A DNA stretch of 64,000 nt from a virus, in IMG/VR virus record IMGVR_UViG_3300037963_003542; one strand, 5' to 3'. Of this stretch, positions 1 through 64,000 are shown one piece after another (the stretch's first letter is position 1; every line of letters starts with the position of its first letter). Made by a program: the position numbers and the translations under genes. A model generated the notes under the pieces. The model searched no databases. It was not told where the DNA came from and was given only the letters and a program-made list of their open reading frames with translations.

Positions 1-1
1 T

Positions 2-64
2 GGCGGTTATGAAGTTGCGTCTAAACGACTACTTATGGCAATGACCACTGCTATGGGCATCTGA
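2..64 (+). CDS. 3' end of upstream structural-type gene (partial)
   Basis: Open frame GGYEVASKRLLMAMTTAMGI* runs off the left edge. The hydrophobic ...AMxxAMG C-terminus resembles cyanophage tail-region proteins. Confidence 0.55.
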   Translation, partial: GGYEVASKRLLMAMTTAMGI

Positions 65-105
65 TGCTTTTTACCGTAAACATCATTAAGGATAATTAAC
101 TAAAA

Positions 106-3100
106 ATGGCAAAAAAACTAGCACACAACTATTCATTCGATGCCTCAGAAAGGCAGGTCAGGATTGACGGTAATATTTCTCATGATAGACTTTTACTTAT
201 CACAAATATTACTGATAATGTAAATATCTATAATTTTGCAGACCCTACACTCAAAGCTACTGCTATTGAGTATGATGAATTTACCGAGGAGACTGTTATT
301 ACTCTGGCTCATGATACGAACCAGATGTCTGATAGTGATACATTGCAAATCTTTTATGAAAAAGATTATATTGCAATGGAACCTTCGGAAACATATGTTG
401 ACCCTGTTTCCAAGTTCCGTGTATCAACACCAGAAAACCTGATTGATACTGACTTTGAATATGGTCCTCAGGCATCTAAGTGGGAAACTCTACAGCTGAT
501 TAACCAGATTCCTTCGTTCTTCTCCAGTACTTCTGACACCACGATTCAACTTATTGAGAGTGTTGAGTCCACTCAAGATAACGAACTTATCACTGTAAAG
601 ACTGGTTTCGAGCATGGTCTTGCTAGTGGTACTCCTATTACAGTAACTGGTCTTACGTCTATTACTGCAGAAGGTACTTATCTTATTCAGTCAGTACCTA
701 ATACTACATCATTTACATACAAGGCAAGAGCCAGACAACTTAATTCAGCAAGATTAGAAGGTACATATACTTCTATTATTCCTGGTCAGTTCTTCCAAGG
801 TTCTCAAATTACTGTTGATACCTCAGTTGGTATTACTAGTGATTATTTTGAAGTCGCTGTCACCGTTCTCAATACAATTGAAATCGATACTGGTTCTGTT
901 GTAAGTGGTACTTGGGCTATCGGAAATTCTGTAAGTTCTGATGGTGGTGCTACAGGTATTCTTTCTAAGAGAGATGGGACAAAAATTTGGCTTAGAGATG
1001 TTGTAGGAACATTCTCCCCAGCAGATACTATTGTCATTACTGGTTCATCTGTCACATATACTGTCTCGTCAGCTGGTGGTGGTAAGAATGTATTCTTCCT
1101 CGATGACGTACAGCAACCATCATATAATCTGAGAAAGAAGGCAATTTATGACTTCGATCTCTCAAGTGCGACTTTAACTGGTCATACATTTAAGTTCTCA
1201 GAAACTGTAGATGGTATCTTCGGTCCTGACGGATATGCCGCTGGTGATCCTAATGATACTGGTGACGCAGGTACTGAGTACGTTACATTCGTCAAGATGA
1301 CTGGAACTCCTGGATCAGCAGGTGCTTATCTGAGAATTTATACTACAAATGCAACACCAGACTTGAATTACTATTGCAGTAATCACTCTGGAATGGGTGG
1401 CGCATCTCCTTCCGTTTATGTTACAGACACTAAAGTTCTTCTGAGAACTGTTGCTGAGCATGGTTTTGCTGATGACACCAACTTCTACTTCGTTAACTCA
1501 ATTTCACCAAAAGCTCTTGATGTTGTTGATTCAGCAGCAACTGCTCCTGATGGAAGACCTTATGTTGATCATGTTGACAGTCTGAGTATCAGTGCATCTC
1601 CTGATCAAGATGAAACAATTCCATATGATAACGAGTCTACCTATACTCTGAAATTCTCTGAATCCGCAGTTAATTATTCTGCAGACACAATTACATATGA
1701 GAATCATGGTTTGCAAAATGGTTACGCACTACTTTATTATCCTGCACCTGGAGACACTCCAATTGGCGGTTTGAGTAGAATGTGTGTATATTATGCAGAA
1801 AGAATTGATGCAAATAACTTCAAACTTCATGACTCTCAGAGAGTTAATATTCTGAAGAACCTTTCTGCTGGTGGAACATGGACTTTTGGTAACCACAACT
1901 TAGGTCTTTGCTACAATACTCGTAGAGAGTATAAGAGTTGGGGTGATGAGTACATGTACTACTACACCTACTACTGGTCTAACCGTGGAACTTACTCGGG
2001 ACATGATTTCTCAAGTAACACTGCTCCATATAATTCTACATATGGTCTCGGAAACCAAGCATGGGACTTTGTTGCAGCGTTCTCAATCAGAAGACCTGGA
2101 TTTGGTAACAGTGGTCATAATAGATATACCAATAACTATGAGTGGACGCAGAGATTCGGCACCAACTGGCAAACCTATGGATATAACCTGCAGACGCTCC
2201 CAATGGGAACAACTGCAATTTATCAAGGCGACTATGACTTCATCACCGACAACTACAATCATGGCGTAAACGGTGATAACACTGGTGGTTATAGCTATGG
2301 TTATACCTATGGTGGTTATAACAGAGTTAATGGTAGAAGTTACTGGACCAGCACCATCTGGGGCGACAACATGAACTCAGATCGCCTGAGAATCTACGGT
2401 AATGACTATTCATACTGGAGATATCAAGGTGACGCCGATGGATGGTGGGCAAGTAGAAGTGGATACCGTGATACTAATGACAGATATCATGGTGGTGTTA
2501 GTGAGGATGGTCGTACTAACATGTACTTTATGCTTTGTAAGCGTAATACAAGTACTAACGACTCGTTCTATGTTGAAGGTGGACACAGATTTAGTACTAA
2601 TGACTTCGTAACACTGACAGTTAACTCTGGTCAAGGTATTCGCTATTATACAAATAGAACCACTGGAGTAAGTACCTATAACACTGGATCTCAATTCTAT
2701 ATTGAAGTTGTTGATGAGAACAGATTCAGACTTAAGACAAGCACTGGTTCATCTCCTGTAAGAATTGCTGCTGCTAATGGTGATTATTCTTTTGATGGTG
2801 TTGTAACTAACATCTTCAAGAACTCCTTCTATATTACCAACAACCAATTCTCTAACGGCGAATTGATTCTGGTAACAGAAGATGTTGGTGCTTCTCTGCC
2901 TCCTGAAATTGCCAATAACGGTTCATACTACTTCCGCGCTATTGACGGTAATAGATTCCAGCTTCTTACGAATGCTACTGACAGCAATGAGATTGATCTC
3001 TCAACTGGCGGTACTGGTTTGGTTACGTTTGAAAACGCTTCTGCATCCTTCGGTGCGGTTGACGGTTCATATACTACAACTAGAGCAATTGACGAGTTCA

Positions 3101-5853
3101 CTCTTGAAATTACCCTACCATTCAAGATCTCTCCTGGTAAGAAACCATTTGATGCTGCCAATGATGTTGATGTTTCTAATGATCTGATTACTATTCCTAA
3201 CCACTTCTTCTCAGCTGGTACTCGCGTAATTTATGATGCGAATGGCAATGCCGATGTTGGTGGTCTGACAACTAACACTGACTACTATATCATTGTTAAA
3301 GATAATAATGATGTTCAACTTGCTGCATCGCTTGCCGATGCTGTTGCTGCAGTCCCAACTCCTATCACAATCTCAGGAACCTCAACTGGTACGCACAGAT
3401 TGATTACTGCTAACCTGTCTGGTCTTGTTACTGGTGCAGGTACAGTTGCTTGTACTAACCAGTCCAGAAAAATCATTGGTACTGATACTCAGTTCAAGCG
3501 TTACTTCAAGATTGGTGATGTTGTCACTCTTATTGACACAACTACATCACCAACTGGTACACTCCATGAGCGCAGAATTACTGCAATTAAGGATGACCAA
3601 GAAATGCTGGTTAACGAGGAAGTTACATTTACTGACTCTAACGCTAAGTACTTCATTCCTACCTTCATCTATGTACGTCCTGATGGATACTTCCTCCACA
3701 GACCATTTGATGGTGGTATGGAAATTGGTACTTCCAAGTCTCCTGACGGTCTCATCTGTCGTCAAACTCGTAAGTACTTCCGTTATCAGTCAGGTAAAGG
3801 TATCCAGACCTCATTCGCTATCAACTTCATTCCACAGAACCAGATTGTTCTACTTTCCTACACCCCACAAGGTACTCCAGGAACTTATACATTCAGTGGT
3901 ACTGCTGGAGAATTTGAAGCAACTGTTAGTGAAGGAACTGCCAACCTCGCAGCTGGCATGGAAGTCGTATCAGGAACTGGTCTTGCATCAACCTGTGTGA
4001 TCAACACAATTATTGATGCTAATACAGTAGAATTGTCTTCTGCTCTGACACAGACAATTACGAATGAATCAGTTGTATTGGATGTTGCTAAGTATTCTAC
4101 AATCAAGGCTCAAAGACCTCATAACGTTGAAGTCGGAACAATCATTACTATTACTCAATCTGACGTTGAGCAATATAATGGAGACTTCGCTGTTTCTGAG
4201 ATCATTAATGACTTTGAGTTCAGAATCCAAGTTAAGGATCTTCCTAACAACGTTTCTGCATCTGGTGGATTCCCACAATTCGGTGTTAAGAACTGGATTA
4301 ACTCTGCTGTTCGTGCTGGTATGTTCGACTTCCAGAACGGATTCTTCTTCGAGTATGATGGCGACACTCTGAATTGTGTAAGAAGATCTTCAGTCCAACA
4401 GTTAACTGGTACTCTCTCAGTAACACTGAATAGTTCAGTGGTTGAAGGTACTGAAACTCTGTTTACATCACAACTTGCAGAAGGCGATAACATTGTTATT
4501 CGTGGTATGACACATAGAGTTGTCAAGATCAGAAACAACAATGAATTGGTTATGCAACCTGCATATCGTGGTGTTACTAACACTAACGTTATCGGTACTA
4601 AGACTGTTGATGTTAGAACAGGTCAGGCAAACTGGAACATTGATAAGTGTGATGGTAATGGAGTCTCAGGATTCGTCCTTGACATCAACAGAATCCAGAT
4701 GTGCTACATGGATTACTCCTGGTACGGTGCTGGTAAGATCCGTTATGGATTCAAGGATCAGAACGGTCACGTCAAGTACGTCCACGAATACAAGCACAAC
4801 AACCGCTTACGCGAATCGTACTTCCGTTCAGGTAACCTGCCTGCTCGTTACGAAATTGAAAACACTGGTTCACCTAACTTCGTACCATCGCTGTTCCACT
4901 GGGGTACTTCAGTCATTATGGACGGTATGTTCCAGGATGACGAAGCGTACTTGTTCACGGCGTCAGGTAACGTCCTTAAGTTTACCAACGCTTCTACGCA
5001 GACTTCAACTTCCAACGGAAATGCAATTGTTATTGAGTCTAGAATTTCCTGGTGGAACTCAATCTACTTCATCAGAATTCCATTCAACACTAGCGAAACA
5101 TCCAAACTGACAGTTAACACGCAAATCTATAACAATAGCGTTGCTAATAACTACTTTGCTGAAGGTCGTATCATTGACTCCAGATCTAGTACATCTGGTT
5201 CCACATATTATGTTTGGATTCAGTACCTTAGCAATGCACAGAGTGTCTTCCCCAGAAGATATTCTTCACAGGTTGCTTCTGCTCTTGGTGGATCTTCAAA
5301 CAACGTATTCGGAAGCACTACATTCAACGCTGGTGCGCCTGCTGGATCTGATAACAAGATTCCTGATTACATGCCTCTGGTTTCTATTAGACTTGCACCT
5401 TCGGTTGACTCCTCTATCACTGGTGCTCTGGGTCAAAGAGAAATCATCAACCGAATGCAGTTGGCACTTGAATCAGTTGGTGTACAGTTGACGCACGACT
5501 CTGAGGTTACACTGATTCTGAATGCTGAACTGAGTACTGACCTTTACGAAGATGTATCCTCACCTTCACTCTGTCAGCTGGTTAAGCACACTGCTAATGA
5601 AACCATCTCGGGCGGTCAGAGAATTCTCTCCTTCCGCGCAACTGGTGGAGATAACTTCAGTTCCCAGACTACTGACTATGACTTGAGCGAGATCTCCTCA
5701 CTGGGTAACTCAATTCTTGGTGGTGATGGTGTCTATCCTAACGGACCTGACCTTCTCACAATTATCGCAGAAGTTATTGACTCCTCTGGTGTCAGCACCA
5801 GCACTCCTTATTCCGCTTCTGCTAGAATTACCTGGAAGGAATCTCAGGCATAA
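106..5853 (+). CDS. Giant virion structural protein (tail/baseplate/fibre-associated, modular beta-rich)
   Basis: 1915-aa ORF rich in T/S/G/N, with repeated HG(L/F)xxGxx(I/V) modules, a YYCSNHSGMGG motif and a C-terminal ...ARITWKESQA. This architecture is typical of cyanomyovirus tail-region proteins. Confidence 0.75.
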   Translation: MAKKLAHNYSFDASERQVRIDGNISHDRLLLITNITDNVNIYNFADPTLKATAIEYDEFTEETVITLAHDTNQMSDSDTLQIFYEKDYIAMEPSETYVDPVSKFRVSTPENLIDTDFEYGPQASKWETLQLINQIPSFFSSTSDTTIQLIESVESTQDNELITVKTGFEHGLASGTPITVTGLTSITAEGTYLIQSVPNTTSFTYKARARQLNSARLEGTYTSIIPGQFFQGSQITVDTSVGITSDYFEVAVTVLNTIEIDTGSVVSGTWAIGNSVSSDGGATGILSKRDGTKIWLRDVVGTFSPADTIVITGSSVTYTVSSAGGGKNVFFLDDVQQPSYNLRKKAIYDFDLSSATLTGHTFKFSETVDGIFGPDGYAAGDPNDTGDAGTEYVTFVKMTGTPGSAGAYLRIYTTNATPDLNYYCSNHSGMGGASPSVYVTDTKVLLRTVAEHGFADDTNFYFVNSISPKALDVVDSAATAPDGRPYVDHVDSLSISASPDQDETIPYDNESTYTLKFSESAVNYSADTITYENHGLQNGYALLYYPAPGDTPIGGLSRMCVYYAERIDANNFKLHDSQRVNILKNLSAGGTWTFGNHNLGLCYNTRREYKSWGDEYMYYYTYYWSNRGTYSGHDFSSNTAPYNSTYGLGNQAWDFVAAFSIRRPGFGNSGHNRYTNNYEWTQRFGTNWQTYGYNLQTLPMGTTAIYQGDYDFITDNYNHGVNGDNTGGYSYGYTYGGYNRVNGRSYWTSTIWGDNMNSDRLRIYGNDYSYWRYQGDADGWWASRSGYRDTNDRYHGGVSEDGRTNMYFMLCKRNTSTNDSFYVEGGHRFSTNDFVTLTVNSGQGIRYYTNRTTGVSTYNTGSQFYIEVVDENRFRLKTSTGSSPVRIAAANGDYSFDGVVTNIFKNSFYITNNQFSNGELILVTEDVGASLPPEIANNGSYYFRAIDGNRFQLLTNATDSNEIDLSTGGTGLVTFENASASFGAVDGSYTTTRAIDEFTLEITLPFKISPGKKPFDAANDVDVSNDLITIPNHFFSAGTRVIYDANGNADVGGLTTNTDYYIIVKDNNDVQLAASLADAVAAVPTPITISGTSTGTHRLITANLSGLVTGAGTVACTNQSRKIIGTDTQFKRYFKIGDVVTLIDTTTSPTGTLHERRITAIKDDQEMLVNEEVTFTDSNAKYFIPTFIYVRPDGYFLHRPFDGGMEIGTSKSPDGLICRQTRKYFRYQSGKGIQTSFAINFIPQNQIVLLSYTPQGTPGTYTFSGTAGEFEATVSEGTANLAAGMEVVSGTGLASTCVINTIIDANTVELSSALTQTITNESVVLDVAKYSTIKAQRPHNVEVGTIITITQSDVEQYNGDFAVSEIINDFEFRIQVKDLPNNVSASGGFPQFGVKNWINSAVRAGMFDFQNGFFFEYDGDTLNCVRRSSVQQLTGTLSVTLNSSVVEGTETLFTSQLAEGDNIVIRGMTHRVVKIRNNNELVMQPAYRGVTNTNVIGTKTVDVRTGQANWNIDKCDGNGVSGFVLDINRIQMCYMDYSWYGAGKIRYGFKDQNGHVKYVHEYKHNNRLRESYFRSGNLPARYEIENTGSPNFVPSLFHWGTSVIMDGMFQDDEAYLFTASGNVLKFTNASTQTSTSNGNAIVIESRISWWNSIYFIRIPFNTSETSKLTVNTQIYNNSVANNYFAEGRIIDSRSSTSGSTYYVWIQYLSNAQSVFPRRYSSQVASALGGSSNNVFGSTTFNAGAPAGSDNKIPDYMPLVSIRLAPSVDSSITGALGQREIINRMQLALESVGVQLTHDSEVTLILNAELSTDLYEDVSSPSLCQLVKHTANETISGGQRILSFRATGGDNFSSQTTDYDLSEISSLGNSILGGDGVYPNGPDLLTIIAEVIDSSGVSTSTPYSASARITWKESQA

Positions 5854-5855
5854 TT

Positions 5856-5863
5856 TATAAATA
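5856..5863 (+). promoter_or_regulatory. T4-type late promoter TATAAATA
   Basis: Exact gp55 consensus immediately upstream of the 5887 ORF (GGAG RBS follows). Confidence 0.8.
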
Positions 5864-5886
5864 CTAACACGGAGTTAAAACAACAA

Positions 5887-6210
5887 ATGGAAGTATCTGC
5901 TAAAATTAACATTAACCCCTATTTGGGGTCCAGAGGTTCTAAAGGAAGAACAATGAATGTCACCGAAGAGCAGTTTGCAACTGCTCTTGCGGCTTGTAAC
6001 TGGGAATGGCATGACATCACTGATGATGCTACTGACGAACAACTTGCTGCATATGAAACTGCTAAAGCTTCATATGAGTTAGTTGCTAGTATGTACGATG
6101 CACTTCTTGCTAAGTATAGCAAGGACAAAAAAGCGAGAAAAAAAGTTCATCTTCAGTATAATGCTGCTGCTCCAGACATGTACAAGAAAGAACCTGAACA
6201 AATGTGGTGA
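5887..6210 (+). CDS. Hypothetical protein (late)
   Basis: 107-aa ORF between a late promoter and a terminator. Confidence 0.7.
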   Translation: MEVSAKININPYLGSRGSKGRTMNVTEEQFATALAACNWEWHDITDDATDEQLAAYETAKASYELVASMYDALLAKYSKDKKARKKVHLQYNAAAPDMYKKEPEQMW

Positions 6211-6222
6211 TTAATTTATCAC

Positions 6223-6254
6223 AAAAAAAAGACCGCCCTTCGGGGCGGTTTTTT
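6223..6254. terminator. Bidirectional intrinsic terminator
   Basis: A8-G-ACCGCCC-TTCG-GGGCGGT-T-tract between convergent genes. Confidence 0.9.
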
Positions 6255-6259
6255 AATGC

Positions 6260-7060
6260 TTAGCGAAGAACAGCAACTAAAGAATATCTAATTGTATTCG
6301 GAACATCTGATCTAAAATACACACTATGCCAATACTTTCCTTTATATAAAGAAACTGAATTAAAATCTGCTGAGATTTTATGATATTGAGCGAAGTCTTT
6401 ATCACCACTATAATATGGCCAAGGAGTTACATCTGAAGAATTTTCAACATAAGAATCTAATGAAGATTTATATTTTAACACATCATTAGAATTTCCAGAT
6501 CTGAACAACTCTTCATTGGTGTAGTACTCTTTTTCATCTCCAATAAATTTATAAAAGGAGGTTCCAGTATCTTCAACGTCTGTTAGATATATATTTCCAG
6601 CATATTTAAATTGGTCTAAATGCGGTCTATAATTTAACCTATAGGATTTCATTCCAGAATAAATGCAGTTGGTATAGAATTCCCACAATGGAGGAGACCA
6701 ACCATAATGAACTAATTTATTTTTCTCCATAATATTATGGAGACTTTTGGAAATTGATTTAAACCAGAAAGCATTCATTACTTGCTGAAATCCTGGAGAT
6801 TTACTTCCTCTAACATTTTCCCCACCATTCACTAAAGTTTTCATTAGGTCTTCGGCAGGAAAATTAATAAGAAAATTCCTAAGATCAACAGGATTCTTAA
6901 GAAAATTTCTTATTTTCAGATATTCCAGTTTCTCTACCTTACATACTTCTATATCGCAATCAGGATTGACTTGAGTAATTTCTTCAATTTCTTGATATGA
7001 ACATCTATAAAATTGATCCAAAGAAATATTATTCTTCGGATCAATTACATTATCACTCAT
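6260..7060 (-). CDS. 2OG-Fe(II) oxygenase-like protein (DUF6445-like)
   Basis: PHLD HxD motif, then AGNIYL, GTSFYK, and a distal WHS His followed by RYS. Consistent with a double-stranded beta-helix oxygenase fold. Confidence 0.65.
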   Translation of the reverse strand: MSDNVIDPKNNISLDQFYRCSYQEIEEITQVNPDCDIEVCKVEKLEYLKIRNFLKNPVDLRNFLINFPAEDLMKTLVNGGENVRGSKSPGFQQVMNAFWFKSISKSLHNIMEKNKLVHYGWSPPLWEFYTNCIYSGMKSYRLNYRPHLDQFKYAGNIYLTDVEDTGTSFYKFIGDEKEYYTNEELFRSGNSNDVLKYKSSLDSYVENSSDVTPWPYYSGDKDFAQYHKISADFNSVSLYKGKYWHSVYFRSDVPNTIRYSLVAVLR

Positions 7061-7898
7061 AATCTTGATCTTCTGCTGGGGTATAACTACATGCTAAAGA
7101 GTATCTGAGATTCTTTTCTGTTGATGCATCATAATCTGCATTATGCCAGAAAGCTCCTTTATATGCTGTGAGTGTATTAAATTTAAATGGAGCGGTATGA
7201 TATCTCTCAAAAACATGATGATTGTCAGGAATAGAAATATAAGTTTCTGGAGACAGATCATCAACTTGTTGAAGTGAATTCAATAATTTACTCAACTCTA
7301 CTCTGTCCTCAAGTTCAGTAACCTCAGATAAAGAAACCACTGATGGATATTTCTCATCTTTGAACTTGAGATTATAAAATGACGTACCACCGCCAATTTC
7401 TTCTTCACTAAGATATACATTAAATCCAAACATAGATTGATCAAATCTAGGCATAAAATTATTATGCCAATTCTTCATGTTTGGTCTAAAAATATTTGTA
7501 TAATATGAGAATTGAGCAAGTTGATTGCTCAAACCATTCATATCTTGTGCAGCCCAATAATCTTTTTCAACAAAATCATAATCTACAAGAAGTTTATATA
7601 AAATAAATGACACTCCTTCCAGATAGGAATTTGGAATGATTTGCTGCTCTCCAGGAGGTTTAATCATAAATTGATTGGGATCTTCAGATTGCTGAAGTTC
7701 TTCAAAAAATCTATCTTTATTCTGTACTGGAAATTTTTTTAATGCCTCTATAACTGCATCGGGATCACTAAAGAAATCATGAACAGTGATAATAGTTAGA
7801 TCATCAATAACTTGCTTTTCGACCTCAAAATTTTTGTTGATTTCAAATGCGTACTTAAAATCAACCTGACTAAACTCATCATATTTTACATTAATCAT
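7053..7898 (-). CDS. 2OG-Fe(II) oxygenase-like paralog (DUF6445-like), first His replaced
   Basis: Aligns by eye to 6260..7060 (PRFD...FNVYL...GGTSFY...FNTLTAYKGAFWHN...RYSL). Confidence 0.6.
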   Translation of the reverse strand: MINVKYDEFSQVDFKYAFEINKNFEVEKQVIDDLTIITVHDFFSDPDAVIEALKKFPVQNKDRFFEELQQSEDPNQFMIKPPGEQQIIPNSYLEGVSFILYKLLVDYDFVEKDYWAAQDMNGLSNQLAQFSYYTNIFRPNMKNWHNNFMPRFDQSMFGFNVYLSEEEIGGGTSFYNLKFKDEKYPSVVSLSEVTELEDRVELSKLLNSLQQVDDLSPETYISIPDNHHVFERYHTAPFKFNTLTAYKGAFWHNADYDASTEKNLRYSLACSYTPAEDQDYE

Positions 7899-8335
7899 GC
7901 TTCAATCTCCTCCTCTCTTCCTTGTCCGTCCAGCGCAGATGCATCAATACCTTGAGTAACAACAGTCTTATCAGTATTTACTGTTACTCTATTCGTATGT
8001 TGCTCTAGATAATGCTGAACGATTGTACTGTATGCTTCAGTAACTACTTTGTGAGGATCGTAAATACAATCAATGAAGTCATACTGCAAATCAAATTCTC
8101 TCGTCGATGCTAGAGGACACCAAGATCTGAATGCATATGATGCTGGAGTTTCATCTCCACCACCAACTTCAGTATTATTTTCAGTCAAAGTAAGTTTTTC
8201 TTCAAATTTATAATCAACAACATAAGGGTGTTCGATTCTATATCCCAATGCTTTATTTTGTCCCTGATCAATAACTTCTCTTACGTCAGCAATAACAGTT
8301 TCTCCTGTACGAAGGAGACAGACTTTGATACTCAT
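7895..8335 (-). CDS. Cyanophage Sm-like domain protein
   Basis: Likely start MSIKVCLLRTGETVIADVREV at 8335, downstream of a sigma70 promoter. N-terminal hhLxoGExhh motif shared with four other ORFs in the window. Confidence 0.6.
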   Translation of the reverse strand: MSIKVCLLRTGETVIADVREVIDQGQNKALGYRIEHPYVVDYKFEEKLTLTENNTEVGGGDETPASYAFRSWCPLASTREFDLQYDFIDCIYDPHKVVTEAYSTIVQHYLEQHTNRVTVNTDKTVVTQGIDASALDGQGREEEIEA

Positions 8336-8357
8336 GAAAAACTCCAGATTTGAATAA

Positions 8358-8386
8358 ATTATAGTACGGTTTGCAGTACTCGTCAA
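8358..8386 (-). promoter_or_regulatory. sigma70-type early promoter
   Basis: TTGACG-17 bp-TATAAT on the minus strand, upstream of the Sm-like/oxygenase operon. Confidence 0.8.
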
Positions 8387-8456
8387 GCTATTCTCCGCTT
8401 TTTCGGAGTACTCATGGTAATATATATAATATTAGTCAAGGTAATTTTTTTAGAAT

Positions 8457-8807
8457 ATGGCTCTGATATCCGAACTGCCAATTTTTCAAGTTGCACAAGA
8501 AGCAGAAGAAAAGCATGGCGTAGATACTCATATGGTGATTGAAGTGGTTTTAAAACCTTATGTCGCAGAAGCTCTTGAGGGCGACGATGAGGATTATGAT
8601 CCATCGTATGTTGGAGAGGATGATGTTTATTGGTGGGTCGAATTTGAAAATGAGATCAAAGTGTTTGATTCATTTGCTGTCGTCAAAGATTATCTTTTGA
8701 ACAAAGCAGTTAAAACTGGAGATGGTCCTACTGTGGAGTTCCGTGACGAAGATCTCAATGGAGAAGAACTTAGTTATGAGGGATTAATTAATGGCAACGT
8801 TGATTGA
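8457..8807 (+). CDS. Acidic hypothetical protein
   Basis: 116-aa ORF with about 30 D/E vs 7 K/R. First gene of the plus-strand oxygenase/halogenase operon. Confidence 0.65.
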   Translation: MALISELPIFQVAQEAEEKHGVDTHMVIEVVLKPYVAEALEGDDEDYDPSYVGEDDVYWWVEFENEIKVFDSFAVVKDYLLNKAVKTGDGPTVEFRDEDLNGEELSYEGLINGNVD

Positions 8808-9384
8808 ACTTTTTCCTAAGTCTGTATATGTACAAGATAATGTTTGTGCTGATCACCTAGAAGATTTAAAATCTGCTGTATACGATCTCAAAAATAAAAC
8901 AATAAGATCTCCTCTGCTTAATGTAGATACCTCACACTCTAGGATTAAAGATCTCCAAACTAAAAAACCTTTTGATATTCTATCAAAAGAAATTCTAACT
9001 CATGTTAGATCTTATATGAAAGAGTATGGGTATAGAAAAACTAAAAATGCTTACATTGAAAATTTTTGGTTTAATGTAAGCGGTCAATCAGACTATCTGT
9101 TTCCACATATACATTATGGATCATTCCTTTCTGGAGCATTCTATATAAAAACTCAACCAGAAAATATGATTCTATTTCATGATGAAAATAAAAATTACTA
9201 TGAAGATCCAGAAGTTCTAACAAAATTTAGTGAGACCATACACCCACTTCAATGTAAAAATGGAAGACTGATTATATTCTCAAGTGACTTCCATCACTCA
9301 ACTCCTCCTCAACAATCAAAGGGAGATAAAATTGTAATATCATTTAACATATCATTGGAGAGAAAAAATTATGGCACGAACTAA
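8791..9384 (+). CDS. 2OG-Fe(II) oxygenase family protein (TIGR02466-like)
   Basis: W(F)N...PHIHYGSFLSGAFYIK...LIIFSSDFHHS...KIVISFN pattern. Confidence 0.8.
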   Translation: MATLIELFPKSVYVQDNVCADHLEDLKSAVYDLKNKTIRSPLLNVDTSHSRIKDLQTKKPFDILSKEILTHVRSYMKEYGYRKTKNAYIENFWFNVSGQSDYLFPHIHYGSFLSGAFYIKTQPENMILFHDENKNYYEDPEVLTKFSETIHPLQCKNGRLIIFSSDFHHSTPPQQSKGDKIVISFNISLERKNYGTN

Positions 9385-9955
9385 TTACACGATTGGAATT
9401 TTTGATTTACCAATAAAAGTATTGCCAGTTTTTTCTTGGGACAGGAAGAAAGAAGAAATCCTAGCACTCAAAACTGATAATCTAAAAAAAGTAAAGCACG
9501 AAAATATCATAACAGATTTTAGGCACAGTTCTAAAAAATCACATAACTATTCAAAAAAACTCGAAGAAATTTTCTATGATGAACTGCAGTTAATTTATAG
9601 AGAATTTAACTTAAAAGATTATTTTATAAGAAATTCTTGGATGGAAGTTGCAGAGAAAACCATGAATCATGCTGTACATAATCATGGTGCCATTGGTTTT
9701 AGTGCAGTTGTATTCGTAGACTTTGATCCTAAGGTACACACTCCAACTCAGTTCATATCACCATATGGAGATTGGGAGACTGGAACAACAAAAACATTTG
9801 TACCTAGAGGAATTGAAGAAGGATCTTTATTAGTGTTTCCATCTATGTTGAATCACTACACAGACCCAAATAATAGTGATATCCCTAGAACTATACTATC
9901 ATTCAATATCAATAGAAAAGCAGAGTCAATGTATCCTTCGGAGTACGAATCATGA
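9371..9955 (+). CDS. 2OG-Fe(II) oxygenase family protein (TIGR02466-like)
   Basis: SW...VHNHGAIGFSAVVFV...LLVFPSMLNHYT...RTILSFN pattern. Confidence 0.8.
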   Translation: MARTNYTIGIFDLPIKVLPVFSWDRKKEEILALKTDNLKKVKHENIITDFRHSSKKSHNYSKKLEEIFYDELQLIYREFNLKDYFIRNSWMEVAEKTMNHAVHNHGAIGFSAVVFVDFDPKVHTPTQFISPYGDWETGTTKTFVPRGIEEGSLLVFPSMLNHYTDPNNSDIPRTILSFNINRKAESMYPSEYES

Positions 9956-11199
9956 GAGTAGCAATTATAGGAAAAGGAATTAGTTCTATCATTCAAGCAT
10001 GTACTATTCTTGATTATAGGAGAAGGAGTAATGACGTAGAAGTCTCTATTTTTTACGATCCTAACATACCTCCAATTTCAGTTGGAGAATCTAGTACAAA
10101 TCATTTTATCAACTTATTAAATGATACTCTTGGTATAACCCTAGAAGAATTATTTGAACAGGATATTGCAACCAAGAAACGAGGAGTAGTATTTTTAAAT
10201 TGGGGCGAAGGAATCCCATTCATACATGGTTTCGGTGATGGCAATAAGTATCCCATTAATGGAGACTCTGGTTTATATGCTTTTCAATTTGATACAGTAG
10301 TATTAAATGAATATGTTACCCAAAAATTAAAAGATAAGGGAGTCAAATATATTCCAGAAAAAGTAGAGACTCAGACAGAGAAAGAAAACTGTATCGAACT
10401 TAATGGAAGAGAATTCGATTTTGTGATCAACTGCACTGGATGGAATTTTGATAAATCATTGAATGAAACTCCTAGATTCCATTCAGTAAATGCTGGATAT
10501 TTATATTCAGATGAAAGTTTCAACCTCACTGATGATATTGTTGCAACTGATCTCACCGTACATAATGCAACTGAAGATGGATGGGAATTCAACCTACCAT
10601 TCCCATGTAAGGGTGTTATGAAAAAAGGTTACTTATTCAATACTGATTATATCAGTCCAGAAGAAGTTACTGAAAAAATGAAATCTCGCGGCAAAGAAGG
10701 TAAAGTAATTACATGGCGTCCTAAAAGATCTAAACGTTTAATCGAATCTAAATTTACTTCTGCCAATGGTAATAGATTATTTTTTGTAGAACCTTTGCAG
10801 GCATACTCTGTGGTTATGTACATTACTTTTGGATACATGACTGCTCATTATATTTTCTCAGATAAATCTGAGGAGACTCGAAATAAGTTCAATCTAGATT
10901 ATAGAGCACATATGATATCATATGAGCAAGAGTTAGCTTGGCATTATCAGTATGGATCTATCTTCAAAGATAGTAAGTTCTGGCAGGATAAAACTAGAGA
11001 AGCAAAAGAAACATGCTATTTCCATCCAACTGCACGCATCGAAGATTTAGATTATCTTGTAGATACCAAAGCTGTGGCATCTAGAAGAAGTATGGTTAAA
11101 ATTTTCATGCATAGTTTCAATGATTTGATCTATGTTCATAAGTGGATGAGAAACCTATGGGAGGAAAAAGATCGTCCTAAATTTACTTGGATGAAGTAA
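9952..11199 (+). CDS. Flavin-dependent (tryptophan) halogenase family protein
   Basis: N-terminal Rossmann IIGKGISS, VGESS, ATKKRGVVFLNW (catalytic-Lys region), GWEFNLP and FVEPLQA motifs. Confidence 0.8.
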   Translation: MRVAIIGKGISSIIQACTILDYRRRSNDVEVSIFYDPNIPPISVGESSTNHFINLLNDTLGITLEELFEQDIATKKRGVVFLNWGEGIPFIHGFGDGNKYPINGDSGLYAFQFDTVVLNEYVTQKLKDKGVKYIPEKVETQTEKENCIELNGREFDFVINCTGWNFDKSLNETPRFHSVNAGYLYSDESFNLTDDIVATDLTVHNATEDGWEFNLPFPCKGVMKKGYLFNTDYISPEEVTEKMKSRGKEGKVITWRPKRSKRLIESKFTSANGNRLFFVEPLQAYSVVMYITFGYMTAHYIFSDKSEETRNKFNLDYRAHMISYEQELAWHYQYGSIFKDSKFWQDKTREAKETCYFHPTARIEDLDYLVDTKAVASRRSMVKIFMHSFNDLIYVHKWMRNLWEEKDRPKFTWMK

Positions 11200-11203
11200 A
11201 GTA

Positions 11204-11210
11204 ATAAATA
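11204..11210 (+). promoter_or_regulatory. T4-type late promoter (ATAAATA) for gp13
   Basis: Late consensus core about 30 nt upstream of the gp13 start, overlapping a terminator hairpin. Confidence 0.7.
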
Positions 11211-11237
11211 CCTCTAGGAAACTAGGGGTATTTTTTT
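11208..11237 (+). terminator. Intrinsic terminator of halogenase operon
   Basis: ATACCTCTAG-GAAA-CTAGGGGTAT stem followed by a T-tract. Confidence 0.8.
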
Positions 11238-11241
11238 ATTC

Positions 11242-12036
11242 ATGGCACGACCCTCAACACGCCAGGAACTAATTGATTACTGCTTAAGGAAATTAGGTTT
11301 TCCCGTCCTAGAGATTAACGTAGATGATGATCAGATTGAGGATCTTGTGGATGATGCTATTCAATTCTTCCAAGAGCGTCATTTTGATGGAAGCATCAAA
11401 ACATTTTTAAAATTAGAAGTTACCGAGCAGATGATTACTGACGCGAAAGCGAACAGTACAATTTCTGGTACGGATTTCAAGGAGCAGAACAATTATGTCA
11501 CTGTTCCTGAGCATGTTCTCGGAATAACTCAGGTATATGCTTATGACAATAGTTCATCAGCAGTATCAGGAAACATCTTCAGTATGAAGTATCAGTTGTT
11601 CCTGAACGATTTCTATAACTTCGGTTCAATGGAAATCCTGAACTATTATATGGTAAAGCAATATCTTGAGACTCTTGATTTTGTTATTGGTAACTTTAAA
11701 CCAGTAAGATTTAATAAGAGAGAAAATAGATTATACATTGATACTGACTGGGATAATATTACACCTGGACAGCATTTAATTTTAGACTGTTACAGGATGA
11801 TTGATCCTGCTAACTCATCGGAAGTTTATAATGACAAATGGTTAAAGAGATATCTCACCGCTCTGATTAAGCGTCAGTGGGGACAGAACTTGATTAAGTT
11901 TAAGAATGTAGCACTTCCTGGTGGAACAACTCTGAATGGCAGAGAGTTCTATGAGGATGCTCAACGTGAGATTCAAATGATCATGGATGACTTCAAGTTA
12001 GAATACGAGTTACCACCACTAGACATGATCGGATAA
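11242..12036 (+). CDS. gp13: Neck protein gp13
   Basis: LGFPVLEINVDDDQIEDLVDDA...KRQWGQNLIKF...LPGGTTLNG, and position in the T4 neck block. Confidence 0.92.
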   Translation: MARPSTRQELIDYCLRKLGFPVLEINVDDDQIEDLVDDAIQFFQERHFDGSIKTFLKLEVTEQMITDAKANSTISGTDFKEQNNYVTVPEHVLGITQVYAYDNSSSAVSGNIFSMKYQLFLNDFYNFGSMEILNYYMVKQYLETLDFVIGNFKPVRFNKRENRLYIDTDWDNITPGQHLILDCYRMIDPANSSEVYNDKWLKRYLTALIKRQWGQNLIKFKNVALPGGTTLNGREFYEDAQREIQMIMDDFKLEYELPPLDMIG

Positions 12037-12037
12037 G

Positions 12038-13186
12038 ATGAAGAATTTATACTTCACACAAGGAACAAAAGGTGAGCAAGGATTAGTCCAGGATCTTGTA
12101 GACGAACAGATCAAAATGTATGGTCTGGAATGCTACTACATTCCTCGTCAAATCCATGAGGATAAATTGTGGAATGACATCTACTACTCACAGTTTAAGG
12201 ATAGTTATCTCATTGAGATGTATCTTGAAAACTTTGAGCAGTTTGGTGGCAATGGAGACATGCTGTCTAAATTTGGTCTCCGTGTAACTGATGAGATTCA
12301 ACTCACAGTATCAAGAAGGAGATGGAAAGATTTTGTCGATGTTCAGACTAATAAAATTGTTAGTGGAAGACCCAATGATGGCGACCTCATTTGGTTCCCA
12401 TTAAATGAAACTGTATTTGAGATCAAGTATGTAGAGAACCAAAAACCTTTCTATCAATTAGGAAGTCTATATACATATACCATGACATGTGAAGTCTTTG
12501 AGTATGGAGACAGTATCTTTGATACTGGTATTCCTGCTGTCGATAACACTGAAATGGAATCTGGAGTATATCCAATTATACTCAATACTGGTGGTTCTGG
12601 TTACTTCAAGCAGGACGAAAAAATCACTGGTACGAGATTCACTGCTACAGCAACAACACCTGTTGCTGATAATAACGGTGTTCTTGGTGCTATTACTATT
12701 ACCAATGGTGGTGGCAGATATGAAACTGCTCCAAATGCATTCTGGTATTCACCCACTGGAGCATTTATCGGAACCTCTACTACAGTGATTACCGATGGAG
12801 TAGTGTCTACAGTCAATTCTCCAACAACTCCATACATTTATGGAGATGTTACATATGACTCTCAAGGCAACATTGATACGATTACTCCATGGGCACCTAC
12901 AATTAACATTGAGAGTTCTCCTGGTGACGTTGTAGGCAAGGTTGCCGAATGGGATGAAAACACCAGAACTCTGAGTGTTGCATATGCCAATGGTACTTTT
13001 GAATTGAATGAAGAGATTGTCGGTGCAGACTCTAATGCTAGATGGTCTGTCGGATCTTTCGACACACTTGATATGACAGATTCGTTCTCGGAGAATAGAC
13101 AACTTGAAGATGAAGCGGATGATATTCTCGACTTCACTGAAAAGAATCCATTCGGAGAATTTGGTAATTTTACAGGTAGCTTTTAA
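12038..13186 (+). CDS. gp14: Neck protein gp14
   Basis: EQxLVQDLVDEQIKMYG...LSKFGL...PNDGDLIWFPL...FEIKYVE...KNPFG. Confidence 0.92.
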   Translation: MKNLYFTQGTKGEQGLVQDLVDEQIKMYGLECYYIPRQIHEDKLWNDIYYSQFKDSYLIEMYLENFEQFGGNGDMLSKFGLRVTDEIQLTVSRRRWKDFVDVQTNKIVSGRPNDGDLIWFPLNETVFEIKYVENQKPFYQLGSLYTYTMTCEVFEYGDSIFDTGIPAVDNTEMESGVYPIILNTGGSGYFKQDEKITGTRFTATATTPVADNNGVLGAITITNGGGRYETAPNAFWYSPTGAFIGTSTTVITDGVVSTVNSPTTPYIYGDVTYDSQGNIDTITPWAPTINIESSPGDVVGKVAEWDENTRTLSVAYANGTFELNEEIVGADSNARWSVGSFDTLDMTDSFSENRQLEDEADDILDFTEKNPFGEFGNFTGSF

Positions 13187-13992
13187 TGTTAGGAAATTAT
13201 TTTTATCACAAAATTATTAGAAAGACTGTTACCACATTTGGTACACTTTTTAATAACATTCAACTAAAAACTTTGGATGCTAATGGCGGAAATGTTATGG
13301 AGCAGAAAGTTCCATTGGCATATGGTCCTATCCAAAAGTTTTTAGCAAGACTCAATCAATCACCCGATCTTGATAAGAAGGTGACAATTACTGTTCCTAG
13401 ATTGTCATTTGAGATGACATCTATTCAGTATGACTCAGGCAGGAAAGTTCCTCCTATTAATAGGAATAGAGCAACAGGAGATGGTCAGACCACAACTACT
13501 AAAACTCAATATCTTCCTGTACCATATAATATTGGGTTTGAATTAAATGTGATTGCGAAATCTCAGGACGATGCGTTGCAAATTCTTGAGCAAATTCTTC
13601 CATTCTTTCAACCACAGTTTAGTATGACTGTGGATCTTATTCCTGAAATGAATGAGAAACGTGATATTCCTATCATCTTAGAGAGCATTGATTTTACTGA
13701 TGATTATGAAGGAGACTATTCTACCAGAAGATACATTTATTATACACTGAGATTTTCAGTTAAGACTTACATGTATGGTCCTGTTGCTGCTAACGACATC
13801 ATCAGGAAGTCTATCCTTGATACTAACATTGGTGATAGAAATACTAATGCTAGGGTTATGGAATATAATGTTCAACCCAAAGCATTGGAGGACAAGAACA
13901 ACGATGGCACTATCAATGCTGCTGACGATGCTCTGCTACAACCAGATGATGACTTCGGATTCAATGAGGGTATAACGTATCATGGACAATAA
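13186..13992 (+). CDS. gp15: Tail sheath stabiliser/completion protein gp15
   Basis: YFYHKIIRK...FGTLFN...VPLAYGP.QKFL...QILEQILPFFQP. Confidence 0.92.
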   Translation: MLGNYFYHKIIRKTVTTFGTLFNNIQLKTLDANGGNVMEQKVPLAYGPIQKFLARLNQSPDLDKKVTITVPRLSFEMTSIQYDSGRKVPPINRNRATGDGQTTTTKTQYLPVPYNIGFELNVIAKSQDDALQILEQILPFFQPQFSMTVDLIPEMNEKRDIPIILESIDFTDDYEGDYSTRRYIYYTLRFSVKTYMYGPVAANDIIRKSILDTNIGDRNTNARVMEYNVQPKALEDKNNDGTINAADDALLQPDDDFGFNEGITYHGQ

Positions 13993-14398
13993 ATTTCAGA
14001 AGAACATGGAGGATGTTTTTGACATCACTCCTATGGATGAAGTAGAACAACCCAAACCTGAGAAGGTGGAAGTTGATGCTGCTGATGTAGAGACTGACTA
14101 TAAGTATGCTCGTGGAGAGTTGTATGAACTCATTCAGAAGGGTCAGGTTGCCATTGAGGAGTTGCTGGACGTTGCTAGGAGCAGTAACCACCCAAGAGCA
14201 TATGAAGTCGCCTTTCAGGGCATTAAGAACGTCGCTGACATCACTGATAAGTTAGCAGACCTTCAGAAGAAAATGAAAGATTTGGGTCAAGAAGAAAAAA
14301 AAGGACCATCTACTGTAAACAATACTATGTTTGTAGGTTCTACTGCTGATCTTGCTAAGATGCTTAAGCAAGCAAAAAACAATATGGAAGATAAATAA
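13982..14398 (+). CDS. gp16: Terminase small subunit gp16
   Basis: DYKYARGELYELI...HPRAYEVA...NNTMFVGSTADL. Confidence 0.9.
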   Translation: MDNKFQKNMEDVFDITPMDEVEQPKPEKVEVDAADVETDYKYARGELYELIQKGQVAIEELLDVARSSNHPRAYEVAFQGIKNVADITDKLADLQKKMKDLGQEEKKGPSTVNNTMFVGSTADLAKMLKQAKNNMEDK

Positions 14399-14413
14399 CT
14401 AAAAAGTATACCA

Positions 14414-14674
14414 ATGATTATCAAACCTCTCTCTGTCGCAGAAGATATTCAGGCAGCTGCATTAGCTGATGCTACTGCTTTAGCAGGAACACTTCTTTGG
14501 GTAGTAAATACAAACGCCGCGGCTGCCAAAGTTACTGTTGCTAATGCCTCAGCAGTCACAGTTTACATTCCTGCTGGTGAAGGAATGGCAATCAGAAAAG
14601 ATCCTGGTGCTGTAGTAGAAGCTAGTACTGCCAGTGGTTCTGTGTGGGCATCGGCAATTGCATACCAAAATTGA
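14414..14674 (+). CDS. Small hypothetical protein (late)
   Basis: 86-aa Ala/Val-rich ORF preceded by ATAAATA at 14391-14397. Confidence 0.7.
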   Translation: MIIKPLSVAEDIQAAALADATALAGTLLWVVNTNAAAAKVTVANASAVTVYIPAGEGMAIRKDPGAVVEASTASGSVWASAIAYQN

Positions 14675-14705
14675 ATAAATAAACTAGTAAACCCCCGTTG
14701 CTGGC

Positions 14706-15134
14706 ATGAAGTCATTTAAAGAATTTAGAGAGCTTTCAGAAGCGAAACGTGGACTTTATGCAAACATCCACGCTAAAAGAAAGCGTGGTGAATCTCCTGC
14801 TAAACCAGGAGATGAGGATTATCCTGCAAAGGATGCCTTTAAGAAAGCGGCGCGGACTGCTAAAGAAGAACTTGAACTCACACAAGAAGGAGCAGCCTGG
14901 ACAAAAAAGTCTGGTAAGTCCGCTAGCGGCGGACTTAATGCGAAGGGACGAAAATCTTACGAAAGAGAAAATCCTGGAAGCGACCTCAAAGCTCCAAGCA
15001 AGAAGGTTGGAAATCCCCGTCGCGCATCGTTTTGCGCTAGAATGAAGGGTATGAAGAAAAAGTTAACCTCTAAGAAAACTGCTAAAGACCCTGATTCTAG
15101 AATCAACAAATCACTAAGAGCCTGGAACTGCTGA
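14706..15134 (+). CDS. Basic late protein, putative internal head protein (DUF6321-like)
   Basis: Starts MKSFKEFRELSE, very Lys/Arg-rich, GGLNAKGR...RRASFCARM motif. Late promoter at 14675-14681. Confidence 0.65.
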   Translation: MKSFKEFRELSEAKRGLYANIHAKRKRGESPAKPGDEDYPAKDAFKKAARTAKEELELTQEGAAWTKKSGKSASGGLNAKGRKSYERENPGSDLKAPSKKVGNPRRASFCARMKGMKKKLTSKKTAKDPDSRINKSLRAWNC

Positions 15135-15137
15135 TAA

Positions 15138-16802
15138 ATGCCTGATAAAATTTACAAAGGTTCGCCCAATCTAAAAGCGGCGAATGTGGAAATGAGTTTC
15201 ACACCTGAGCAAGTTCAGGAGTGGATTAAATGTGCTGATGATCCAGTCTACTTTACTAGAAATTATATCAAGATTGTTTCTCTGGACGAAGGTCTTGTTC
15301 CATTTAAAATGTGGGACTTTCAGGAGGACATGATTAACAGGTTCCATGCGAACCGATTTAACATTGCTAAACTGCCACGACAGACAGGTAAGTCCACTAC
15401 GGTGGTATCTTACCTGTTACATTATGCTATCTTTAATGATAACGTAAACATTGGTATTCTAGCAAACAAACTTACTACATCCAGAGAACTCTTAGGCAGG
15501 TTACAACTTGCCTATGAAAATCTTCCTAAGTGGATGCAGCAAGGTATTGTGTCATGGAATAAAGGATCTCTAGAACTTGAGAATGGATCTAAGATCATGG
15601 CAGCATCTACCTCCAGTTCTGCTGTTCGAGGTATGTCATTCAACATCATTTTCTTGGACGAATTTGCATTCGTTCCAACTCATATTGCAGAACAGTTTTT
15701 CTCCTCTGTATATCCTACCATCTCCTCTGGTAAATCCACAAAGGTTATTATTATCTCAACGCCTAACGGCATGAATATGTTCTACAAGCTCTGGCATGAT
15801 GCAGAGCGTGGTAAGAACGAATATAAAACTACTGAAGTTCATTGGTCACAGGTTCCTGGAAGGGATGCTAAGTGGAAAGAACAAACTATTGCGAACACCT
15901 CACAGAGACAGTTCACACAGGAATTTGAGTGTGAGTTCTTGGGATCTGTAGATACGTTAATTGCTGCGAGTAAATTGCGTACTATGGTGTATGATGACCC
16001 TATTACCAATAATAACAAAGGTCTCGTAGTATATGAAAATCCCCAAAAAGAACATGATTATATTATTACTGTTGACGTTGCCCGTGGTGTGGGCAGTGAT
16101 TATAGTGCGTTTCTGGTTTTTGACATTACAAAGTTCCCTTACAGGCTTGTAGCACGATACAGGAACAATGAGATCAAAGCGATCATGTTCCCTACAATTA
16201 TTACTGATATTGCAAAAGGATATAATAGAGCATATGTTCTAACCGAAGTTAATGATATTGGAGATCAGGTAGCATCCATGATGCACTTTGATCTAGAGTA
16301 TGATCATATTCTTATGTGTGCCATGAGAGGGCGTGCTGGGCAGATCGTCGGCACAGGATTCTCTGGAAAGAAAACACAACTCGGTGTCAAGATGTCTAAG
16401 ACCGTAAAGAAGGTTGGATGTTTAAACTTAAAAACTTTTATTGAGGATGACAAATTGGTCATCCCAGACTATGAGACTATCGCAGAACTTACGACGTTCA
16501 TCTCCAAACGTGATTCGTTTGAGGCAGAGGAAGGATGTCATGATGACCTTGCGATGTGTCTCGTAATCTTCTGCTGGTTGGCAGTACAAGATTACTTTAA
16601 AGAAATGACGGATAATGATGTCCGTCAAAGAATCTACGACGAGCAGAAGAATCAAATTGAACAGGACATGGCACCATTTGGTTTCATCTCCGATGGTCTA
16701 GAAGATCAAGAAAGTTTTGTAGATGAGTCTGGAGATCGTTGGTTCTTGGATGAATATGGTGATGTAGCTTCAGAGTTCACTTACATGGGGTCTTATCTAT
16801 AA
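15138..16802 (+). CDS. gp17: Terminase large subunit gp17
   Basis: Walker A PRQTGKS, Walker B IIFLDEFAF, nuclease DVARG and HDDLAM motifs. Confidence 0.97.
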   Translation: MPDKIYKGSPNLKAANVEMSFTPEQVQEWIKCADDPVYFTRNYIKIVSLDEGLVPFKMWDFQEDMINRFHANRFNIAKLPRQTGKSTTVVSYLLHYAIFNDNVNIGILANKLTTSRELLGRLQLAYENLPKWMQQGIVSWNKGSLELENGSKIMAASTSSSAVRGMSFNIIFLDEFAFVPTHIAEQFFSSVYPTISSGKSTKVIIISTPNGMNMFYKLWHDAERGKNEYKTTEVHWSQVPGRDAKWKEQTIANTSQRQFTQEFECEFLGSVDTLIAASKLRTMVYDDPITNNNKGLVVYENPQKEHDYIITVDVARGVGSDYSAFLVFDITKFPYRLVARYRNNEIKAIMFPTIITDIAKGYNRAYVLTEVNDIGDQVASMMHFDLEYDHILMCAMRGRAGQIVGTGFSGKKTQLGVKMSKTVKKVGCLNLKTFIEDDKLVIPDYETIAELTTFISKRDSFEAEEGCHDDLAMCLVIFCWLAVQDYFKEMTDNDVRQRIYDEQKNQIEQDMAPFGFISDGLEDQESFVDESGDRWFLDEYGDVASEFTYMGSYL

Positions 16803-16987
16803 TGTCTTCTAAAGAAGGTCACATATCTATTGAATTAGATATTAACGGTGTGAGAGTAATTCACACTGGTCTTAAACAAGCATGTGAAAAATGGGCAGGT
16901 GGTGATGCTCATGAACAAGCAGATTTATTAGCAATGAGAGATAATTTCTATCGTCTCATTTTGGAACATCAAGTAAATGGATTTTGA
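16802..16987 (+). CDS. Small hypothetical protein, paralog of 35775..35972
   Basis: 61 aa, translationally coupled to gp17. Shares ELDI...W...DxFYRxILE with 35775. Confidence 0.65.
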   Translation: MSSKEGHISIELDINGVRVIHTGLKQACEKWAGGDAHEQADLLAMRDNFYRLILEHQVNGF

Positions 16988-17201
16988 ACAGGAATTTGAA
17001 TTAGAGCATTTACTCTTTAAACAGAGACGCTGCAGATCTTGTGGTGTCGTAAAAGATCTAGTGACAGATTTTTATAGAACTAGAAAGGGTAGAGCAACAC
17101 CATCAGCTTATGCGTATGAGTGCAAAGAATGTACCGTAGATAGAGTTACGAAAAATAGAAAACGCAGTGACAGTCATAGTTGGTCATATCCAGACTGGTA
17201 G
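16977..17201 (+). CDS. Small zinc-ribbon protein
   Basis: CRSC...DFY...CKEC, two CxxC pairs in 74 aa. Confidence 0.7.
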   Translation: MDFEQEFELEHLLFKQRRCRSCGVVKDLVTDFYRTRKGRATPSAYAYECKECTVDRVTKNRKRSDSHSWSYPDW

Positions 17202-17238
17202 TTCATGCAGTGTTTCCCCTCTTAAAACATACGTTTTA

Positions 17239-17245
17239 ATAAATA
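17239..17245 (+). promoter_or_regulatory. T4-type late promoter for gp18
   Basis: ATAAATA upstream of gp18. Confidence 0.7.
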
Positions 17246-17280
17246 ATCACAGAACAAATTTCTGAACTTTAGGGGTAAAC

Positions 17281-19221
17281 ATGGCAACACAAGTATCGCC
17301 AGGGATTGTTGTTCAGGAGCGCGATTTTACTAACTCACGTCTCCAAGAATCAATCACTAACGTCGGCGCTATTGCTGGTCCTTTTCTGAAAGGAGAAGTT
17401 GGCGTAGCAAAATTAATCACCAGTGAGAAAGATCTGGTGGAAGCTTTCGGTAGACCTACCGATGATAACTATGAGTATTGGTTTACTGCTTCTGAGTTTC
17501 TTAACTATGGTGGTAACCTCCAGGTAGCAAGAATTGCTGATGCTTCTGGAACTCACCTCACCAATGCTAACTCTGGTGGAGTTACTACTACAAAAATCAA
17601 TAATCTTGCAGATTACGAAGCAAGCATTGAAGGCACTGCTCAAACTTATGACTTCGTTGCTAAGAATCCTGGAACATGGGGCAACTCACTTAAAGTTGTA
17701 ACTATCGATCATGGTGCTGATCAGATTCTCACACTTGCTAACGGAGTTGCATTTACTAAAGGTGATGCAGTTACTGATGGAACTGCTACTGGAGTTGCAT
17801 ACGAAACTAACGCTGGTGACACTACAAAGGTTGCTGTTGTTCTTGATGCTGGTTCCGCTAAGTTTGCTGTTAATGGTACAGTAAGCACAGAGAATGTAGA
17901 TGCAGTTGCTGATTGGTATGATCAACAGTATGCTGTTCCTGGATCAATTAAGTGGAGCGCACTTGCACCTCGTCCTGGTACTTCACCTTATGCTGCTGCT
18001 AGAGGCGGTGCGAACGATGAGATTCACGTTGCAGTTATTGATGCAACTGGCGGAGTCAGTGGAACATCAAATACTGTTCTTGAGAAGATGCTTTATCTCT
18101 CAAAAGCTCCTGGTGCTAAGACCACTGAAGGTGAGGCAAACCACTACAAGCAGGTAATCAAAGGTCGCTCTAAGTATATCTATCTTGCAGCATACGAAGA
18201 TTCTACCGATGTATTTACTTACACCGATTCCGTAGCAATCACATCCTCTGCTACTGCTGCTTCTAAGTTCCATCTCTATGGTCCTTTCGTCTATACCCTT
18301 TCTGCTGGTACTGACTATAACAACTATAACGTTGGTAATGAGACTCAGACTTACAACGATGCGTTCGCTGACACTGAGACCATTCAAATTGACTATGTTC
18401 TTTGCGGTCCCACAACTCTTGCTAAGGCAAACTCACTGATCAACCTTGCTAATACTAGAAAGGATTGTATCACATTTGTATCTCCTCAGAGATCTGATGT
18501 TCTCGGAAGTTCTGCTTCCACTGGAGCTGCTCAGACAGACAACGTGGTTGATTTCTTTGAAGCAATCAGCGATAGTTCTTCTTACGCTGCATTTGATAAC
18601 AACTATAAGTACATCTACGATAGATTCAACGATACTTATCGTTATATTCCATGTAATGCTGACATGGCTGGTCTTTGTGTTAACACAACTGCCATCTCTG
18701 AAGCATGGTTCTCCCCTGCTGGTTTCAACAGAGGTAACCTGAGAAACGCTGTTAAGGTTGCTTATAATCCAACTAAAGCACAGCGTGACGAACTCTATAG
18801 CAAGCGTGTCAATCCAATCGTTTCATTCCCTGGTCAGGGCATCGTTCTGTTTGGTGACAAGACTGCTCTCCGTAGTCCTTCCGCTTTCGACAGAATCAAC
18901 GTTCGTCGTCTGTTCCTCATCCTTGAGAGAACTCTTAAGAATTTCTCCAAAGGAGTTCTGTTTGAGTTAAACGATGAGACTACTCGCTTGAACTTCACCA
19001 CGCAGGTTAATAACTACATGCGTGACATCCAGGCAAGAAGAGGTATGACTGATTTCCTCGTAGTCGCAGATGAGTCAAATAACACAGCTGATGTTATTGA
19101 TCGTAATGAATTTGTTGCTGATATCTATATCAAGCCTTCTCGCTCCATTAACTTCATCACCCTGACATTCGTTGCTACTCGCACTGGTGTCAGCTTCAAT
19201 GAAGTTATCGGCAGAGTTTGA
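17281..19221 (+). CDS. gp18: Tail sheath protein gp18
   Basis: SPGIVVQERD...WFSPAGFNRG...GDKT...FDRINVRRLF...IKPSRSINFITLTFVATRTGVSF. Confidence 0.97.
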   Translation: MATQVSPGIVVQERDFTNSRLQESITNVGAIAGPFLKGEVGVAKLITSEKDLVEAFGRPTDDNYEYWFTASEFLNYGGNLQVARIADASGTHLTNANSGGVTTTKINNLADYEASIEGTAQTYDFVAKNPGTWGNSLKVVTIDHGADQILTLANGVAFTKGDAVTDGTATGVAYETNAGDTTKVAVVLDAGSAKFAVNGTVSTENVDAVADWYDQQYAVPGSIKWSALAPRPGTSPYAAARGGANDEIHVAVIDATGGVSGTSNTVLEKMLYLSKAPGAKTTEGEANHYKQVIKGRSKYIYLAAYEDSTDVFTYTDSVAITSSATAASKFHLYGPFVYTLSAGTDYNNYNVGNETQTYNDAFADTETIQIDYVLCGPTTLAKANSLINLANTRKDCITFVSPQRSDVLGSSASTGAAQTDNVVDFFEAISDSSSYAAFDNNYKYIYDRFNDTYRYIPCNADMAGLCVNTTAISEAWFSPAGFNRGNLRNAVKVAYNPTKAQRDELYSKRVNPIVSFPGQGIVLFGDKTALRSPSAFDRINVRRLFLILERTLKNFSKGVLFELNDETTRLNFTTQVNNYMRDIQARRGMTDFLVVADESNNTADVIDRNEFVADIYIKPSRSINFITLTFVATRTGVSFNEVIGRV

Positions 19222-19257
19222 TTAGAAAATAAATACACTTAAGGAGATAATCAAACA

Positions 19258-19854
19258 ATGGCAAACTTAACTTCATTTAAAAGTAAGATTGGTTATGGTA
19301 TCCGCCCTAATCTGTTTATGGTTCAAGTAACAGATTTAGAGGATAATATCGGTGACAAAACAGAGATCAATGGATCTGATGCTGATTTCACATTCCTCTG
19401 CCGTTCCGCTGGTATTCCTGCCAGCACAATCGGAACGGTAGAAGTTCCTTTCAGAGGTAGAGTCATCAAACTTCCTGGTGACCGCACCTTTGAATCCTGG
19501 ACTATCACAGTCATGGCTGATGAAAGCATGACAGTCAGAGGATTCTTTGAGAAGTGGATGGAAAAACTGAATAAGCATGAGAATGGTGCAGGTTATACCA
19601 CAAAATTTGCCTCCACTCTGAAAGTTTCTCAGATGCAACGCGGAACTTCTACCTCTGATGCTCTTAAGGATCCACATAGCATTGTAAGATCCTATGAGTT
19701 CTTCAATGCTTTCCCAACCAACATTGCTCAGATTGATCTGTCATATGACAACAACAATACCATTGCTGAGTACACTGTTGAGTTCCAGTATGACTGGTGG
19801 GAAGCTAAGAAAGCAGATAGTACTGTTGAGATCGGTGCAACTGCCACTATCTGA
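19258..19854 (+). CDS. gp19: Tail tube protein gp19
   Basis: RPNLF...FRGRVIKLPGDRTFESWTIT...AFPTNIAQIDLSYD...EYTVEFQYDWW. Late promoter at 19229-19235. Confidence 0.95.
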   Translation: MANLTSFKSKIGYGIRPNLFMVQVTDLEDNIGDKTEINGSDADFTFLCRSAGIPASTIGTVEVPFRGRVIKLPGDRTFESWTITVMADESMTVRGFFEKWMEKLNKHENGAGYTTKFASTLKVSQMQRGTSTSDALKDPHSIVRSYEFFNAFPTNIAQIDLSYDNNNTIAEYTVEFQYDWWEAKKADSTVEIGATATI

Positions 19855-19895
19855 CATGGATAAATAACTACAGTAAACGTAGTTAACCTTATACA

Positions 19896-21530
19896 ATGGC
19901 GGAGTTATTTGGGTTTTCCCTTGATAAAGGAAACCAAAAGAAAAAGAAGCAGCAGGGGTTAATCTCCCCTGTTGCTCCTAATAATGACGACGGGACCGTA
20001 ACAATCTCTGCTGGAGGTTATTACGGTCAATATGTTGATATGGAGGGTGTCTCCAGAAACGAGTTTGAGCAGATCCGAAAGTATCGCGAAGTCTCATTAC
20101 ACCCTGAAGTTGACTCCGCAATTGATGAAGTAGTCAACGAAGCAATCGTTGCAGATGGTGATGACTCACCAGTAGAAATCGAACTCTCTAATCTTGAGCA
20201 GAGCGAGTCAATCAAGAAGAGAATCAGAGAAGAATTTAACGAGATCAAACGCTTACTGCAGTTTGATAAAAAGTGCTACCATATTTTCAGACGTTGGTAT
20301 ATTGACGGAAGACTTTATTATCATAAGGTAATTGATGTAAACAAACCTACTGAAGGCATTAAAGAACTTCGCTACATTGATCCACTGAAGGTCAAGAAAA
20401 TGCGTGAGGTTAAAAAGAAACCTGCAGCAGGTGGTGGAGATAAAACTAAAATTTTAAACTACGGTGATGTAAACGAATACTATCTCTACAATCCCAAAGG
20501 AGTATTCAATCATAAAGCAGCGGTCAGTCTTGCAGGGAACGATCAACTTGGTGTGAAGATTGCACCCGATGCGATCACGTTCTGCACGTCAGGACTGATG
20601 GACATGAATCAAAATCTGCCATTGTCCTATCTGCATAAGGCACTGAAAGCAGTTAACCAACTGAGAATGATTGAAGATTCTCTGGTTATCTACAGAATGT
20701 CCCGCGCACCAGAACGTAGAATTTTCTACATTGACGTTGGTAATCTTCCAAAGGTCAAGGCAGAACAATATCTGCGTGAGGTCATGTCTCGCTATAGAAA
20801 TAAACTGGTATATGATGCCAGCACTGGTGAGATTCGTGACGACAAAAAGTTCATGAGTATGCTGGAAGATTTCTGGTTACCTCGCCGCGAAGGTGGTAGA
20901 GGCACAGAGATCACTACACTTCCTGGTGCTCAGAATCTTGGAGAACTGAAGGACGTTGAATACTTCCTGAAGAAACTCTACAAATCGCTAAACCTCCCAC
21001 CATCTCGCGTGGGCGAGGAAAAGGGATTTAGTCTTGGACGCTCCAATGAGATCCTGCGTGATGAACTTAAGTTTATCAAGTTCGTCGGCAGACTCCGCAA
21101 GCAGTTCTCGCATCTCTTTAATGATATGTTGAAGACCCAGTTAATCCTCAAAGGTGTCATCACTACAGATGACTGGGAATTAATGGAGCAGCATATTCAG
21201 TATGACTATCTGTTTGATAACCATTTCACTGAACTCAAAGAGATTGAGATGATCGGTGAGAGATTAAACCTCGTAGAAAGAATGCAACCTTTCATGGGAG
21301 TTTACTACTCTAATGATCATATCAAGCGTCAGATCCTACAGCAAAAAGAATCCGAGATTGAAGAGATCCGCATTCAAATTGAGAAGGAGAAGAAGTCTGG
21401 TGAACTTATGGATACTCCAGTCATGCCAGTGGAAGATCCCAATGCTCCAGTTCCACCAGCAGGCGGTCCAGTTGATACATCAACGAAACCTCCTATGAAA
21501 GCGCAGACTTCTAAAGAGCTTGAAAACTAA
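19896..21530 (+). CDS. gp20: Portal protein gp20
   Basis: LSYLHKALKAVNQLRMIEDSLVIYRMSRAPERRIFYIDVGNLPK...EDFWLPRREGGRGTEITTLPG. Confidence 0.98.
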   Translation: MAELFGFSLDKGNQKKKKQQGLISPVAPNNDDGTVTISAGGYYGQYVDMEGVSRNEFEQIRKYREVSLHPEVDSAIDEVVNEAIVADGDDSPVEIELSNLEQSESIKKRIREEFNEIKRLLQFDKKCYHIFRRWYIDGRLYYHKVIDVNKPTEGIKELRYIDPLKVKKMREVKKKPAAGGGDKTKILNYGDVNEYYLYNPKGVFNHKAAVSLAGNDQLGVKIAPDAITFCTSGLMDMNQNLPLSYLHKALKAVNQLRMIEDSLVIYRMSRAPERRIFYIDVGNLPKVKAEQYLREVMSRYRNKLVYDASTGEIRDDKKFMSMLEDFWLPRREGGRGTEITTLPGAQNLGELKDVEYFLKKLYKSLNLPPSRVGEEKGFSLGRSNEILRDELKFIKFVGRLRKQFSHLFNDMLKTQLILKGVITTDDWELMEQHIQYDYLFDNHFTELKEIEMIGERLNLVERMQPFMGVYYSNDHIKRQILQQKESEIEEIRIQIEKEKKSGELMDTPVMPVEDPNAPVPPAGGPVDTSTKPPMKAQTSKELEN

Positions 21531-21556
21531 ATAATATTATAAATTAATTTACTATC

Positions 21557-21823
21557 ATGACTGTTACTAAAGAATTGATTGACAAAATTGTCAATGGAGA
21601 GAACTCCGTTGCATCTGATGAAGTGATTGACCTTCTTTATGCAAAAGCATCTGAAGCATTAGATTCCTATAAAAAGGAATATGCTGGACAACTTATGAAT
21701 CCCACAACCGAAGGAGAACCTGAAGTTGGCGAGGGTGATCCTAACATTGATGCTCCGCAACCAGAAGGTTCCGCAGAACAACAGATTGAAGAACCCACCA
21801 CCGAACCCGAAGAAGAACAATGA
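21557..21823 (+). CDS. Prohead core protein (gp67-like)
   Basis: Small acidic ORF between gp20 and gp21, the T4 gp67/68 position. Confidence 0.65.
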   Translation: MTVTKELIDKIVNGENSVASDEVIDLLYAKASEALDSYKKEYAGQLMNPTTEGEPEVGEGDPNIDAPQPEGSAEQQIEEPTTEPEEEQ

Positions 21824-22464
21824 AACTTATCGTAGAGCACATTGAAGATATTGAACTTCTCACTGAAGAGAAGGATGGAAAAGAGTATACATATATTCAG
21901 GGAGTATTTTTGCAGGGCGATATCAAAAATCGCAATGGGAGAGTATATCCAATGCCTGTTCTTCAGCGCGAAGTAACTAACTACAACGAAAATTTCGTTC
22001 AAAAGTCCCGTGCTCTGGGTGAACTCGGTCATCCTGATGGTCCTACCATCAACCTTGATCGTGTTTCACATAAGATTGTAGAACTTTATCAAGATGGTTC
22101 TAACTATGTTGGTAAGGCAAAACTTCTTGAAACCCCTATGGGTCAAATTGCAAAGAACCTTCTCCGTGAAGGTGTGCAACTTGGAGTTTCCTCTAGAGGT
22201 GTAGGTAGTCTTGAATCCAAAGGTGGATCAAATTATGTCAGAGATGACTTTATGCTTACAACTGCTGCTGATATTGTTGCTGATCCTTCTGCCCCTGATG
22301 CCTTCGTCAACGGAATCATGGAAGGAAAAGAATGGGTTTGGAACAATGGAGCATTTAAAGAAGCTGAACTCCAGCAAGCAAAAGAAGATTTAGAGAGAGT
22401 ATCACGCGGAGCACTTGAGGGTAAAATCCTTGAGAGCTTTGAGAAACTGCTCTCTAACTTATAA
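21820..22464 (+). CDS. gp21: Prohead protease gp21
   Basis: NRNGRVYP...ALGELGHP...LGVSSRGVGS...DIVADPSAPDA. Confidence 0.96.
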   Translation: MKLIVEHIEDIELLTEEKDGKEYTYIQGVFLQGDIKNRNGRVYPMPVLQREVTNYNENFVQKSRALGELGHPDGPTINLDRVSHKIVELYQDGSNYVGKAKLLETPMGQIAKNLLREGVQLGVSSRGVGSLESKGGSNYVRDDFMLTTAADIVADPSAPDAFVNGIMEGKEWVWNNGAFKEAELQQAKEDLERVSRGALEGKILESFEKLLSNL

Positions 22465-22515
22465 TTTTAATAAATAAGTAATAGAAAAACTAAGGTCCTT
22501 TAGGGGTTATTTTAA

Positions 22516-23601
22516 ATGGCTAATTCGTTAAACGAGAAATTTGAAGATTTCGTATCAGAAAATGTTGATGCGGAAACTGTTACAGAAATGAACAACGCTG
22601 TCACTGCTGGCGCTGCTCCAGCTGAAGGTTCACATCTTCCTGCCGCTACTGGTGCTGATGTTGCTGTTGCCAATGTTGAACCAATGGCTGCAGGATCATC
22701 CGCTGAGTACTCAGGTAAGTTTGAGAACTCTGGTGCTAAGGCTGCTGCTCCAGTTAAAAAGTCTAAGACTGCAGTTAACTCGGGCGAAGGCAAGCAAGAT
22801 CCTATGCCTAAATTAGAAGGTGGCAAGGATATGGCTGGCAAGAAAGTTAGCCGTGGTGGCGGGGACGCAATGCCTAAACTTGCTAAGGAAGAAATTGATG
22901 TTACTGATGACATCAATGCTCTCGTCAATGGCGAGGATCTTTCTGAAGAGTTTAAAGAAAAGGCAACAACAATTTTCAGCGCCGCTGTTTCTTCTAAAAT
23001 TGATGAAGAAACCAAGCGTCTGGAAGAAAGCTATGCTGCTCAGTTGAATGAGCAAATTGACGTGATCAAGGAGGAAATGTCATCTAAGGTTGACTCCTTC
23101 TTGAACTATATTGTAGAACAATGGATTAATGATAACAAGCTCGCAATCAACGAAGGTATTCGCACCGAGATTGCTGAGTCCTTTATGTCTGCTCTTAAGG
23201 GAGTGTTCACCGAACACTACATGGATATTCCAGAAGAGAAGTACGATATGGTTGAGGGGATGAGCGAAAAACTAGATGAAATGGAGTCAAAACTCAACGA
23301 ACAAATTGACAAGAATGTTGAATTAAATTCTGCTCTGGGAGAATTCGTCAAAGAATCTATCGTTGCCGAAGTATCTCAGGGTCTCGCTGATACTCAGAAA
23401 GAAAAACTTTCCTCCCTTGCTGAGGGTGTAGAGTTTGTTTCCGAAGAGTCATTCAAAGAGAAGATTGAAACCATCAAGGAAAACTATTTCCCTAAGACTT
23501 CAATCAATGAGAGCGTAGAAGAATCTGAGCCCGTTGCCGAGAAGGTAATCCCTGCTGGCATGGAGCAATATGTTTCCGCAATCTCACGCTACAATAAGTG
23601 A
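22516..23601 (+). CDS. gp22: Prohead scaffolding protein gp22
   Basis: Acidic coiled coil LSEEFKEKATTIF...YIVEQW...GIRTEIAESF...KIETIKENYF, between gp21 and gp23. Confidence 0.93.
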   Translation: MANSLNEKFEDFVSENVDAETVTEMNNAVTAGAAPAEGSHLPAATGADVAVANVEPMAAGSSAEYSGKFENSGAKAAAPVKKSKTAVNSGEGKQDPMPKLEGGKDMAGKKVSRGGGDAMPKLAKEEIDVTDDINALVNGEDLSEEFKEKATTIFSAAVSSKIDEETKRLEESYAAQLNEQIDVIKEEMSSKVDSFLNYIVEQWINDNKLAINEGIRTEIAESFMSALKGVFTEHYMDIPEEKYDMVEGMSEKLDEMESKLNEQIDKNVELNSALGEFVKESIVAEVSQGLADTQKEKLSSLAEGVEFVSEESFKEKIETIKENYFPKTSINESVEESEPVAEKVIPAGMEQYVSAISRYNK

Positions 23602-23608
23602 TCTAAAT

Positions 23609-23616
23609 TATAAATA
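23609..23616 (+). promoter_or_regulatory. T4-type late promoter TATAAATA for gp23
   Basis: Exact consensus. AAGGAG RBS precedes gp23. Confidence 0.85.
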
Positions 23617-23658
23617 AGTTATAGTTCACAAACATTAAATTTTTCCAAGGAGAACCAA

Positions 23659-25011
23659 ATGTTCAATACCGAACAACTCCAGGAGAAGTGGGCACCTGTT
23701 TTGACACACGGCGATCTCCCCGAGATCAAAGATAGTTACAAGAAGGCTGTCACCACTCAACTTCTGGAAAACCAAGAGAAATTCCTCCGCGAGGAGAGAA
23801 TGCTGACCGAAGCGCCTACTAACGCTGGTCCTATCAATACACCTACCACAGGTAGTGGAAACGTAGCAGGTTTTGACCCCGTACTGATCTCACTGATCCG
23901 TCGCTCAATGCCTAACCTGATCGCCTATGACATCTGCGGCGTTCAACCAATGAACGGTCCTACTGGACTGATCTTCGCGATGCGTTCACGCACCGAATCT
24001 CAGACTGGTGACGAGACCTTCTACAACGAAGTTAACTCTGCTTTCTCTGGTACTGCTTACAACTCCAGCAACTCTGCTGGTGGTACTGCTCCTACTGGAT
24101 CCAACCCTGCCGTTCTTAACGACAGCGGCACCTATGGTTCCTCAGGTGGCATGGCAACAGGTACTGCTGAATCTCTGGGTGAAGCCGCTACCAGCGTATT
24201 CCCAGAAATGGCATTCAGCATCGAGAAGATTGCTGTTACCGCTAAGAGCCGCGCTCTGAAAGCTGAGTACAGCATCGAACTCGCACAAGACCTGAAGGCA
24301 ATTCATGGTCTGGATGCTGAGACTGAACTCGCCAACATCCTCTCTGCTGAGATCCTCACTGAAATCAACAGAGAAGTCGTTCGTACCGTATTCCGTTCCG
24401 CTAAGGCTGGTGCCCAGCAGAACGTTGCTACTCAAGGTACGTTTGACATGGACGTTGATTCCAACGGACGTTGGAGCGTTGAGAAGTTCAAGGGTCTCCT
24501 CTTCCAGATTGAGCGTGAAATGAACGCCATCGCAAAAGAGACTCGTAGAGGGAAGGGCAACATGCTCGTCTGCTCTTCAGACGTTGCTTCTGCCCTGTCA
24601 ATGGCTGGCGTCCTTGACTACAACCCTGCTCTCAACACAGGTCTGAACGTTGATGACACTGGCAGCACCTTCGTTGGTACGCTGAACGGTCGCATCCGCG
24701 TTTACATCGATCCTTATTCGGCACTGCCTTCTGAGGGTAACAACGCTGCTCAGTTCTTCATCGCTGGTTATAAGGGTACTTCCCCTTATGATGCTGGTCT
24801 GTTCTATTGCCCATATGTACCTCTGCAGATGGTACGCGCAATCGGACCTGACACCTTCCAGCCCAAGATCGGATTTAAGACCCGCTACGGCATGGTTCTT
24901 AATCCATTCGCTAAGGGTTCTACTGCCCTCTCCGATTCCGATCCAGTCGCTGCTGGTAACGTCAACACCAACGTCTACTACAGACGTGTCCGTGTTACCA
25001 ACCTCATGTGA
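23659..25011 (+). CDS. gp23: Major capsid protein gp23
   Basis: EKWAPVL...DPVLISLIRRSMPNLIAYDICGVQPMNGPTGLIFAMRS...FQPKIGFKTRYG. Confidence 0.98.
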   Translation: MFNTEQLQEKWAPVLTHGDLPEIKDSYKKAVTTQLLENQEKFLREERMLTEAPTNAGPINTPTTGSGNVAGFDPVLISLIRRSMPNLIAYDICGVQPMNGPTGLIFAMRSRTESQTGDETFYNEVNSAFSGTAYNSSNSAGGTAPTGSNPAVLNDSGTYGSSGGMATGTAESLGEAATSVFPEMAFSIEKIAVTAKSRALKAEYSIELAQDLKAIHGLDAETELANILSAEILTEINREVVRTVFRSAKAGAQQNVATQGTFDMDVDSNGRWSVEKFKGLLFQIEREMNAIAKETRRGKGNMLVCSSDVASALSMAGVLDYNPALNTGLNVDDTGSTFVGTLNGRIRVYIDPYSALPSEGNNAAQFFIAGYKGTSPYDAGLFYCPYVPLQMVRAIGPDTFQPKIGFKTRYGMVLNPFAKGSTALSDSDPVAAGNVNTNVYYRRVRVTNLM

Positions 25012-25032
25012 TCCAATTCACACAGGTTACAC

Positions 25033-25060
25033 AGACCTCCCTTACGGGGGGTCTTTTTTT
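25033..25060 (+). terminator. Intrinsic terminator after gp23
   Basis: AGACCTCCC-TTAC-GGGGGGTCT plus T-tract. Confidence 0.88.
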
Positions 25061-25106
25061 ATGTACATTTTTTTATTTACATTGAGTTTAGTAAAAAAGC
25101 AATAAA

Positions 25107-25142
25107 TGTATTAGAAGTTACATAAAGTTTACTAGATAGTAT
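25107..25142 (+). promoter_or_regulatory. Putative NtcA box (TGTA-N8-TACA) with adjacent -10 TAGTAT
   Basis: TGTATTAGAAGTTACA at 25107-25122 and TAGTAT at 25137-25142, in an intergenic region. Confidence 0.45.
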
Positions 25143-25219
25143 AGAGTTATGCGAGGTGAAGAAATGAACCCATGCCCTCCTTGTACATCATGTAGCAACA
25201 ATTGTATGGAGGTGACCAA

Positions 25220-25393
25220 ATGCACAATCTATTATCACGCGCTCAATTAGATGAGTGGCGACATTTTGAAGACACAGTTGATGAACTTGAGATAGAAAAT
25301 CAGAAATTAAATGATTACTACGAATGTCTAATTGAGTGTGATTCCTTGGACCAGAACCAATGTAAACGCATATGCCGAAGAATTCTAATGTAG
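25220..25393 (+). CDS. Small cyanobacterial/cyanophage-type protein (YYECLIEC motif)
   Basis: ATG at 25220 with GGAGGT RBS. MHNLLSRAQLDEWRHF...YYECLIECD...CKRICR. Own terminator follows. Confidence 0.75.
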   Translation: MHNLLSRAQLDEWRHFEDTVDELEIENQKLNDYYECLIECDSLDQNQCKRICRRILM

Positions 25394-25399
25394 CTACAT

Positions 25400-25422
25400 G
25401 ACCCCGAAAGGGGTCTTTTTTT
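25400..25422 (+). terminator. Intrinsic terminator
   Basis: GACCCC-GAAA-GGGGTC plus T-tract. Confidence 0.88.
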
Positions 25423-25450
25423 ATCTAAATATCTAAAAAGTATTATAACA

Positions 25451-25966
25451 ATGACCCAGGCAAATTGGTTAGAAAATAAGATTGATAATCTTAACTACCT
25501 GGCACCACAAGGTTTTAAATTATCAATTGAAAAATTTCCTAAGGTAGCATATCTTTGTCAATCAGCAAACATTCCTGGTGTAAGAATTCCTGACATCAGT
25601 GTTGCTACTCCTTTTAGAGATATTCCTATTGCTGGAACTGAGACAGAATACGAAGATCTTACCGTAAGATTTTTGATTGATGAGAACATGGAAAACTATG
25701 TCTCAATTCATAAATGGATTGTGAAGACTGGTCTTGCAGAAAGATATGACACTGACAAAGATCCTGAAGAGGGATGGGTTTCATTAGAAATTTTAAACAG
25801 TAACTTTAATTCTAATATTCAGATTGAGTTTGAAAATGCATGGCCTACTGCATTAACACCAGTAGCATTTGATGCTACTGAAACGGGAGTTCAATACCTC
25901 ACCGCAACTGCCACCTTTAAATACAGCATATATAGAATTAAGTATAATGGAGAAGTGATTAGTTAA
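25451..25966 (+). CDS. gp3: Tail tube terminator/completion protein (gp3-like)
   Basis: NYLAPQGFK...FxCQSANIPG...YEDLTVRFLIDENMENY...F.NAWPTAL...ATATFKY, just upstream of uvsY. Confidence 0.75.
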   Translation: MTQANWLENKIDNLNYLAPQGFKLSIEKFPKVAYLCQSANIPGVRIPDISVATPFRDIPIAGTETEYEDLTVRFLIDENMENYVSIHKWIVKTGLAERYDTDKDPEEGWVSLEILNSNFNSNIQIEFENAWPTALTPVAFDATETGVQYLTATATFKYSIYRIKYNGEVIS

Positions 25967-26394
25967 TGACATTTGAAGAGATTCAGGCGATGTGGGAACA
26001 GGACTCAAAGATTGATCCTGTTGAACTTGATACCGCTGCACTTAGCATTCCCACACTACATTCAAAATATTTAAAAATCTTTTCTGACTACAAATTTAAA
26101 AAGAAACTAGCAGTACTAGATCTTAAACAACTTAACAGACGCAAGTTTGAATACTATGCGGGACGAGGATCCGTAGAAGATTATAAAGAAGAACCTTTTG
26201 ATCTCAAGGTTCTTAAATCAGATCTGCCAATGTATATTGAGTCTGATTCTCAGGTCAAAGAACTGCAGATGAAGATTGATATGTATGACATCATCATTGA
26301 ATACCTGGAAAGTGTAATCAGGATGATCAACAATCGCTCATACCAGATCAAGAATGCGATTGAATGGAAATCATTTATTGAAGGAATTAAGTAA
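25966..26394 (+). CDS. uvsY: Recombination mediator UvsY
   Basis: IPTLHSKYL...EYYAG...YLESVIRMINNRSYQIKNAIEW. Confidence 0.92.
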   Translation: MTFEEIQAMWEQDSKIDPVELDTAALSIPTLHSKYLKIFSDYKFKKKLAVLDLKQLNRRKFEYYAGRGSVEDYKEEPFDLKVLKSDLPMYIESDSQVKELQMKIDMYDIIIEYLESVIRMINNRSYQIKNAIEWKSFIEGIK

Positions 26395-27866
26395 TGTCAG
26401 ACATTATCATTAGAAAGAAGAACGAAGTATACCTGCTAATTGATTGCGAACCACATATTAAATATGAACTCTCAGAGTATTTCACCTTTGAAGTACCCGA
26501 TGCAAAGTTCATGCCACAATACAAGAAAAAGTATTGGGACGGTAAAATCAGATTGTTCTCCCCTGCTAATGGTGAACTGTATATCGGTCTGCTGCACTAT
26601 CTGATTGAGTGGGCAGAGGAACGAGACTATACTTATTCCTATGAAGACAATGAGTTCTATGGCAAGGTTGTAGAGAAAGATCCTTACATTTTGCCAGCGA
26701 CTGTAAAAGAATATCTGGACTACCTTACAGAAGGTACTCAGATTAAACCTAGAGACTATCAGTATAACGCAGTATATAAAGCACTGAAGAACTATAGAAA
26801 GATTATCTTGTCACCTACAGGGTCTGGCAAATCTTTCATGATCTATTCTCTGGTCAGATACTTCACTGCTGCACAACTTAAGACACTGATTATTGTTCCT
26901 AGTATCTCACTGGTGACACAGTTGTTTAAGGACTTCCAAGACTATGGTTGGAACGCAGAAGACTATTGCCACCAGATCTATCAAGGTGAAGCGAAAGTTT
27001 CTGATGCTCCTGTAGTCATCACGACATGGCAGTCAATCTACAAACTGCCCAAAAAGTATTTTGATTCTTACACTGCGGTGATCGGAGACGAGTGCCATAC
27101 GTTTAAGGCAAAGTCTTTGACAAGTATTATGACGAAACTCCATGAAGCAAAATATCGCATCGGATTTACAGGTACACTGGACGGAACGAAAACTCACCGT
27201 CTGGTTCTTGAAGGTTTGTTCGGATTATCTGATAGGGTTACTAGTACTGCTGACCTTATGAAGCGTGATCAACTCACGCAACTGAAAATTAAGATCCTGG
27301 CACTCAAGCATGAATCGTATAAGTTTGCGAACTATCAAGATGAGATGGAATACATTGTCACTCATGGTAAGCGTAACACATTCATCAAAAATCTAGTAAG
27401 TGATCTGAAAGGAAATACTCTGGTGCTATTCAACTATGTGGAGAAGCACGGCGAACCCCTTTTTGATTTGATAAATAACAGCATAGGGGATACTAAAAAA
27501 GTATTCTTCGTTCATGGTGGTGTGGAAGCATCTGAACGAGAGGAAATTAGAAGACTAGCAGAAGTAAATGATAACTGTGTTATCATCGCATCATACGGAA
27601 CCTTTTCCACAGGTATTAACATTAAGAATCTCCACAATATTATTTTTGCTTCACCAAGCAAATCAAGGATTAGGAATCTACAATCTATTGGTAGGGTCCT
27701 TAGAAAAGGAGATAACAAAGCTCAAGCAGTGCTGTATGACATTGCTGATGATTTTTCTAGAGGGAGTTATATTAACTATACACTCAATCATCTTAAAGAA
27801 CGAATCAAAGTCTATAACGAAGAGCAATTTAATTATGAAATTATCCCAGTAAACATTAAAAAATGA
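26394..27866 (+). CDS. uvsW: DNA helicase UvsW
   Basis: SPTGSGKS, GDECH, GFTGT, STGINIKNLH and QSIGRVLR SF2 motifs. Confidence 0.96.
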   Translation: MSDIIIRKKNEVYLLIDCEPHIKYELSEYFTFEVPDAKFMPQYKKKYWDGKIRLFSPANGELYIGLLHYLIEWAEERDYTYSYEDNEFYGKVVEKDPYILPATVKEYLDYLTEGTQIKPRDYQYNAVYKALKNYRKIILSPTGSGKSFMIYSLVRYFTAAQLKTLIIVPSISLVTQLFKDFQDYGWNAEDYCHQIYQGEAKVSDAPVVITTWQSIYKLPKKYFDSYTAVIGDECHTFKAKSLTSIMTKLHEAKYRIGFTGTLDGTKTHRLVLEGLFGLSDRVTSTADLMKRDQLTQLKIKILALKHESYKFANYQDEMEYIVTHGKRNTFIKNLVSDLKGNTLVLFNYVEKHGEPLFDLINNSIGDTKKVFFVHGGVEASEREEIRRLAEVNDNCVIIASYGTFSTGINIKNLHNIIFASPSKSRIRNLQSIGRVLRKGDNKAQAVLYDIADDFSRGSYINYTLNHLKERIKVYNEEQFNYEIIPVNIKK

Positions 27867-28270
27867 ACGATAAATTCTTCGCCACAATCAAGTTGATGAC
27901 TGGAGAAGAAATTGTTGGACTAGTTGAAGTTCATGAAGAGGGTCTTGTAATACAGAACCCTCTCATATTGGAGGACATGAGTGACCTACAAGATTTATTA
28001 GGTGACGATATTAAAGTATCAGGATTAAGATTATCTAAATGGATTAAATCAACTACGGACAACATTTTCTTTATAACAGATACAAAGATAGTAACAGTCA
28101 ATGAACTGTTAGAACCAGGATTAACTCATTACAAAAAAGCAGTTACACAAATCAACGAAACATTTAAGAAAAAAATTTCTAAAGCAGAAGACAAAAAAAA
28201 GTACAACGGATACAGAGCATCAGTAGAACATGCTAGAGAATTCTTTGAAGATCTATTCAATAGTTATTGA
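27863..28270 (+). CDS. Sm-like domain protein
   Basis: FATIKLMTGEEIVGLV...NPL...LSKW motif. Conserved position after uvsW. Confidence 0.55.
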   Translation: MNDKFFATIKLMTGEEIVGLVEVHEEGLVIQNPLILEDMSDLQDLLGDDIKVSGLRLSKWIKSTTDNIFFITDTKIVTVNELLEPGLTHYKKAVTQINETFKKKISKAEDKKKYNGYRASVEHAREFFEDLFNSY

Positions 28271-28272
28271 TG

Positions 28273-28307
28273 TACGCATCTGCGATGCGTATTGATCTGC
28301 GATCAAT
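28273..28307. repeat. Tandem pair of perfect inverted repeats sharing ATC-TGC-GAT core
   Basis: TACGCATC-TGC-GATGCGTA and ATTGATC-TGC-GATCAAT, cores 17 bp apart. Confidence 0.9.
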
Positions 28308-28364
28308 TACTATGTTATTATTAAATATATAAAGCTATTGTTTCTCTTGAACCCTTACAGAGTT

Positions 28365-28393
28365 ATTCTACACATGGAATCCACTCTTGTCAA
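28365..28393 (-). promoter_or_regulatory. sigma70-type promoter firing leftward (no downstream ORF)
   Basis: TTGACA-17 bp-TAGAAT with TG extension, on the minus strand. Confidence 0.7.
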
Positions 28394-28414
28394 GCTTTTA
28401 ATCTGTGTTATAAT
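28387..28414 (+). promoter_or_regulatory. sigma70-type promoter for gp55
   Basis: TTGTCA-16 bp-TATAAT with extended TG. Confidence 0.75.
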
Positions 28415-28447
28415 GTAAGTACAATAATCTAAGGAAGATGAAAGACA

Positions 28448-28924
28448 ATGAGATCCAAAAAGAAACCAGAACATTATGTAGACAATAAAGAGTTCTTAGC
28501 AGCACTGTCCGAGTACAAAAGAAATGTGCAGGATGCCTTGGCAGAGGAAGCACCACGTCCTATGATTCCTAATTATATCGGTGAGTGCTTCTTGAAGATT
28601 GCTCAGCATCTGTCCTACCGTCCTAACTTCATCAACTATCCTTTCCGTGAGGACATGATCAGTGATGGTATTGAGAACTGTGTTCAGTACATTGACAACT
28701 TTGATCCTGATCGTGGTAACCCATTTGCATACTTTACTCAAATTATTTACTATGCATTCTTGAGAAGAATCCAAAAAGAAAAGAAACAACTAGAAATTAA
28801 GAGCAAAATTCTTGAACGTTCTGGATACGATGAAGTCCTTTACGCTGATAAGAACGAACTGAACTTCTCCTCCTCCGACTATAACGGAATCAAACAGAAC
28901 ATTGAGCAGAAAACTAGAAAATGA
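28448..28924 (+). CDS. gp55: Late transcription sigma factor gp55
   Basis: HYVDNKEF...YIGECFLKIAQHLSYRPNFINY...EDMISDGIENC...NPFAYFTQIIYYAFLRRIQKEKKQ. Confidence 0.96.
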   Translation: MRSKKKPEHYVDNKEFLAALSEYKRNVQDALAEEAPRPMIPNYIGECFLKIAQHLSYRPNFINYPFREDMISDGIENCVQYIDNFDPDRGNPFAYFTQIIYYAFLRRIQKEKKQLEIKSKILERSGYDEVLYADKNELNFSSSDYNGIKQNIEQKTRK

Positions 28925-29967
28925 AAATTGCCCTGATTACTGACACACATTATGGATTCAAAAAAGGCAATCAAGATTATCATGATTATTTCCTGAAGTT
29001 CTATAACGAAGTATTCTTTCCTACATTAAAGAAGAAAAAAATTAAGCACGTCATCCATCTGGGTGATGTGTTTGATATTCGTCGTAACATTGATTTTTGG
29101 AGCCTTGATTGGGCACGGAAGAACATCTTCAATCCTTTGCAGGACATGGGTGTTACAGTTGACATGATGGTCGGTAATCATGATTCATTTTATAAGAACA
29201 CTCTGGAGATCAATTCTCTGGAGTGTTTGCTGCAGGAGTATGATAACCTCCGTGTCTACACTGGACCTTCAGAGGTTACTGTCGGTGGTCGTAAGATGGT
29301 TTATCTTCCTTGGATCTGCGATCAGAATGAAGAACAGACAGTAAACCTTCTGAAGAAAACAGATGCTGAGGTTGTTCTTGGGCACCTGGAGATGGAAGGA
29401 TTCAAGACTAATCCTACCTATGTTGCTAATCATGGTAGGCAGACATCTGAGTTTTCTAAGTTTGAGTTGGTGATGTCAGGTCACTATCACACCAAGAGTA
29501 AGAAGGGTAACTTCCAATATCTTGGTAATCCATATCAGATGTACTGGAATGACTATGCTGACAAACGTGGATTCCATATCTGGGACACAGAGACTCTGAA
29601 GTTAGACTGGATCAAGAATCCATACGAGATGTTCCAGAAGATCTTCTATGATGATACTAAGAATGAGTATTGCACTCTAGACTTTGATGACTACAAAGAT
29701 ACAGTTGTCAAACTAGTTGTGGAAAACAAAACAGACTACACTATGTTTGATTACATTGTCAATGGTCTGCAAGATGTTGTGCTAGATCTTAAAATTATTG
29801 AAGACTTCTCTACTGAAGTTGATGACGATGATGACATAGAACTAGAACATGAAGACACATTGACCATCCTAGAGAAGTATGTTGACGAACTTAATACCAA
29901 CCTAGATAGTCATAAGTTAAAGGAGATCATGAAGTCTCTTTACGTTGAGGCACTGGAGGTGGTATAA
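28921..29967 (+). CDS. gp47: Recombination endonuclease subunit gp47 (Mre11-like)
   Basis: ITDTHYG, HLGDVFD, VGNHD, GHLE and SGHYH metallophosphoesterase motifs. Confidence 0.95.
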   Translation: MKIALITDTHYGFKKGNQDYHDYFLKFYNEVFFPTLKKKKIKHVIHLGDVFDIRRNIDFWSLDWARKNIFNPLQDMGVTVDMMVGNHDSFYKNTLEINSLECLLQEYDNLRVYTGPSEVTVGGRKMVYLPWICDQNEEQTVNLLKKTDAEVVLGHLEMEGFKTNPTYVANHGRQTSEFSKFELVMSGHYHTKSKKGNFQYLGNPYQMYWNDYADKRGFHIWDTETLKLDWIKNPYEMFQKIFYDDTKNEYCTLDFDDYKDTVVKLVVENKTDYTMFDYIVNGLQDVVLDLKIIEDFSTEVDDDDDIELEHEDTLTILEKYVDELNTNLDSHKLKEIMKSLYVEALEVV

Positions 29968-30233
29968 TGTTCATACTGTGCCTAGAGGGCAAGGAAAATG
30001 AAGGAGCGTATGCTATTCAAAATGGTAAAATGGAAAGAACTCTGCTACTATTTCTTGAGTTAGAGGATGCTGAACGATTTGCTGGACTCCTTGAGGCAGA
30101 TGATTTTCCGCCAATGTCTACAGTTGAGGTTGATGCAGAAGCAATGATTGATATGTGCGAGAGCACAGGGTATAATTACACTATTGTAGAACCCGATGAA
30201 CTAATGATCCCACCATCACATGATTACACATGA
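29967..30233 (+). CDS. Conserved hypothetical protein between gp47 and gp46
   Basis: 88-aa acidic ORF coupled to both neighbours. Confidence 0.75.
   Translation: MFILCLEGKENEGAYAIQNGKMERTLLLFLELEDAERFAGLLEADDFPPMSTVEVDAEAMIDMCESTGYNYTIVEPDELMIPPSHDYT
30148..30176 (+). promoter_or_regulatory. Internal sigma70-type promoter upstream of gp46
   Basis: TTGATA-17 bp-TATAAT inside the 29967 ORF. Confidence 0.55.
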
Positions 30234-31957
30234 TTATCTTTGAAACCATTCGTTATAAAAACTTTTTATCTAGCGGCAATAACTTCACAGAAATTAAACT
30301 TAATTCACACGGTAACAATGTAATCATTGGTAAGAATGGTGCAGGTAAGAGTACAATTTTAGATGCTCTTACCTTTGTTTTGTTCAACAAACCTTTCCGT
30401 AAGATTAATAAACCTCAACTTGTCAACACTATCAATGGCAAAGATTGCTGTGTTGAAGTTGAGTTTTCTATTGGGAAAAAATCTTACAAGATTATCCGCA
30501 GCATGAAACCCAATAAGTTTGAGGTTTATGTTGATGGTGAGATGATGAATCAGGATGCTGCTGCAGCAGATCAGCAAAAGACCCTAGAGCAAACAATCCT
30601 CAAACTGAACTATAAGTCATTCACACAGATTGTTGTTCTGGGATCTTCTACGTTTGTTCCGTTCATGCAGTTGCCTCTGGCATCACGTCGTGACATCATT
30701 GAAGATCTCCTGGATATTCAGGTGTTCTCTACGATGAACTCTAATCTTAAAGACCGAATGAAGCAGGTCAATGATGACATTCGTTTCAAAGACAAAGATC
30801 TTGAGTTGGTAAAGCATCGCATTGAGTCGCAGGAAGATCTGATTAGAGAACTCGAAACACAGAGTGACAATCTTATTAAGCATAAGCATGATAAGATCAG
30901 CAAGTTGTTATCTCAAAGTGAGGATATTGCGACAGAGAATCACAAAATCACAAAGTATATTGAAACTAGAAAGAGTGATTTATTTGACGGTGATAAACTC
31001 TCTAAAAAGTATGATAGTTTAAAAGAGTTTAAGATAAAGTTTAAGACAAAACTTTCTAACTTAAATAAGGAACTCTTATTTTATACTAACAATGATACTT
31101 GTCCTACATGTAAGCAAACACTAGACTCTGACTTTAAGCAAAGTAAGGTAGATAAAAATAAGAAATCTATCTCTGAAACAGAAAAGGCATGGGGTGTTCT
31201 TGACGAACAAATTAGTGATGTAAAGACGCAGATCAATGAGTATAAAGAAATCTCTAATGATATCAGAGATAATTATTCTGCCATTGATAAGAATAATGGA
31301 ATCATTAATCACATCAATCGTCAGGTTAAAGATCTTGAGAATGAGATCAGGTCTATTACTGATAGTAAGAACAACTCCAGTAAAGAGCAAGAACAGTTAG
31401 AGAGTTTGCAGGAACAGAAGGTAGCACATGAGCAGACTCTATTCCTACACAAGGAAACTAAGGATTACTTTAGTGTTGCTGCTAACCTGCTGAAGGACAC
31501 TGGTATTAAGACCAGGATCATCAAACGATACCTGCCAGTGATGAACAAACTCATCAACCAGTACCTACAGCAGATGGATTTCTTTGTGAACTTCACGCTC
31601 AGCGAGAGTTTTGAGGAAACCATTAAGTCTCGTTATAGGGATGATTTCAGTTACTCATCGTTCTCTGAGGGTGAGAAGTCTCGCATTGACATAGCTCTTA
31701 TGCTAACCTGGAGATCAGTTGCAAAACTGAAGAACAGCGTTGACACTAACCTTCTTATCCTTGACGAGATCTTTGACAGTTCACTTGACAGTACGGGCAC
31801 TGATGAGTTATCATATATCTTGAGAAACTTTACCAACGACCTCAATCTGTTTATTATCTCGCACCGAGAGCACATGGTTGAAAAGTTTGACCGTGTTCTC
31901 AAATTTGATAAAGTGAAAAATTTTAGTAAAATGGAGGAATTGACCAATGGCGACTGA
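30230..31957 (+). CDS. gp46: Recombination ATPase gp46 (Rad50-like)
   Basis: GKNGAGKS Walker A, CPTC zinc hook, FSEGEK signature, LILDEIFD Walker B. Confidence 0.96.
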   Translation: MIIFETIRYKNFLSSGNNFTEIKLNSHGNNVIIGKNGAGKSTILDALTFVLFNKPFRKINKPQLVNTINGKDCCVEVEFSIGKKSYKIIRSMKPNKFEVYVDGEMMNQDAAAADQQKTLEQTILKLNYKSFTQIVVLGSSTFVPFMQLPLASRRDIIEDLLDIQVFSTMNSNLKDRMKQVNDDIRFKDKDLELVKHRIESQEDLIRELETQSDNLIKHKHDKISKLLSQSEDIATENHKITKYIETRKSDLFDGDKLSKKYDSLKEFKIKFKTKLSNLNKELLFYTNNDTCPTCKQTLDSDFKQSKVDKNKKSISETEKAWGVLDEQISDVKTQINEYKEISNDIRDNYSAIDKNNGIINHINRQVKDLENEIRSITDSKNNSSKEQEQLESLQEQKVAHEQTLFLHKETKDYFSVAANLLKDTGIKTRIIKRYLPVMNKLINQYLQQMDFFVNFTLSESFEETIKSRYRDDFSYSSFSEGEKSRIDIALMLTWRSVAKLKNSVDTNLLILDEIFDSSLDSTGTDELSYILRNFTNDLNLFIISHREHMVEKFDRVLKFDKVKNFSKMEELTNGD

Positions 31958-32309
31958 GGGTAACGCAGACTTTGATCTAGACCTTTCAAGCATCCCGCAA
32001 ATTAATTTGGATGCATCTCACTTCTGGAAGTATGAAGAAGACATCGTACTGAAAGAAGTTCGTGAGTATCTGTCGGGAACATATCGTTCTCACTATACTT
32101 CTCAAGAGTCTAAGACCCAGACTCTTGATCTGATTGAAAGTATCGGTGATGCAGAAGCATTCTGCCGTTCTAATGCAATTAAATACCTTTCCCGATTCGG
32201 TAAGAAAGGTGGTAAGTCCAAGATGGACATTCTAAAAGCAATTCATTATTGCATTCTTCTTTGCCACTTCTCTGGCGTCCTCAACAGCACAAGTGATTAT
32301 CCACAATGA
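31947..32309 (+). CDS. Conserved hypothetical protein (DUF3310-like)
   Basis: HY...TLDLIESIG...FCRSNAIKYLSRFGKKGG...DILKAIHY. Confidence 0.7.
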   Translation: MATEGNADFDLDLSSIPQINLDASHFWKYEEDIVLKEVREYLSGTYRSHYTSQESKTQTLDLIESIGDAEAFCRSNAIKYLSRFGKKGGKSKMDILKAIHYCILLCHFSGVLNSTSDYPQ

Positions 32310-32971
32310 GTATGAAACTGTCCAACGATACAATTGAAATTCTGAAGAACTTCTCTCAGATTAATCAGTCCATTGCTGTAGAGGCAGGACATAAATTGCG
32401 TACCTTCTCTATTGCAGAGAACATTCTCGCTGAGGCAAATGTTACGGAAGCATTTCCACAAGACTTTGCCATCTATGATTTGAGTGAGTTTCTTGGTAAT
32501 ATGTCTTTGATGGCGGGTGCTGACATGCAGTTCGGTGCTGACCATCATGTGAAGATTACTGACACACGTTCTTCCATGAAGTATTTCTTTGCAGACCCTA
32601 GTCTGATTAAGAAAGCACCAGATGACAATCCCACACTTCCTTCTGAAGATGTTAGTTTTACTCTGACTGAAGAAGACCGTGCTCGTTTGATTCGTATGGC
32701 AGCAGTCAACAATCTCCCTGATCTTTCTGTTATTGGTGATGGTGAGATGATCTCTGTGGTTGTTCGTGATAAGGAGAACGACACTTCAAATACTTACTCT
32801 GTAAATGTCGGTGTTACCGATGATGAGTTTGTACTCAACATGAAGGTTGAGAACCTAAAGATCTTCAAAGGAGATTATAAGGTCACTATGTCCAAGCGCC
32901 TGATTAGTTGCTTCCAGCATGAGAAGATGCCTCTGACCTACTGGATTGCACTTGAACCCGATTCTAACTGA
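32306..32971 (+). CDS. gp45: Sliding clamp gp45
   Basis: MKLSNDTIEILKNFSQINQSI...FAIYDLSEFL...YFFADPS...YWIALE. Confidence 0.95.
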   Translation: MSMKLSNDTIEILKNFSQINQSIAVEAGHKLRTFSIAENILAEANVTEAFPQDFAIYDLSEFLGNMSLMAGADMQFGADHHVKITDTRSSMKYFFADPSLIKKAPDDNPTLPSEDVSFTLTEEDRARLIRMAAVNNLPDLSVIGDGEMISVVVRDKENDTSNTYSVNVGVTDDEFVLNMKVENLKIFKGDYKVTMSKRLISCFQHEKMPLTYWIALEPDSN

Positions 32972-32985
32972 AACTTTTTTACATT

Positions 32986-33927
32986 ATGAATGACCAGTAT
33001 CTGTGGGTGGAGAAATACCGCCCTCGTAAGATTGACGATTGTATTCTGCCTGACAGTATCAAACGTGATCTTAAGCAACAGGTTGCTGCTGGTGAGTTGA
33101 ATAACCTTCTGCTTGCTGGTCCTCCTGGTGTTGGTAAGACTACTGCCGCTAAGGCATTGTGTGAAGAACTAGGATTATCTTATATCATTATTAATGGATC
33201 CGATGAAGGACGATTTCTGGACACGGTACGCAACACAGCAAAAAACTTTGCGACGACCGTATCTCTTCAAGGCAGCAAGCACAAAGTCATCATCATTGAT
33301 GAGGCAGATAACACAGGCAACGACGTACAACTCCTCCTACGGAGTTCTATTGAGGCATATCATAGCAACTGCCGATTCATCTTCACCTGTAATTACAAAA
33401 ACAAAATCATTGACCCCATCCAATCACGATGCTCAGTCATTGATTTCGCATTCAAAGGAAAAGAAAAGGCAGCTATTGCGGGGCAATTTTTCAACCGTGT
33501 CAGGTCTATACTTGAGAGTGAAAATGTTGCGTATGATCCTAAGGTTGTTGCAGAACTGATTCAGAATCACTTCCCTGACTGGCGTCGTGTGCTGAATCAA
33601 CTTCAGAAGTATGGTAATACTGGTAACATTGATACTGGTATTCTCACAGAGATTAGTGATATCAATCTTAAAGGTCTTACTGATGCTCTGAAGAAGAAAG
33701 AGTTTGGTACTGTTCGTAAGTGGGTAGTATCAAATCTGGATAATGATTTCAACATGGTTATCCATCGCATCTACGAAGCAATGTATGATGTTCTTGTTCC
33801 CTCTACTATCCCTATGGCAGTCCTGGTGATTGCTAAATACCAATATCAGGCGGCATTTGCTGCTGACCAGGAGATCAACCTTCTGGCATGTCTAACCGAA
33901 ATTATGATGGAGTGTCAATTCAAATGA
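32986..33927 (+). CDS. gp44: Clamp loader large subunit gp44
   Basis: LWVEKYRP, GPPGVGKTT, IIIDEADN, PIQSRC, HFPDWRR. Confidence 0.96.
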   Translation: MNDQYLWVEKYRPRKIDDCILPDSIKRDLKQQVAAGELNNLLLAGPPGVGKTTAAKALCEELGLSYIIINGSDEGRFLDTVRNTAKNFATTVSLQGSKHKVIIIDEADNTGNDVQLLLRSSIEAYHSNCRFIFTCNYKNKIIDPIQSRCSVIDFAFKGKEKAAIAGQFFNRVRSILESENVAYDPKVVAELIQNHFPDWRRVLNQLQKYGNTGNIDTGILTEISDINLKGLTDALKKKEFGTVRKWVVSNLDNDFNMVIHRIYEAMYDVLVPSTIPMAVLVIAKYQYQAAFAADQEINLLACLTEIMMECQFK

Positions 33928-34214
33928 ATGTAAAACTGATTCGTATGTCCTCTGGTGAGGATCTGATTACTGAAGTGGTAGGTAGCACTGACAGTACTAT
34001 TACTGTAAAAAATGCTATCGTTGGTGTTCCATCGTCACAAGGAACTCTGACTTTTGTTGCGTGGTCTCCAATGCTCAGTAAGGATGTCAAAGAGATTGAA
34101 GTGCAATCTAAGTTTGTTGTTTATGTAACTGATCCTGATGAGCAGATCATTGATCAATACAAGCAAATGTATTCGCCTATTGCTACCCCCGAGAAGAAAA
34201 AACTTATTCTTTGA
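33924..34214 (+). CDS. Sm-like domain protein
   Basis: Start MNVKLIRMSSGEDLITEV at 33924 overlapping the gp44 stop; ...KNAIV...FVAWSP motif. Confidence 0.6.
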   Translation: MNVKLIRMSSGEDLITEVVGSTDSTITVKNAIVGVPSSQGTLTFVAWSPMLSKDVKEIEVQSKFVVYVTDPDEQIIDQYKQMYSPIATPEKKKLIL

Positions 34215-34387
34215 TGCCAGTAAAGACTAATCCTCAGAACGTAAAGGAAGCACACGAAGCACTCTTCTATGCTTCCATGAATCTACCTACTGCAGCTGCT
34301 CATTGTGGTATGACAGTTAAACAATTGAAGTTAACCTTTTGGGAATACCTTAAATATCATGAACCAACCTTTGAACCAGAATGTTAG
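34214..34387 (+). CDS. Small hypothetical protein (not in ORF track)
   Basis: 57-aa ORF MPVKTNPQNVKEAHEALFYASMNLPTAAAHCGMT...FWEYLKY, ATG overlapping the upstream TGA. Confidence 0.65.
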   Translation: MPVKTNPQNVKEAHEALFYASMNLPTAAAHCGMTVKQLKLTFWEYLKYHEPTFEPEC

Positions 34388-34961
34388 ATCTTTCAATAAC
34401 TATGATTATTATCATGGTAAACTTCCAGTAGATGATTTAAAAAAAATCAAGGAACTATGTCAAGTATCAAATTCAGGTGAAAGAGCTAACTCTCATTTAG
34501 CTGGATTTATTGAAAATGAATATGTGCTGAAAAAGGAATGCAGAGATTTAGTTCTGCCGCATATTTACAAAGGTGCTTGTTCTATGCTTGATAACCCATC
34601 AATGAGATGGAGGAATCTAAGTTCTTGGATAAATTATCAAAAAAAGTACGAAGTAAATCCTCTTCATAACCACACAGGAATGTTGAGTTATGTCATGTGG
34701 ATTAATATTCCATATGATCTTGATGATGAATTGAATCTCGATCACATTAAAAATTCTACCTTAAGGCAAGATGCAACTGCCTTTACGTTTGTGTATATGG
34801 ATGTTCATGGTACACTTCGTCAACAACCCTTCCAATTAACTAAAGAAGATGAAGGTGATTTTATTATTTTTCCTGCACAAGTACATCACATGGTGATGCC
34901 ATTCTATACTTCTGATGGTTATAGAATATCTATTGCTGGAAATATTGCACCCCGAAATTGA
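34359..34961 (+). CDS. 2OG-Fe(II) oxygenase family protein
   Basis: WINYQ...NPLHNHTGMLSYVMWI...FPAQVHHMV...RISIAGN. Confidence 0.8.
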   Translation: MNQPLNQNVRSFNNYDYYHGKLPVDDLKKIKELCQVSNSGERANSHLAGFIENEYVLKKECRDLVLPHIYKGACSMLDNPSMRWRNLSSWINYQKKYEVNPLHNHTGMLSYVMWINIPYDLDDELNLDHIKNSTLRQDATAFTFVYMDVHGTLRQQPFQLTKEDEGDFIIFPAQVHHMVMPFYTSDGYRISIAGNIAPRN

Positions 34962-35782
34962 TTATGAAAGCATTGAAAACCCCCCTTCGTTATCCTGGTG
35001 GCAAGTCTCGCGCCACCAAGTATCTTCTCCCGAGATTTCCTGAGGAAATCAAAGAATATCGTGAGACATTTCTTGGTGGTGGTAGTGTTGCCATCGCATT
35101 TAGTAAAGCAAATCCAGATACTCCAGTTTGGGTTAATGATCTTTATGAACCTCTCTATAATTTCTGGAGAGTATTGCAAGATGATGGCGTTAAACTTCAT
35201 CGCCGCTTGCAGGAACTTAAGTCTAGGTATCCTGATCAAGCATCTGCTAAAGGTTTATTTCTAGAAGCAAAGGAACTTGTAAATGACTATTCCATATCCA
35301 ATCTATCTCGCGCTTGTGCTTTTTACATTATTAACAAGTGCTCTTTTTCTGGTCTCACTGAGTCCAGCTCCTTCTCCAGACAGGCGTCTGATAACAATTT
35401 CTCGATGTCTGGAATTGAGAAACTAAAAGGATATACTTACATCATTCGCAACTGGAAGATTACTAACTGGTCATATGAAGGACTTCTTACTGATGATAAG
35501 AGTACTTTCATCTATCATGATCCTCCATATGACATTAAAGATAACCTCTATGGCAAGAAGGGAGATCTTCATAAGCGGTTTGATCATGATCAGTTTGCTC
35601 TTGACTGCGACCGTTTCGTCGCTCGTCAAATGATCTCCTATAACTCCACTCAGATGGTCAAGGATCGCTTTAAAGATTGGTTGGCATGTACTTATGACCT
35701 CACTTATACTATGCGCTCCACAGGCGATTACATGAACGAACAGAAGGACCGTGCTGAATTACTGCTGACTAATTATGAATGA
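34958..35782 (+). CDS. dam: DNA adenine methyltransferase (Dam/D12 class)
   Basis: LRYPGGKSRA, F.GGGSV, VNDL and DPPY motifs. Confidence 0.9.
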   Translation: MIMKALKTPLRYPGGKSRATKYLLPRFPEEIKEYRETFLGGGSVAIAFSKANPDTPVWVNDLYEPLYNFWRVLQDDGVKLHRRLQELKSRYPDQASAKGLFLEAKELVNDYSISNLSRACAFYIINKCSFSGLTESSSFSRQASDNNFSMSGIEKLKGYTYIIRNWKITNWSYEGLLTDDKSTFIYHDPPYDIKDNLYGKKGDLHKRFDHDQFALDCDRFVARQMISYNSTQMVKDRFKDWLACTYDLTYTMRSTGDYMNEQKDRAELLLTNYE

Positions 35783-35972
35783 AGATAACATCCCATATGT
35801 TGAACTAGAACTTGACATTGAAGACTGTCGCCAGATTCTGACATCAGTAAAGTATCGTTTAGAGAACTGGCACTTTGAAGATGAAGATGAAAAGGCACAA
35901 CTGAATGCCTTGAATGATTTCTTCTACCGCGTTATCCTTGAGTACAACTTTAAAATTGATGGCAAAGACTGA
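35775..35972 (+). CDS. Small hypothetical protein, paralog of 16802..16987
   Basis: ELELDI...W...DFFYRVILE. Confidence 0.65.
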   Translation: MNEDNIPYVELELDIEDCRQILTSVKYRLENWHFEDEDEKAQLNALNDFFYRVILEYNFKIDGKD

Positions 35973-36342
35973 ACTGAAGCACTGGTTGAATTCTATCAAT
36001 CATGAGAAACAAAATATCATGAGTGATGAGAATAAAAATCAGTATCCTCCTTACATTATAAACCGCTGTCTCTCTGGTTTTATAGATACTATCATGGTGG
36101 CGAATGAAATGAATATCAATCACCATCTGTCTAAAAAACTACAATATGAATTTTTACTAAATATTGTCAGACCAAAACGGAGATTCTCTCCGTGGTTGAA
36201 GAAAGAAAAGATTGATGATCTGGACGCGGTGAAATCTTACTATGGATATAGTAACGAGAAAGCTAAGTCTGCTCTTAGTATTCTTTCTGATGCACAACTG
36301 AATTCTATTAAACAAAAATTGACTAAAGGCGGTAAACAATGA
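35959..36342 (+). CDS. gp62: Clamp loader small subunit gp62
   Basis: Start MAKTELKHWLNSIN; YPPYIINRCLS...QYEFLLNIVRPKRRFSPW...YYGYSNEKA. Confidence 0.92.
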   Translation: MAKTELKHWLNSINHEKQNIMSDENKNQYPPYIINRCLSGFIDTIMVANEMNINHHLSKKLQYEFLLNIVRPKRRFSPWLKKEKIDDLDAVKSYYGYSNEKAKSALSILSDAQLNSIKQKLTKGGKQ

Positions 36343-36782
36343 CTACAGCGACTGACATTGAAGTAACTTGGGATCCCCATAATATGGTGGAAGTTACTTT
36401 GAGCGAACCTGATGATTTCCTTAAAGTCCGTGAAACGCTGACTAGAATCGGTGTTGCGTCTCGTAAGGAAAAGAAACTGTATCAATCCTGCCACATTCTT
36501 CATAAGCAGGGACGATACTATATTGTCCATTTTAAAGAACTCTTTGCCCTTGATGGTAAACGTGCTAACCTGACGTTGAATGATGTTCAGCGTCGTAACC
36601 GCATTACTCAACTCCTGGTTGACTGGGAACTGATTTCTGTGGTTAAACCTGAGGCAATTGAAGATGTATCTCCTCTCAATCAAATCAAGGTTATTGCTTA
36701 CAAAGAAAAGTCTGAATGGACGCTAGAAGCAAAGTATAACATCGGTAAAAAGAAGGTGATTACTACTACAACTGAGGCATAA
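36339..36782 (+). CDS. regA: Translational repressor RegA
   Basis: DDFLKVRETLTRIGVASRKEKKLYQSCHILHKQGRYYIVHFKELFALDG. Confidence 0.97.
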   Translation: MTTATDIEVTWDPHNMVEVTLSEPDDFLKVRETLTRIGVASRKEKKLYQSCHILHKQGRYYIVHFKELFALDGKRANLTLNDVQRRNRITQLLVDWELISVVKPEAIEDVSPLNQIKVIAYKEKSEWTLEAKYNIGKKKVITTTTEA

Positions 36783-36832
36783 ATAGTTTCGTGCTTTTCG
36801 TGCGGCACACTCTACAATCGGAACACCCTATA

Positions 36833-36865
36833 AGGAGGTACGGTATTTACCCTACCTCCTTTTTT
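36833..36865 (+). terminator. Intrinsic terminator after regA
   Basis: AGGAGGTA-(12 nt)-TACCTCCT plus T-tract. Confidence 0.8.
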
Positions 36866-36940
36866 CGTTTTCTGATTAAATAGTACTGGATGCCTTCGGG
36901 GTCCACACAACGTCACTCGCTTATTTAAGGAGAACTACAG

Positions 36941-37381
36941 ATGGTCAAGTACAACATCGCGGACATTGATGCGCTATTGAATGATGCGTCAAGGTTTGGT
37001 ATTGGTATGGATGAATGGATTCGTAGGTTTGCCTCAGTTCATGAGTCAGATGCAAACTACCCACCTCATAATCTTGTTAAAGAAACTAGTATTGATTTCA
37101 GACTAGAACTAGCACTTGCTGGTTATAGCAAAGAAGATATTAAAGTTGAAACTGAATCTAATAAATTATTTGTACAGTGTACAAAACCTGGAGATTCAGA
37201 TGCTGATCATGAGTATCTACAGAGAGGAATCGCCCGTCGCGCATTTACTTGGAGTAGAACTATTGCTGATGATGTTGAAGTCCAAAGTGTTGATCTTACC
37301 AATGGTCTTCTTACAATTAGATTGAGGAGAATTATTCCCGATCATCAGAAAAAGAAAACATATGAGTTGACAGGCGACTAG
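36941..37381 (+). CDS. hsp20: Small heat-shock protein Hsp20
   Basis: NYPPHNL...LELALAG...YLQRGIARRAF...NGLLTI alpha-crystallin domain. Confidence 0.95.
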   Translation: MVKYNIADIDALLNDASRFGIGMDEWIRRFASVHESDANYPPHNLVKETSIDFRLELALAGYSKEDIKVETESNKLFVQCTKPGDSDADHEYLQRGIARRAFTWSRTIADDVEVQSVDLTNGLLTIRLRRIIPDHQKKKTYELTGD

Positions 37382-37417
37382 TGTGGTATAATATATACAA
37401 TGAACTTGTTTAAAAAA

Positions 37418-37708
37418 ATGTCCTATACTGTCACTCTTAAAACCAACGATGGTGATCAAACGATTACCTGTGATGGGGATACTTATATTCTAGACGCTGC
37501 TGAAGAGCAGGGCATCGACCTCCCCTACTCCTGCCGAGCTGGTGCCTGCTCCACCTGCGCGGGTAAAGTTGTGTCTGGAACTCTTAATCAGGAAGATCAA
37601 TCATTCTTGGATGATGATCAACTGGAATCGGGTTTTGCTCTATTGTGTGTGGCATATCCAGAGAGTGATTGTGTAATTGAAACTGAAAAAGAGGAGGAAC
37701 TCTACTGA
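37418..37708 (+). CDS. petF: Plant-type [2Fe-2S] ferredoxin
   Basis: [25 protein letters not shown]...QSFLDDDQ...LCVAYP. Likely start MSYTV at 37418. Confidence 0.97.
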
Positions 37709-37917
37709 TGTCTGCGCTCAGAACTCAAATTATTAATGCCTTACGTTCTAATGCTGAAGGAAATATCCTGAAAGCAAAGATGAATGTTGAAGTTTATCTT
37801 TCAAACCCTGTGGGTATTGGTGAACATCCTGATGTTCTTGCTGCCATTCAAGATCAACTGGATATCATCGCACATGAAGAAGAACGTCTTGAAGTTATTG
37901 AGAGACACTTTTCATAA
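37708..37917 (+). CDS. Conserved hypothetical protein
   Basis: 69 aa, NVEVYLSNPVGIGEHPD motif. Confidence 0.75.
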   Translation: MSALRTQIINALRSNAEGNILKAKMNVEVYLSNPVGIGEHPDVLAAIQDQLDIIAHEEERLEVIERHFS

Positions 37918-37920
37918 ATA

Positions 37921-37977
37921 TAATTGAATATCGTCGCCGCAGAGGGTCCTGGTCACAGTCAGGTTACCCTCTTTTTT
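37921..37977 (+). ncRNA. Candidate small RNA (abiF-like) ending in terminator
   Basis: ATAAATA at 37914-37920, then TATCGTCGCCGCA, then GAGGGT-CCTG..CAGG-ACCCTC hairpin and T-tract, with no ORF. The abiF resemblance is from recall only. Confidence 0.4.
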
Positions 37978-37983
37978 CTTGCT

Positions 37984-37991
37984 TATAAATA
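37984..37991 (+). promoter_or_regulatory. T4-type late promoter TATAAATA
   Basis: Exact consensus upstream of the nucleotidyltransferase gene. Confidence 0.8.
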
Positions 37992-38009
37992 CAAATAAAC
38001 TCTGTCCTG

Positions 38010-38720
38010 ATGAAAACATATAGGGATTTAAAACTTACTCTTCGCTATAATACTCAGTTAAATTCTAAGTTCTGGGTTGGCGAATCAATGAAACCTGAGG
38101 TTCGTGAGGGTTTGATTCGTATTGCTGAAGAGTGGGCAGAGTTTGCTAACATCCCTTCTGCTGCTATTATTGATGTCGTTCTGGTAGGTGGAAATGCCAA
38201 TTACAATTATACTAAGTATTCTGACCTGGACCTTCATCTTATTGTCTCCAAAGAAGATATTGCCGATTGTCCTGATCTCATTGATGATTACTTACGAGAC
38301 AAAAAACAATTATGGGCTCTCACCCATGATATTCAGATCTATGGACACGATGTTGAACTCTATGCCCAAGATAGAAGAGATCCCGCCCCTTCGGGTCAGG
38401 GAGTTTTCTCCCTGGTAAATAGTCTGTGGTTGCGTCGTCCTACATATCAGGATGTAAATCTTGCAGATCCTAACATTGCTAAGAAGGTAATGCACTATAT
38501 GGAGAAGATTGATTTCCTGATTGATAATAAGGCAGATGACCGTGATGCATTTGAAAAACTCAAAGAGAAACTGCGTGACATGAGAGCGTCTGCTATTCAA
38601 CGTGGCGGAGAGTTTGCTGTAGAGAATCTTGTATTCAAAGAACTCCGTAATCGTGGATACCTAGATAAGATGTCTGAACATCTTAGAAACCTTAAGGACA
38701 CCAGCTTGTCAATCGACTGA
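38010..38720 (+). CDS. Pol-beta-superfamily nucleotidyltransferase
   Basis: GGNANYNYTKYSDLDLH (G-G/S-x9-DxD) and a third acidic strand DVELYAQD. Confidence 0.75.
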   Translation: MKTYRDLKLTLRYNTQLNSKFWVGESMKPEVREGLIRIAEEWAEFANIPSAAIIDVVLVGGNANYNYTKYSDLDLHLIVSKEDIADCPDLIDDYLRDKKQLWALTHDIQIYGHDVELYAQDRRDPAPSGQGVFSLVNSLWLRRPTYQDVNLADPNIAKKVMHYMEKIDFLIDNKADDRDAFEKLKEKLRDMRASAIQRGGEFAVENLVFKELRNRGYLDKMSEHLRNLKDTSLSID

Positions 38721-38734
38721 CCTCATGCTATAGT
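38706..38734 (+). promoter_or_regulatory. sigma70-type promoter for Sm-like/gp43 operon
   Basis: TTGTCA-17 bp-TATAGT with TG extension. Confidence 0.7.
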
Positions 38735-38756
38735 ATGGTCTGAGTTATAGGAGTTT

Positions 38757-39119
38757 ATGGCAATTCAGCTTGCCCTACTTAAGTCGGGCGAAGAAATCCT
38801 TGCTGATGTTCGAGAGATCATTGATAAGGAAACCCAAAAGCAAATTAGTTTGGTTTTTATTAAACCAGTTCGTGTGGTAGTAACTCAACCTGCTACACTA
38901 AACGAGGAGACTGGTCAACCAAATCAAGGTCTTCTAAGTTTTGCGCCATGGATCTCTACATCAAAAGATGAACAATTCTTTGTTCCTTATGACTGGTGTG
39001 TGACGGTCTGTGAACCAAATGATGATATTAAAAACAGTTACATTGAAAACGTAGGAGTTCGTAATGACAGTGAAGATCATTTCTTTGAAGACGGGGCAGT
39101 TTCTGATCTCGGAGATTGA
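38757..39119 (+). CDS. Sm-like domain protein
   Basis: MAIQLALLKSGEEILADVREI...KPVRV...FAPW...DWCVTVCEP. Confidence 0.65.
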   Translation: MAIQLALLKSGEEILADVREIIDKETQKQISLVFIKPVRVVVTQPATLNEETGQPNQGLLSFAPWISTSKDEQFFVPYDWCVTVCEPNDDIKNSYIENVGVRNDSEDHFFEDGAVSDLGD

Positions 39120-39315
39120 TGAGCGACCTGATGAGGATGCTGATTGCATTCTTATCAATCCCAAACGTATTCTTGGGTTTGCACCAGAGTGGAAACTTGA
39201 GAATTTTATTCCATTTACTTATCAGAAGCAAATCCCTATCAGGTCTTCTGATATTCTGACTATCGTAGATCCTATGGATAGTCTTCTTACTGTGTACCGT
39301 GTCGCTACTGCTTGA
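39064..39315 (+). CDS. Small Sm-like domain protein
   Basis: MTVKIISLKTGQFLISEI...INPKRI...FIP...SDILTIVDP. Confidence 0.55.
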   Translation: MTVKIISLKTGQFLISEIDERPDEDADCILINPKRILGFAPEWKLENFIPFTYQKQIPIRSSDILTIVDPMDSLLTVYRVATA

Positions 39316-41807
39316 TGGATTTCTATACTAATGTTGCCGTTATTAATGATACTATTTTGTATCGTGGATTTGATGGAGGTGAGCGGGTTGAGCGTCGTGA
39401 AGAGTTTTCACCAACTCTTTACGTCCCATCCAAAAAAGAAACCAAATACAAAACTCTTGAAGGCAACTATGTAGAACCAGTCAGGTTAGCTAACATCAAA
39501 GATGCGAAGGAGTTTGTCCAAACCTATGAGTCTGTGGACAACTTCACGATTTATGGTAATACGAAATATCTGTATCAATATATTCTGGATAAGTATCCAA
39601 AGGAAGTAGATTACGATTTCACTAAACTCAATATCATGTCACTTGATATTGAGACTACATCAGAGAATGGGTTTCCTAGTGTCGAAGAAGCACGGGAAGA
39701 AATTCTTTGTATTACAGTGAAAGATTTTACTAGCAAGAAGATCATCACTTGGGGATGTGGTGAGTTTGAGAACTCACGCGATGATGTTCATTACATCTAT
39801 TGTCAAAACGAACGTGAACTCCTGATGAAGTTTCAGGAGTATTGGGTTCAGAAGACTCCTGATATTGTGACTGGATGGAACGTCAAGTTCTTTGACATGC
39901 CATTCATCTGTCGTCGTATGGATCGTGTGCTTAGCATGAAGCACATGAGAGCACTGTCTCCATGGAACTCTGTGCGTGAGCGTGAACTCCATGTTCGTGG
40001 ACAGAAGAAGATCTACTATGACATCATCGGTGTATCAACACTAGACTATTATGATCTATATCAGAAATTTACTTATACCAACCAGGAATCATATCGCCTA
40101 GATCATATTGCTTTTGTTGAACTTGGTCAGCAGAAGTTGGATCATAGTGAGTTTGAGAACTTCCAGGACTTTTATCGCAACAACTGGCAGAAGTTTATTG
40201 AATACAACATCCATGACGTAGAACTTGTGGACATGTTGGAAGATAAGATGAAGTTGATTGAACTTGCTGTCACTATGGCATATGACGCAAAGGTAAACTT
40301 TGAGGATGTGTTCTTCCAGGTTCGTATGTGGGACAGCATCATCTATGATGCCCTGACACAGGAGAACATTGTCATTCCTCCTAAGACTGAGAGTACAAAA
40401 GATCAGCAGTATGCTGGTGCTTATGTTAAGGAACCTACGCCAGGTGTTTATGATTGGGTGGTCAACTTTGACCTTAACTCTCTGTACCCGCACCTTATCA
40501 TGCAGTACAATATCTCCCCTGAGACCCTCCTAGATGACCGTGTGAGCGGCATTAACGTGGATAAACTACTCAACCGCGAGATTGATACAAGCACCCTTGA
40601 GGGCGTTACTATCTGTCCTAATGGTACTTTGTTTACCACAGAGAAGCAGGGATTCCTTCCTAAGTTGATGGAGAAGATCTATACCGAGCGTACTATCTAC
40701 AAGAAGAAGATGCTCAAGGCGAAGCAAGAGTATGAGAATACTAAGGATCCTCAACTTATTAAAGATATCGCCAAGTTTAATAACATCCAGATGGCACGAA
40801 AGATTCAATTGAACTCTGCTTATGGTGCCATCGGTAATGAATACTTTAGGTACTTCCGATTGGAGAATGCTGAGGCAATTACTCTGTCGGGACAGTTGTC
40901 AATCCGTTGGATTGAGAATAAAATGAATGAGTACCTCAATAAAATTTTAAAATCTGGTGATAAAGATTATGTCATTGCTGTGGATACTGATTCCATCTAT
41001 CTTGATCTGGGTGATCTGGTCAAGAATGTATTCAAAGGAGGAACGCCGCCTGATGAGAAGGTTGTCAATTTCCTTGATAAGATCTGTAAGGTGGAACTTG
41101 AGACTTATATTGAAAGTTGCTACCAAGAACTGGCGGAGTATGTAAATGCTTATCAGCAGAAGATGGTCATGAAGCGAGAGAACATCGCCAATCGTGGTAT
41201 CTGGACTGCGAAGAAGCGATACATTCTCAATGTGTGGGACAGTGAAGGTGTCCGCTATAAGGAACCGAAGATGAAGATCATGGGACTTGAAACTCAGCGT
41301 TCTTCTACCCCCGCATACTTTAAGGACAAACTTCTTAAAGCATATAAGATCATGATTGAAGGAAACAATGACGACATGATTGATTTTATCTCTCGTATTA
41401 AATCAGATACTAAGAAGCAAAGTTACCTAGATATTTCTTTCCCGAGAGGATGTAATAATCTTGATACTTACCGAAGTTATTCAGAGATTTATAAGAAGGG
41501 TACACCTATTGCTGTCAGAGGTTCACTATTGTACAATCACTATCTCAAGCAGCATCGGATTACTAATAAGTTTCCTCTTATCCAAGAAGGGGAAAAAATC
41601 AAATTCATCTACTTGAAGACTCCTAATCCCATTGGAGAGAATATTATTTCATTCTTTAATACTATTCCGAAGGAGTTTGGTCTTGACAAGTATGTGGATT
41701 ACACCAAGCAGTTTGAGAAGTCTTTCTTAGAACCTCTCAAAAATGTGCTAGACTGTATTGGTTGGAAGCATGAGCGCACTGGTTCACTAAGTAGTTTCTT
41801 TTCTTAA
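39312..41807 (+). CDS. gp43: DNA polymerase gp43 (family B)
   Basis: Exo [23 protein letters not shown] and DTDS motifs. Uninterrupted. Confidence 0.98.
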
Positions 41808-41809
41808 TT

Positions 41810-42823
41810 ATGAGTTTTCTTAACAACGTTATCAAGGAGTTAGACAATGAATTTGCGTCAATCGTTGATGAAGGCATCGCCGCAGGGGATTGTAGTTCGT
41901 TTGTGGACACTGGCTCTTATATCCTCAACGCTTTATGTAGTGGCAGTATTTTCGGCGGTCTCCCACAAAATAAAGTCACTGCCCTCGCAGGAGAGTCCAG
42001 TACAGGTAAAACCTTCTTCGCCCTCTCAATTGTAAAGAATTTTCTTGAGCAAAATCCTGAAGGTCAGGTAATCTACTTTGAGTCTGAGTCTGCTATCTCT
42101 AAGGACATGATGGCAACCCGCGACATTGATGTGAAGCGTGTTGGTCTTGTTCCTGTGACTACGGTTCAGGAGTTCCGTACACAATCTATTAAGGTTGTTG
42201 ATGAGTTTATGAAACTCAAGAAAGAAGATCGCCCACCGCTCCTCTTTGTGCTAGACTCTTTAGGTATGCTGTCCACCTCTAAGGAGGTGCAGGACGCTAC
42301 TGATGGCAAGGAGACTCGCGACATGACCCGTGCTCAGGTGATCAAGTCTATCTTTAGAATCTTGTCACTGAAACTGGGTCAGGCAGGTATCCCTCTGATC
42401 GTTACTAACCATACTTACGAAGTTGTCGGTGCCTATGTTCCTACTAAGGAGATGGGTGGTGGCACTGGTCTGAAGTATGCTGCTTCTAGTATCTTGTTCC
42501 TCTCTAAAAAGAAGGAGAAGGATGGTACTGAGCAGGTTGGTAACATCATCAAAGTGAAGGCGCATAAGTCTCGCTTTACTAAAGAAAACTCTGATGTAGA
42601 AACGAGGTTGTATTTTGACGAACGAGGTCTTGACAAGTATTACGGACTACTGGAGCTGGGTCAACAGTACGGAGTCTTTGAGCGTGTGGGTAACCGTGTT
42701 AAGACTGAGCATGGTAATGTATATCCTTCTGCTATCTACAAGGACCCTGAGAAGTATTTCACACCAGAAGTCCTCCAAGCACTTGACGAGTGTGCCCGAA
42801 AAGAATTCTGCTACGGATCTTAA
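41810..42823 (+). CDS. uvsX: RecA-like recombinase UvsX
   Basis: [31 protein letters not shown]. Confidence 0.96.
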
Positions 42824-44208
42824 TGGAAGCAATTGAAAGCACTATCATCAAGAACTTAGTTAGTGATGATACTTATGTTCGTAAGGTAATTCCTTACATC
42901 AAACCAGAATACTTTAATGAATACTCGGATAAGATTCTGTTTGACATCATCAACAACTTTGTTGTGACCTATGGTCAAACTCCTACTAAAGAAGTTCTTA
43001 GTATTGAGGTTGATAATCGTAAGGATCTGAATGAAGATTCTTATAAACAGTTGCAGGTCAAGATTGATGACATTGATAACACTGAAGTAGACTCTCAGTG
43101 GTTGTTGGATGCTACCGAGAAGTGGTGTAAACAACGCGCAGTTTACTTGGCACTACTGGATAGTGTGAAGATTGCTGATGGTCAGGATGATAAGAGAACT
43201 GAAGATGCGATCCCATCAATTCTTCAGGAAGCTCTTGCTGTCTCATTTGATGACCATATTGGTCACGACTATATAGAAGATTACGAAGATCGCTTCGCCT
43301 TCTATCACAGAAATGAAAGCAAAATCCCGTTTGACCTTTCTCTCTTCAATAAGATTACGAAGGGTGGTATTCCTAACAAAACTCTCAATGTCGCACTTGC
43401 TGGCACTGGGGTGGGCAAATCACTGTTTATGTGTCACATGGCCGCTGCGTCATTACTTCAGGGTAAAAATGTCCTCTACATCACACTGGAGATGGCAGAA
43501 GAGAAGATCGCTGAACGCATTGACGCGAATCTTCTTAACGTAAATATCAAGGACATTGAGGATCTGCCTGAGCAACTGTTTGAATCTAAAGTCACTCGTC
43601 TCGCACAGAAGACTAATGGCAAACTTATCATCAAAGAATATCCAACAGCATCTGCACACTCTGGACACTTTAAAGCACTTCTCAATGATCTATCGCTTAA
43701 GAAGAGTTTTAAACCAGACATCATCTTTATTGATTACCTCAACATCTGTGCATCATCTCGCTACAAAGGAGCACTAGTTAACTCGTATACCTATGTCAAA
43801 GCAATTGCGGAAGAACTTCGGGGTCTTGCTGTTGAGTTTGATCTCCCTATTGTTAGCGCCACTCAGACTACTCGCTCTGGTTATGGCTCTAGCGATGTTG
43901 ATCTTACTGATACCTCTGAATCTTTTGGACTTCCTGCTACTGCGGACCTCATGTTTGCTCTTATCTCTACAGAGGAGCTTGAAAATATCAACCAGATCAT
44001 GGTCAAGCAACTCAAGAACCGCTATAACGACCTCAACCTCTTCAAGAGATTCGTAGTGGGTATTGACAGAGCGAAGATGAGGTTGTATGATGTAGAGGAC
44101 TCTGCTCAAGTTGACATTGTTGACTCAGGGCAAGAGCAATATGACTTTGAAGAAATAGCAAAGTCTCAACAACCCACAGCAAAATTTACTGATTTTAAAT
44201 TTAATTGA
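42823..44208 (+). CDS. gp41: Replicative helicase gp41
   Basis: LAGTGVGKS, TLEMAEEKI, IDYLNI, SATQTTR, SESFGLPATAD. Start MEAIE overlaps the uvsX stop. Confidence 0.96.
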   Translation: MEAIESTIIKNLVSDDTYVRKVIPYIKPEYFNEYSDKILFDIINNFVVTYGQTPTKEVLSIEVDNRKDLNEDSYKQLQVKIDDIDNTEVDSQWLLDATEKWCKQRAVYLALLDSVKIADGQDDKRTEDAIPSILQEALAVSFDDHIGHDYIEDYEDRFAFYHRNESKIPFDLSLFNKITKGGIPNKTLNVALAGTGVGKSLFMCHMAAASLLQGKNVLYITLEMAEEKIAERIDANLLNVNIKDIEDLPEQLFESKVTRLAQKTNGKLIIKEYPTASAHSGHFKALLNDLSLKKSFKPDIIFIDYLNICASSRYKGALVNSYTYVKAIAEELRGLAVEFDLPIVSATQTTRSGYGSSDVDLTDTSESFGLPATADLMFALISTEELENINQIMVKQLKNRYNDLNLFKRFVVGIDRAKMRLYDVEDSAQVDIVDSGQEQYDFEEIAKSQQPTAKFTDFKFN

Positions 44209-44209
44209 T

Positions 44210-44614
44210 ATGACTATTGATCTTGAAAAATATGTTGAGTTCGTTGACGGAACCACCTCAGAACCTAGTAAAGAGTTTACTGAATTCATTGATCGTCTGA
44301 TCAAACTGAACCAGGAAGACTTTGCTACTGAGCGTCTACTGACTGCTGCTGTAGGTATGTCTGCTGAAGCAGGCGAGTTTACTGAGATTGTGAAGAAGAT
44401 TGTTTTTCAGGGAAAACCTGTAAACAATGAAAACCTGTTTCATCTGAAACGTGAGCTTGGAGACATCATGTGGTATGTTGCACAAGCTTGCATGGGTCTC
44501 GACATTTCGCTTGAGGAAATCGTTCAGATGAATTTTGAGAAACTGAGTGCCCGTTACCCCGAAGGCTCGTTTAGCATTGATCGCTCGGAAAACCGAGTGG
44601 CAGGCGATCTCTAA
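44210..44614 (+). CDS. mazG: MazG nucleotide pyrophosphohydrolase
   Basis: GMSAEAGEFTEIVKK...RELGDIMWYVAQAC...N.EKLSARYP. Confidence 0.93.
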   Translation: MTIDLEKYVEFVDGTTSEPSKEFTEFIDRLIKLNQEDFATERLLTAAVGMSAEAGEFTEIVKKIVFQGKPVNNENLFHLKRELGDIMWYVAQACMGLDISLEEIVQMNFEKLSARYPEGSFSIDRSENRVAGDL

Positions 44615-44640
44615 TAAATACCCCCGTAAGGGGGTTTTTT
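44614..44640 (+). promoter_or_regulatory. Late promoter ATAAATA overlapping terminator hairpin
   Basis: ATAAATA then ACCCCC-GTAA-GGGGGT-T-tract immediately before the ATG at 44642. Confidence 0.75.
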
Positions 44641-44641
44641 A

Positions 44642-46039
44642 ATGGGTATTGCCGAATTCAAAAAAGCAAGCAATGGTACTCACTATTGGAAAACTTTTGC
44701 TGAGAAAGTTCAGAACGGTGTTGCTCTTCTCACTAAAGATGGACATGTTACCATAGACAAGAGTGATAAGCGTTGGGGATTTTTAAAGACTACTAGTAGG
44801 TTTGATGCCAATGCTGAAGTTGGCATGGAACAATTTAAGAAAGGCAGAAGTTATTCTTTCCCTAAACTTGGTGGTGGTGAGGTTTCACTGGGTGCAATCC
44901 TCAAAGCAAATGTAAGCGTAGGAAGTCCTAGAAAGAAGTATAATCTCGGCAATGTAGCAGAGGGTGTTCTTGCATTTGCTATCACTGCAAGATTTTTAAA
45001 TAAGAATAAGAGAATTACAGAGCAAGATCTTGTTAAGGTTTTGAATGCAGTTAAACCTACAAGATCTGGAACTTCGTCAGGTAAGATATTTCAGTCACCT
45101 AATGCTCCTCATCCTAAGATGAGGAAACTTTTGTTTGATGATGTGAAGGTAGTTGTAAACCTCACGACAGCAAACATGGACATGCTATTCACTAGTGATC
45201 CTGATGAGTATGAGGTGCTGAGACAACTGATGCCATCGTGCATCTCTTATGCAAACTCACAGGAGATCAATACTGCGGCACTGATGATGTATCGCAATGG
45301 CAAGAAAGATTATATTGATGTGATCGCTGATGGAATTGGTGATGAGACAGGAACAAAGGTTGATGTAAACCTTGTCATTAACAACTCCAAGAACATTTCT
45401 ATTCCTGGTAATACTAATGGTACGCAACTAAGACTGACACAGATCTCATTGAAGAGAGATGTAGATCAGTTTGCTCAGGTTGGTGGATGGACTATGGATA
45501 AGACTGATGATTTGTGGGGCAGGATTCTTGGTAGTAGACCATCCACTTCTAGTGTAGTTCAACAGATCTATGCCGACTCTGCTGAGATGAGAGGAACCAC
45601 AGAGGAGGTTGCTGCTGATACTATGAGGAGAGTTTATACCTGGGCTAATCAGCAACTGGAGCAAAAATTTAGTAATAAAGTATGGTTAGAGGAGTTTGTT
45701 GAAGTATTAGATAATTTTGCAACGTACAAAGAAGAGAACGTAGCACTGGTTGAGATCAAAGGTGACACGTTCCATAGATATGATTTCAAAAAGTTAAAGG
45801 TTGCTCTTGTCGGATTCCCTGAGGCAGACGTTCCTGCTAACCTTAGACTAAGTTCTGAATACATTGTCGGTGCTAGTGGTCTGCCTACAGTCAGAATCTC
45901 TGGAACTAACCAAAATGATAATAAGAAGTATGAGTTAGTGCAGTTCCGATTCAAGATGGAGAAAGGAACTGGTGGTGTTCCTAAAGCAATCCGTAATTAT
46001 GTTGAGAAACGCTCTGGTCTGGAGGACTACATCGGATGA
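44642..46039 (+). CDS. Hypothetical protein, possible PD-(D/E)xK nuclease fold
   Basis: NVAEG helix, TKVDV and ISLK motifs in 465 aa. Confidence 0.5.
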   Translation: MGIAEFKKASNGTHYWKTFAEKVQNGVALLTKDGHVTIDKSDKRWGFLKTTSRFDANAEVGMEQFKKGRSYSFPKLGGGEVSLGAILKANVSVGSPRKKYNLGNVAEGVLAFAITARFLNKNKRITEQDLVKVLNAVKPTRSGTSSGKIFQSPNAPHPKMRKLLFDDVKVVVNLTTANMDMLFTSDPDEYEVLRQLMPSCISYANSQEINTAALMMYRNGKKDYIDVIADGIGDETGTKVDVNLVINNSKNISIPGNTNGTQLRLTQISLKRDVDQFAQVGGWTMDKTDDLWGRILGSRPSTSSVVQQIYADSAEMRGTTEEVAADTMRRVYTWANQQLEQKFSNKVWLEEFVEVLDNFATYKEENVALVEIKGDTFHRYDFKKLKVALVGFPEADVPANLRLSSEYIVGASGLPTVRISGTNQNDNKKYELVQFRFKMEKGTGGVPKAIRNYVEKRSGLEDYIG

Positions 46040-47250
46040 GCAAGAACACTCACTTAGAACACCTAGAGGATAGTATCTTACTTGATGGAGCGCAAGGTGC
46101 TACCGACGCATTTAAATTTTTAGATCTGCTGGCAAAAACATTCACCACTGGTGGATCTAATGCATTTAAGATTACCACAAAGTGGGACGGAGCACCTGCT
46201 ATATTTTGTGGTATCTATCCTGGTACGAGTAACTTCTTTGTTGGAACTAAATCAGTATTCAATAAGGATGCGAAGATTAATTATGCAGACTCTGATATTG
46301 ATAGGAATCATGGTCATGCTGCAGGACTGGTGGAGAAACTAAAAGCATCACTCAAGTATCTTCCAGCACTCGGTATCAAAGGAGTTGCACAGGGTGATCT
46401 TCTATTCACCACAGATAAAAAGCAACAGGTTATTGACGGCAAGAACTGCATTACGTTCCAACCTAATACTATTACATATGCTATCCCAGAAGATAGTGAT
46501 CTCTATGAGAAAGCAAAGAAGGCAAAACTTGGTGTAGTATTTCACACCACATATACTGGCAGTGATGTCAGTACGATGAATGCTTCTTTTGGTTTTGATG
46601 TCAGTCAACTTAAATCTTCTGATGATGTTCTAGTTCTCAGTGCAGAGATAGGAACATTAGGCAGCGATACACTTCTCACAGCTGGGGAGAAAACTAAACT
46701 AGGACAACTGAGAACTCAGGCACCAGCGATAGTGCGTCGTGCTGGTTCATTCTTGGATGAGGTTGCTGAGCAGATTGTTGCTAAAGATCAGTTGACTATC
46801 GGACCACGACTGAAGATTTTCTTTAATGCTTACGTTCGTCAGGGCAGGACTGTTCCCTCACCTGATGCTTTCTATAAAGAGTTTACGAAGTATTTTGAGA
46901 CAGAGTGTCAGAAGGCAGTAGATAAAGTCAAGACTCCTAAAGCAAAGGCAACCAAACTCAAGAAGATGTTTGATGGTCTTGAGTTTATTGAAAATAATAA
47001 AAGTGCTCTAAACAGCACTGTTCAACTATATAAGTTATTACAAGAAGCGAAGTTAGTATTCATTCGCAAACTTGAGAAGGGTGAGAAGATTGGTACTTAT
47101 CTCAAGACTGAAGGTGGATATGAAGTCACAGCACCTGAGGGTTATGTTGCTATCAGTGGTGGCACCAATGCTGTGAAGTTAGTGGATCGTTTGTCATTTA
47201 GCGTAGCAAACTTTAACGTATCCAAAGACTGGGTATCAGGAGATAAATGA
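46036..47250 (+). CDS. DUF6267-like protein with ligase-superfamily motifs
   Basis: KNTHLEHLED N-terminus; TKWDG, QGDLLF, PEGYV and AVKLVDR motifs. Confidence 0.6.
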   Translation: MSKNTHLEHLEDSILLDGAQGATDAFKFLDLLAKTFTTGGSNAFKITTKWDGAPAIFCGIYPGTSNFFVGTKSVFNKDAKINYADSDIDRNHGHAAGLVEKLKASLKYLPALGIKGVAQGDLLFTTDKKQQVIDGKNCITFQPNTITYAIPEDSDLYEKAKKAKLGVVFHTTYTGSDVSTMNASFGFDVSQLKSSDDVLVLSAEIGTLGSDTLLTAGEKTKLGQLRTQAPAIVRRAGSFLDEVAEQIVAKDQLTIGPRLKIFFNAYVRQGRTVPSPDAFYKEFTKYFETECQKAVDKVKTPKAKATKLKKMFDGLEFIENNKSALNSTVQLYKLLQEAKLVFIRKLEKGEKIGTYLKTEGGYEVTAPEGYVAISGGTNAVKLVDRLSFSVANFNVSKDWVSGDK

Positions 47251-47795
47251 AAAGAGTAGTATTTGCTTGGGGTAGATTCAACCCACCAACAATCGGGCAT
47301 GAGAAACTTCTGCTAGCAGTTAAGAACATTGCTGGTCAGGATGATTTCTTTATCTACCCTACACATACACAGGACAAGAAGAAGAATCCTTTAGATTCTA
47401 AAACTAAGTCAGATGTGATGAAGAAAATGTTTCCTACAATGAATACGAATATCATTTACGATCCTCACATTAAAACTATCATTCATGCATTGCAGCAGTT
47501 ACAGGGAACATATCATGACTGCGTGCTTGTTTGTGGATCTGATCGCGTGCAATCATATGATAAGATGATTAGTAAGTATAATGGTATTGAATATACATTC
47601 AGAAAATTAGAGGTTGTATCTGCTGGCGAGAGAGATCCTGATGCTGATGGTGCTGAAGGTATGTCTGCCAGTAAGATGAGAGCAGCAGCAGTTCAATCTG
47701 ACTTCAATTCATTTAGAGCAGGTATGCCTAGAACTATCTCTGATAGAGATTGCAGAGAACTCATGGACAAGATCAGAGATATTATGCTCAACTAA
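47247..47795 (+). CDS. Cytidylyltransferase-like (HIGH-family) nucleotidyltransferase
   Basis: GRFNPPTIGH, GSDRV and GMSASKMR motifs. Confidence 0.85.
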   Translation: MKRVVFAWGRFNPPTIGHEKLLLAVKNIAGQDDFFIYPTHTQDKKKNPLDSKTKSDVMKKMFPTMNTNIIYDPHIKTIIHALQQLQGTYHDCVLVCGSDRVQSYDKMISKYNGIEYTFRKLEVVSAGERDPDADGAEGMSASKMRAAAVQSDFNSFRAGMPRTISDRDCRELMDKIRDIMLN

Positions 47796-47820
47796 ATAGT
47801 TTGATAGAATCTAAGTATTA

Positions 47821-48768
47821 ATGTACAACTTTTCAGAATACTCAAAGGTTTACATCCGTGAACAGTATTACAATGATGAGATCTTCCCAGAAGGGATGAA
47901 AGTAAAGAATGGAAATGATCAGGTCGGCACTATTATTAGACGTGGACCAAACTATGTTATCTGCTTAGATGAAAATCATAAGACATTCAGAAGTTGGATC
48001 TCTGACATCAGCGAGGTTCATGAACTTGGCACTGATGAGACCAGAGAGTATCTTCAGGATCTTACTCCTGGTCAAAAGAAAGAACAATATGGTAAGACTA
48101 AGACTCCAGAGTGGTCTACATCTATAAATAAAAGAAAAAGTACCCAAAAGGAAATGTATAACGATAGCTATTCAGAGAATTTGGTTAAACGCACTGCTCA
48201 AGGCATTGCTGGTGAGCAAAGCTACGGTGAAGTTGAGAATAAGCAGGAAGTGTCTGATGAGTATTCAGCATCTTTGATGGATGCTGCTGTTGCTAAACTC
48301 TCTTCAGGTAAACTATTTGAAGGTAGCATGAAGCAAGCACGCAAGAATGTTGGTGCTGATTCATGTTGGGATGGTTATAAAGCAAAGGGAACTAAAAAGA
48401 AAGGTGGTAAGGTTGTTCCTAACTGTGTCAAAGAAGAGGATCTTGACGAGAAGAAACTTGATCCCGTTGGCAAGGAAGATGGTGATGTAGATAACGATGG
48501 TGATAAGGATTCATCAGACAAGTATCTGATGAAGCGTCGTAAGGCAATCGGCAAGGCAATCGGAATGAAGAAGGAAGAGCGTTCCGACTGGAGATCCGAA
48601 CTTGAGGAGAAGTACGGAAAGAAAATGAAGGAAGCTGCTCAATGCAATAATTCAAAGGCAGGAACTGAGTGTCCTGTACATGGCACGAAGGAATGTAAGT
48701 GTGAAGACACAGTAGATGAAGGTTGCGGTTGCGACGGTCCTGCTCCTAAAAAAATGAAGAAGTCTTGA
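47821..48768 (+). CDS. Modular late protein (possible two-gene fusion, putative head protein)
   Basis: N-terminal KOW/SH3-like part; C-terminal CWDGYK...VPNCVKEE and DVDNDGDKD modules. Internal TATAAATA. Confidence 0.7.
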   Translation: MYNFSEYSKVYIREQYYNDEIFPEGMKVKNGNDQVGTIIRRGPNYVICLDENHKTFRSWISDISEVHELGTDETREYLQDLTPGQKKEQYGKTKTPEWSTSINKRKSTQKEMYNDSYSENLVKRTAQGIAGEQSYGEVENKQEVSDEYSASLMDAAVAKLSSGKLFEGSMKQARKNVGADSCWDGYKAKGTKKKGGKVVPNCVKEEDLDEKKLDPVGKEDGDVDNDGDKDSSDKYLMKRRKAIGKAIGMKKEERSDWRSELEEKYGKKMKEAAQCNNSKAGTECPVHGTKECKCEDTVDEGCGCDGPAPKKMKKS

Positions 48769-48799
48769 TAAATAGCTGAGACCTGTATTATATAAGATC

Positions 48800-49003
48800 A
48801 TGCTTGCATTTTTACTCCCCCTCGCGTCTAAGGTAATTAGAGATGCCGTCGCCAACATTCCAGAGAATGAAGAACTCGGTGAGAAGTTGGTTGAGATCTG
48901 TCTTGTTATCCTTGCTAAAGCGGTTAAGTTGACTAAGACTGATATGGATGATAAACTTCTTGAGGTTGTTGCAGAAGCAATTAAAGCAAGAGAAGAAGGT
49001 TGA
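48800..49003 (+). CDS. Small hypothetical protein
   Basis: 67-aa amphipathic ORF after ATAAATA. Confidence 0.7.
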   Translation: MLAFLLPLASKVIRDAVANIPENEELGEKLVEICLVILAKAVKLTKTDMDDKLLEVVAEAIKAREEG

Positions 49004-49027
49004 TATCAATTCACAACTAGATTTTTT

Positions 49028-49058
49028 GGGGAGCATGACTCCCCTTTTTTTATAAATA
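49028..49058 (+). terminator. Terminator followed directly by late promoter TATAAATA
   Basis: GGGGAG-CATGA-CTCCCC-T-tract, TATAAATA at 49051-49058. Confidence 0.8.
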
Positions 49059-49094
49059 AAAAAAGATTACGAAAACTTTTCATAGGTAAATCAC

Positions 49095-49694
49095 ATGGCG
49101 TTATACGGAAATACTGATTCCAACGCAAACAAAACTAAAGTTGAGAACACTCGCGGTAATGGTCCTGCCAGCGCCAGCAGTGATATGACTGTGGTTTTTG
49201 TTGATGCTACGGAAGCAGATCTTGCTGAAAACAAGGCACGCGGTGTCACTGGTCCTGGTTGGTGGAACTTCCATACATATGATCAGAGTGGTGTTACCAG
49301 AACTAAGGCAGAATGCCTCGCTGTAATTTCTAATCCTGAAGCGAACTCCGCTGAGTCTCAGTCTGACGATACAATCGCAGCAGATAGAGGTATCACCATT
49401 GGCACTCAACCTGCTAATGCTTCTGTCACCGCACCTGCTGCTGCTACCTTCGCTGTCGTTGCGACCCTTCGTGGTGCTGCTGGTGGAACTGCTACCTTCC
49501 AATGGCAACTCTCCACTGACTCTGGTGCTAACTTCGCTAACGTCAGTAATGGTGGTGTTTACTCAGATGCAACTACTGCAACTCTGGCGATTTCTAACTC
49601 CACTGGACTGGATGGAAACCAGTATCGCTGCGTAGTCTCCGCGACTGGCGCTGCTGATGTAACTTCCTCTGCTGCTACCCTTACTGTTGCCTGA
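49095..49694 (+). CDS. Virion structural protein with C-terminal Ig-like domain
   Basis: ITIGTQP...FAVVA...FQWQ...TATLAI...DGNQYRCVV...SSAATLTV. Late promoter. Confidence 0.75.
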   Translation: MALYGNTDSNANKTKVENTRGNGPASASSDMTVVFVDATEADLAENKARGVTGPGWWNFHTYDQSGVTRTKAECLAVISNPEANSAESQSDDTIAADRGITIGTQPANASVTAPAAATFAVVATLRGAAGGTATFQWQLSTDSGANFANVSNGGVYSDATTATLAISNSTGLDGNQYRCVVSATGAADVTSSAATLTVA

Positions 49695-49701
49695 TGAGTA
49701 G

Positions 49702-50064
49702 ATGAGATTTGATGAACTGAATGAAGATAACTATATCTTCTTTGCGATTAAATATTACAACAATCCGCATTGCACGACAAAAGAAGAATTTGATGAGGAT
49801 CTGAAAAGGTTTAAGTATGTCAAAAAACTGATACGAAAGTATCTAAACTCTGGCATACTTAAACATCATCTGATTCTTAATCATCTTATTCTTCTTTTTA
49901 ATGTATTCAATGATGCAACAGTTCCGCTGTTGTTTTATAAAATTGATAATAATTGTTGGCCAGTTCTCAAATCATTTCTGCTATACTTAAACAGGATGCC
50001 AGAAGAGTATCTGGATGGTCTTAAACCAGATGAACAATGTTTAGAAGAACTAAATAAGATATGA
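49702..50064 (+). CDS. Conserved T4-like hypothetical protein
   Basis: FAIKYYNNPHC...EFDEDLKRFKYVKKL...LILNHLILLFNVF motif. Confidence 0.8.
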   Translation: MRFDELNEDNYIFFAIKYYNNPHCTTKEEFDEDLKRFKYVKKLIRKYLNSGILKHHLILNHLILLFNVFNDATVPLLFYKIDNNCWPVLKSFLLYLNRMPEEYLDGLKPDEQCLEELNKI

Positions 50065-50822
50065 AAAACATTAGAAAACTTCTACAACAAGCGAGATATA
50101 AAATGTGGGAGGAACCAACTAACTCAGTTGGTACTGGTGCCAATGTTGCACTACCTCCAGCACATGAACCTCCTGGTATCCCTGCCAGCAAGAAGAAAAA
50201 AAAGTATGATGGTAGAACTAAAGCAGGTCGTAAACTTGTAAACCGTATTTTAACCAACCGAGAGAAGCGAGCAAAGAAAAAAATGGCACAAGAACAACAC
50301 ATCATTGAGGCAGACGATAAGAAGGAAGGACCTTCAGAGACTGAGCGTGCTCAGAAACAGATTGCCCAACAAAAGAAACTGAACAAGCAGAAGGAAGTTC
50401 AGAAGAAAGCGCAGGATGCCAAAGGCAAAATGCAGAACAAGACTAAGGAGATGGACACTCTGATGAAGGCACGTCTGTCTGACTTTAGAAAGAAGGCTGC
50501 TAAGAAGCAATCTTCACTCCAGAGACAGACTCAGGAGAGCGTTGAGATTGAAGAGGCAGCAGGCACACAGGCACCTGGCGTAGAAGTTCTTGGCACCCTG
50601 ATGAAACTTGCTCAGGAAGATACCTATGGAAATCAGGAAGTAGAAGGACATATCCAGTTTAAGGATGGTCGCTCACTGAGAGTCAACAGCGATGTTGCTA
50701 AGAGAATGGTTTCCACTTTTGAAGCACTTGACACTGCTCGTCAGGACCAGTATCGTTTCCTGATGAACAAGAGTGTTGAATCTTTCCTCCAGATTATGAG
50801 ATTCGATCCATCGCAGATGTGA
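50061..50822 (+). CDS. Basic/coiled-coil late protein, possible prohead-core-related
   Basis: EEPTNSVG, KYDGRTK and C-terminal IQFKDG...MNKS..SF domain. CTAAATA at 50050. Confidence 0.6.
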   Translation: MKNIRKLLQQARYKMWEEPTNSVGTGANVALPPAHEPPGIPASKKKKKYDGRTKAGRKLVNRILTNREKRAKKKMAQEQHIIEADDKKEGPSETERAQKQIAQQKKLNKQKEVQKKAQDAKGKMQNKTKEMDTLMKARLSDFRKKAAKKQSSLQRQTQESVEIEEAAGTQAPGVEVLGTLMKLAQEDTYGNQEVEGHIQFKDGRSLRVNSDVAKRMVSTFEALDTARQDQYRFLMNKSVESFLQIMRFDPSQM

Positions 50823-50823
50823 G

Positions 50824-51261
50824 ATGGCATTCGGACTCGGTAAGTTAGCAGTCCTAGAGTCAAAACTTGGCATCTACGAAGATCTCTCTAAAGAGATGCT
50901 GGACAAACTGGAACGTGCCGTTGGCACTATCTCTGATAACAGTAACAAGATTGCTGTTATCTTGGAGCGTCATGAAAATCGGTTGGACGAAAGCGAAAGG
51001 ACTGACACGCTCATCATCAAAATGATTGATGAGTTAAAGGAACAAGAAGAAAAGAATCATAAGATCCTACATGAAAGGATTGATAGAATACAAAAGAAGG
51101 TAGACTCAAATCAGAAGTTTGTAATAGGTGCAGGTGCTGTGCTCGCGACACTTGGACTTATTGCACAGATTGCATTCCCTGTGTATAAGACCTTGACACC
51201 TGCTGTTGGGTCTGTTAGTATTGATGCAATTGACGCAACTCTACCTTATGATGTTTCTTGA
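50824..51261 (+). CDS. Coiled-coil protein with C-terminal transmembrane helix
   Basis: Heptad-rich body, then FVIGAGAVLATLGLIAQIAF. Confidence 0.7.
   Translation: MAFGLGKLAVLESKLGIYEDLSKEMLDKLERAVGTISDNSNKIAVILERHENRLDESERTDTLIIKMIDELKEQEEKNHKILHERIDRIQKKVDSNQKFVIGAGAVLATLGLIAQIAFPVYKTLTPAVGSVSIDAIDATLPYDVS
51193..51221 (+). promoter_or_regulatory. sigma70-type promoter for primase-nrd operon
   Basis: TTGACA-17 bp-TAGTAT with TG extension. Confidence 0.75.
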
Positions 51262-52228
51262 TGCGAAGTACATTAACCTTGTCTCGCCTCAGTTAACTAA
51301 GTTTGCAAAAAAGAAATCAGACCTGTATACATTCAGGTGCCCCTACTGTGGTGACTCTCAAAAGCACCGCAATAAAACTAGGGGTTATTTTTATCGCAAG
51401 CGTAATGACTTCTTCTACAAATGTCACAACTGTGGCATCGGTAGAACCTTCACAAACTTCCTGAAGGATCAGGCACCCCTGCTCCATGACGAATACATCA
51501 TGGAGCGTTATAAGGAGGGTCTGACGGGCAAATCTAGCAACACTCCTGCCCCTACATTTGACATTCCTAAACCAAAATTTGATAAAAATATATTTTCAAA
51601 TCTTAAAAAAATAAATTTTCTAAATAAAGAACACCCCGCCAGAGCATACTTAAGTCAACGTCAAATTCCAGAGAGTTTACTCTCAATCTTTTACTACGCA
51701 GAGGACTTTAATGCTTGGGCAAAACTTAACAATAATCAAAAAGAATCCAGAATTATCATCCCCTTAATTTCGCAAGATGGGAAGGTGTTTGGTTATCAGG
51801 GAAGATCTCTGGATAAGAATACTAAACTGAGGTATATCACTACAATCTTGGATAAAGATTATCCGAAGTTGTTTGGACTTGATCGTATAAACAATACAAA
51901 AAGAACATATGTCACAGAAGGACCATTTGATTCCTTATTCTTATCAAACGCCATTGCCATGTGTGGATCTGACGTTACACTTGATGACGCTCAGTTTACT
52001 AACCTCGTTTATGTACTTGACAATGAGCCAAGAAACTATGAGATTGTAAAGAAGTACGAGAAACTGATTCAGTCTGGAAAGCAGATTGTTATCTGGCCAA
52101 ACACTATCAAGGAGAAAGATCTGAATGACATGATAATGTCTGGACATAACGTGCAAAGAGTGGTAGACTCTAATATCTACTCTGGTTTAGAAGCAACAAT
52201 CAAATTAAACGCCTGGAAGAAAGTATGA
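51248..52228 (+). CDS. gp61: DNA primase gp61
   Basis: RCPYCGDS...CHNC zinc finger, YQGRSL, VTEGPFDSLF, LDNEPRN Toprim. Confidence 0.95.
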   Translation: MMFLDAKYINLVSPQLTKFAKKKSDLYTFRCPYCGDSQKHRNKTRGYFYRKRNDFFYKCHNCGIGRTFTNFLKDQAPLLHDEYIMERYKEGLTGKSSNTPAPTFDIPKPKFDKNIFSNLKKINFLNKEHPARAYLSQRQIPESLLSIFYYAEDFNAWAKLNNNQKESRIIIPLISQDGKVFGYQGRSLDKNTKLRYITTILDKDYPKLFGLDRINNTKRTYVTEGPFDSLFLSNAIAMCGSDVTLDDAQFTNLVYVLDNEPRNYEIVKKYEKLIQSGKQIVIWPNTIKEKDLNDMIMSGHNVQRVVDSNIYSGLEATIKLNAWKKV

Positions 52229-54531
52229 GTAACGGAATCAAAGTTGTAAAGCGCAGTGGTGATATTGAACCACTGAACCTGGATAAGATTCATTTAATGG
52301 TTGAGTGTGCATGTAAGGATCTTGCAGGAGTATCTGCAAGTCAAGTAGAGATGAATTCTGGAATTCAGTTTTACGATGGCATTAGCACTGATAAGATCCA
52401 AGAGATTCTTGTTCGTTCTGCTAGTGATCTAGTATCATTGGATCATCCTAATTATCAGTTTGTGGCAGCACGTCTGTTGCTGTTTGGATTGTATAAGCAG
52501 GTCTTTGGTGATGACTGGAAGAGTGGATTTCCTGATGTCAGAATGCATCTGATTGAAGGTATTTCAAAGTGTATCTACGATCAAGATCTTATCAATAAAT
52601 ATTCCAATGAAGAATGGGACAAGATTGATACCTTTATTGATCATGGTCGTGACTATCTTTTCACCTATGCTGGTCTGCGTCAGGTAGCAGATAAGTATCT
52701 GGTGCAAGATAGAAGTTCTGGTGAAGTCTATGAGACTCCACAGTATGCATACATTCTTGTCGCTGCTACAATTTTTGCAGACTATCCTAAGGAGACCAGA
52801 CTGGAGTATGTCAGAAAATACTACAACGCAATCAGCAAGCACAGAATCAACGTTCCCACACCTATCCTGGCAGGAGTGCGAACTCCACTTCGACAATTTG
52901 CGAGCTGTGTTCTTATTGATAGCGATGACTCCCTCAATAGCATCTTTAGCAGCGACATGGCTATTGGTAAGTATGTTGCTCAACGCGCAGGAATCGGTAT
53001 CAACGCAGGCAGAATCCGTGGTATCAACAGCAAAATTAGAGGGGGAGAAGTTGCTCATACAGGCGTTGTACCGTTCCTCAAAAAGTTTGAGTCAACTGTC
53101 AGATGCTGTACACAGAATGGCATCAGAGGTGGATCAGCGACAGTACACTTCCCCATCTGGCACCAAGAAATAGAAGATATTATTGTTCTCAAGAACAATA
53201 AAGGGACCGAAGATAACCGTGTAAGGAAACTTGACTACTCCATCCAAATCTCCAAACTCTTCTACGAAAGATTCATCAGAGACGAAGAGATCTCACTCTT
53301 CTCGCCTCACGATGTTCCAGGTCTTTCTGATGCTTTTGGTACTGACGGATTTGATGATCTCTATCAACGTTATGAATCTAATGGAAACATTCCGAGGAAG
53401 ACTGTCAAGGCTCAGGAACTTATTCTAGATCTCCTGAAGGAACGTGCAGAGACTGGTCGTCTCTACATCATGAACATTGACCACTGCAATGAGCATTCTT
53501 CTTTCAAAGATAAAGTCTGGATGAGTAACCTCTGTCAGGAGATTACACTTCCCACTAAACCTCTGAATCATATTGACGATCCTGAGGGTGAGATTGCCTT
53601 GTGCATTCTGTCTGCTATCAATGTAGGCAAGATCCACAAACTTTCTGAGATGGAAGAACTTTGTGATCTTTCTGTTCGTGCTCTGGAGGAACTGATTGAC
53701 TATCAGGAATACCCTGTAGTCGCTGCAGAACGCTCTACAAAGGCACGAAGATCACTTGGCATTGGATTTATTGGTCTGGCACATTACCTTGCTCGTAAGG
53801 GCGAGCACTACGATGATCCAGGTGCTTGGACAGCAGTACATGAACTGACTGAAGCATTCCAATACTATCTCCTGAAGTCTTCTAATGAAGTTGCTAAGGA
53901 GAAAGGAGCATGTGAATACTTCGATCGTACCAAGTACAGTGATGGTATCCTTCCCATTGACACATATAAGAAGGACGTTGATGATATTGTACCTAACGAG
54001 TTAGCATATGACTGGGAATCTCTTAGAACATCTATCACCACCCACGGTCTCAGACACAGCACACTGTCCGCACAAATGCCTTCAGAGAGCAGTTCCGTTG
54101 TGTCAAACGCAACAAATGGAATTGAGCCACCTAGAGCCTTTCTGTCCATTAAGAAAAGCAAAAAGGGGGTTCTTAAGCAGATTGTTCCACAGTACACTAC
54201 GCTGAAGAACAACTATACCCTGCTCTGGGAAATGCCTGACAACAGTGGATACATTAAAATTGTTTCTGTCATGCAGAAGTTTTTTGACCAGGCGATCAGT
54301 GGTAACTGGTCATACAATCCAGAGAACTATCCCGACAATGAAGTGCCTGTTTCAGTGATGGCACAAGACTTCCTCACTACCTACAAGTACGGTTGGAAGA
54401 CTTCTTATTATCAAAACACATATGATATTAAGACCGACGAGTACAAGGAGGATGTAAAAGAAAGTTTAGAAAGTCTAATTAATCAACTAGAGAATGCCCA
54501 GGAGGAAGATTGTGAATCGTGTAAACTTTAA
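52225..54531 (+). CDS. nrdA: Ribonucleotide reductase class Ia alpha subunit
   Basis: ATP cone, PTPILAG, ASCVL, SNLCQEI, LCILSA, MPSESSS, ATNGIEPP, C-terminal CESC. Confidence 0.98.
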   Translation: MSNGIKVVKRSGDIEPLNLDKIHLMVECACKDLAGVSASQVEMNSGIQFYDGISTDKIQEILVRSASDLVSLDHPNYQFVAARLLLFGLYKQVFGDDWKSGFPDVRMHLIEGISKCIYDQDLINKYSNEEWDKIDTFIDHGRDYLFTYAGLRQVADKYLVQDRSSGEVYETPQYAYILVAATIFADYPKETRLEYVRKYYNAISKHRINVPTPILAGVRTPLRQFASCVLIDSDDSLNSIFSSDMAIGKYVAQRAGIGINAGRIRGINSKIRGGEVAHTGVVPFLKKFESTVRCCTQNGIRGGSATVHFPIWHQEIEDIIVLKNNKGTEDNRVRKLDYSIQISKLFYERFIRDEEISLFSPHDVPGLSDAFGTDGFDDLYQRYESNGNIPRKTVKAQELILDLLKERAETGRLYIMNIDHCNEHSSFKDKVWMSNLCQEITLPTKPLNHIDDPEGEIALCILSAINVGKIHKLSEMEELCDLSVRALEELIDYQEYPVVAAERSTKARRSLGIGFIGLAHYLARKGEHYDDPGAWTAVHELTEAFQYYLLKSSNEVAKEKGACEYFDRTKYSDGILPIDTYKKDVDDIVPNELAYDWESLRTSITTHGLRHSTLSAQMPSESSSVVSNATNGIEPPRAFLSIKKSKKGVLKQIVPQYTTLKNNYTLLWEMPDNSGYIKIVSVMQKFFDQAISGNWSYNPENYPDNEVPVSVMAQDFLTTYKYGWKTSYYQNTYDIKTDEYKEDVKESLESLINQLENAQEEDCESCKL

Positions 54532-55693
54532 GGTAGGGAACGACATGTCAACAGTTAAAGGAATGACGGTATTTAATAAAGATAAAGTAAATACCCTTAA
54601 GCAACCAATGTTCTTCGGTGCCCCTCTGGGTATTCAACGTTACGATGCCTATAAGTATCCTGTGTTTGATAAACTTACGCAGACACAACTAGGATACTTT
54701 TGGCGTCCTGAAGAAGTATCATTACAAAAAGACCGTGCAGATTATCACACACTTCGCCCAGAACAAAAGCATATCTTTACCTCTAACCTCAAGTACCAGA
54801 TTATGCTTGACTCCGTTCAAGGGCGTGCTCCTGGGATGGCTTTTATTCCTTACTGTAGCCTACCTGAACTAGAAGCATGTATGGAAGTGTGGGGTTTCAT
54901 GGAGATGATTCACAGTCGCTCCTATACTCACATCATTAAGAATGTCTACAGCGATCCAGCAGAAGTGCTTGACACTATCTTGGAAGATGATATGATTTTA
55001 TCACGCGCTGAGACAGTTACCAAAGCGTATGATGACTTTATTAATCATGCACAAAACTTTGGTAGCAGTAACATGTGGGAACACAATCTTGATGGTGTTC
55101 CTCTCGCAGAGGATGACCTCTACGAACTCAAGCGTAAGTTGTATCGCGCTGTCATGAATGTCAACATCCTGGAAGGAATCCGATTCTATGTCTCGTTCGC
55201 ATGTTCATTTGCTTTTGGAGAGCTTAAGCTTATGGAAGGATCCGCTAAAATCATCTCTCTCATCGCCAGAGATGAAAACCAACATCTTGTTCTTACACAA
55301 AACATTATCAACAAATGGAAGCAGGGAGATGATCCAGACATGGCTCGGATCGCTGAAGAAGAACAAGAATGGTGTTATCAAGCATTTGAAACAGCGGTAA
55401 ATGAAGAACGTGTTTGGGCAGACTATCTGTTCAAAGAAGGTTCTATGATCGGACTGAATGCTAAACTTCTGACTCAGTATGTTGAGTGGGTTGCCAACCG
55501 TCGCATGAAAGCGATTGGTCTTAAACCCATCTATGATGTACCAGCACGAAACAATCCTCTGCCTTGGACTGAGCATTGGATCTCATCTAAAGGTCTACAA
55601 GTAGCACCACAAGAAACTGAGGTTGAATCTTATGTCGTTGGCGGAATTAAACAGGATGTTAAAAAGGATACTTTCGCTGGTTTTAAACTATGA
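54494..55693 (+). CDS. nrdB: Ribonucleotide reductase class Ia beta subunit
   Basis: FWRPEEVSL, QIMLDSVQ, EMIHSRSY, LEGIRFYVSF, DENQH. True start may be slightly downstream. Confidence 0.97.
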   Translation: MPRRKIVNRVNFKVGNDMSTVKGMTVFNKDKVNTLKQPMFFGAPLGIQRYDAYKYPVFDKLTQTQLGYFWRPEEVSLQKDRADYHTLRPEQKHIFTSNLKYQIMLDSVQGRAPGMAFIPYCSLPELEACMEVWGFMEMIHSRSYTHIIKNVYSDPAEVLDTILEDDMILSRAETVTKAYDDFINHAQNFGSSNMWEHNLDGVPLAEDDLYELKRKLYRAVMNVNILEGIRFYVSFACSFAFGELKLMEGSAKIISLIARDENQHLVLTQNIINKWKQGDDPDMARIAEEEQEWCYQAFETAVNEERVWADYLFKEGSMIGLNAKLLTQYVEWVANRRMKAIGLKPIYDVPARNNPLPWTEHWISSKGLQVAPQETEVESYVVGGIKQDVKKDTFAGFKL

Positions 55694-55848
55694 CAGAATT
55701 GCCCGAGTGGAAAAGGAAGGCACTCGCGGATCCGAGTGTGAACGCCAAGCAAGCAAAGATTATCATGGAGGGTCCGAAGTGTCTGACGGACGCATGGTTC
55801 CTCCAAGCAATGAGGTACAAATACCAGATCCGTGGGACGACATCTTAA
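55690..55848 (+). CDS. Small hypothetical protein (not in ORF track)
   Basis: 52-aa ORF MTELPEWKRKALADP...TDAWFLQAMRYKY, ATGA overlap with the nrdB stop. Confidence 0.65.
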   Translation: MTELPEWKRKALADPSVNAKQAKIIMEGPKCLTDAWFLQAMRYKYQIRGTTS

Positions 55849-55890
55849 TGTAGTCTAAATACCTCCATCTTATGATGGGGGTAATTTTGT

Positions 55891-56235
55891 ATGAAAGCAC
55901 AGTCTGCGAAAGCAAAAGGCAGACGGTTGCAACAGTGGGTGAGAGATAAACTTATTGAAGCACTGGACATTCATCCTGAAGACATTGAGTCTCGTAGTAT
56001 GGGTGCTGGTGGAGAAGATTTAATTATGGCGCGAGCAGCACGTCAAAAGTTTCCACATAGTATAGAATGCAAGAATGTAGAGAAACTAAATATTTGGGAA
56101 GCATACGAACAGTCTGCGGCTAATTGCGGCAATTATGAACCTATAGTTGTTATCAAAAAGAATGGTAAGAAACCTCTGGTGGTAGTTGACGCTGAATATT
56201 TTATACAATTATTTGAAGGTAAACATGAAGAATGA
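55891..56235 (+). CDS. Holliday-junction-resolvase-like PD-(D/E)xK endonuclease
   Basis: KAKGRRLQQWV...GEDL...SIECKN...PIVVIKKN. Confidence 0.75.
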   Translation: MKAQSAKAKGRRLQQWVRDKLIEALDIHPEDIESRSMGAGGEDLIMARAARQKFPHSIECKNVEKLNIWEAYEQSAANCGNYEPIVVIKKNGKKPLVVVDAEYFIQLFEGKHEE

Positions 56236-56902
56236 TTTTTTGGCAGCAATTATTTCAGGTGCTCTGTTAAGTATGGCACATGGTACTGTAGTTCAGGCGG
56301 AACCCACGAAGGGTTACCACACTATGGATGCTATGGGATGTATGTTACTAAGGGAGTGTACGGACGATGTTAAACGAGTCACAAGTATTCAAGATATTAT
56401 CAATCGTTATCCCGATAGTGATTTTAGTGCTGTTGCTCACGAGTTTAATGACATCATCCGTGCCTTTAATAAGATCGGAGTTGGGGTATTTCTAGCAAAT
56501 TCAAAATACTTTCCACCAGGACATCGTGGTGTGTATCATACTGTAGGTAATAACTTCTTCTTGAATGATGCTTTCATGCATCGTCAAAGTACTCTTATGT
56601 CTGTCACACGTCACGAAGGATGGCACGCTGCACAGGATTGTATGGCAGGAACTATTGATAATAGTTTGATTGCTATCATCAAACCTGAAGAGTCTGTTCC
56701 TAAGATCTGGCGCACTATGGCGGAACGTACATATCCTAAGAATGCTGTGCCTTGGGAAGCAGAAGCAGGATGGGCAGGACGCACCGAAAACATGACTGCT
56801 CAAGCATTGGAAGCATGTGCTACTGGTAAAATGTGGGAGATCTATGAACCAACACCACTGACACGCGAGTGGTTGGAGGAGAATAACTATATCGCTAAAT
56901 AG
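56225..56902 (+). CDS. Signal-peptide protein with HExxH motif
   Basis: Hydrophobic N-terminus, RHEGWHAAQDC, downstream WEAEA. Confidence 0.7.
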   Translation: MKNDFLAAIISGALLSMAHGTVVQAEPTKGYHTMDAMGCMLLRECTDDVKRVTSIQDIINRYPDSDFSAVAHEFNDIIRAFNKIGVGVFLANSKYFPPGHRGVYHTVGNNFFLNDAFMHRQSTLMSVTRHEGWHAAQDCMAGTIDNSLIAIIKPEESVPKIWRTMAERTYPKNAVPWEAEAGWAGRTENMTAQALEACATGKMWEIYEPTPLTREWLEENNYIAK

Positions 56903-56922
56903 AAGAGCCTTGCATTCTACAT

Positions 56923-57222
56923 ATGGCTGATACTAAGCCTAAGGTAGAGAAGGAAGACGATGATGATAAGAGTGAAGTTCTTGGTAATTTAGTGAAAGTT
57001 GTTGTACTTATTTGGTCTGCCTCTCTCCTGACATTTTCCTACGTTAGACTTCCAAACGGTCAAAAGATTTTAGATTTTGATCCTACCTTCATCGCCTCGG
57101 TCTTTTCTGGATCGTTAGCTGCGTTCGGACTGTCTCCTGCTAAAGCAGGTGGTGGCAATGGTACTAAGAAGAAGAACGAGGAACCCCCTGTTGTTTCTGC
57201 TGTGGAGCCGAAAAGAAAATGA
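56923..57222 (+). CDS. Two-TM membrane protein
   Basis: LVKVVVLIWSASLLTF and FIASVFSGSLAAFGL segments. CTAAATA late-type site upstream. Confidence 0.7.
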   Translation: MADTKPKVEKEDDDDKSEVLGNLVKVVVLIWSASLLTFSYVRLPNGQKILDFDPTFIASVFSGSLAAFGLSPAKAGGGNGTKKKNEEPPVVSAVEPKRK

Positions 57223-57431
57223 TTCAAAAACTAATTAATGTTGTTGCACTATTATCTGGACTGACCTCTCTGGGTCTGATCGGTACAGGTGTTTATGGTT
57301 ATTTAAACCAGGAAGCATATCAGGAAGCAGCACGCGAAAGGTTAGCAGAACTTATTTCAGATGCTATTTCTGATGTTGTTCTTCCCGATGTAACAACTGG
57401 ACCAATGGGACCTGGCATGAGGTTACCATGA
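57219..57431 (+). CDS. Small single-TM protein
   Basis: N-terminal hydrophobic helix, coupled to neighbours. Confidence 0.7.
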   Translation: MIQKLINVVALLSGLTSLGLIGTGVYGYLNQEAYQEAARERLAELISDAISDVVLPDVTTGPMGPGMRLP

Positions 57432-58048
57432 CAAATCCTGATGAACTAGCAAGAAAATATAATACTAAGAAACCATCAACGTTTAAGATCCTAATCGGAA
57501 CTGTTGGCGCACTGTTTGCTGTATCACATATCGGTTTAGTCGGATATGTAATTAGGCAACCAGAAGAACCACCAGTTCCTCAGGTTCCGACAATCAATGT
57601 TCCCCGTGGTCCTTACTCTTCTTATAAAATTGAAGCAGGTAAGGATGGTTACACAATTGAATATAAAGCAAATGATCCTAAAGTATTAGAGTCTGAAAGA
57701 TCTCTTGATCTAGACAAAGAAAAGAGAGGAATGTTTGGCGGAGGAACTGAGCAGCGAACTGAGTATCGCCGTGATCAATATACTATGGAAGGTGTGAGGA
57801 ACATGGGAGGTGATGTGGGAGAGCTGGGAAAGACAGGAGGTGCCAGCGCAGAGTGTATCGCAGCGGACGCTGGAGCACGGTCACAGGGTGCAATGGCAGG
57901 TAGTTCTATTGCTGCTGGTGTTGCCGTTCCTGTTCTTGCTAACATCCCTTATATTGGATGGTTGGCAGGAGGTTGGGCATTACTCTTGGGTCAGAAATTA
58001 GGATCTGAAGCAGGTTCAACAGTAGGTTCAGTATTTAATGATTGCTAA
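57428..58048 (+). CDS. Membrane protein with C-terminal glycine-zipper
   Basis: N-terminal TM, GAMAGSSIAAG...GWLAGGWALLLGQKLGSEAGS. Confidence 0.7.
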   Translation: MTNPDELARKYNTKKPSTFKILIGTVGALFAVSHIGLVGYVIRQPEEPPVPQVPTINVPRGPYSSYKIEAGKDGYTIEYKANDPKVLESERSLDLDKEKRGMFGGGTEQRTEYRRDQYTMEGVRNMGGDVGELGKTGGASAECIAADAGARSQGAMAGSSIAAGVAVPVLANIPYIGWLAGGWALLLGQKLGSEAGSTVGSVFNDC

Positions 58049-58815
58049 TGGATATTCCTGAAATTACTGGCGTCAATGTTGAAATTAAAGATATTAAGAT
58101 TGACGCCATTACTACATATCGTTATACACCACCATCAGTTCCTACTGCTCCACCAGTAACGGTGGACATTGGCGTGCCTGTTGTTAATATTCCTGGATGT
58201 GTAGAAGCACACGAACAAAATACTAGTAGAGAAAGAAGTGGTATTCTTTCAGAGGATGATCCTAAAGGAGTAAAAACTTATTGTGATGCTGGCGTACCAT
58301 CATTCAATCCTATAGATTATAATAAAGATAAGTTAGAATTTGATTATGAGCAACCAGTTCCTGTAGTGAGACCTCCTGAGCAACCAGAGGTAGAGTCACC
58401 TAAAACAGAAACACCAAAAATTCCTAGTTGCCCTACGAGAGAACAGCAACTAAAAAACCCTGTAGGAAAAATCCTAGAGGGCAATAAAAAGATTACTGGT
58501 TACGAACAGGTCGGTAAAGAATGTTTGATGGTTACAGATAACTTGAGCATTCCTGATCAAATTGTACAGAATATTCCTAATCCTGGAGTAGTAACTACTA
58601 CTGCTAGTATTGCTGTGGTCGCTACAACATCAGCACTGTTAGCAAAACCGCTGGCAGATCTACTTTTAAAAGTAGTCAAACCAACGGTTAAGAAAGTTAT
58701 TAAAAAGATTGCTGCTATTCGTGGGAAGAATGTAAAGGTTGAGTCCTTAAGGGAGCGCCAAGGTCAGCAGCGGATTCGGAATAAGGCGATTCGCGTGTTG
58801 AAGGGCCGGGAATAG
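58048..58815 (+). CDS. Pro-rich hypothetical membrane protein
   Basis: PGCVEAH...CDAGVPSFNP, TTASIAVVATTSALLAKPL hydrophobic segment, basic tail. Confidence 0.7.
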   Translation: MDIPEITGVNVEIKDIKIDAITTYRYTPPSVPTAPPVTVDIGVPVVNIPGCVEAHEQNTSRERSGILSEDDPKGVKTYCDAGVPSFNPIDYNKDKLEFDYEQPVPVVRPPEQPEVESPKTETPKIPSCPTREQQLKNPVGKILEGNKKITGYEQVGKECLMVTDNLSIPDQIVQNIPNPGVVTTTASIAVVATTSALLAKPLADLLLKVVKPTVKKVIKKIAAIRGKNVKVESLRERQGQQRIRNKAIRVLKGRE

Positions 58816-59626
58816 CATGGACGTGAGGGTGTGTATGTCCAGGAGGATTGTTCACTAACACGTCAGCACACACAGAATAATAAGGACTTTTGGGATGAAA
58901 TTGAATTCCCTTTTTCATTAATTCTCCGCAATTTTTGAGACGAGCGATCTCAAAATCAAGCCTTTTATTGGCAGTATTTTGTCTCATAAAATCAATGTTT
59001 GCTTGTGCAGCTGCCTTACATTGTTCTTGTAGTTTCTTATCTAATGGTCTAGACCATGTGGCAGAGAAACCTACACCAATGCTAAAGTTATCCTTCTGTC
59101 CAGTTCTTGTAGGAACTTGATATAAAATAGAGCCAGGATTATCGGGAGCCCCATCGGCAATATCATTACCATCATCATCTAATGCACCTGTAAGATCTCT
59201 CATATCGTAGACAGGAGAGTCATAGTATGCTTCATATGGTCTTGTTACTGATGCTGTTCCAGTAACATATGGCGTAAAGTTTAAGGTTGGACCTTGACAC
59301 TGGATTCCATTCCCATAAGTATTCGTAATGTAAGGTCCTTGTAAAACCTGGATTGCCTGGTTTGTGACGCTACCAGAACTATTAGCAATAGGAGAAGCGG
59401 TAGCACTGACCCCACCAACAGTTTCTGCCAGAGATTGAGATGGGAGTAAGGCACTTAAAATTACTGCTGGAAGATACTTGTAGTATCGGTTACGCTTGTA
59501 ACCTCTGTTGTTCTTTGAATGATCGTATGATTTTGTAAACCAGGAGAAGATAGAGTTTCTGTGAACTGAAACGCTGCTCCTGGTGTTGTCTGTGTGAAAG
59601 TCGGTTTTGAATTCACTCCCGTCCAT
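58715..59626 (-). CDS. Putative exported protein (beta-strands plus coiled coil); start uncertain
   Basis: Signal-like KRNRYYKYLPAVILSALLPSQSLA, then CQGPTL, IGVGFSATWSRPLD, DFEIARLKNCG. Confidence 0.65.
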   Translation of the reverse strand: MDGSEFKTDFHTDNTRSSVSVHRNSIFSWFTKSYDHSKNNRGYKRNRYYKYLPAVILSALLPSQSLAETVGGVSATASPIANSSGSVTNQAIQVLQGPYITNTYGNGIQCQGPTLNFTPYVTGTASVTRPYEAYYDSPVYDMRDLTGALDDDGNDIADGAPDNPGSILYQVPTRTGQKDNFSIGVGFSATWSRPLDKKLQEQCKAAAQANIDFMRQNTANKRLDFEIARLKNCGELMKKGIQFHPKSPYYSVCADVLVNNPPGHTHPHVHAIPGPSTRESPYSESAADLGAPLRTQPLHSSHE

Positions 59627-59898
59627 TTTGATGTCACTCCATTAATAGTTACGTTAACTTCAGATGTTGAAGGTGATAAATTTCCACTAGCGGTTACGCC
59701 AGAACCCGTTGCCGAGTACTGATAACCAGTGGAATAGTCCATGCTGTTTATTGTTTCTGTGATCTTTTGAGTTGTCTCTGTGTGGCTCGTCATTGAGCCC
59801 TGTGTGAAGTTTGGGACAACGGGGACCGCCATGGCAGCTGCAGGTATGACACTTGCAACCGCCACACTTAGGACAGACCAACGAATCATAGTATTCAT
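59461..59898 (-). CDS. Putative exported Thr/Ser-rich protein
   Basis: GGAGG RBS, signal peptide ending AAAMA, VPVVPNFTQGSMTSHTET. Confidence 0.75.
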   Translation of the reverse strand: MNTMIRWSVLSVAVASVIPAAAMAVPVVPNFTQGSMTSHTETTQKITETINSMDYSTGYQYSATGSGVTASGNLSPSTSEVNVTINGVTSKWTGVNSKPTFTQTTPGAAFQFTETLSSPGLQNHTIIQRTTEVTSVTDTTSIFQQ

Positions 59899-59909
59899 TG
59901 AGCTCCTCC

Positions 59910-60416
59910 TCAGTCAATTACAGTAATCTCACTAACAAATTGTCCTGTCGCTGTAGTACCAGCTCCACCAGCCGTGATGCTGATAGCACCAGTAGTGCCA
60001 ATAGTACCTGCCAAATCTCCTGCAGTTCCAGCTGTGTAAGAAGTAATTGAAGAGAAGTTAGGAACAGCACCTACAGTTGGTGCTGATTGAGGAACAGCAT
60101 CAGCCTGTGTGTAAGACTGACTGAAACTAAATGCATTACCAGGAGTATCCTGAGTTGCTGCAATAGTACCAGGACTGTATACACCAGAGGTGATAGTACC
60201 AGCAGAAATAGTATTTGCTGTCGTACCGTCCGTGGTATCCACTCCACTACCTGAGATACTGAACGACGAACCAATTCTAGATGCAGTAGATCTTGCAGCA
60301 TCAACAGTCAGCTGAACACTGGATGCGTGCTTAGTAACAAGTCCGCCAGCATTTGCTGCACCTGCGGTCATCAGTAACATTCCAAAAGCAATTGCTGCTT
60401 TATTCATTTTGGTCAT
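59910..60416 (-). CDS. Putative exported Thr/Ser/Gly-rich protein
   Basis: Signal peptide ending AANA. Late promoter TATAAATA at 60432-60439 (minus). Confidence 0.75.
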   Translation of the reverse strand: MTKMNKAAIAFGMLLMTAGAANAGGLVTKHASSVQLTVDAARSTASRIGSSFSISGSGVDTTDGTTANTISAGTITSGVYSPGTIAATQDTPGNAFSFSQSYTQADAVPQSAPTVGAVPNFSSITSYTAGTAGDLAGTIGTTGAISITAGGAGTTATGQFVSEITVID

Positions 60417-60431
60417 GGTGATGTTCAGCTG

Positions 60432-60457
60432 TATTTATACAAAAGGGACTAGTTCCC
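60432..60457 (-). promoter_or_regulatory. Terminator then late promoter TATAAATA (minus strand)
   Basis: GGGA-ACTAG-TCCC-TTTT followed by GTATAAATAC. Confidence 0.7.
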
Positions 60458-60468
60458 AATGATACAAA

Positions 60469-60648
60469 TTACAACAAAATTAAACCAATCAATACTCCTT
60501 TGCCAAAGGTAAGCCACAGAAGTTTATAGTCTGTGAGATTAAGTTTTTTTCTGTACCAGCGGATTAGTTTCTTGTGCTGCATTGCAGCATCATCTAATTT
60601 TTGTTCAACGTGCCAAGCTAGTGATCTTTTCTTTCTTTTAAATGCCAT
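60469..60648 (-). CDS. Small basic protein with C-terminal TM (not in ORF track)
   Basis: 59-aa ORF MAFKRKKRSLAWHVEQ...LLWLTFGKGVLIGLILL. Confidence 0.6.
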   Translation of the reverse strand: MAFKRKKRSLAWHVEQKLDDAAMQHKKLIRWYRKKLNLTDYKLLWLTFGKGVLIGLILL

Positions 60649-60695
60649 GTTATGATTGTACGCAAATTACTGTTCTTTGACTGACCATACGGCAT

Positions 60696-60935
60696 TCAAA
60701 AGAATTCGCCGTCGTCACTGATTTGATAGTCGCGACTGTGATCGTGAACAGCATTACTGTCTGTGCTACGATCAGGTACGGAACTATTTTCGCCACCCTC
60801 TTCGAGTTCTTCATATGCCAATGTAAGTATTGTATATATGTAATAAGAAACGCCCGCTAGAAGAATGATGAGACACCAGATAATACTCCAGGTCACATCA
60901 TTTACATCTTCTAGTGGGCGCAAAAATAAATTCAT
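60696..60935 (-). CDS. Small single-TM protein
   Basis: NDVTWSIIWCLIILLAGVSYYIYTIL. Confidence 0.7.
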   Translation of the reverse strand: MNLFLRPLEDVNDVTWSIIWCLIILLAGVSYYIYTILTLAYEELEEGGENSSVPDRSTDSNAVHDHSRDYQISDDGEFF

Positions 60936-61177
60936 GGGTTTCTCGGATCAATTCCCAACTGTTTTAGATATTCAATCCACCAGTCGGCGTCCTTTATATA
61001 TCTCCAATTAGGAACCTCCTCACCACGTTCTACAACATAGTATTGATAGAGGGCATCATCTATAGTCTGTGCGATCTCCATACTCTTCTTCCGCTGCATC
61101 AACATCTTCATATGGATTTTCCACGAAGGGTCCTCGTTTTCGTAAAGGTTCTCGTCTGACATAATCCTGCTCGGCAT
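60932..61177 (-). CDS. Small hypothetical protein (true start probably MEIAQ)
   Basis: IDDALYQYY...PNWRY...WWIEYL. Upstream part overlaps the neighbouring ORF. Confidence 0.6.
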   Translation of the reverse strand: MPSRIMSDENLYENEDPSWKIHMKMLMQRKKSMEIAQTIDDALYQYYVVERGEEVPNWRYIKDADWWIEYLKQLGIDPRNP

Positions 61178-61268
61178 TAACTACTTCTATCCATACGGCA
61201 AGTTTCATTACTATGTAGATGATTGCCAGTGGTAAGAAACATGCAATTAAAGTGATTTGATATTTCAT
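61056..61268 (-). CDS. Small single-TM protein
   Basis: LIACFLPLAIIYIVMKLAVW...EEEYGDRTDY. Confidence 0.7.
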   Translation of the reverse strand: MKYQITLIACFLPLAIIYIVMKLAVWIEVVNAEQDYVRREPLRKRGPFVENPYEDVDAAEEEYGDRTDYR

Positions 61269-61459
61269 ACGAAAATCCTCGGTTCTCCGTCCTCGTCGTC
61301 ATGATAATCTGTCTGCATTCTACAATCCCACCAGTCATCACCTTCTTCATAGTCTGGTTCATATAGTGGGCAAGGTTCTTCAAACAGGTGAGACATTCTC
61401 AACTGTTTAACTCTCTCATTTAATGATTTATAAAAATCTCTTTTTTCTTCGGGGCTCAT
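61265..61459 (-). CDS. Small acidic hypothetical protein
   Basis: Start MSPEEKRDFY overlapping the upstream TGA; HLFEEPCPLYE motif. Confidence 0.6.
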   Translation of the reverse strand: MSPEEKRDFYKSLNERVKQLRMSHLFEEPCPLYEPDYEEGDDWWDCRMQTDYHDDEDGEPRIFV

Positions 61460-61614
61460 TTGTGTTCTTTTGTGAATGGTTCCCAGTGTTCCCAACCATA
61501 TTTGTGGACTAAGTGCATACCAATAATGGGCACAAAAACTAAGAAAAACCCCATGACACCTAGACACCATGAGGTTTGCATAACAGATCTTACAAAGAGT
61601 TGGACGTGAGTCAC
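61456..61614 (-). CDS. Small single-TM protein (not in ORF track)
   Basis: GTG start overlapping the talC stop; ...LGVMGFFLVFVPIIGMHLVHKYGWEHWEPF. Confidence 0.6.
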   Translation of the reverse strand: MTHVQLFVRSVMQTSWCLGVMGFFLVFVPIIGMHLVHKYGWEHWEPFTKEHK

Positions 61615-62258
61615 GTTGATTCCCAGTCCTTCTGGAATTGATCCAGACCAGCGTCTGTCAGAACATGATCATACATTTTCCAGAATACTTTAGGTGGCAT
61701 AGTCACAACACTTGCACCATAAGAATAACAACGGGAGACATGGTGGACATCTCGCAATGATGCTGCAAGAATTTCAGTGGACATTCCTTGTACAGCATAT
61801 GCGTTAGCGATTGCACGGACCAATTCAACTCCACTGAATGAGTTATCATTGCAACGTCCTACAAAGGGTGAGCAGTATGTTGCACCTGCTTTTGCTGCCA
61901 TCAGTGCTTGTGCTACAGAGAACACAAGAGTCACATTAGTTTTGACACCCATAACAGAGAGTGCCTTACATGCAATCAATCCTTCTACAGTACAAGGTAC
62001 TTTGATAGTAACTGCTTTACTTCCTAATTGAATGAACTGTTGAGCCTGTTCAATCATTTCTTCAGCAGTCTCGGCAACCACCTCACATGACACACTTTCA
62101 AACTCTGGATATGTAGTAGTCAGTTCTCTAGCAACATCAGGAAGAGTTCTTCCACTACGCTTAATCAGTGTAGGATTGGTTGTTACACCATCAATCAATC
62201 CAGTGCGTCGTGCTTTTTTAATTTCATCAAGATCAGCGGTGTCTAAAAAGATTTTCAT
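61611..62258 (-). CDS. talC: Transaldolase TalC
   Basis: IFLDTAD, GVTTNPTLI, TIKVPCT, NVTLVFS, SPFVGR, LAASLR, TDAGLDQF. Confidence 0.97.
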   Translation of the reverse strand: MKIFLDTADLDEIKKARRTGLIDGVTTNPTLIKRSGRTLPDVARELTTTYPEFESVSCEVVAETAEEMIEQAQQFIQLGSKAVTIKVPCTVEGLIACKALSVMGVKTNVTLVFSVAQALMAAKAGATYCSPFVGRCNDNSFSGVELVRAIANAYAVQGMSTEILAASLRDVHHVSRCYSYGASVVTMPPKVFWKMYDHVLTDAGLDQFQKDWEST

Positions 62259-62286
62259 GAGTTAAAATACCTGTGTATTATTTAGT

Positions 62287-63630
62287 TTATGCTGGGTAGT
62301 CCCAGTTTGTGATAAAAGCAGTTTTGTGTGTTGGACCCCATCCACCTGTGTAGAGGTAGGGTGCCGTGCGAACGGGACAAGCTTCACCTACACAAAGAAG
62401 ATCATCTACGATTCTCCATGATTCTAATACTTCTTCCGAATGCACAAAGTGTGATTGATCACCATTTATAGCTTCATATAAAAGTTTTTCATATCCATCA
62501 ATTGCTCTTTCCTCAGGATACTTATGAGTAAGAGTTGCAGTTTCAACTTGATCACCATGTCCAGGTGCTTTCATATCAATGCGAATATCAAAGTGTGGAG
62601 ATGGTTGCAAGCGCATGACAATACGATCATTGTATTCATGACCCTCGAACAATTGTTGAGGAGGTGCTTTGAGTTTAACGACAACTTCTACACACTGGTA
62701 AGGCATCTTCTTGCCCGTCATGACATGAAAAGGAACTCCCTCCCAACGCCAGTTATCGACGAATAAAGTACCAGCGAAATAGGTAGGAGTGTGACTCCTA
62801 GAATCAACGCCCTCTTCATTACGGTAGCCATCGTACTGTCCTAAAATAACGTTCTCGCTCATTCTAGTGGCGGCGAGTACCTTTGTCTTCTCACGTCTGA
62901 GTTCCCTGGCATTCATACGAGATGGTGCTTCCATCGCAATGAGTGCAAGAACTTGTAAGATATGGTTTTGTAGCATATCGCGTACAGCACCAGCAGTCTC
63001 GTAGTATTGAGAGCGACCTTCACATCCAATAGTTTCAGTTGCAAAAATTTGAACTTCTTCTATGTACTGCCTATTCCAAAGTGGTTCCAATAGAATATTG
63101 CTAAAGCGGGTGGCAAGGATGTTATTAACAGTATCTTTGCCGAGATAATGATCAATGCGATAGACTTGTTTTTCGCGTAGATGTCGCTCCACCACTGACT
63201 GTAAATGATCAGCAGATTTATAATCGTGCCCAAAGGGTTTTTCGATAACCACTCTGGAGTGATCTGGGTCATCCAAGAACCCAGCCTCTTTAAGATTGAT
63301 GATTGCATTTGCATACCTCTCTGGTGGAACAGATAAGAAATAAGTTGTGTCTGCGCTATCATCATGAAGTTTCATCAGACTCTCTTGGCAATCAAGATCG
63401 CAGGAGATGAAATCCATCCAAGTAGTAAACTCTTCAGGATAATCTCCAAGTTTCTCTAACCAAACATCTTTAGGAAGATCTCTACGAGATGCTCCAACAA
63501 TTAAAATATTTTTTGGAAGAAGTTCCTTTTTCCATAACTCATAGAGTGCTGGAATAAGTTTCTTTTTACATAGATCTCCAGCAGCACCGAAGATTACAAT
63601 GCGTCTAGTGAGCGGTTCCGTTTCCATCAT
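62287..63630 (-). CDS. zwf: Glucose-6-phosphate dehydrogenase
   Basis: IFGAAGDL, IEKPFG, RIDHYLGK, RDMLQNH, RWEGVPF, TGK. Likely start MMETEP at 63630. Confidence 0.97.
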   Translation of the reverse strand: MMETEPLTRRIVIFGAAGDLCKKKLIPALYELWKKELLPKNILIVGASRRDLPKDVWLEKLGDYPEEFTTWMDFISCDLDCQESLMKLHDDSADTTYFLSVPPERYANAIINLKEAGFLDDPDHSRVVIEKPFGHDYKSADHLQSVVERHLREKQVYRIDHYLGKDTVNNILATRFSNILLEPLWNRQYIEEVQIFATETIGCEGRSQYYETAGAVRDMLQNHILQVLALIAMEAPSRMNARELRREKTKVLAATRMSENVILGQYDGYRNEEGVDSRSHTPTYFAGTLFVDNWRWEGVPFHVMTGKKMPYQCVEVVVKLKAPPQQLFEGHEYNDRIVMRLQPSPHFDIRIDMKAPGHGDQVETATLTHKYPEERAIDGYEKLLYEAINGDQSHFVHSEEVLESWRIVDDLLCVGEACPVRTAPYLYTGGWGPTHKTAFITNWDYPA

Positions 63631-63733
63631 ACTTGTCTGTTTCGTAGTAGTTATTTTCACCTTTTCGTACCCCGAAATATATCGTGGCCAGTACAAACGG
63701 TATTGCAATCCATTTGAGGACATCAGCGAACAT
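63605..63733 (-). CDS. Small single-TM protein between gnd and zwf (not in ORF track)
   Basis: 42-aa ORF MFADVLKWIAIPFVLATIYFGVRKGENNYYETDKYDGNGTAH, overlapping both neighbours. Confidence 0.65.
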   Translation of the reverse strand: MFADVLKWIAIPFVLATIYFGVRKGENNYYETDKYDGNGTAH

Positions 63734-64000
63734 TGTGCCCCCCGAACATGTACCGCATACCATTCAATACCTTGAAAGCGAAAGCCCCCAAGCGACGTGA
63801 TTCAAAACGCTCAAACAACGCCGTAGAAATAACAGGAGTGGGTACACCCAAATCGACAGCGGCATGAACAGTCCAGCGACCCTCACCGCTATCGGAAACC
63901 CCTCCATCGAACTTATTAAGCTCAGTATTGCCCCGTAATACATCCGCAGTAAGATCCAATAACCAACTGCCGACCACGCTACCACGACGCCACAACTCAG
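63723..64000 (-). CDS. gnd: 6-phosphogluconate dehydrogenase, 3' end (partial)
   Basis: WRRGSVVGSWLLDL...VSDSGEGRW...MRYMFGGH. Runs off the right edge. Confidence 0.95.
   Translation of the reverse strand, partial: ELWRRGSVVGSWLLDLTADVLRGNTELNKFDGGVSDSGEGRWTVHAAVDLGVPTPVISTALFERFESRRLGAFAFKVLNGMRYMFGGHNVR

Follow-up and report, generated by a model that had tools for sequence, protein, structure and literature searches.

A putative early-type antisense promoter beside the late sigma factor gene g55 of T4-like cyanophages, and the twin-hairpin insertion of one sub-lineage

Why would a phage family keep a promoter that points against all of its neighbors and has no gene to serve? The question arises at a 177-nt intergenic region in the stretch of viral DNA analyzed here (64,000 nt, hereafter the window), which belongs to a T4-like cyanomyovirus of 40% GC whose closest isolates share at most about 72% nucleotide identity with it. 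The original prediction saw in this region an R-loop origin of replication, composed of a minus-strand promoter, an AT-rich unwinding tract and two hairpins, with an antisense RNA as the alternative.

Between 8.4 and 58.8 kb nearly every gene of the window lies on the plus strand, and minus-strand gene blocks are found at 6260-8386 and 58715-64000 only. The gene order around the locus is a gp19-like gene, uvsY (25966-26394), uvsW (26394-27866), a gene for an Sm-like protein of 135 aa (27863-28270, plus strand, phrog_471), the intergenic region, g55 (28448-28924, plus strand), g47, DUF3110 and g46, with uvsY upstream of uvsW and uvsW adjoining the Sm-like gene. The assignment of g55, encoding the late-transcription sigma factor, is based on a weak Sigma70_r2 match and on annotated isolate homologues, including that of Syn9. 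The Sm-like gene is labelled "methylamine utilization" in isolate records, a label that seems unfounded because the sole Pfam signal of the protein is a sub-threshold match to Sm_like (E 7.5e-5). From left to right, the intergenic region contains hairpin 1, hairpin 2, an AT-rich tract, a conserved block (~28326-28371) and two overlapping promoters.

The leftward promoter and its predicted transcript

The minus-strand promoter on which the original prediction was built, TTGACA-17-TAGAAT, is present in the window and kept across the family. Its -10 hexamer TAGAAT (28365-28370, minus strand) is exactly 17 nt from its -35 hexamer TTGACA (28388-28393, minus strand), the latter falling beyond the span of 28273-28370 originally assigned to the locus. 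The promoter scores 11/12 and, together with the plus-strand promoter that it overlaps, is the window's best match. The overlapping partner is that of g55 (TTGTCA-16-TATAAT, 28387-28414, plus strand, with an extended -10 TG at 28406-28407), and in this clade its TTGTCA (28387-28392) overlaps the leftward -35.

The conservation of the leftward promoter was followed in two samples of IMG/VR loci, 80 around relatives of the window gp55 (99% to 65% amino-acid identity) and 80 centred on the gp55 of Syn9. In the first sample, where two loci were truncated, an antisense TTGACA followed at exactly 17 nt by TAnnnT was found in 79/79 informative loci; 77 of these have it in the usual place, and in L002 and L007 the motif is further upstream, separated from g55 by an inserted 2OG-Fe(II) oxygenase gene. 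The second sample gave 79/79 loci, which brings the pooled count to 158/158 informative relatives. The promoter was also found in Syn9, in P-SSM5, a phage of Prochlorococcus, and in S-SRM01, a freshwater phage. For Syn9 (NC_008296, minus strand), the predicted positions are 123,733-123,728 for the -35, 123,710-123,705 for the -10 and about 123,698 for the transcription start. All six bases of the -35 are invariant among the 158 relatives, positions 1, 2 and 6 of the -10 never change, and the middle bases of the -10 differ (TAGAAT, TACAAT, TAGGAT, TAGACT, TATAAT, TATGAT, TAAAAT, TATACT, TACACT). The spacer is scrambled in sequence and fixed in length at 17 nt. A chance match to this pattern is expected in less than 0.3% of loci. 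Such a pattern is the one predicted for a sigma70 promoter; judged from the alignments, the leftward promoter is almost certainly real, and strong purifying selection for a sigma70 promoter here, acting throughout the phage family, is strongly supported.

By blastn, the conserved block matches 74 isolate records and is annotated in none of them (0/74); S-RIM44, Syn1 and S-H9-2 share a 25-nt core at 100% identity. A 23-nt core is found once in the 64-kb window when up to 3 mismatches are allowed, and the window has no obvious site complementary to it. Readings of the block as an NtcA, Pho-box or LexA-box site, compared by eye only, gave no match. A literature search on cyanophage start sites and antisense RNAs, with the Syn9 transcriptome (Doron et al. 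2016) outside its reach, returned nothing on this locus.

Given that the two promoters overlap in the window, the leftward one could be thought a by-product of the g55 -35. In distant clades, g55 has a distinct promoter, a TTGACA/TTTACA-17-TATACT/TACACT site that lies a few bases rightward of the leftward one. Extra genes have also entered between the shared -35 (TTGTCAAGC) and the g55 -10, the block of which (TGTTATAAT) is invariant in alignment A1. This is the case in L002 (2411-2956) and, at the same position, in L007, where the inserted gene is the 2OG-Fe(II) oxygenase already mentioned, and in L087/L089, where it sits immediately right of TTGTCAAGC. In every case the insertion has occurred rightward of the leftward -35, with the leftward promoter left on the Sm-like side; the junction right of TTGTCAAGC is an insertion hot spot. 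Since the leftward promoter is conserved both where the g55 -35 is separate and after g55 has been displaced, it is no by-product of that -35, and the comparison points to an independent site, not a shadow of the g55 promoter. In the Syn9 clade (L101-L180, e.g., L090:23719-23734), the two -35 hexamers are arranged as a perfect inverted repeat, TTGACA-N4-TGTCAA, and the g55 -35 sits within the spacer of the leftward promoter, so that two polymerases must compete for overlapping DNA.

Transcription from the leftward promoter would start at the G at 28358, 7 nt past the -10, a position derived from promoter geometry and from a conserved T-G step (alignment A2). The first 20 nt of the predicted RNA (GUAAGGGUUCAAGAGAAACAA, 28338-28358, minus strand) are conserved and rich in G and purines (34-42% G and 5-8% C among 72 distinct relatives), the remaining antisense strand being pyrimidine-rich, and sequence conservation covers 35 nt after the predicted start. 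From +20 to +60 the GC content drops to 21-25%, the minimum within ±400 nt in the same 72 relatives. No leftward ORF is conserved among them (with starts within 200 nt, the longest ATG ORF has a median length of 10 aa), and the predicted RNA is therefore regarded as non-coding. The claim that the promoter fires into non-coding DNA is thereby borne out, there being no ORF for it to serve. Across the family we found no conserved intrinsic terminator or defined small-RNA 3' end for the leftward RNA, and the Rfam 15 covariance models gave nothing relevant at E <= 1 in 27000-29500. The predicted RNA runs antisense to the Sm-like 3' end and, on extension, to uvsW, uvsY and the late block; with a promoter opposite coding genes and no ORF, it would qualify as a cis-antisense RNA. 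The palindrome AACCCT-TAC-AGAGTT around the predicted start was considered as a covarying hairpin and rejected, as RNAalifold found no consensus structure over 68 sequences and the palindrome is stable in some clades only (~0 to -1.6 kcal/mol in the window's clade).

The twin hairpins and the insertion that carries them

The two perfect hairpins of the original prediction are both there. Hairpin 1 (TACGCATC-TGC-GATGCGTA on the plus strand, 28273-28291) starts 3 nt past the Sm-like stop codon and is followed by hairpin 2 (ATTGATC-TGC-GATCAAT on the plus strand, 28291-28307); read on the minus strand, both have C-GCA-G loops. Each folds better than nearly all dinucleotide-preserving shuffles, as DNA or as RNA and on either strand (z -3.5 to -6.4). 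Nearest-neighbor energies, from models that omit the GNA bonus, favor neither strand. The two hairpins are the only C-TNC-G/C-GNA-G triloop hairpins with stems of at least 7 bp in the 64 kb. The 9-mer ATCTGCGAT is common to both. It also occurs within coding regions at 29314-29322 (plus strand) and 50810-50818 (minus strand), with no hairpin there, and the resulting four copies compare with 0.5 expected, 1 of 100 shuffles reaching four. A long-range stem between 28260-28271 and 28302-28313 is not kept in L001 and is therefore taken as a by-product of the TATTGAT duplication.

Part of the case for an origin had been that one hairpin carries two GATC sites while the phage encodes a D12-class (Dam-type) adenine methyltransferase (34958-35782). 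This argument is void, as GATC is common throughout the window (352 sites against ~230 expected from base composition), with 18 GATC pairs within 12 nt of each other across its length and no GATC cluster at the locus.

Hairpins and AT-rich tract belong to an insertion of ~57 nt (28271-28325), which in alignment A1 is present in the window and L001 and cleanly absent from seven other close relatives. It is flanked by direct repeats of GTTATT (28263-28268 and 28314-28319). Overall, it was found in four sequence variants of one sub-lineage, namely the window (=L085), L001 (=L082), L086 (=L088) and L087 (=L089), and is missing in about 154 of the 158 relatives. The alignments thus read as a recent lineage-specific insertion of the hairpins together with the extreme AT-rich tract. 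We also searched for the cassette elsewhere by exact and degenerate scans of IMG/VR and a scan of one metagenome; these returned only this locus in its four variants, plus chance matches, and the idea of a dispersed hairpin family or mobile element was dropped.

Within the sub-lineage, the hairpins vary in a structured way. In L001, hairpin 1 reads TACCCATC-TAC-GATGGGTA, with a compensatory G:C to C:G exchange in the stem and a changed middle loop base. In hairpin 2 the middle loop base differs between variants (TGC, TAC, TCC), the stem being retained in L086 and L087. Across the four variants, one stem pair has changed in a compensatory manner and no stem change leaves a base unpaired. Three changes have hit the loops, each of them at the middle base, so that the loop stays T-N-C on the plus strand and G-N-A on the minus strand (GTA and GGA besides GCA) and the C:G closing pair is retained. 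If the loop positions were unconstrained, 3/3 changes at the middle base would have a chance of ~0.04. With three events this is thin, and deamination of cytosine in an exposed loop could likewise produce such a pattern. From the compensatory change and the G-N-A rule over three loop events, the hairpins are probably maintained by selection within the sub-lineage. The proposed check of hairpin conservation, through GCA loops and compensatory stem changes, thus succeeds inside the sub-lineage and fails outside it, given the ~154/158 relatives that have no hairpins.

As terminators, the hairpins are poor candidates by sequence. The consensus terminator scan did not call them, the stem of hairpin 2 has only 2 G:C pairs, and no U-run follows the hairpins directly on either strand, so that the combination of a G+C-rich stem and a U-run that marks an intrinsic terminator is lacking. 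On the plus strand, the tail after hairpin 2 is U-rich (UACUAUGUUAUUAUU; the tail UACUAUGU has 4 U in 8), and a weaker role as a 3' end or stabilizer may apply. Elsewhere in the window, at the end of the ORF 38010-38720, a stem-loop TAAGATGT-CTGA-ACATCTTA is followed by TTGTCA-17-TATAGT (38666-38734).

The AT-rich tract (28305-28344), the candidate unwinding element, lies mostly within the insertion. It had been described as very AT-rich, and indeed, out of 63,971 duplexes of 30 bp compared, only one is less stable than its segment 28305-28334. Several other intergenic regions of the window are as unstable, and AT-richness at gene ends is ordinary.

Mini-hairpins of related type were also seen far from this sub-lineage. 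In a recurrence scan (promoter plus two CGAAG) and a mirrored control scan, both biased by ascertainment, GCGAAGC-type motifs or twin C-TTC-G hairpins were found ~100-130 nt upstream of g55 in distant T4-like marine phages (L239, L290, L304 and L323), the gp55 proteins of which are 44-56% identical. L239 (5441-5475) has AAACTTGC-TTC-GCAAGTTT and GCTTCGC on the sense strand, equivalent to GCGAAGC antisense, 50-80 nt downstream of an antisense TTGACA-17-TATAAT, and L290 (3165-3215) has three GCTTCGC. The other two came from the control scan. The order in L304 is sense promoter, AT tract, twin C-TTC-G hairpins, g55 promoter; L323 has GCGAAGC on the sense strand. Among the matches listed, the GNA strand is antisense in L239, L290 and L304 and sense in L323; mini-hairpin motifs therefore recur before g55, mostly with GNA antisense, though not strictly so.

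A possible antisense control next to g55

We give about an even chance to a reading with two elements: an early antisense promoter kept throughout the family and coupled to that of g55, and a transcript boundary provided by the lineage-specific insertion of hairpins and AT-rich tract. A host-sigma70 early-type promoter directly after the Sm-like gene, sharing or abutting the g55 -35, would fire leftward against all neighboring genes and would produce a non-coding RNA from ~28358, antisense to the 3' end of the uvsY-uvsW-Sm-like unit. The RNA, or its transcription, may limit read-through and early expression of the upstream late/recombination block, and the leftward promoter may compete with or be coupled to that of g55. 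In this sub-lineage, the 57-nt insertion has separated the stop codon from the conserved block by the two hairpins and the AT-rich tract, and the hairpins may serve there as a two-way boundary. On the rightward side they would form the 3' end or a stabilizer of the upstream mRNA, given their start 3 nt past the stop codon and the U-rich tail UACUAUGUUAUUAUU behind them; on the leftward side, as a structured 3' end, they would confine the leftward RNA to ~90 nt.

Several observations sit uneasily with this reading. The boundary role has against it the failure of the hairpins in the terminator scan and their fixed outer triloop bases (T-N-C/G-N-A), which are not expected of ordinary RNA terminators. 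GCGAAGC-type motifs occur in the same intergenic region of distant T4-like lineages (L239, L290, L304), and a G-rich start followed by an AT-rich stretch would also suit an R-loop primer. GNA triloops with fixed outer bases match a motif of stable DNA mini-hairpins (PMC3201870, PMC13037366).

The predicted RNA resembles the phage cis-antisense RNAs in having a host-type promoter against coding genes and no ORF. Lambda OOP and the T4 "anti-late" RNA are of this kind. Antisense transcription has also been described for T4 gene 32 (Belin 1987, as cited in PMC2988021), and the cyanophage S-PM2 has the antisense RNA CfrI, at psbA (as cited in PMC2984593). The present case differs from CfrI in its place, at the uvsW/Sm-like-g55 boundary and not at psbA, and in that the RNA is a predicted one. 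It differs from the class as a whole in being conserved across a family, not known from one phage, and in a -35 region that is shared with or abuts the promoter of the late sigma factor gene.

The origin and other readings

An origin of replication comes next among the explanations, and we consider it unlikely, although less so than the two that follow. The leftward RNA would anchor a persistent hybrid in the AT-rich stretch by its G/purine-rich first 20 nt and prime leftward leading-strand synthesis, the displaced minus strand of this sub-lineage would fold into the two C-GNA-G mini-hairpins, holding the bubble open or marking a site of primosome loading, and UvsW would later remove the hybrid. 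Stated for the family, it is a tentative, low-probability proposal that the gene-less leftward promoter is a transcription-primed origin of all T4-like cyanophages, to which GNA mini-hairpins were added independently in several lineages. At the same low level of confidence, the G-rich start would then be the hybrid anchor, the AT-rich stretch the unwinding element and the GNA hairpins signals on the displaced strand.

The precedent is found in T4. Its minimal oriF and oriG are ~100 bp long, made of a promoter and an A+T-rich DNA unwinding element for which no particular sequence is needed; an early promoter serves oriE, and late-gene regions are where most of the early synthesis in T4 begins (PMC3016281). 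The locus is similar to oriF (uvsY), oriG (34) and oriE in having a host-RNA-polymerase promoter active before replication that is followed by an A+T-rich region, in lying in or beside late genes and in a phage that encodes UvsW (PMC3016281). In the family, the gene-less promoter is kept in 158/158 relatives, and the G-rich RNA start (34-42% G, 5-8% C) gives way to 21-25% GC at +20 to +60 in 72 of them. As to the AT-rich element of T4 origins, the tract of the window is the second weakest 30-bp duplex of the 64 kb and the family has its low GC; the extreme tract, however, is lineage-specific, gene ends are AT-rich in any case, and other intergenic regions are equally unstable. Moreover, the 35 nt past the start are conserved, which a T4-type unwinding element would not need and which suits an RNA or a protein site better. 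As in oriF and oriG, a promoter of pre-replication type is in place, though here of the sigma70 early class and not MotA-dependent. To our knowledge, MotA is lacking in cyanophages. While oriF is the uvsY promoter, the promoter described here serves no gene; the position downstream of uvsY-uvsW, after the Sm-like gene, is as claimed, but the comparison with ori(uvsY) breaks down at the point that in T4 the uvsY promoter itself primes. No GC-skew turn accompanies the locus at 28.3 kb. The turns are at ~8 kb and ~60 kb, where gene orientation switches, and a skew-based origin prediction would point there. The resemblance to T4 origins is thus architectural only.

The loops are the other part of the case. 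As DNA, GNA loops with a C:G closing pair have unusual stability, and they are found at the G4 and RSF1010 ssi origins (PMC3201870, PMC13037366), in agreement with the exceptional stability that had been claimed for them. In more detail, GNA mini-hairpin DNA has been described at G4 oric, RSF1010 ssiA and the promoters of N4 virion RNA polymerase (PMC13037366), and the closing pair affects its stability (PMC3201870). The hairpins share with it the 3-nt G-N-A loop, the 5'-C...G-3' closing pair, the free middle base (GCA, GTA, GGA) and the arrangement of adjacent hairpins near a promoter. Three of three loop changes keep G-N-A, and GCGAAGC-type motifs recur in the same intergenic region of distant T4-like phages. 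On the other hand, the hyperstable motif is d(GC-GNA-GC), whereas the core of both hairpins is ATC-GCA-GAT, with one C:G pair beside the loop and no second G:C pair, and the GNA strand is inconsistent, being the sense strand in L323. We also know of no single-stranded replication stage, RepB'-type primase or N4-type polymerase in T4-like cyanophages.

A further point against an origin is the absence of the hairpins and the extreme AT tract from ~154/158 relatives, which means that they are not an essential part of any conserved origin and are accessories at most. The original prediction was to fall if the hairpins were not conserved, and as conserved origin parts the hairpins and the tract do fall. 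What stands of it is the leftward gene-less promoter and the GNA loops; the conservation of hairpins and tract, the skew, the GATC/Dam argument and the ori(uvsY) layout do not. The alternative that it named, a non-coding antisense RNA, is no worse a fit than an origin, and sequence analysis does not separate the two. For cyanomyoviruses, origins are undefined save for one predicted in Syn9 (PMC2984593).

A trans-acting small RNA of ~90 nt, specific to the sub-lineage and directed at host or phage mRNA, would combine the promoter, a 5' seed and the twin hairpins as its 3' part. The conserved 5' 20-35 nt do resemble a seed, the hairpins fall at +52 to +86 of the predicted RNA and no ORF follows. 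We nevertheless hold this very improbable: most relatives have neither the 3' structure nor a terminator, the minus strand has no U-tract after the hairpins, Rfam gave no match, and the 23-nt core is without a second copy or an obvious complementary site in the window.

Equally doubtful is a purely plus-strand account, in which the hairpins terminate the uvsY-uvsW-Sm-like operon in the manner of PeSLs and the leftward promoter is a silent by-product of a palindromic g55 -35 and T-rich sequence: the start of hairpin 1 at 3 nt past the stop codon, the U-rich plus-strand tail after hairpin 2, the -35 common to both promoters in this clade and the PeSL precedent (PMC2839356, PMC4122927) speak for it, but the by-product idea fails on a minus-strand -35 conserved where that of g55 is separate, on TAnnnT at the exact 17-nt spacing in 158/158 and on the persistence of the element when inserted genes displace g55. 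Like PeSLs (Arbiol 2010, PMC2839356; Comeau 2014, PMC4122927), the hairpins are stem-loops placed at an indel junction and followed directly by an early sigma70-type promoter. PeSLs, however, are repeated, with many similar copies scattered in hyperplastic regions, and their descriptions include no second promoter conserved on the other strand; the hairpins here are single within the 64-kb window, between core genes, and no multi-copy family accompanies them there.

T4-like cyanophages are among the most abundant viruses of the ocean. One predicted origin (Syn9) and one known antisense RNA (CfrI) have been reported for them (PMC2984593). The leftward promoter is an unannotated, gene-less element that keeps a fixed place beside the late sigma factor gene in every sampled relative, and it would be a long-sought origin or else an antisense control common to the family and coupled to expression of the late sigma factor. 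The hairpin cassette, present in some close relatives and absent from others, provides a natural experiment.

Follow-up and report, generated by a model that had tools for sequence, protein, structure and literature searches.

Organization of the locus and its transcription signals

We analysed a 64,000-nt stretch of DNA (the window; IMG/VR record IMGVR_UViG_3300037963_003542) from a marine T4-like cyanophage. Directly downstream of mazG, three plus-strand ORFs encode proteins of 465, 404 and 182 aa, and a gene for a 315-aa protein follows. The features of the locus are:

mazG (Pfam match, PF03819), ending at 44614
44613..44620, plus strand: late-promoter-like box AATAAATA, fitting NATAAATA and overlapping the mazG stop codon
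44620..44641, plus strand: hairpin ACCCCC-GTAA-GGGGGT with T-run, intrinsic-terminator-like, ending the mazG transcript
44642..46039, plus strand: gene for the 465-aa PD-(D/E)xK restriction-endonuclease-like protein (phrog_3560), accessory, in a variable slot
46036..47250, plus strand: gene for the 404-aa DUF6267 protein (PF19782, E 3.8e-128), with a predicted ligase-type covalent nucleotidyltransferase domain
47247..47795, plus strand: gene for the 182-aa HIGH-motif adenylyl/cytidylyltransferase, NadD/NMNAT-like (PF01467)
47821..48768, plus strand: gene for the 315-aa protein, probably on the same transcript as ORF182
49028..49051, plus strand: terminator-like hairpin GGGGAG-CATGA-CTCCCC with T7 run, at which the late unit likely ends

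As the initial annotation had stated, the three ORFs overlap, both junctions being ATGA (46036-46039 and 47247-47250), and one late promoter lies upstream of the trio: the sequence AATAAATA matches the late-promoter box of cyanophages, NATAAATA (PMC2984593). The distance from this box to the ATG of the 465-aa gene is 22 nt, within the 17-43 nt spacing found before the structural genes of the window. Matches to ATAAATA are on the plus strand in 18 of 20 cases, and eleven others lie 17-43 nt 5′ of the ATG of a plus-strand ORF, seven of them inside a 9.9-25 kb block whose position and size alone led us to regard it as virion genes. Among related viral loci, all from IMG/VR, a late box was found within 120 nt before the DUF6267 ATG in 29 of 77.

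The earlier description requires two corrections, one at each end of the trio. At the upstream end, a hairpin with a T-run lies between the late box and the ATG of the 465-aa gene. The likely Shine-Dalgarno sequence of this gene (AAGGGGG) is within the 3′ arm of the hairpin. We infer that a late transcript starting ~ 6 nt past the box would miss the 5′ arm, and it would therefore neither terminate nor hide the ribosome site of the 465-aa gene. At the other end of the trio, no terminator was found between 47795 and 47821, so the late unit probably runs through the fourth (315-aa) gene to the terminator at 49028-49051; the next late box, at 49052, is directly past this hairpin. RNA-library contigs span the four genes and run across the two ATGA junctions, but as DNA carry-over is possible this evidence is weak; these contigs held a small word share and are uninformative on transcript starts, strand and expression level. 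A PADLOC search with the four proteins (465, 404, 182 and 315 aa) returned no match.

The nuclease-like gene is an accessory

The first gene had been called nuclease-like, in agreement with the MspI/HinP1I-like fold predicted for its product (pLDDT 88). HinP1I was the top Foldseek match (probability 0.90), and a separate structural comparison gave modest Z values for MspI (6.5, 208 residues aligned) and HinP1I (5.5), with Dna2, AddA, Cas4-like proteins and HhaI next. The match covers about 200 of the 240-260 residues of these two enzymes, the best by fold, whereas the 465-aa protein is ~ 10% identical to them and is extended by 95 residues at the N-terminus and by a beta domain at the C-terminus. 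MspI and HinP1I have an atypical catalytic motif, D...(N/Q)xK, which D241...S269-x-K271 of the 465-aa protein resembles; E107, D241 and S269-L-K271 are invariant.

Conservation of the trio as a unit, which the initial annotation had proposed to check, did not hold. A homologue of the 465-aa gene was present in 3 of 80 related loci, of which 66 had more than 1.4 kb of upstream sequence, and the genes in the same slot of P-HM2 and Melnitz are unrelated, with no homology to the 465-aa protein by BLASTP or hhalign. The ACG-2014f homologue adjoins a DNA methyltransferase, like a restriction-modification gene; no methyltransferase was found beside the 465-aa gene among ten further ORFs of the window, which is part of a genome. 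Fusion of the 465-aa gene to DUF6267 was sought by BLASTP against three long representatives and by phmmer against all 150, and none was found. We conclude that the gene for the 465-aa nuclease-like protein is an accessory that has been inserted into a variable slot. A single cut-activate-seal machine of all three genes, with the nuclease as an integral part, would account for the ATGA coupling of the trio in the window and in 88%-identical relatives (L009 and L010). It is very improbable and already largely refuted by the distribution of the nuclease, and the unrelated slot genes, the missing fusions and the restriction-modification-like setting in ACG-2014f also speak against it.

DUF6267 has a predicted ligase-type fold

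The 404-aa protein had been proposed to belong to the RNA ligase/capping superfamily, and the four motifs named in support are present: KWDG (49-52), QGDLLF (119-124), EGYV (368-371) and VKLVDR (380-385). In an alignment of 86 sequences, 34-88% identical to the protein of the window, K49, D51, G52, D121, E368, G369, V371, K381 and R385 are invariant, and F141/Y148 of motif IIIa are invariant or nearly so. K49 is the putative catalytic lysine (codon 46180-46182). A conserved HLEHxED motif is found near the N-terminus.

The AlphaFold model (pLDDT 92.5, pTM 0.87) places motifs I, III, IIIa, IV and V at strand and loop positions that fit the ligase layout. A helical insert (about 214-350) splits the ligase-type domain into residues 2-205 and 350-395; past motif V, the model closes with a short helix at residue 404, without an OB barrel. 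We detected no OB or other known nucleic-acid-binding domain in DUF6267, and we know of no counterpart to the 135-residue helical insert.

We compared the model with known structures, as had been suggested, and obtained a ligase/capping-type nucleotidyltransferase fold. An all-against-representatives search independent of Foldseek gave NgrRnl (5cot) as top match (Z 8.6, 184 residues aligned, rmsd 3.9), and RNA or DNA ligases made up at least 20 of the best 50 rows, spanning residues 2-395 of the model. All of the best 50 rows of a second search were ligases, with Z scores up to 9.0 for NgrRnl, 7.7 for REL1, 7.4 for Rnl1 and 7.2 for Trl1 and Rnl2; by the structure tool's own note, Z 8.6-9 is just above the level that unrelated models can reach. 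No capping enzyme or other non-ligase stood out in either search. Viral RNA ligases were the first annotated matches outside the family in BFVD, where a Pithovirus capping-region protein was among the weak matches. Foldseek against the PDB returned nothing at E below 0.001, with T4 Rnl1 ranked first, and a protein atlas gave a weak lead to a cluster with 48% RNA_ligase (score 0.75).

At the sequence level, no link from DUF6267 to any ligase was found by phmmer, the family profile or hhalign. The first two matched just low-complexity helical proteins among PDB sequences, and hhalign against T4 Rnl2 gave a probability of 0.1. Pfam matched PF19782 alone, leaving PF09414 and PF01068 unmatched, and an NCBIfam search returned nothing. 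Without a sequence match to PF09414 or Rnl2, DUF6267 is a separate family outside PF09414. By its predicted fold and invariant motifs, it seems to belong to the covalent (lysyl-NMP) nucleotidyltransferase superfamily as a divergent member, and the closest fold appears to be that of the OB-less ATP-dependent RNA ligases.

Comparison of DUF6267 with known ligases

NgrRnl (Rnl5; 5cot, 6vt9) matches best, with Z 8.6-9.0 and an rmsd of 3.6-3.9 over about 182-185 aligned residues, and as in DUF6267 its adenylyltransferase core is not followed by an OB domain at the C-terminus. However, the two proteins are ~ 13% identical with no relation at the sequence level, and DUF6267 lacks the N-terminal domain of NgrRnl, has its conserved N-terminal HLEHxED and carries the helical insert between motifs IIIa and IV. 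T4 Rnl1, T4 Rnl2, T. brucei REL1 and fungal Trl1, which are phage or repair-type RNA ligases, share the fold (Z 7.1-7.7) and the motif order I, III, IIIa, IV, V; their specificity domains are C-terminal and not inserted as in DUF6267. We know of none of these four that is paired or fused with a HIGH-motif nucleotidyltransferase. The consensus of ligase motif V is K-x-K.

A ligase fold need not imply strand joining. The target of DUF6267 could be a nucleic-acid end, to be capped or adenylylated, a protein, to be modified, or a small molecule that the transferase supplies and DUF6267 activates; this reading, the activate-and-transfer idea of the initial annotation, we consider unlikely. The superfamily takes in capping enzymes, one weak BFVD match is the Pithovirus capping-region protein, motif V of DUF6267 is K-x-x-x-R rather than K-x-K, the OB domain is missing, and obligate pairing with a second nucleotidyltransferase is without precedent found among ligases in the literature. 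Yet all strong fold matches of DUF6267 are strand-joining ligases, with no capping enzyme standing out.

T4 gp30 and other ATP-dependent DNA ligases (PF01068) share the nucleotidyltransferase core (Z 5.4-6.6), whereas DUF6267 has no OB/DNA-binding domain, no Pfam match to them and a late rather than early/middle promoter context. Cyanomyoviruses are reported to lack gp30, though the reviews leave undetected distant homologues possible (PMC2984593; PMC2993671). We searched the complete genomes of P-HM2, Melnitz, ACG-2014f and S-SZBM1 and found no PF01068, PF01653 or PF09414, while DUF6267 was present in all four; the T4 control was positive for PF01068 and PF09414, with PF01653 left out for T4. 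The gene moreover lies within the gp43-uvsX-gp41-mazG ... primase-nrdAB block. These observations are what would be expected if DUF6267 were the missing replicative DNA ligase of Kyanoviridae, sealing Okazaki fragments instead of gp30. We nevertheless judge this improbable. DUF6267 sits behind a late box, here and in the relatives counted above, and a terminator insulates it from the mazG transcript; the best fold matches are RNA ligases; the capsid-targeting N-termini described below suit an injected enzyme and not a replisome part; and the NAD-dependent ligase of the host can serve (PMC2984593).

A HIGH-motif transferase is paired with DUF6267

The gene after DUF6267 encodes the HIGH-motif nucleotidyltransferase that had been proposed, with a match to CTP_transf_like PF01467 over the cut-off (E 7e-8; 33.1 bits, cut-off 21). 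Its motifs are GRFNPPTIGH ... MSASKMR, and across 36 sequences T15-I-G17-H18 and S140-A-S-K-M-R145 show little or no variation. The best NCBIfam family was TIGR00482 at 24.6 bits, far below its cut-off of 112.45, and the best homologous solved match of the family profile was S. aureus NadD (2h29, E 0.0015). By sequence the protein thus seems closest, weakly, to NadD/NMNAT, with which it shares the character of a Rossmann-type HIGH enzyme and the motifs GxFxPxTxGH and SxSxxR; it differs in its low family score and in having the PPAT-like motif variant TxGH. A search of four Kyanoviridae genomes for NAPRTase/Nampt (PF04095) was negative and thus revealed no phage source of NMN. In the cyanophage literature the transferase passes, probably wrongly, for an 'auxiliary' gene of teichoic-acid or NAD metabolism.

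DUF6267 is fused to an ORF182-type domain, N- or C-terminally, in 24 of 150 representatives (50% identity), as in the 591-aa fusion of S-PM2, and phrog_455 covers both domains. Of the 39 loci with at least 4 kb of downstream sequence, 30 had the transferase downstream of DUF6267 in the same orientation, and none had it upstream or on the opposite strand. These fusions and this arrangement support the functional link that had been suggested for the two proteins. The pairing is not always close: the transferase was within 500 nt of DUF6267 in only 27 of 66 loci, was missing within 3-5 kb in 12 loci and is far from DUF6267 in ACG-2014f. Counts of the two are close to 1:1 in cyanophage isolates, and ORF182-type enzymes also occur in jumbo coliphages without a DUF6267 match.

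A predicted complex of DUF6267 and the 182-aa protein reached an ipSAE of 0.56 (best control 0.00), with at least 96% of contacts common to runs and a partner pLDDT of at least 86. This supports contact weakly: 58 of 80 solved complexes passed the ipSAE mark, as did 2 of 110 mismatched pairs, and at ipSAE ≤ 0.60 there were only 7 of the 80 solved complexes, plus both passing mismatches. The constant core of the late operon is probably the pair of DUF6267 and the HIGH-motif transferase.

The 315-aa gene and capsid-targeting tags

The N-terminal domain of the 315-aa protein (about 12-93) corresponds to a C-terminal extension carried by longer 'cytidyltransferases', and the protein aligns to positions 214-298 of phrog_395. 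Its phmmer matches are S-SZBM1_140, ACG-2014f gp194, Melnitz gp18 and PHM2_164; beyond that domain the protein is rich in K, E and D and has a Cys-rich tail. The first part of ORF315 aligns to an internal segment of the fused proteins and is therefore not a leader. Judged by these alignments, the gene is a piece that has become separated from the longer transferase proteins of other phages.

In T4, capsid targeting depends on residues 4 and 7 and processing on residues 8 and 10, with cleavage after L/I-x-E (PMC9026906). We searched for T4 CTS-like N-termini as M..F..F[L/I].E and found them in 54 of 150 DUF6267 representatives. Transferases of S-SZBM1 (MRFRQFIIE/A), Melnitz (MKKFSEIIE/A) and ACG-2014f (gp194 and gp190) are also tagged in a manner that fits the T4 rule. 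Purified S-SZBM1 virions contained the tagged transferase _140 and its neighbour _139, and the untagged DUF6267 protein _141 was not detected (PMC9146016 Table 1); S-CREM2 virions include the transferase (PMC10665884). The authors of both proteomes allow for CsCl carry-over (PMC9146016; PMC10665884).

Together with late expression, the tags and the virion data would suit capsid cargo: the pair would be targeted by its N-termini, trimmed by the prohead protease, injected, and active early in the next infection, for example in the repair of cleaved host or phage RNA or in NAD+ restoration against NAD-depleting defences. We regard this as rather unlikely, since no tag was found on the four proteins of the window or among 120 close homologues of its DUF6267, ORF315 does not begin with a leader, and carry-over may explain the proteomes.

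A proposed ligase-like pair as the core of a late operon

We favour, with moderate confidence, a late operon whose core is the ligase-like DUF6267 together with a NadD/NMNAT-like adenylyltransferase, the nuclease being accessory and the 315-aa gene a detached piece. Most likely, Lys49 of DUF6267 would be adenylylated, AMP would be passed from it to a 5′-phosphate end, and the activated 5′ end would be sealed to a 3′-OH. The 182-aa enzyme would work with DUF6267, probably by physical contact, and our best guess is that it makes or regenerates a nucleotide cofactor, e.g. NAD+ from NMN and ATP. A bolder version is improbable on present evidence. Here DUF6267 would consume NAD+ or another dinucleotide and its fused or bound NMNAT-like partner would regenerate it locally from NMN and ATP, so that the two make up a self-contained polynucleotide ligase that recycles its cofactor. 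Such an enzyme would be the ligase so far overlooked in the most abundant myoviruses of the ocean, and many lineages would package it in the capsid and inject it, to mend nucleic acid or replenish NAD+ as infection begins.

If DUF6267 is an active ligase, the textbook view of marine T4-like cyanophages as ligase-less needs revising. Our literature search found neither papers on DUF6267 nor a description of a module with the transferase, and the near-obligate pairing of a ligase-type with an NMNAT-like enzyme would be a partnership without description found in the literature. The capsid tags of other lineages hint at injected enzymes of a new class. DUF6267, annotated everywhere as hypothetical, is abundant in marine viral data: one search gave at least 8000 scored candidates, all at E ≤ 0.001, there were 2458 matches among 50%-identity cluster representatives (E ≤ 0.001), and the family occurs in 466 phage isolate records.

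DUF6267 has a predicted ligase fold

The genes discussed here all lie on the + strand:
44642-46039, +, 465-aa nuclease-like protein
46036-47250, +, 404-aa DUF6267 protein (PF19782; putative catalytic residue Lys49)
47247-47795, +, 182-aa HIGH-motif transferase (ORF182)
47821-48768, +, 315-aa protein (ORF315)

The 404-aa protein matched PF19782 with an E-value of 3.8e-128. The family is abundant: all 8000 candidates scored in one search had E ≤ 0.001, and 2458 matches at this threshold were found among representatives of 50%-identity clusters. DUF6267 occurred in 466 phage isolate records, almost all from cyanophages and the others from Pelagibacter, Methylophilales, Vibrio, Stenotrophomonas and Pseudoalteromonas phages, and in none of 14 control cellular genomes. 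In an alignment of 86 sequences, H9, K49, D51, G52, P54, K72, D121, Y148 and H170 were invariant, as were E368, G369, V371, K381, R385, F388 and N392 in the C-terminal part. This set spans motifs I, III, IIIa, IV and V of the ligase/capping superfamily, to which the initial annotation had assigned the protein.

The structure model (pLDDT 92.5, pTM 0.87) has a β-rich core (residues 44-202) and a helical insert (216-348), after which strands 353-382, bearing motifs IV and V, rejoin the core. Foldseek against the PDB gave weak matches headed by T4 Rnl1 (E 0.068). In a Foldseek-independent search of 48,161 chains, the model showed the proposed ligase fold, with NgrRnl as the top match (Z 8.6, 184 residues aligned, rmsd 3.9) followed by Trl1 (Z 7.4), Rnl2 (7.2), REL1 (7.1), Rnl1 (6.7) and many DNA ligases (5.4-6.5); the non-ligase matches aligned with the helical insert only. 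All 50 matches listed by a second fold search were ligases (maximum Z 9.0), and in BFVD the earliest annotated matches beyond the family itself were viral RNA ligases. On these models the ligase fold is well supported in silico. Because no sequence method detected a relation to ligases, we place DUF6267, as modeled, in a separate family of the superfamily, outside the named ligase families.

DUF6267 is coupled to a HIGH-motif transferase

ORF182 matched PF01467 above the cut-off and carries the conserved motifs GRFNPPTIGH and MSASKMR. NadD/NMNAT was its top NCBIfam model, with a score far under the cut-off; the best homologous solved structure found with the family profile was S. aureus NadD (2h29, E 0.0015), and many homologues are named "nicotinic acid mononucleotide adenylyltransferase" by JGI. 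By sequence, the earlier description as an NMNAT/cytidylyltransferase-like enzyme holds, with NadD/NMNAT weakly closest.

The profile phrog_455 covers both the DUF6267 and the transferase domains. Among 150 DUF6267 representatives, 37 were ≥470 aa long, and 24 of these carry an ORF182-type domain fused on the N- or C-terminal side; the S-PM2 re-annotation likewise gave a 591-aa fusion. We then surveyed 80 IMG/VR loci with DUF6267. The transferase started ≤500 nt downstream in 27 of the 66 loci with enough sequence. Of the 39 loci with ≥4 kb, 30 had it somewhere downstream in the same orientation; no locus had it upstream or in the opposite orientation, and twelve loci with 3-5 kb downstream lacked it. 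The two genes are ~100 kb apart in ACG-2014f, and jumbo coliphages carry ORF182-type genes but gave no DUF6267 match. The 349-kb jumbo Vibrio phage 2.275.O has DUF6267 (5001-6176 of its locus, L003) with no adjacent transferase; elsewhere it has genes for a PF09414 RNA ligase, distinct from DUF6267, and for a Nampt-type protein. Conservation of the neighborhood holds for this pair, though not absolutely, and fails for the nuclease gene (3/80 loci). Coupling of DUF6267 and transferase is well supported in silico.

Binding of the two proteins was likely beforehand because of the fusions. Complex prediction gave an ipSAE of 0.56 (runs 0.53, 0.56 and 0.60; best control 0.00), with ≥96% of contacts shared and partner pLDDT ≥86. 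Of 80 solved complexes, 58 passed the mark for such predictions, as did 2 of 110 mismatched pairs; scores ≤0.60 were obtained for only 7 of the 80 complexes and for the two passing mismatches. The predicted complex hints weakly at binding.

The domain located after the transferase in longer proteins (S-SZBM1_140, ACG-2014f gp194, Melnitz gp18) is matched by residues ~12-93 of ORF315; over its full length ORF315 resembles PHM2_164, which is annotated "possible cytitidyltransferase". In the window, two separate genes appear to encode what is one long transferase protein elsewhere. The middle of ORF315 is a long low-complexity stretch rich in K, E and D, and its C-terminal tail, CPVHGTKECKCEDTVDEGCGCDG, is Cys-rich and may bind metal.

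The nuclease gene is accessory

The 465-aa protein matched phrog_3560 and no Pfam family. Its model (pLDDT 88) agrees with the nuclease-like character proposed initially: the top Foldseek match was HinP1I (prob 0.90, E 0.025), and a wide fold search returned MspI (Z 6.5, 208 aligned), HinP1I (5.5), Dna2, AddA, a Cas4-family protein, HhaI and Hjc, all PD-(D/E)xK nucleases. E107, D241 and S269-L-K271 are invariant and are candidate active-site residues. Homologues occurred in only 3 of the 80 loci and, among isolates, were confined to ACG-2014f and two Desulfovibrio-phage records; the same-slot genes of P-HM2 and Melnitz are unrelated. The three genes are not a conserved unit, and because of its distribution we regard the nuclease as an accessory gene outside the core. 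In ACG-2014f the homologue (gp187) directly precedes a DNA methyltransferase gene, like a restriction gene, and is clustered with three DNA methyltransferase genes (9740-16930 of its locus, L004), which suggests a phage-borne restriction-modification-like set.

A late-promoter-like box overlaps a hairpin

ORF calls and inspection of both junctions confirmed three ORFs with two ATGA overlaps, and the operon observation is real. A box matching the late promoter described ahead of it is also present: AATAAATA at 44613-44620 fits the late box NATAAATA reported for S-PM2 and Syn9 (PMC2984593) and ends 22 nt from the ATG of the 465-aa gene. Of 20 ATAAATA matches in the window, 18 are on the + strand; besides the operon box, eleven stand 17-43 nt ahead of + strand ORF ATGs, seven of them inside a 9.9-25 kb block taken as virion genes from position and size only. 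Further elements are as follows:
44063-44091, sigma-70-like site, TTGACA-17-TATGAT
44620-44641, hairpin ACCCCC-GTAA-GGGGGT with T-run, between the late box and the ATG of the 465-aa gene
48800-49003, 67-aa ORF downstream of the 315-aa gene and before the terminator, with an ATAAATA box ahead at 48768-48774
49028-49051, terminator, the first downstream of ORF182
49052, late box directly after this terminator, ahead of a virion-protein gene

The 44620-44641 hairpin, absent from the initial annotation, shares its first base with the late box, and its 3′ arm contains the likely ribosome site of the 465-aa gene. It may terminate a transcript read through mazG, perhaps initiated at the sigma-70-like site, and may also mask the ribosome site. 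A late transcript starting ~6 nt past the box would not include the 5′ arm and would evade both termination and masking, so that the box-in-hairpin at 44613-44641 could be a compact early-off/late-on switch. Because no terminator directly follows ORF182 and the next is at 49028-49051, the transcription unit probably comprises the 465-aa, DUF6267, 182-aa and 315-aa genes and the 67-aa ORF. RNA-library contigs from four runs in three studies extend over all four genes and span the junctions at 46036 and 47247; this support for a joint transcript is weak because the contigs carry no start or strand information and DNA carry-over is possible.

Possible capsid delivery and the "missing ligase"

In T4, the first 10 residues suffice for capsid targeting; targeting depends on residues 4 and 7 and processing on residues 8 and 10, and the cut falls after L/I-x-E (PMC9026906). 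T4-like targeting starts were found in 54 of the 150 DUF6267 representatives (e.g. MKTFKHFVTE, MKSFGQFLTE) and on transferases of relatives:
S-SZBM1, L006 10390-11478, MRFRQFIIE/A
Melnitz, L002 6592-8544, MKKFSEIIE/A
ACG-2014f, L004 12421-15099 and 17642-18856, MAMRSFLTFLTE/A and MITPKSLLSFLSE/A (one of the two proteins is 892 aa)

The S-SZBM1 virion proteome contains the tagged transferase (_140) and its neighbor (_139), without the untagged DUF6267 protein (_141) or _142 (PMC9146016 Table 1). S-CREM2 virions also contain the transferase, and the authors remark how frequently it is seen (PMC10665884). Capsid delivery is plausible in other lineages but unsupported for the window's copy: its four proteins and 120 close homologues of its DUF6267 protein carry no tag, and the start of ORF315 corresponds to sequence inside the fused proteins.

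Clokie, Millard and Mann noted that cyanomyoviruses lack a gp30 homologue and offered two explanations, distant homologues still unidentified or use of the host ligase (PMC2984593). None of PF01068, PF01653 and PF09414 was found in the complete P-HM2, Melnitz, ACG-2014f and S-SZBM1 genomes (a T4 control, covering PF01068 and PF09414, was positive for both). Because DUF6267 is present in all four, it is the only ligase-fold gene seen there. A replisome role as the missing ligase is nevertheless less likely: the promoter is of the late type, a terminator insulates the operon, relatives carry capsid tags, the predicted fold resembles RNA ligases and no OB domain is present. We found no published mention of DUF6267 or of a ligase-like protein paired with such a transferase; cyanophage papers class the transferase as a metabolic gene.

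Genome setting

The window is a partial genome of a T4-like marine cyanomyovirus. Upstream of the operon, after gp43, are:
41810-42823, uvsX
ending 44208, gp41
44210-44614, mazG, directly before the 465-aa gene

Downstream follow a virion protein, DUF7207, primase and nrdAB. At the DNA level the best matches are to Prochlorococcus phage P-HM2 and Synechococcus phage ACG-2014h (~69-70% identity), and the P-HM2 order matches: mazG, 2OG oxygenase, a 496-aa hypothetical, a 406-aa hypothetical (T4-GC 71) and "cytidyltransferase" (T4-GC 190). Two other gene pairs lie on the - strand:
6260-7898, -, tandem paralogues of 266 and 281 aa, each matching DUF6445
61611-63723, -, adjoining talC-like transaldolase and glucose-6-phosphate dehydrogenase genes

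The latter are known pentose-phosphate auxiliary genes of cyanophages. In public runs, 98% of sampled words from 44000-49000 were present in two 2021 "air metagenome" runs, and the same share in marine metagenomes of 2014-2015; sea spray or the source sample may account for cyanophage words in air.
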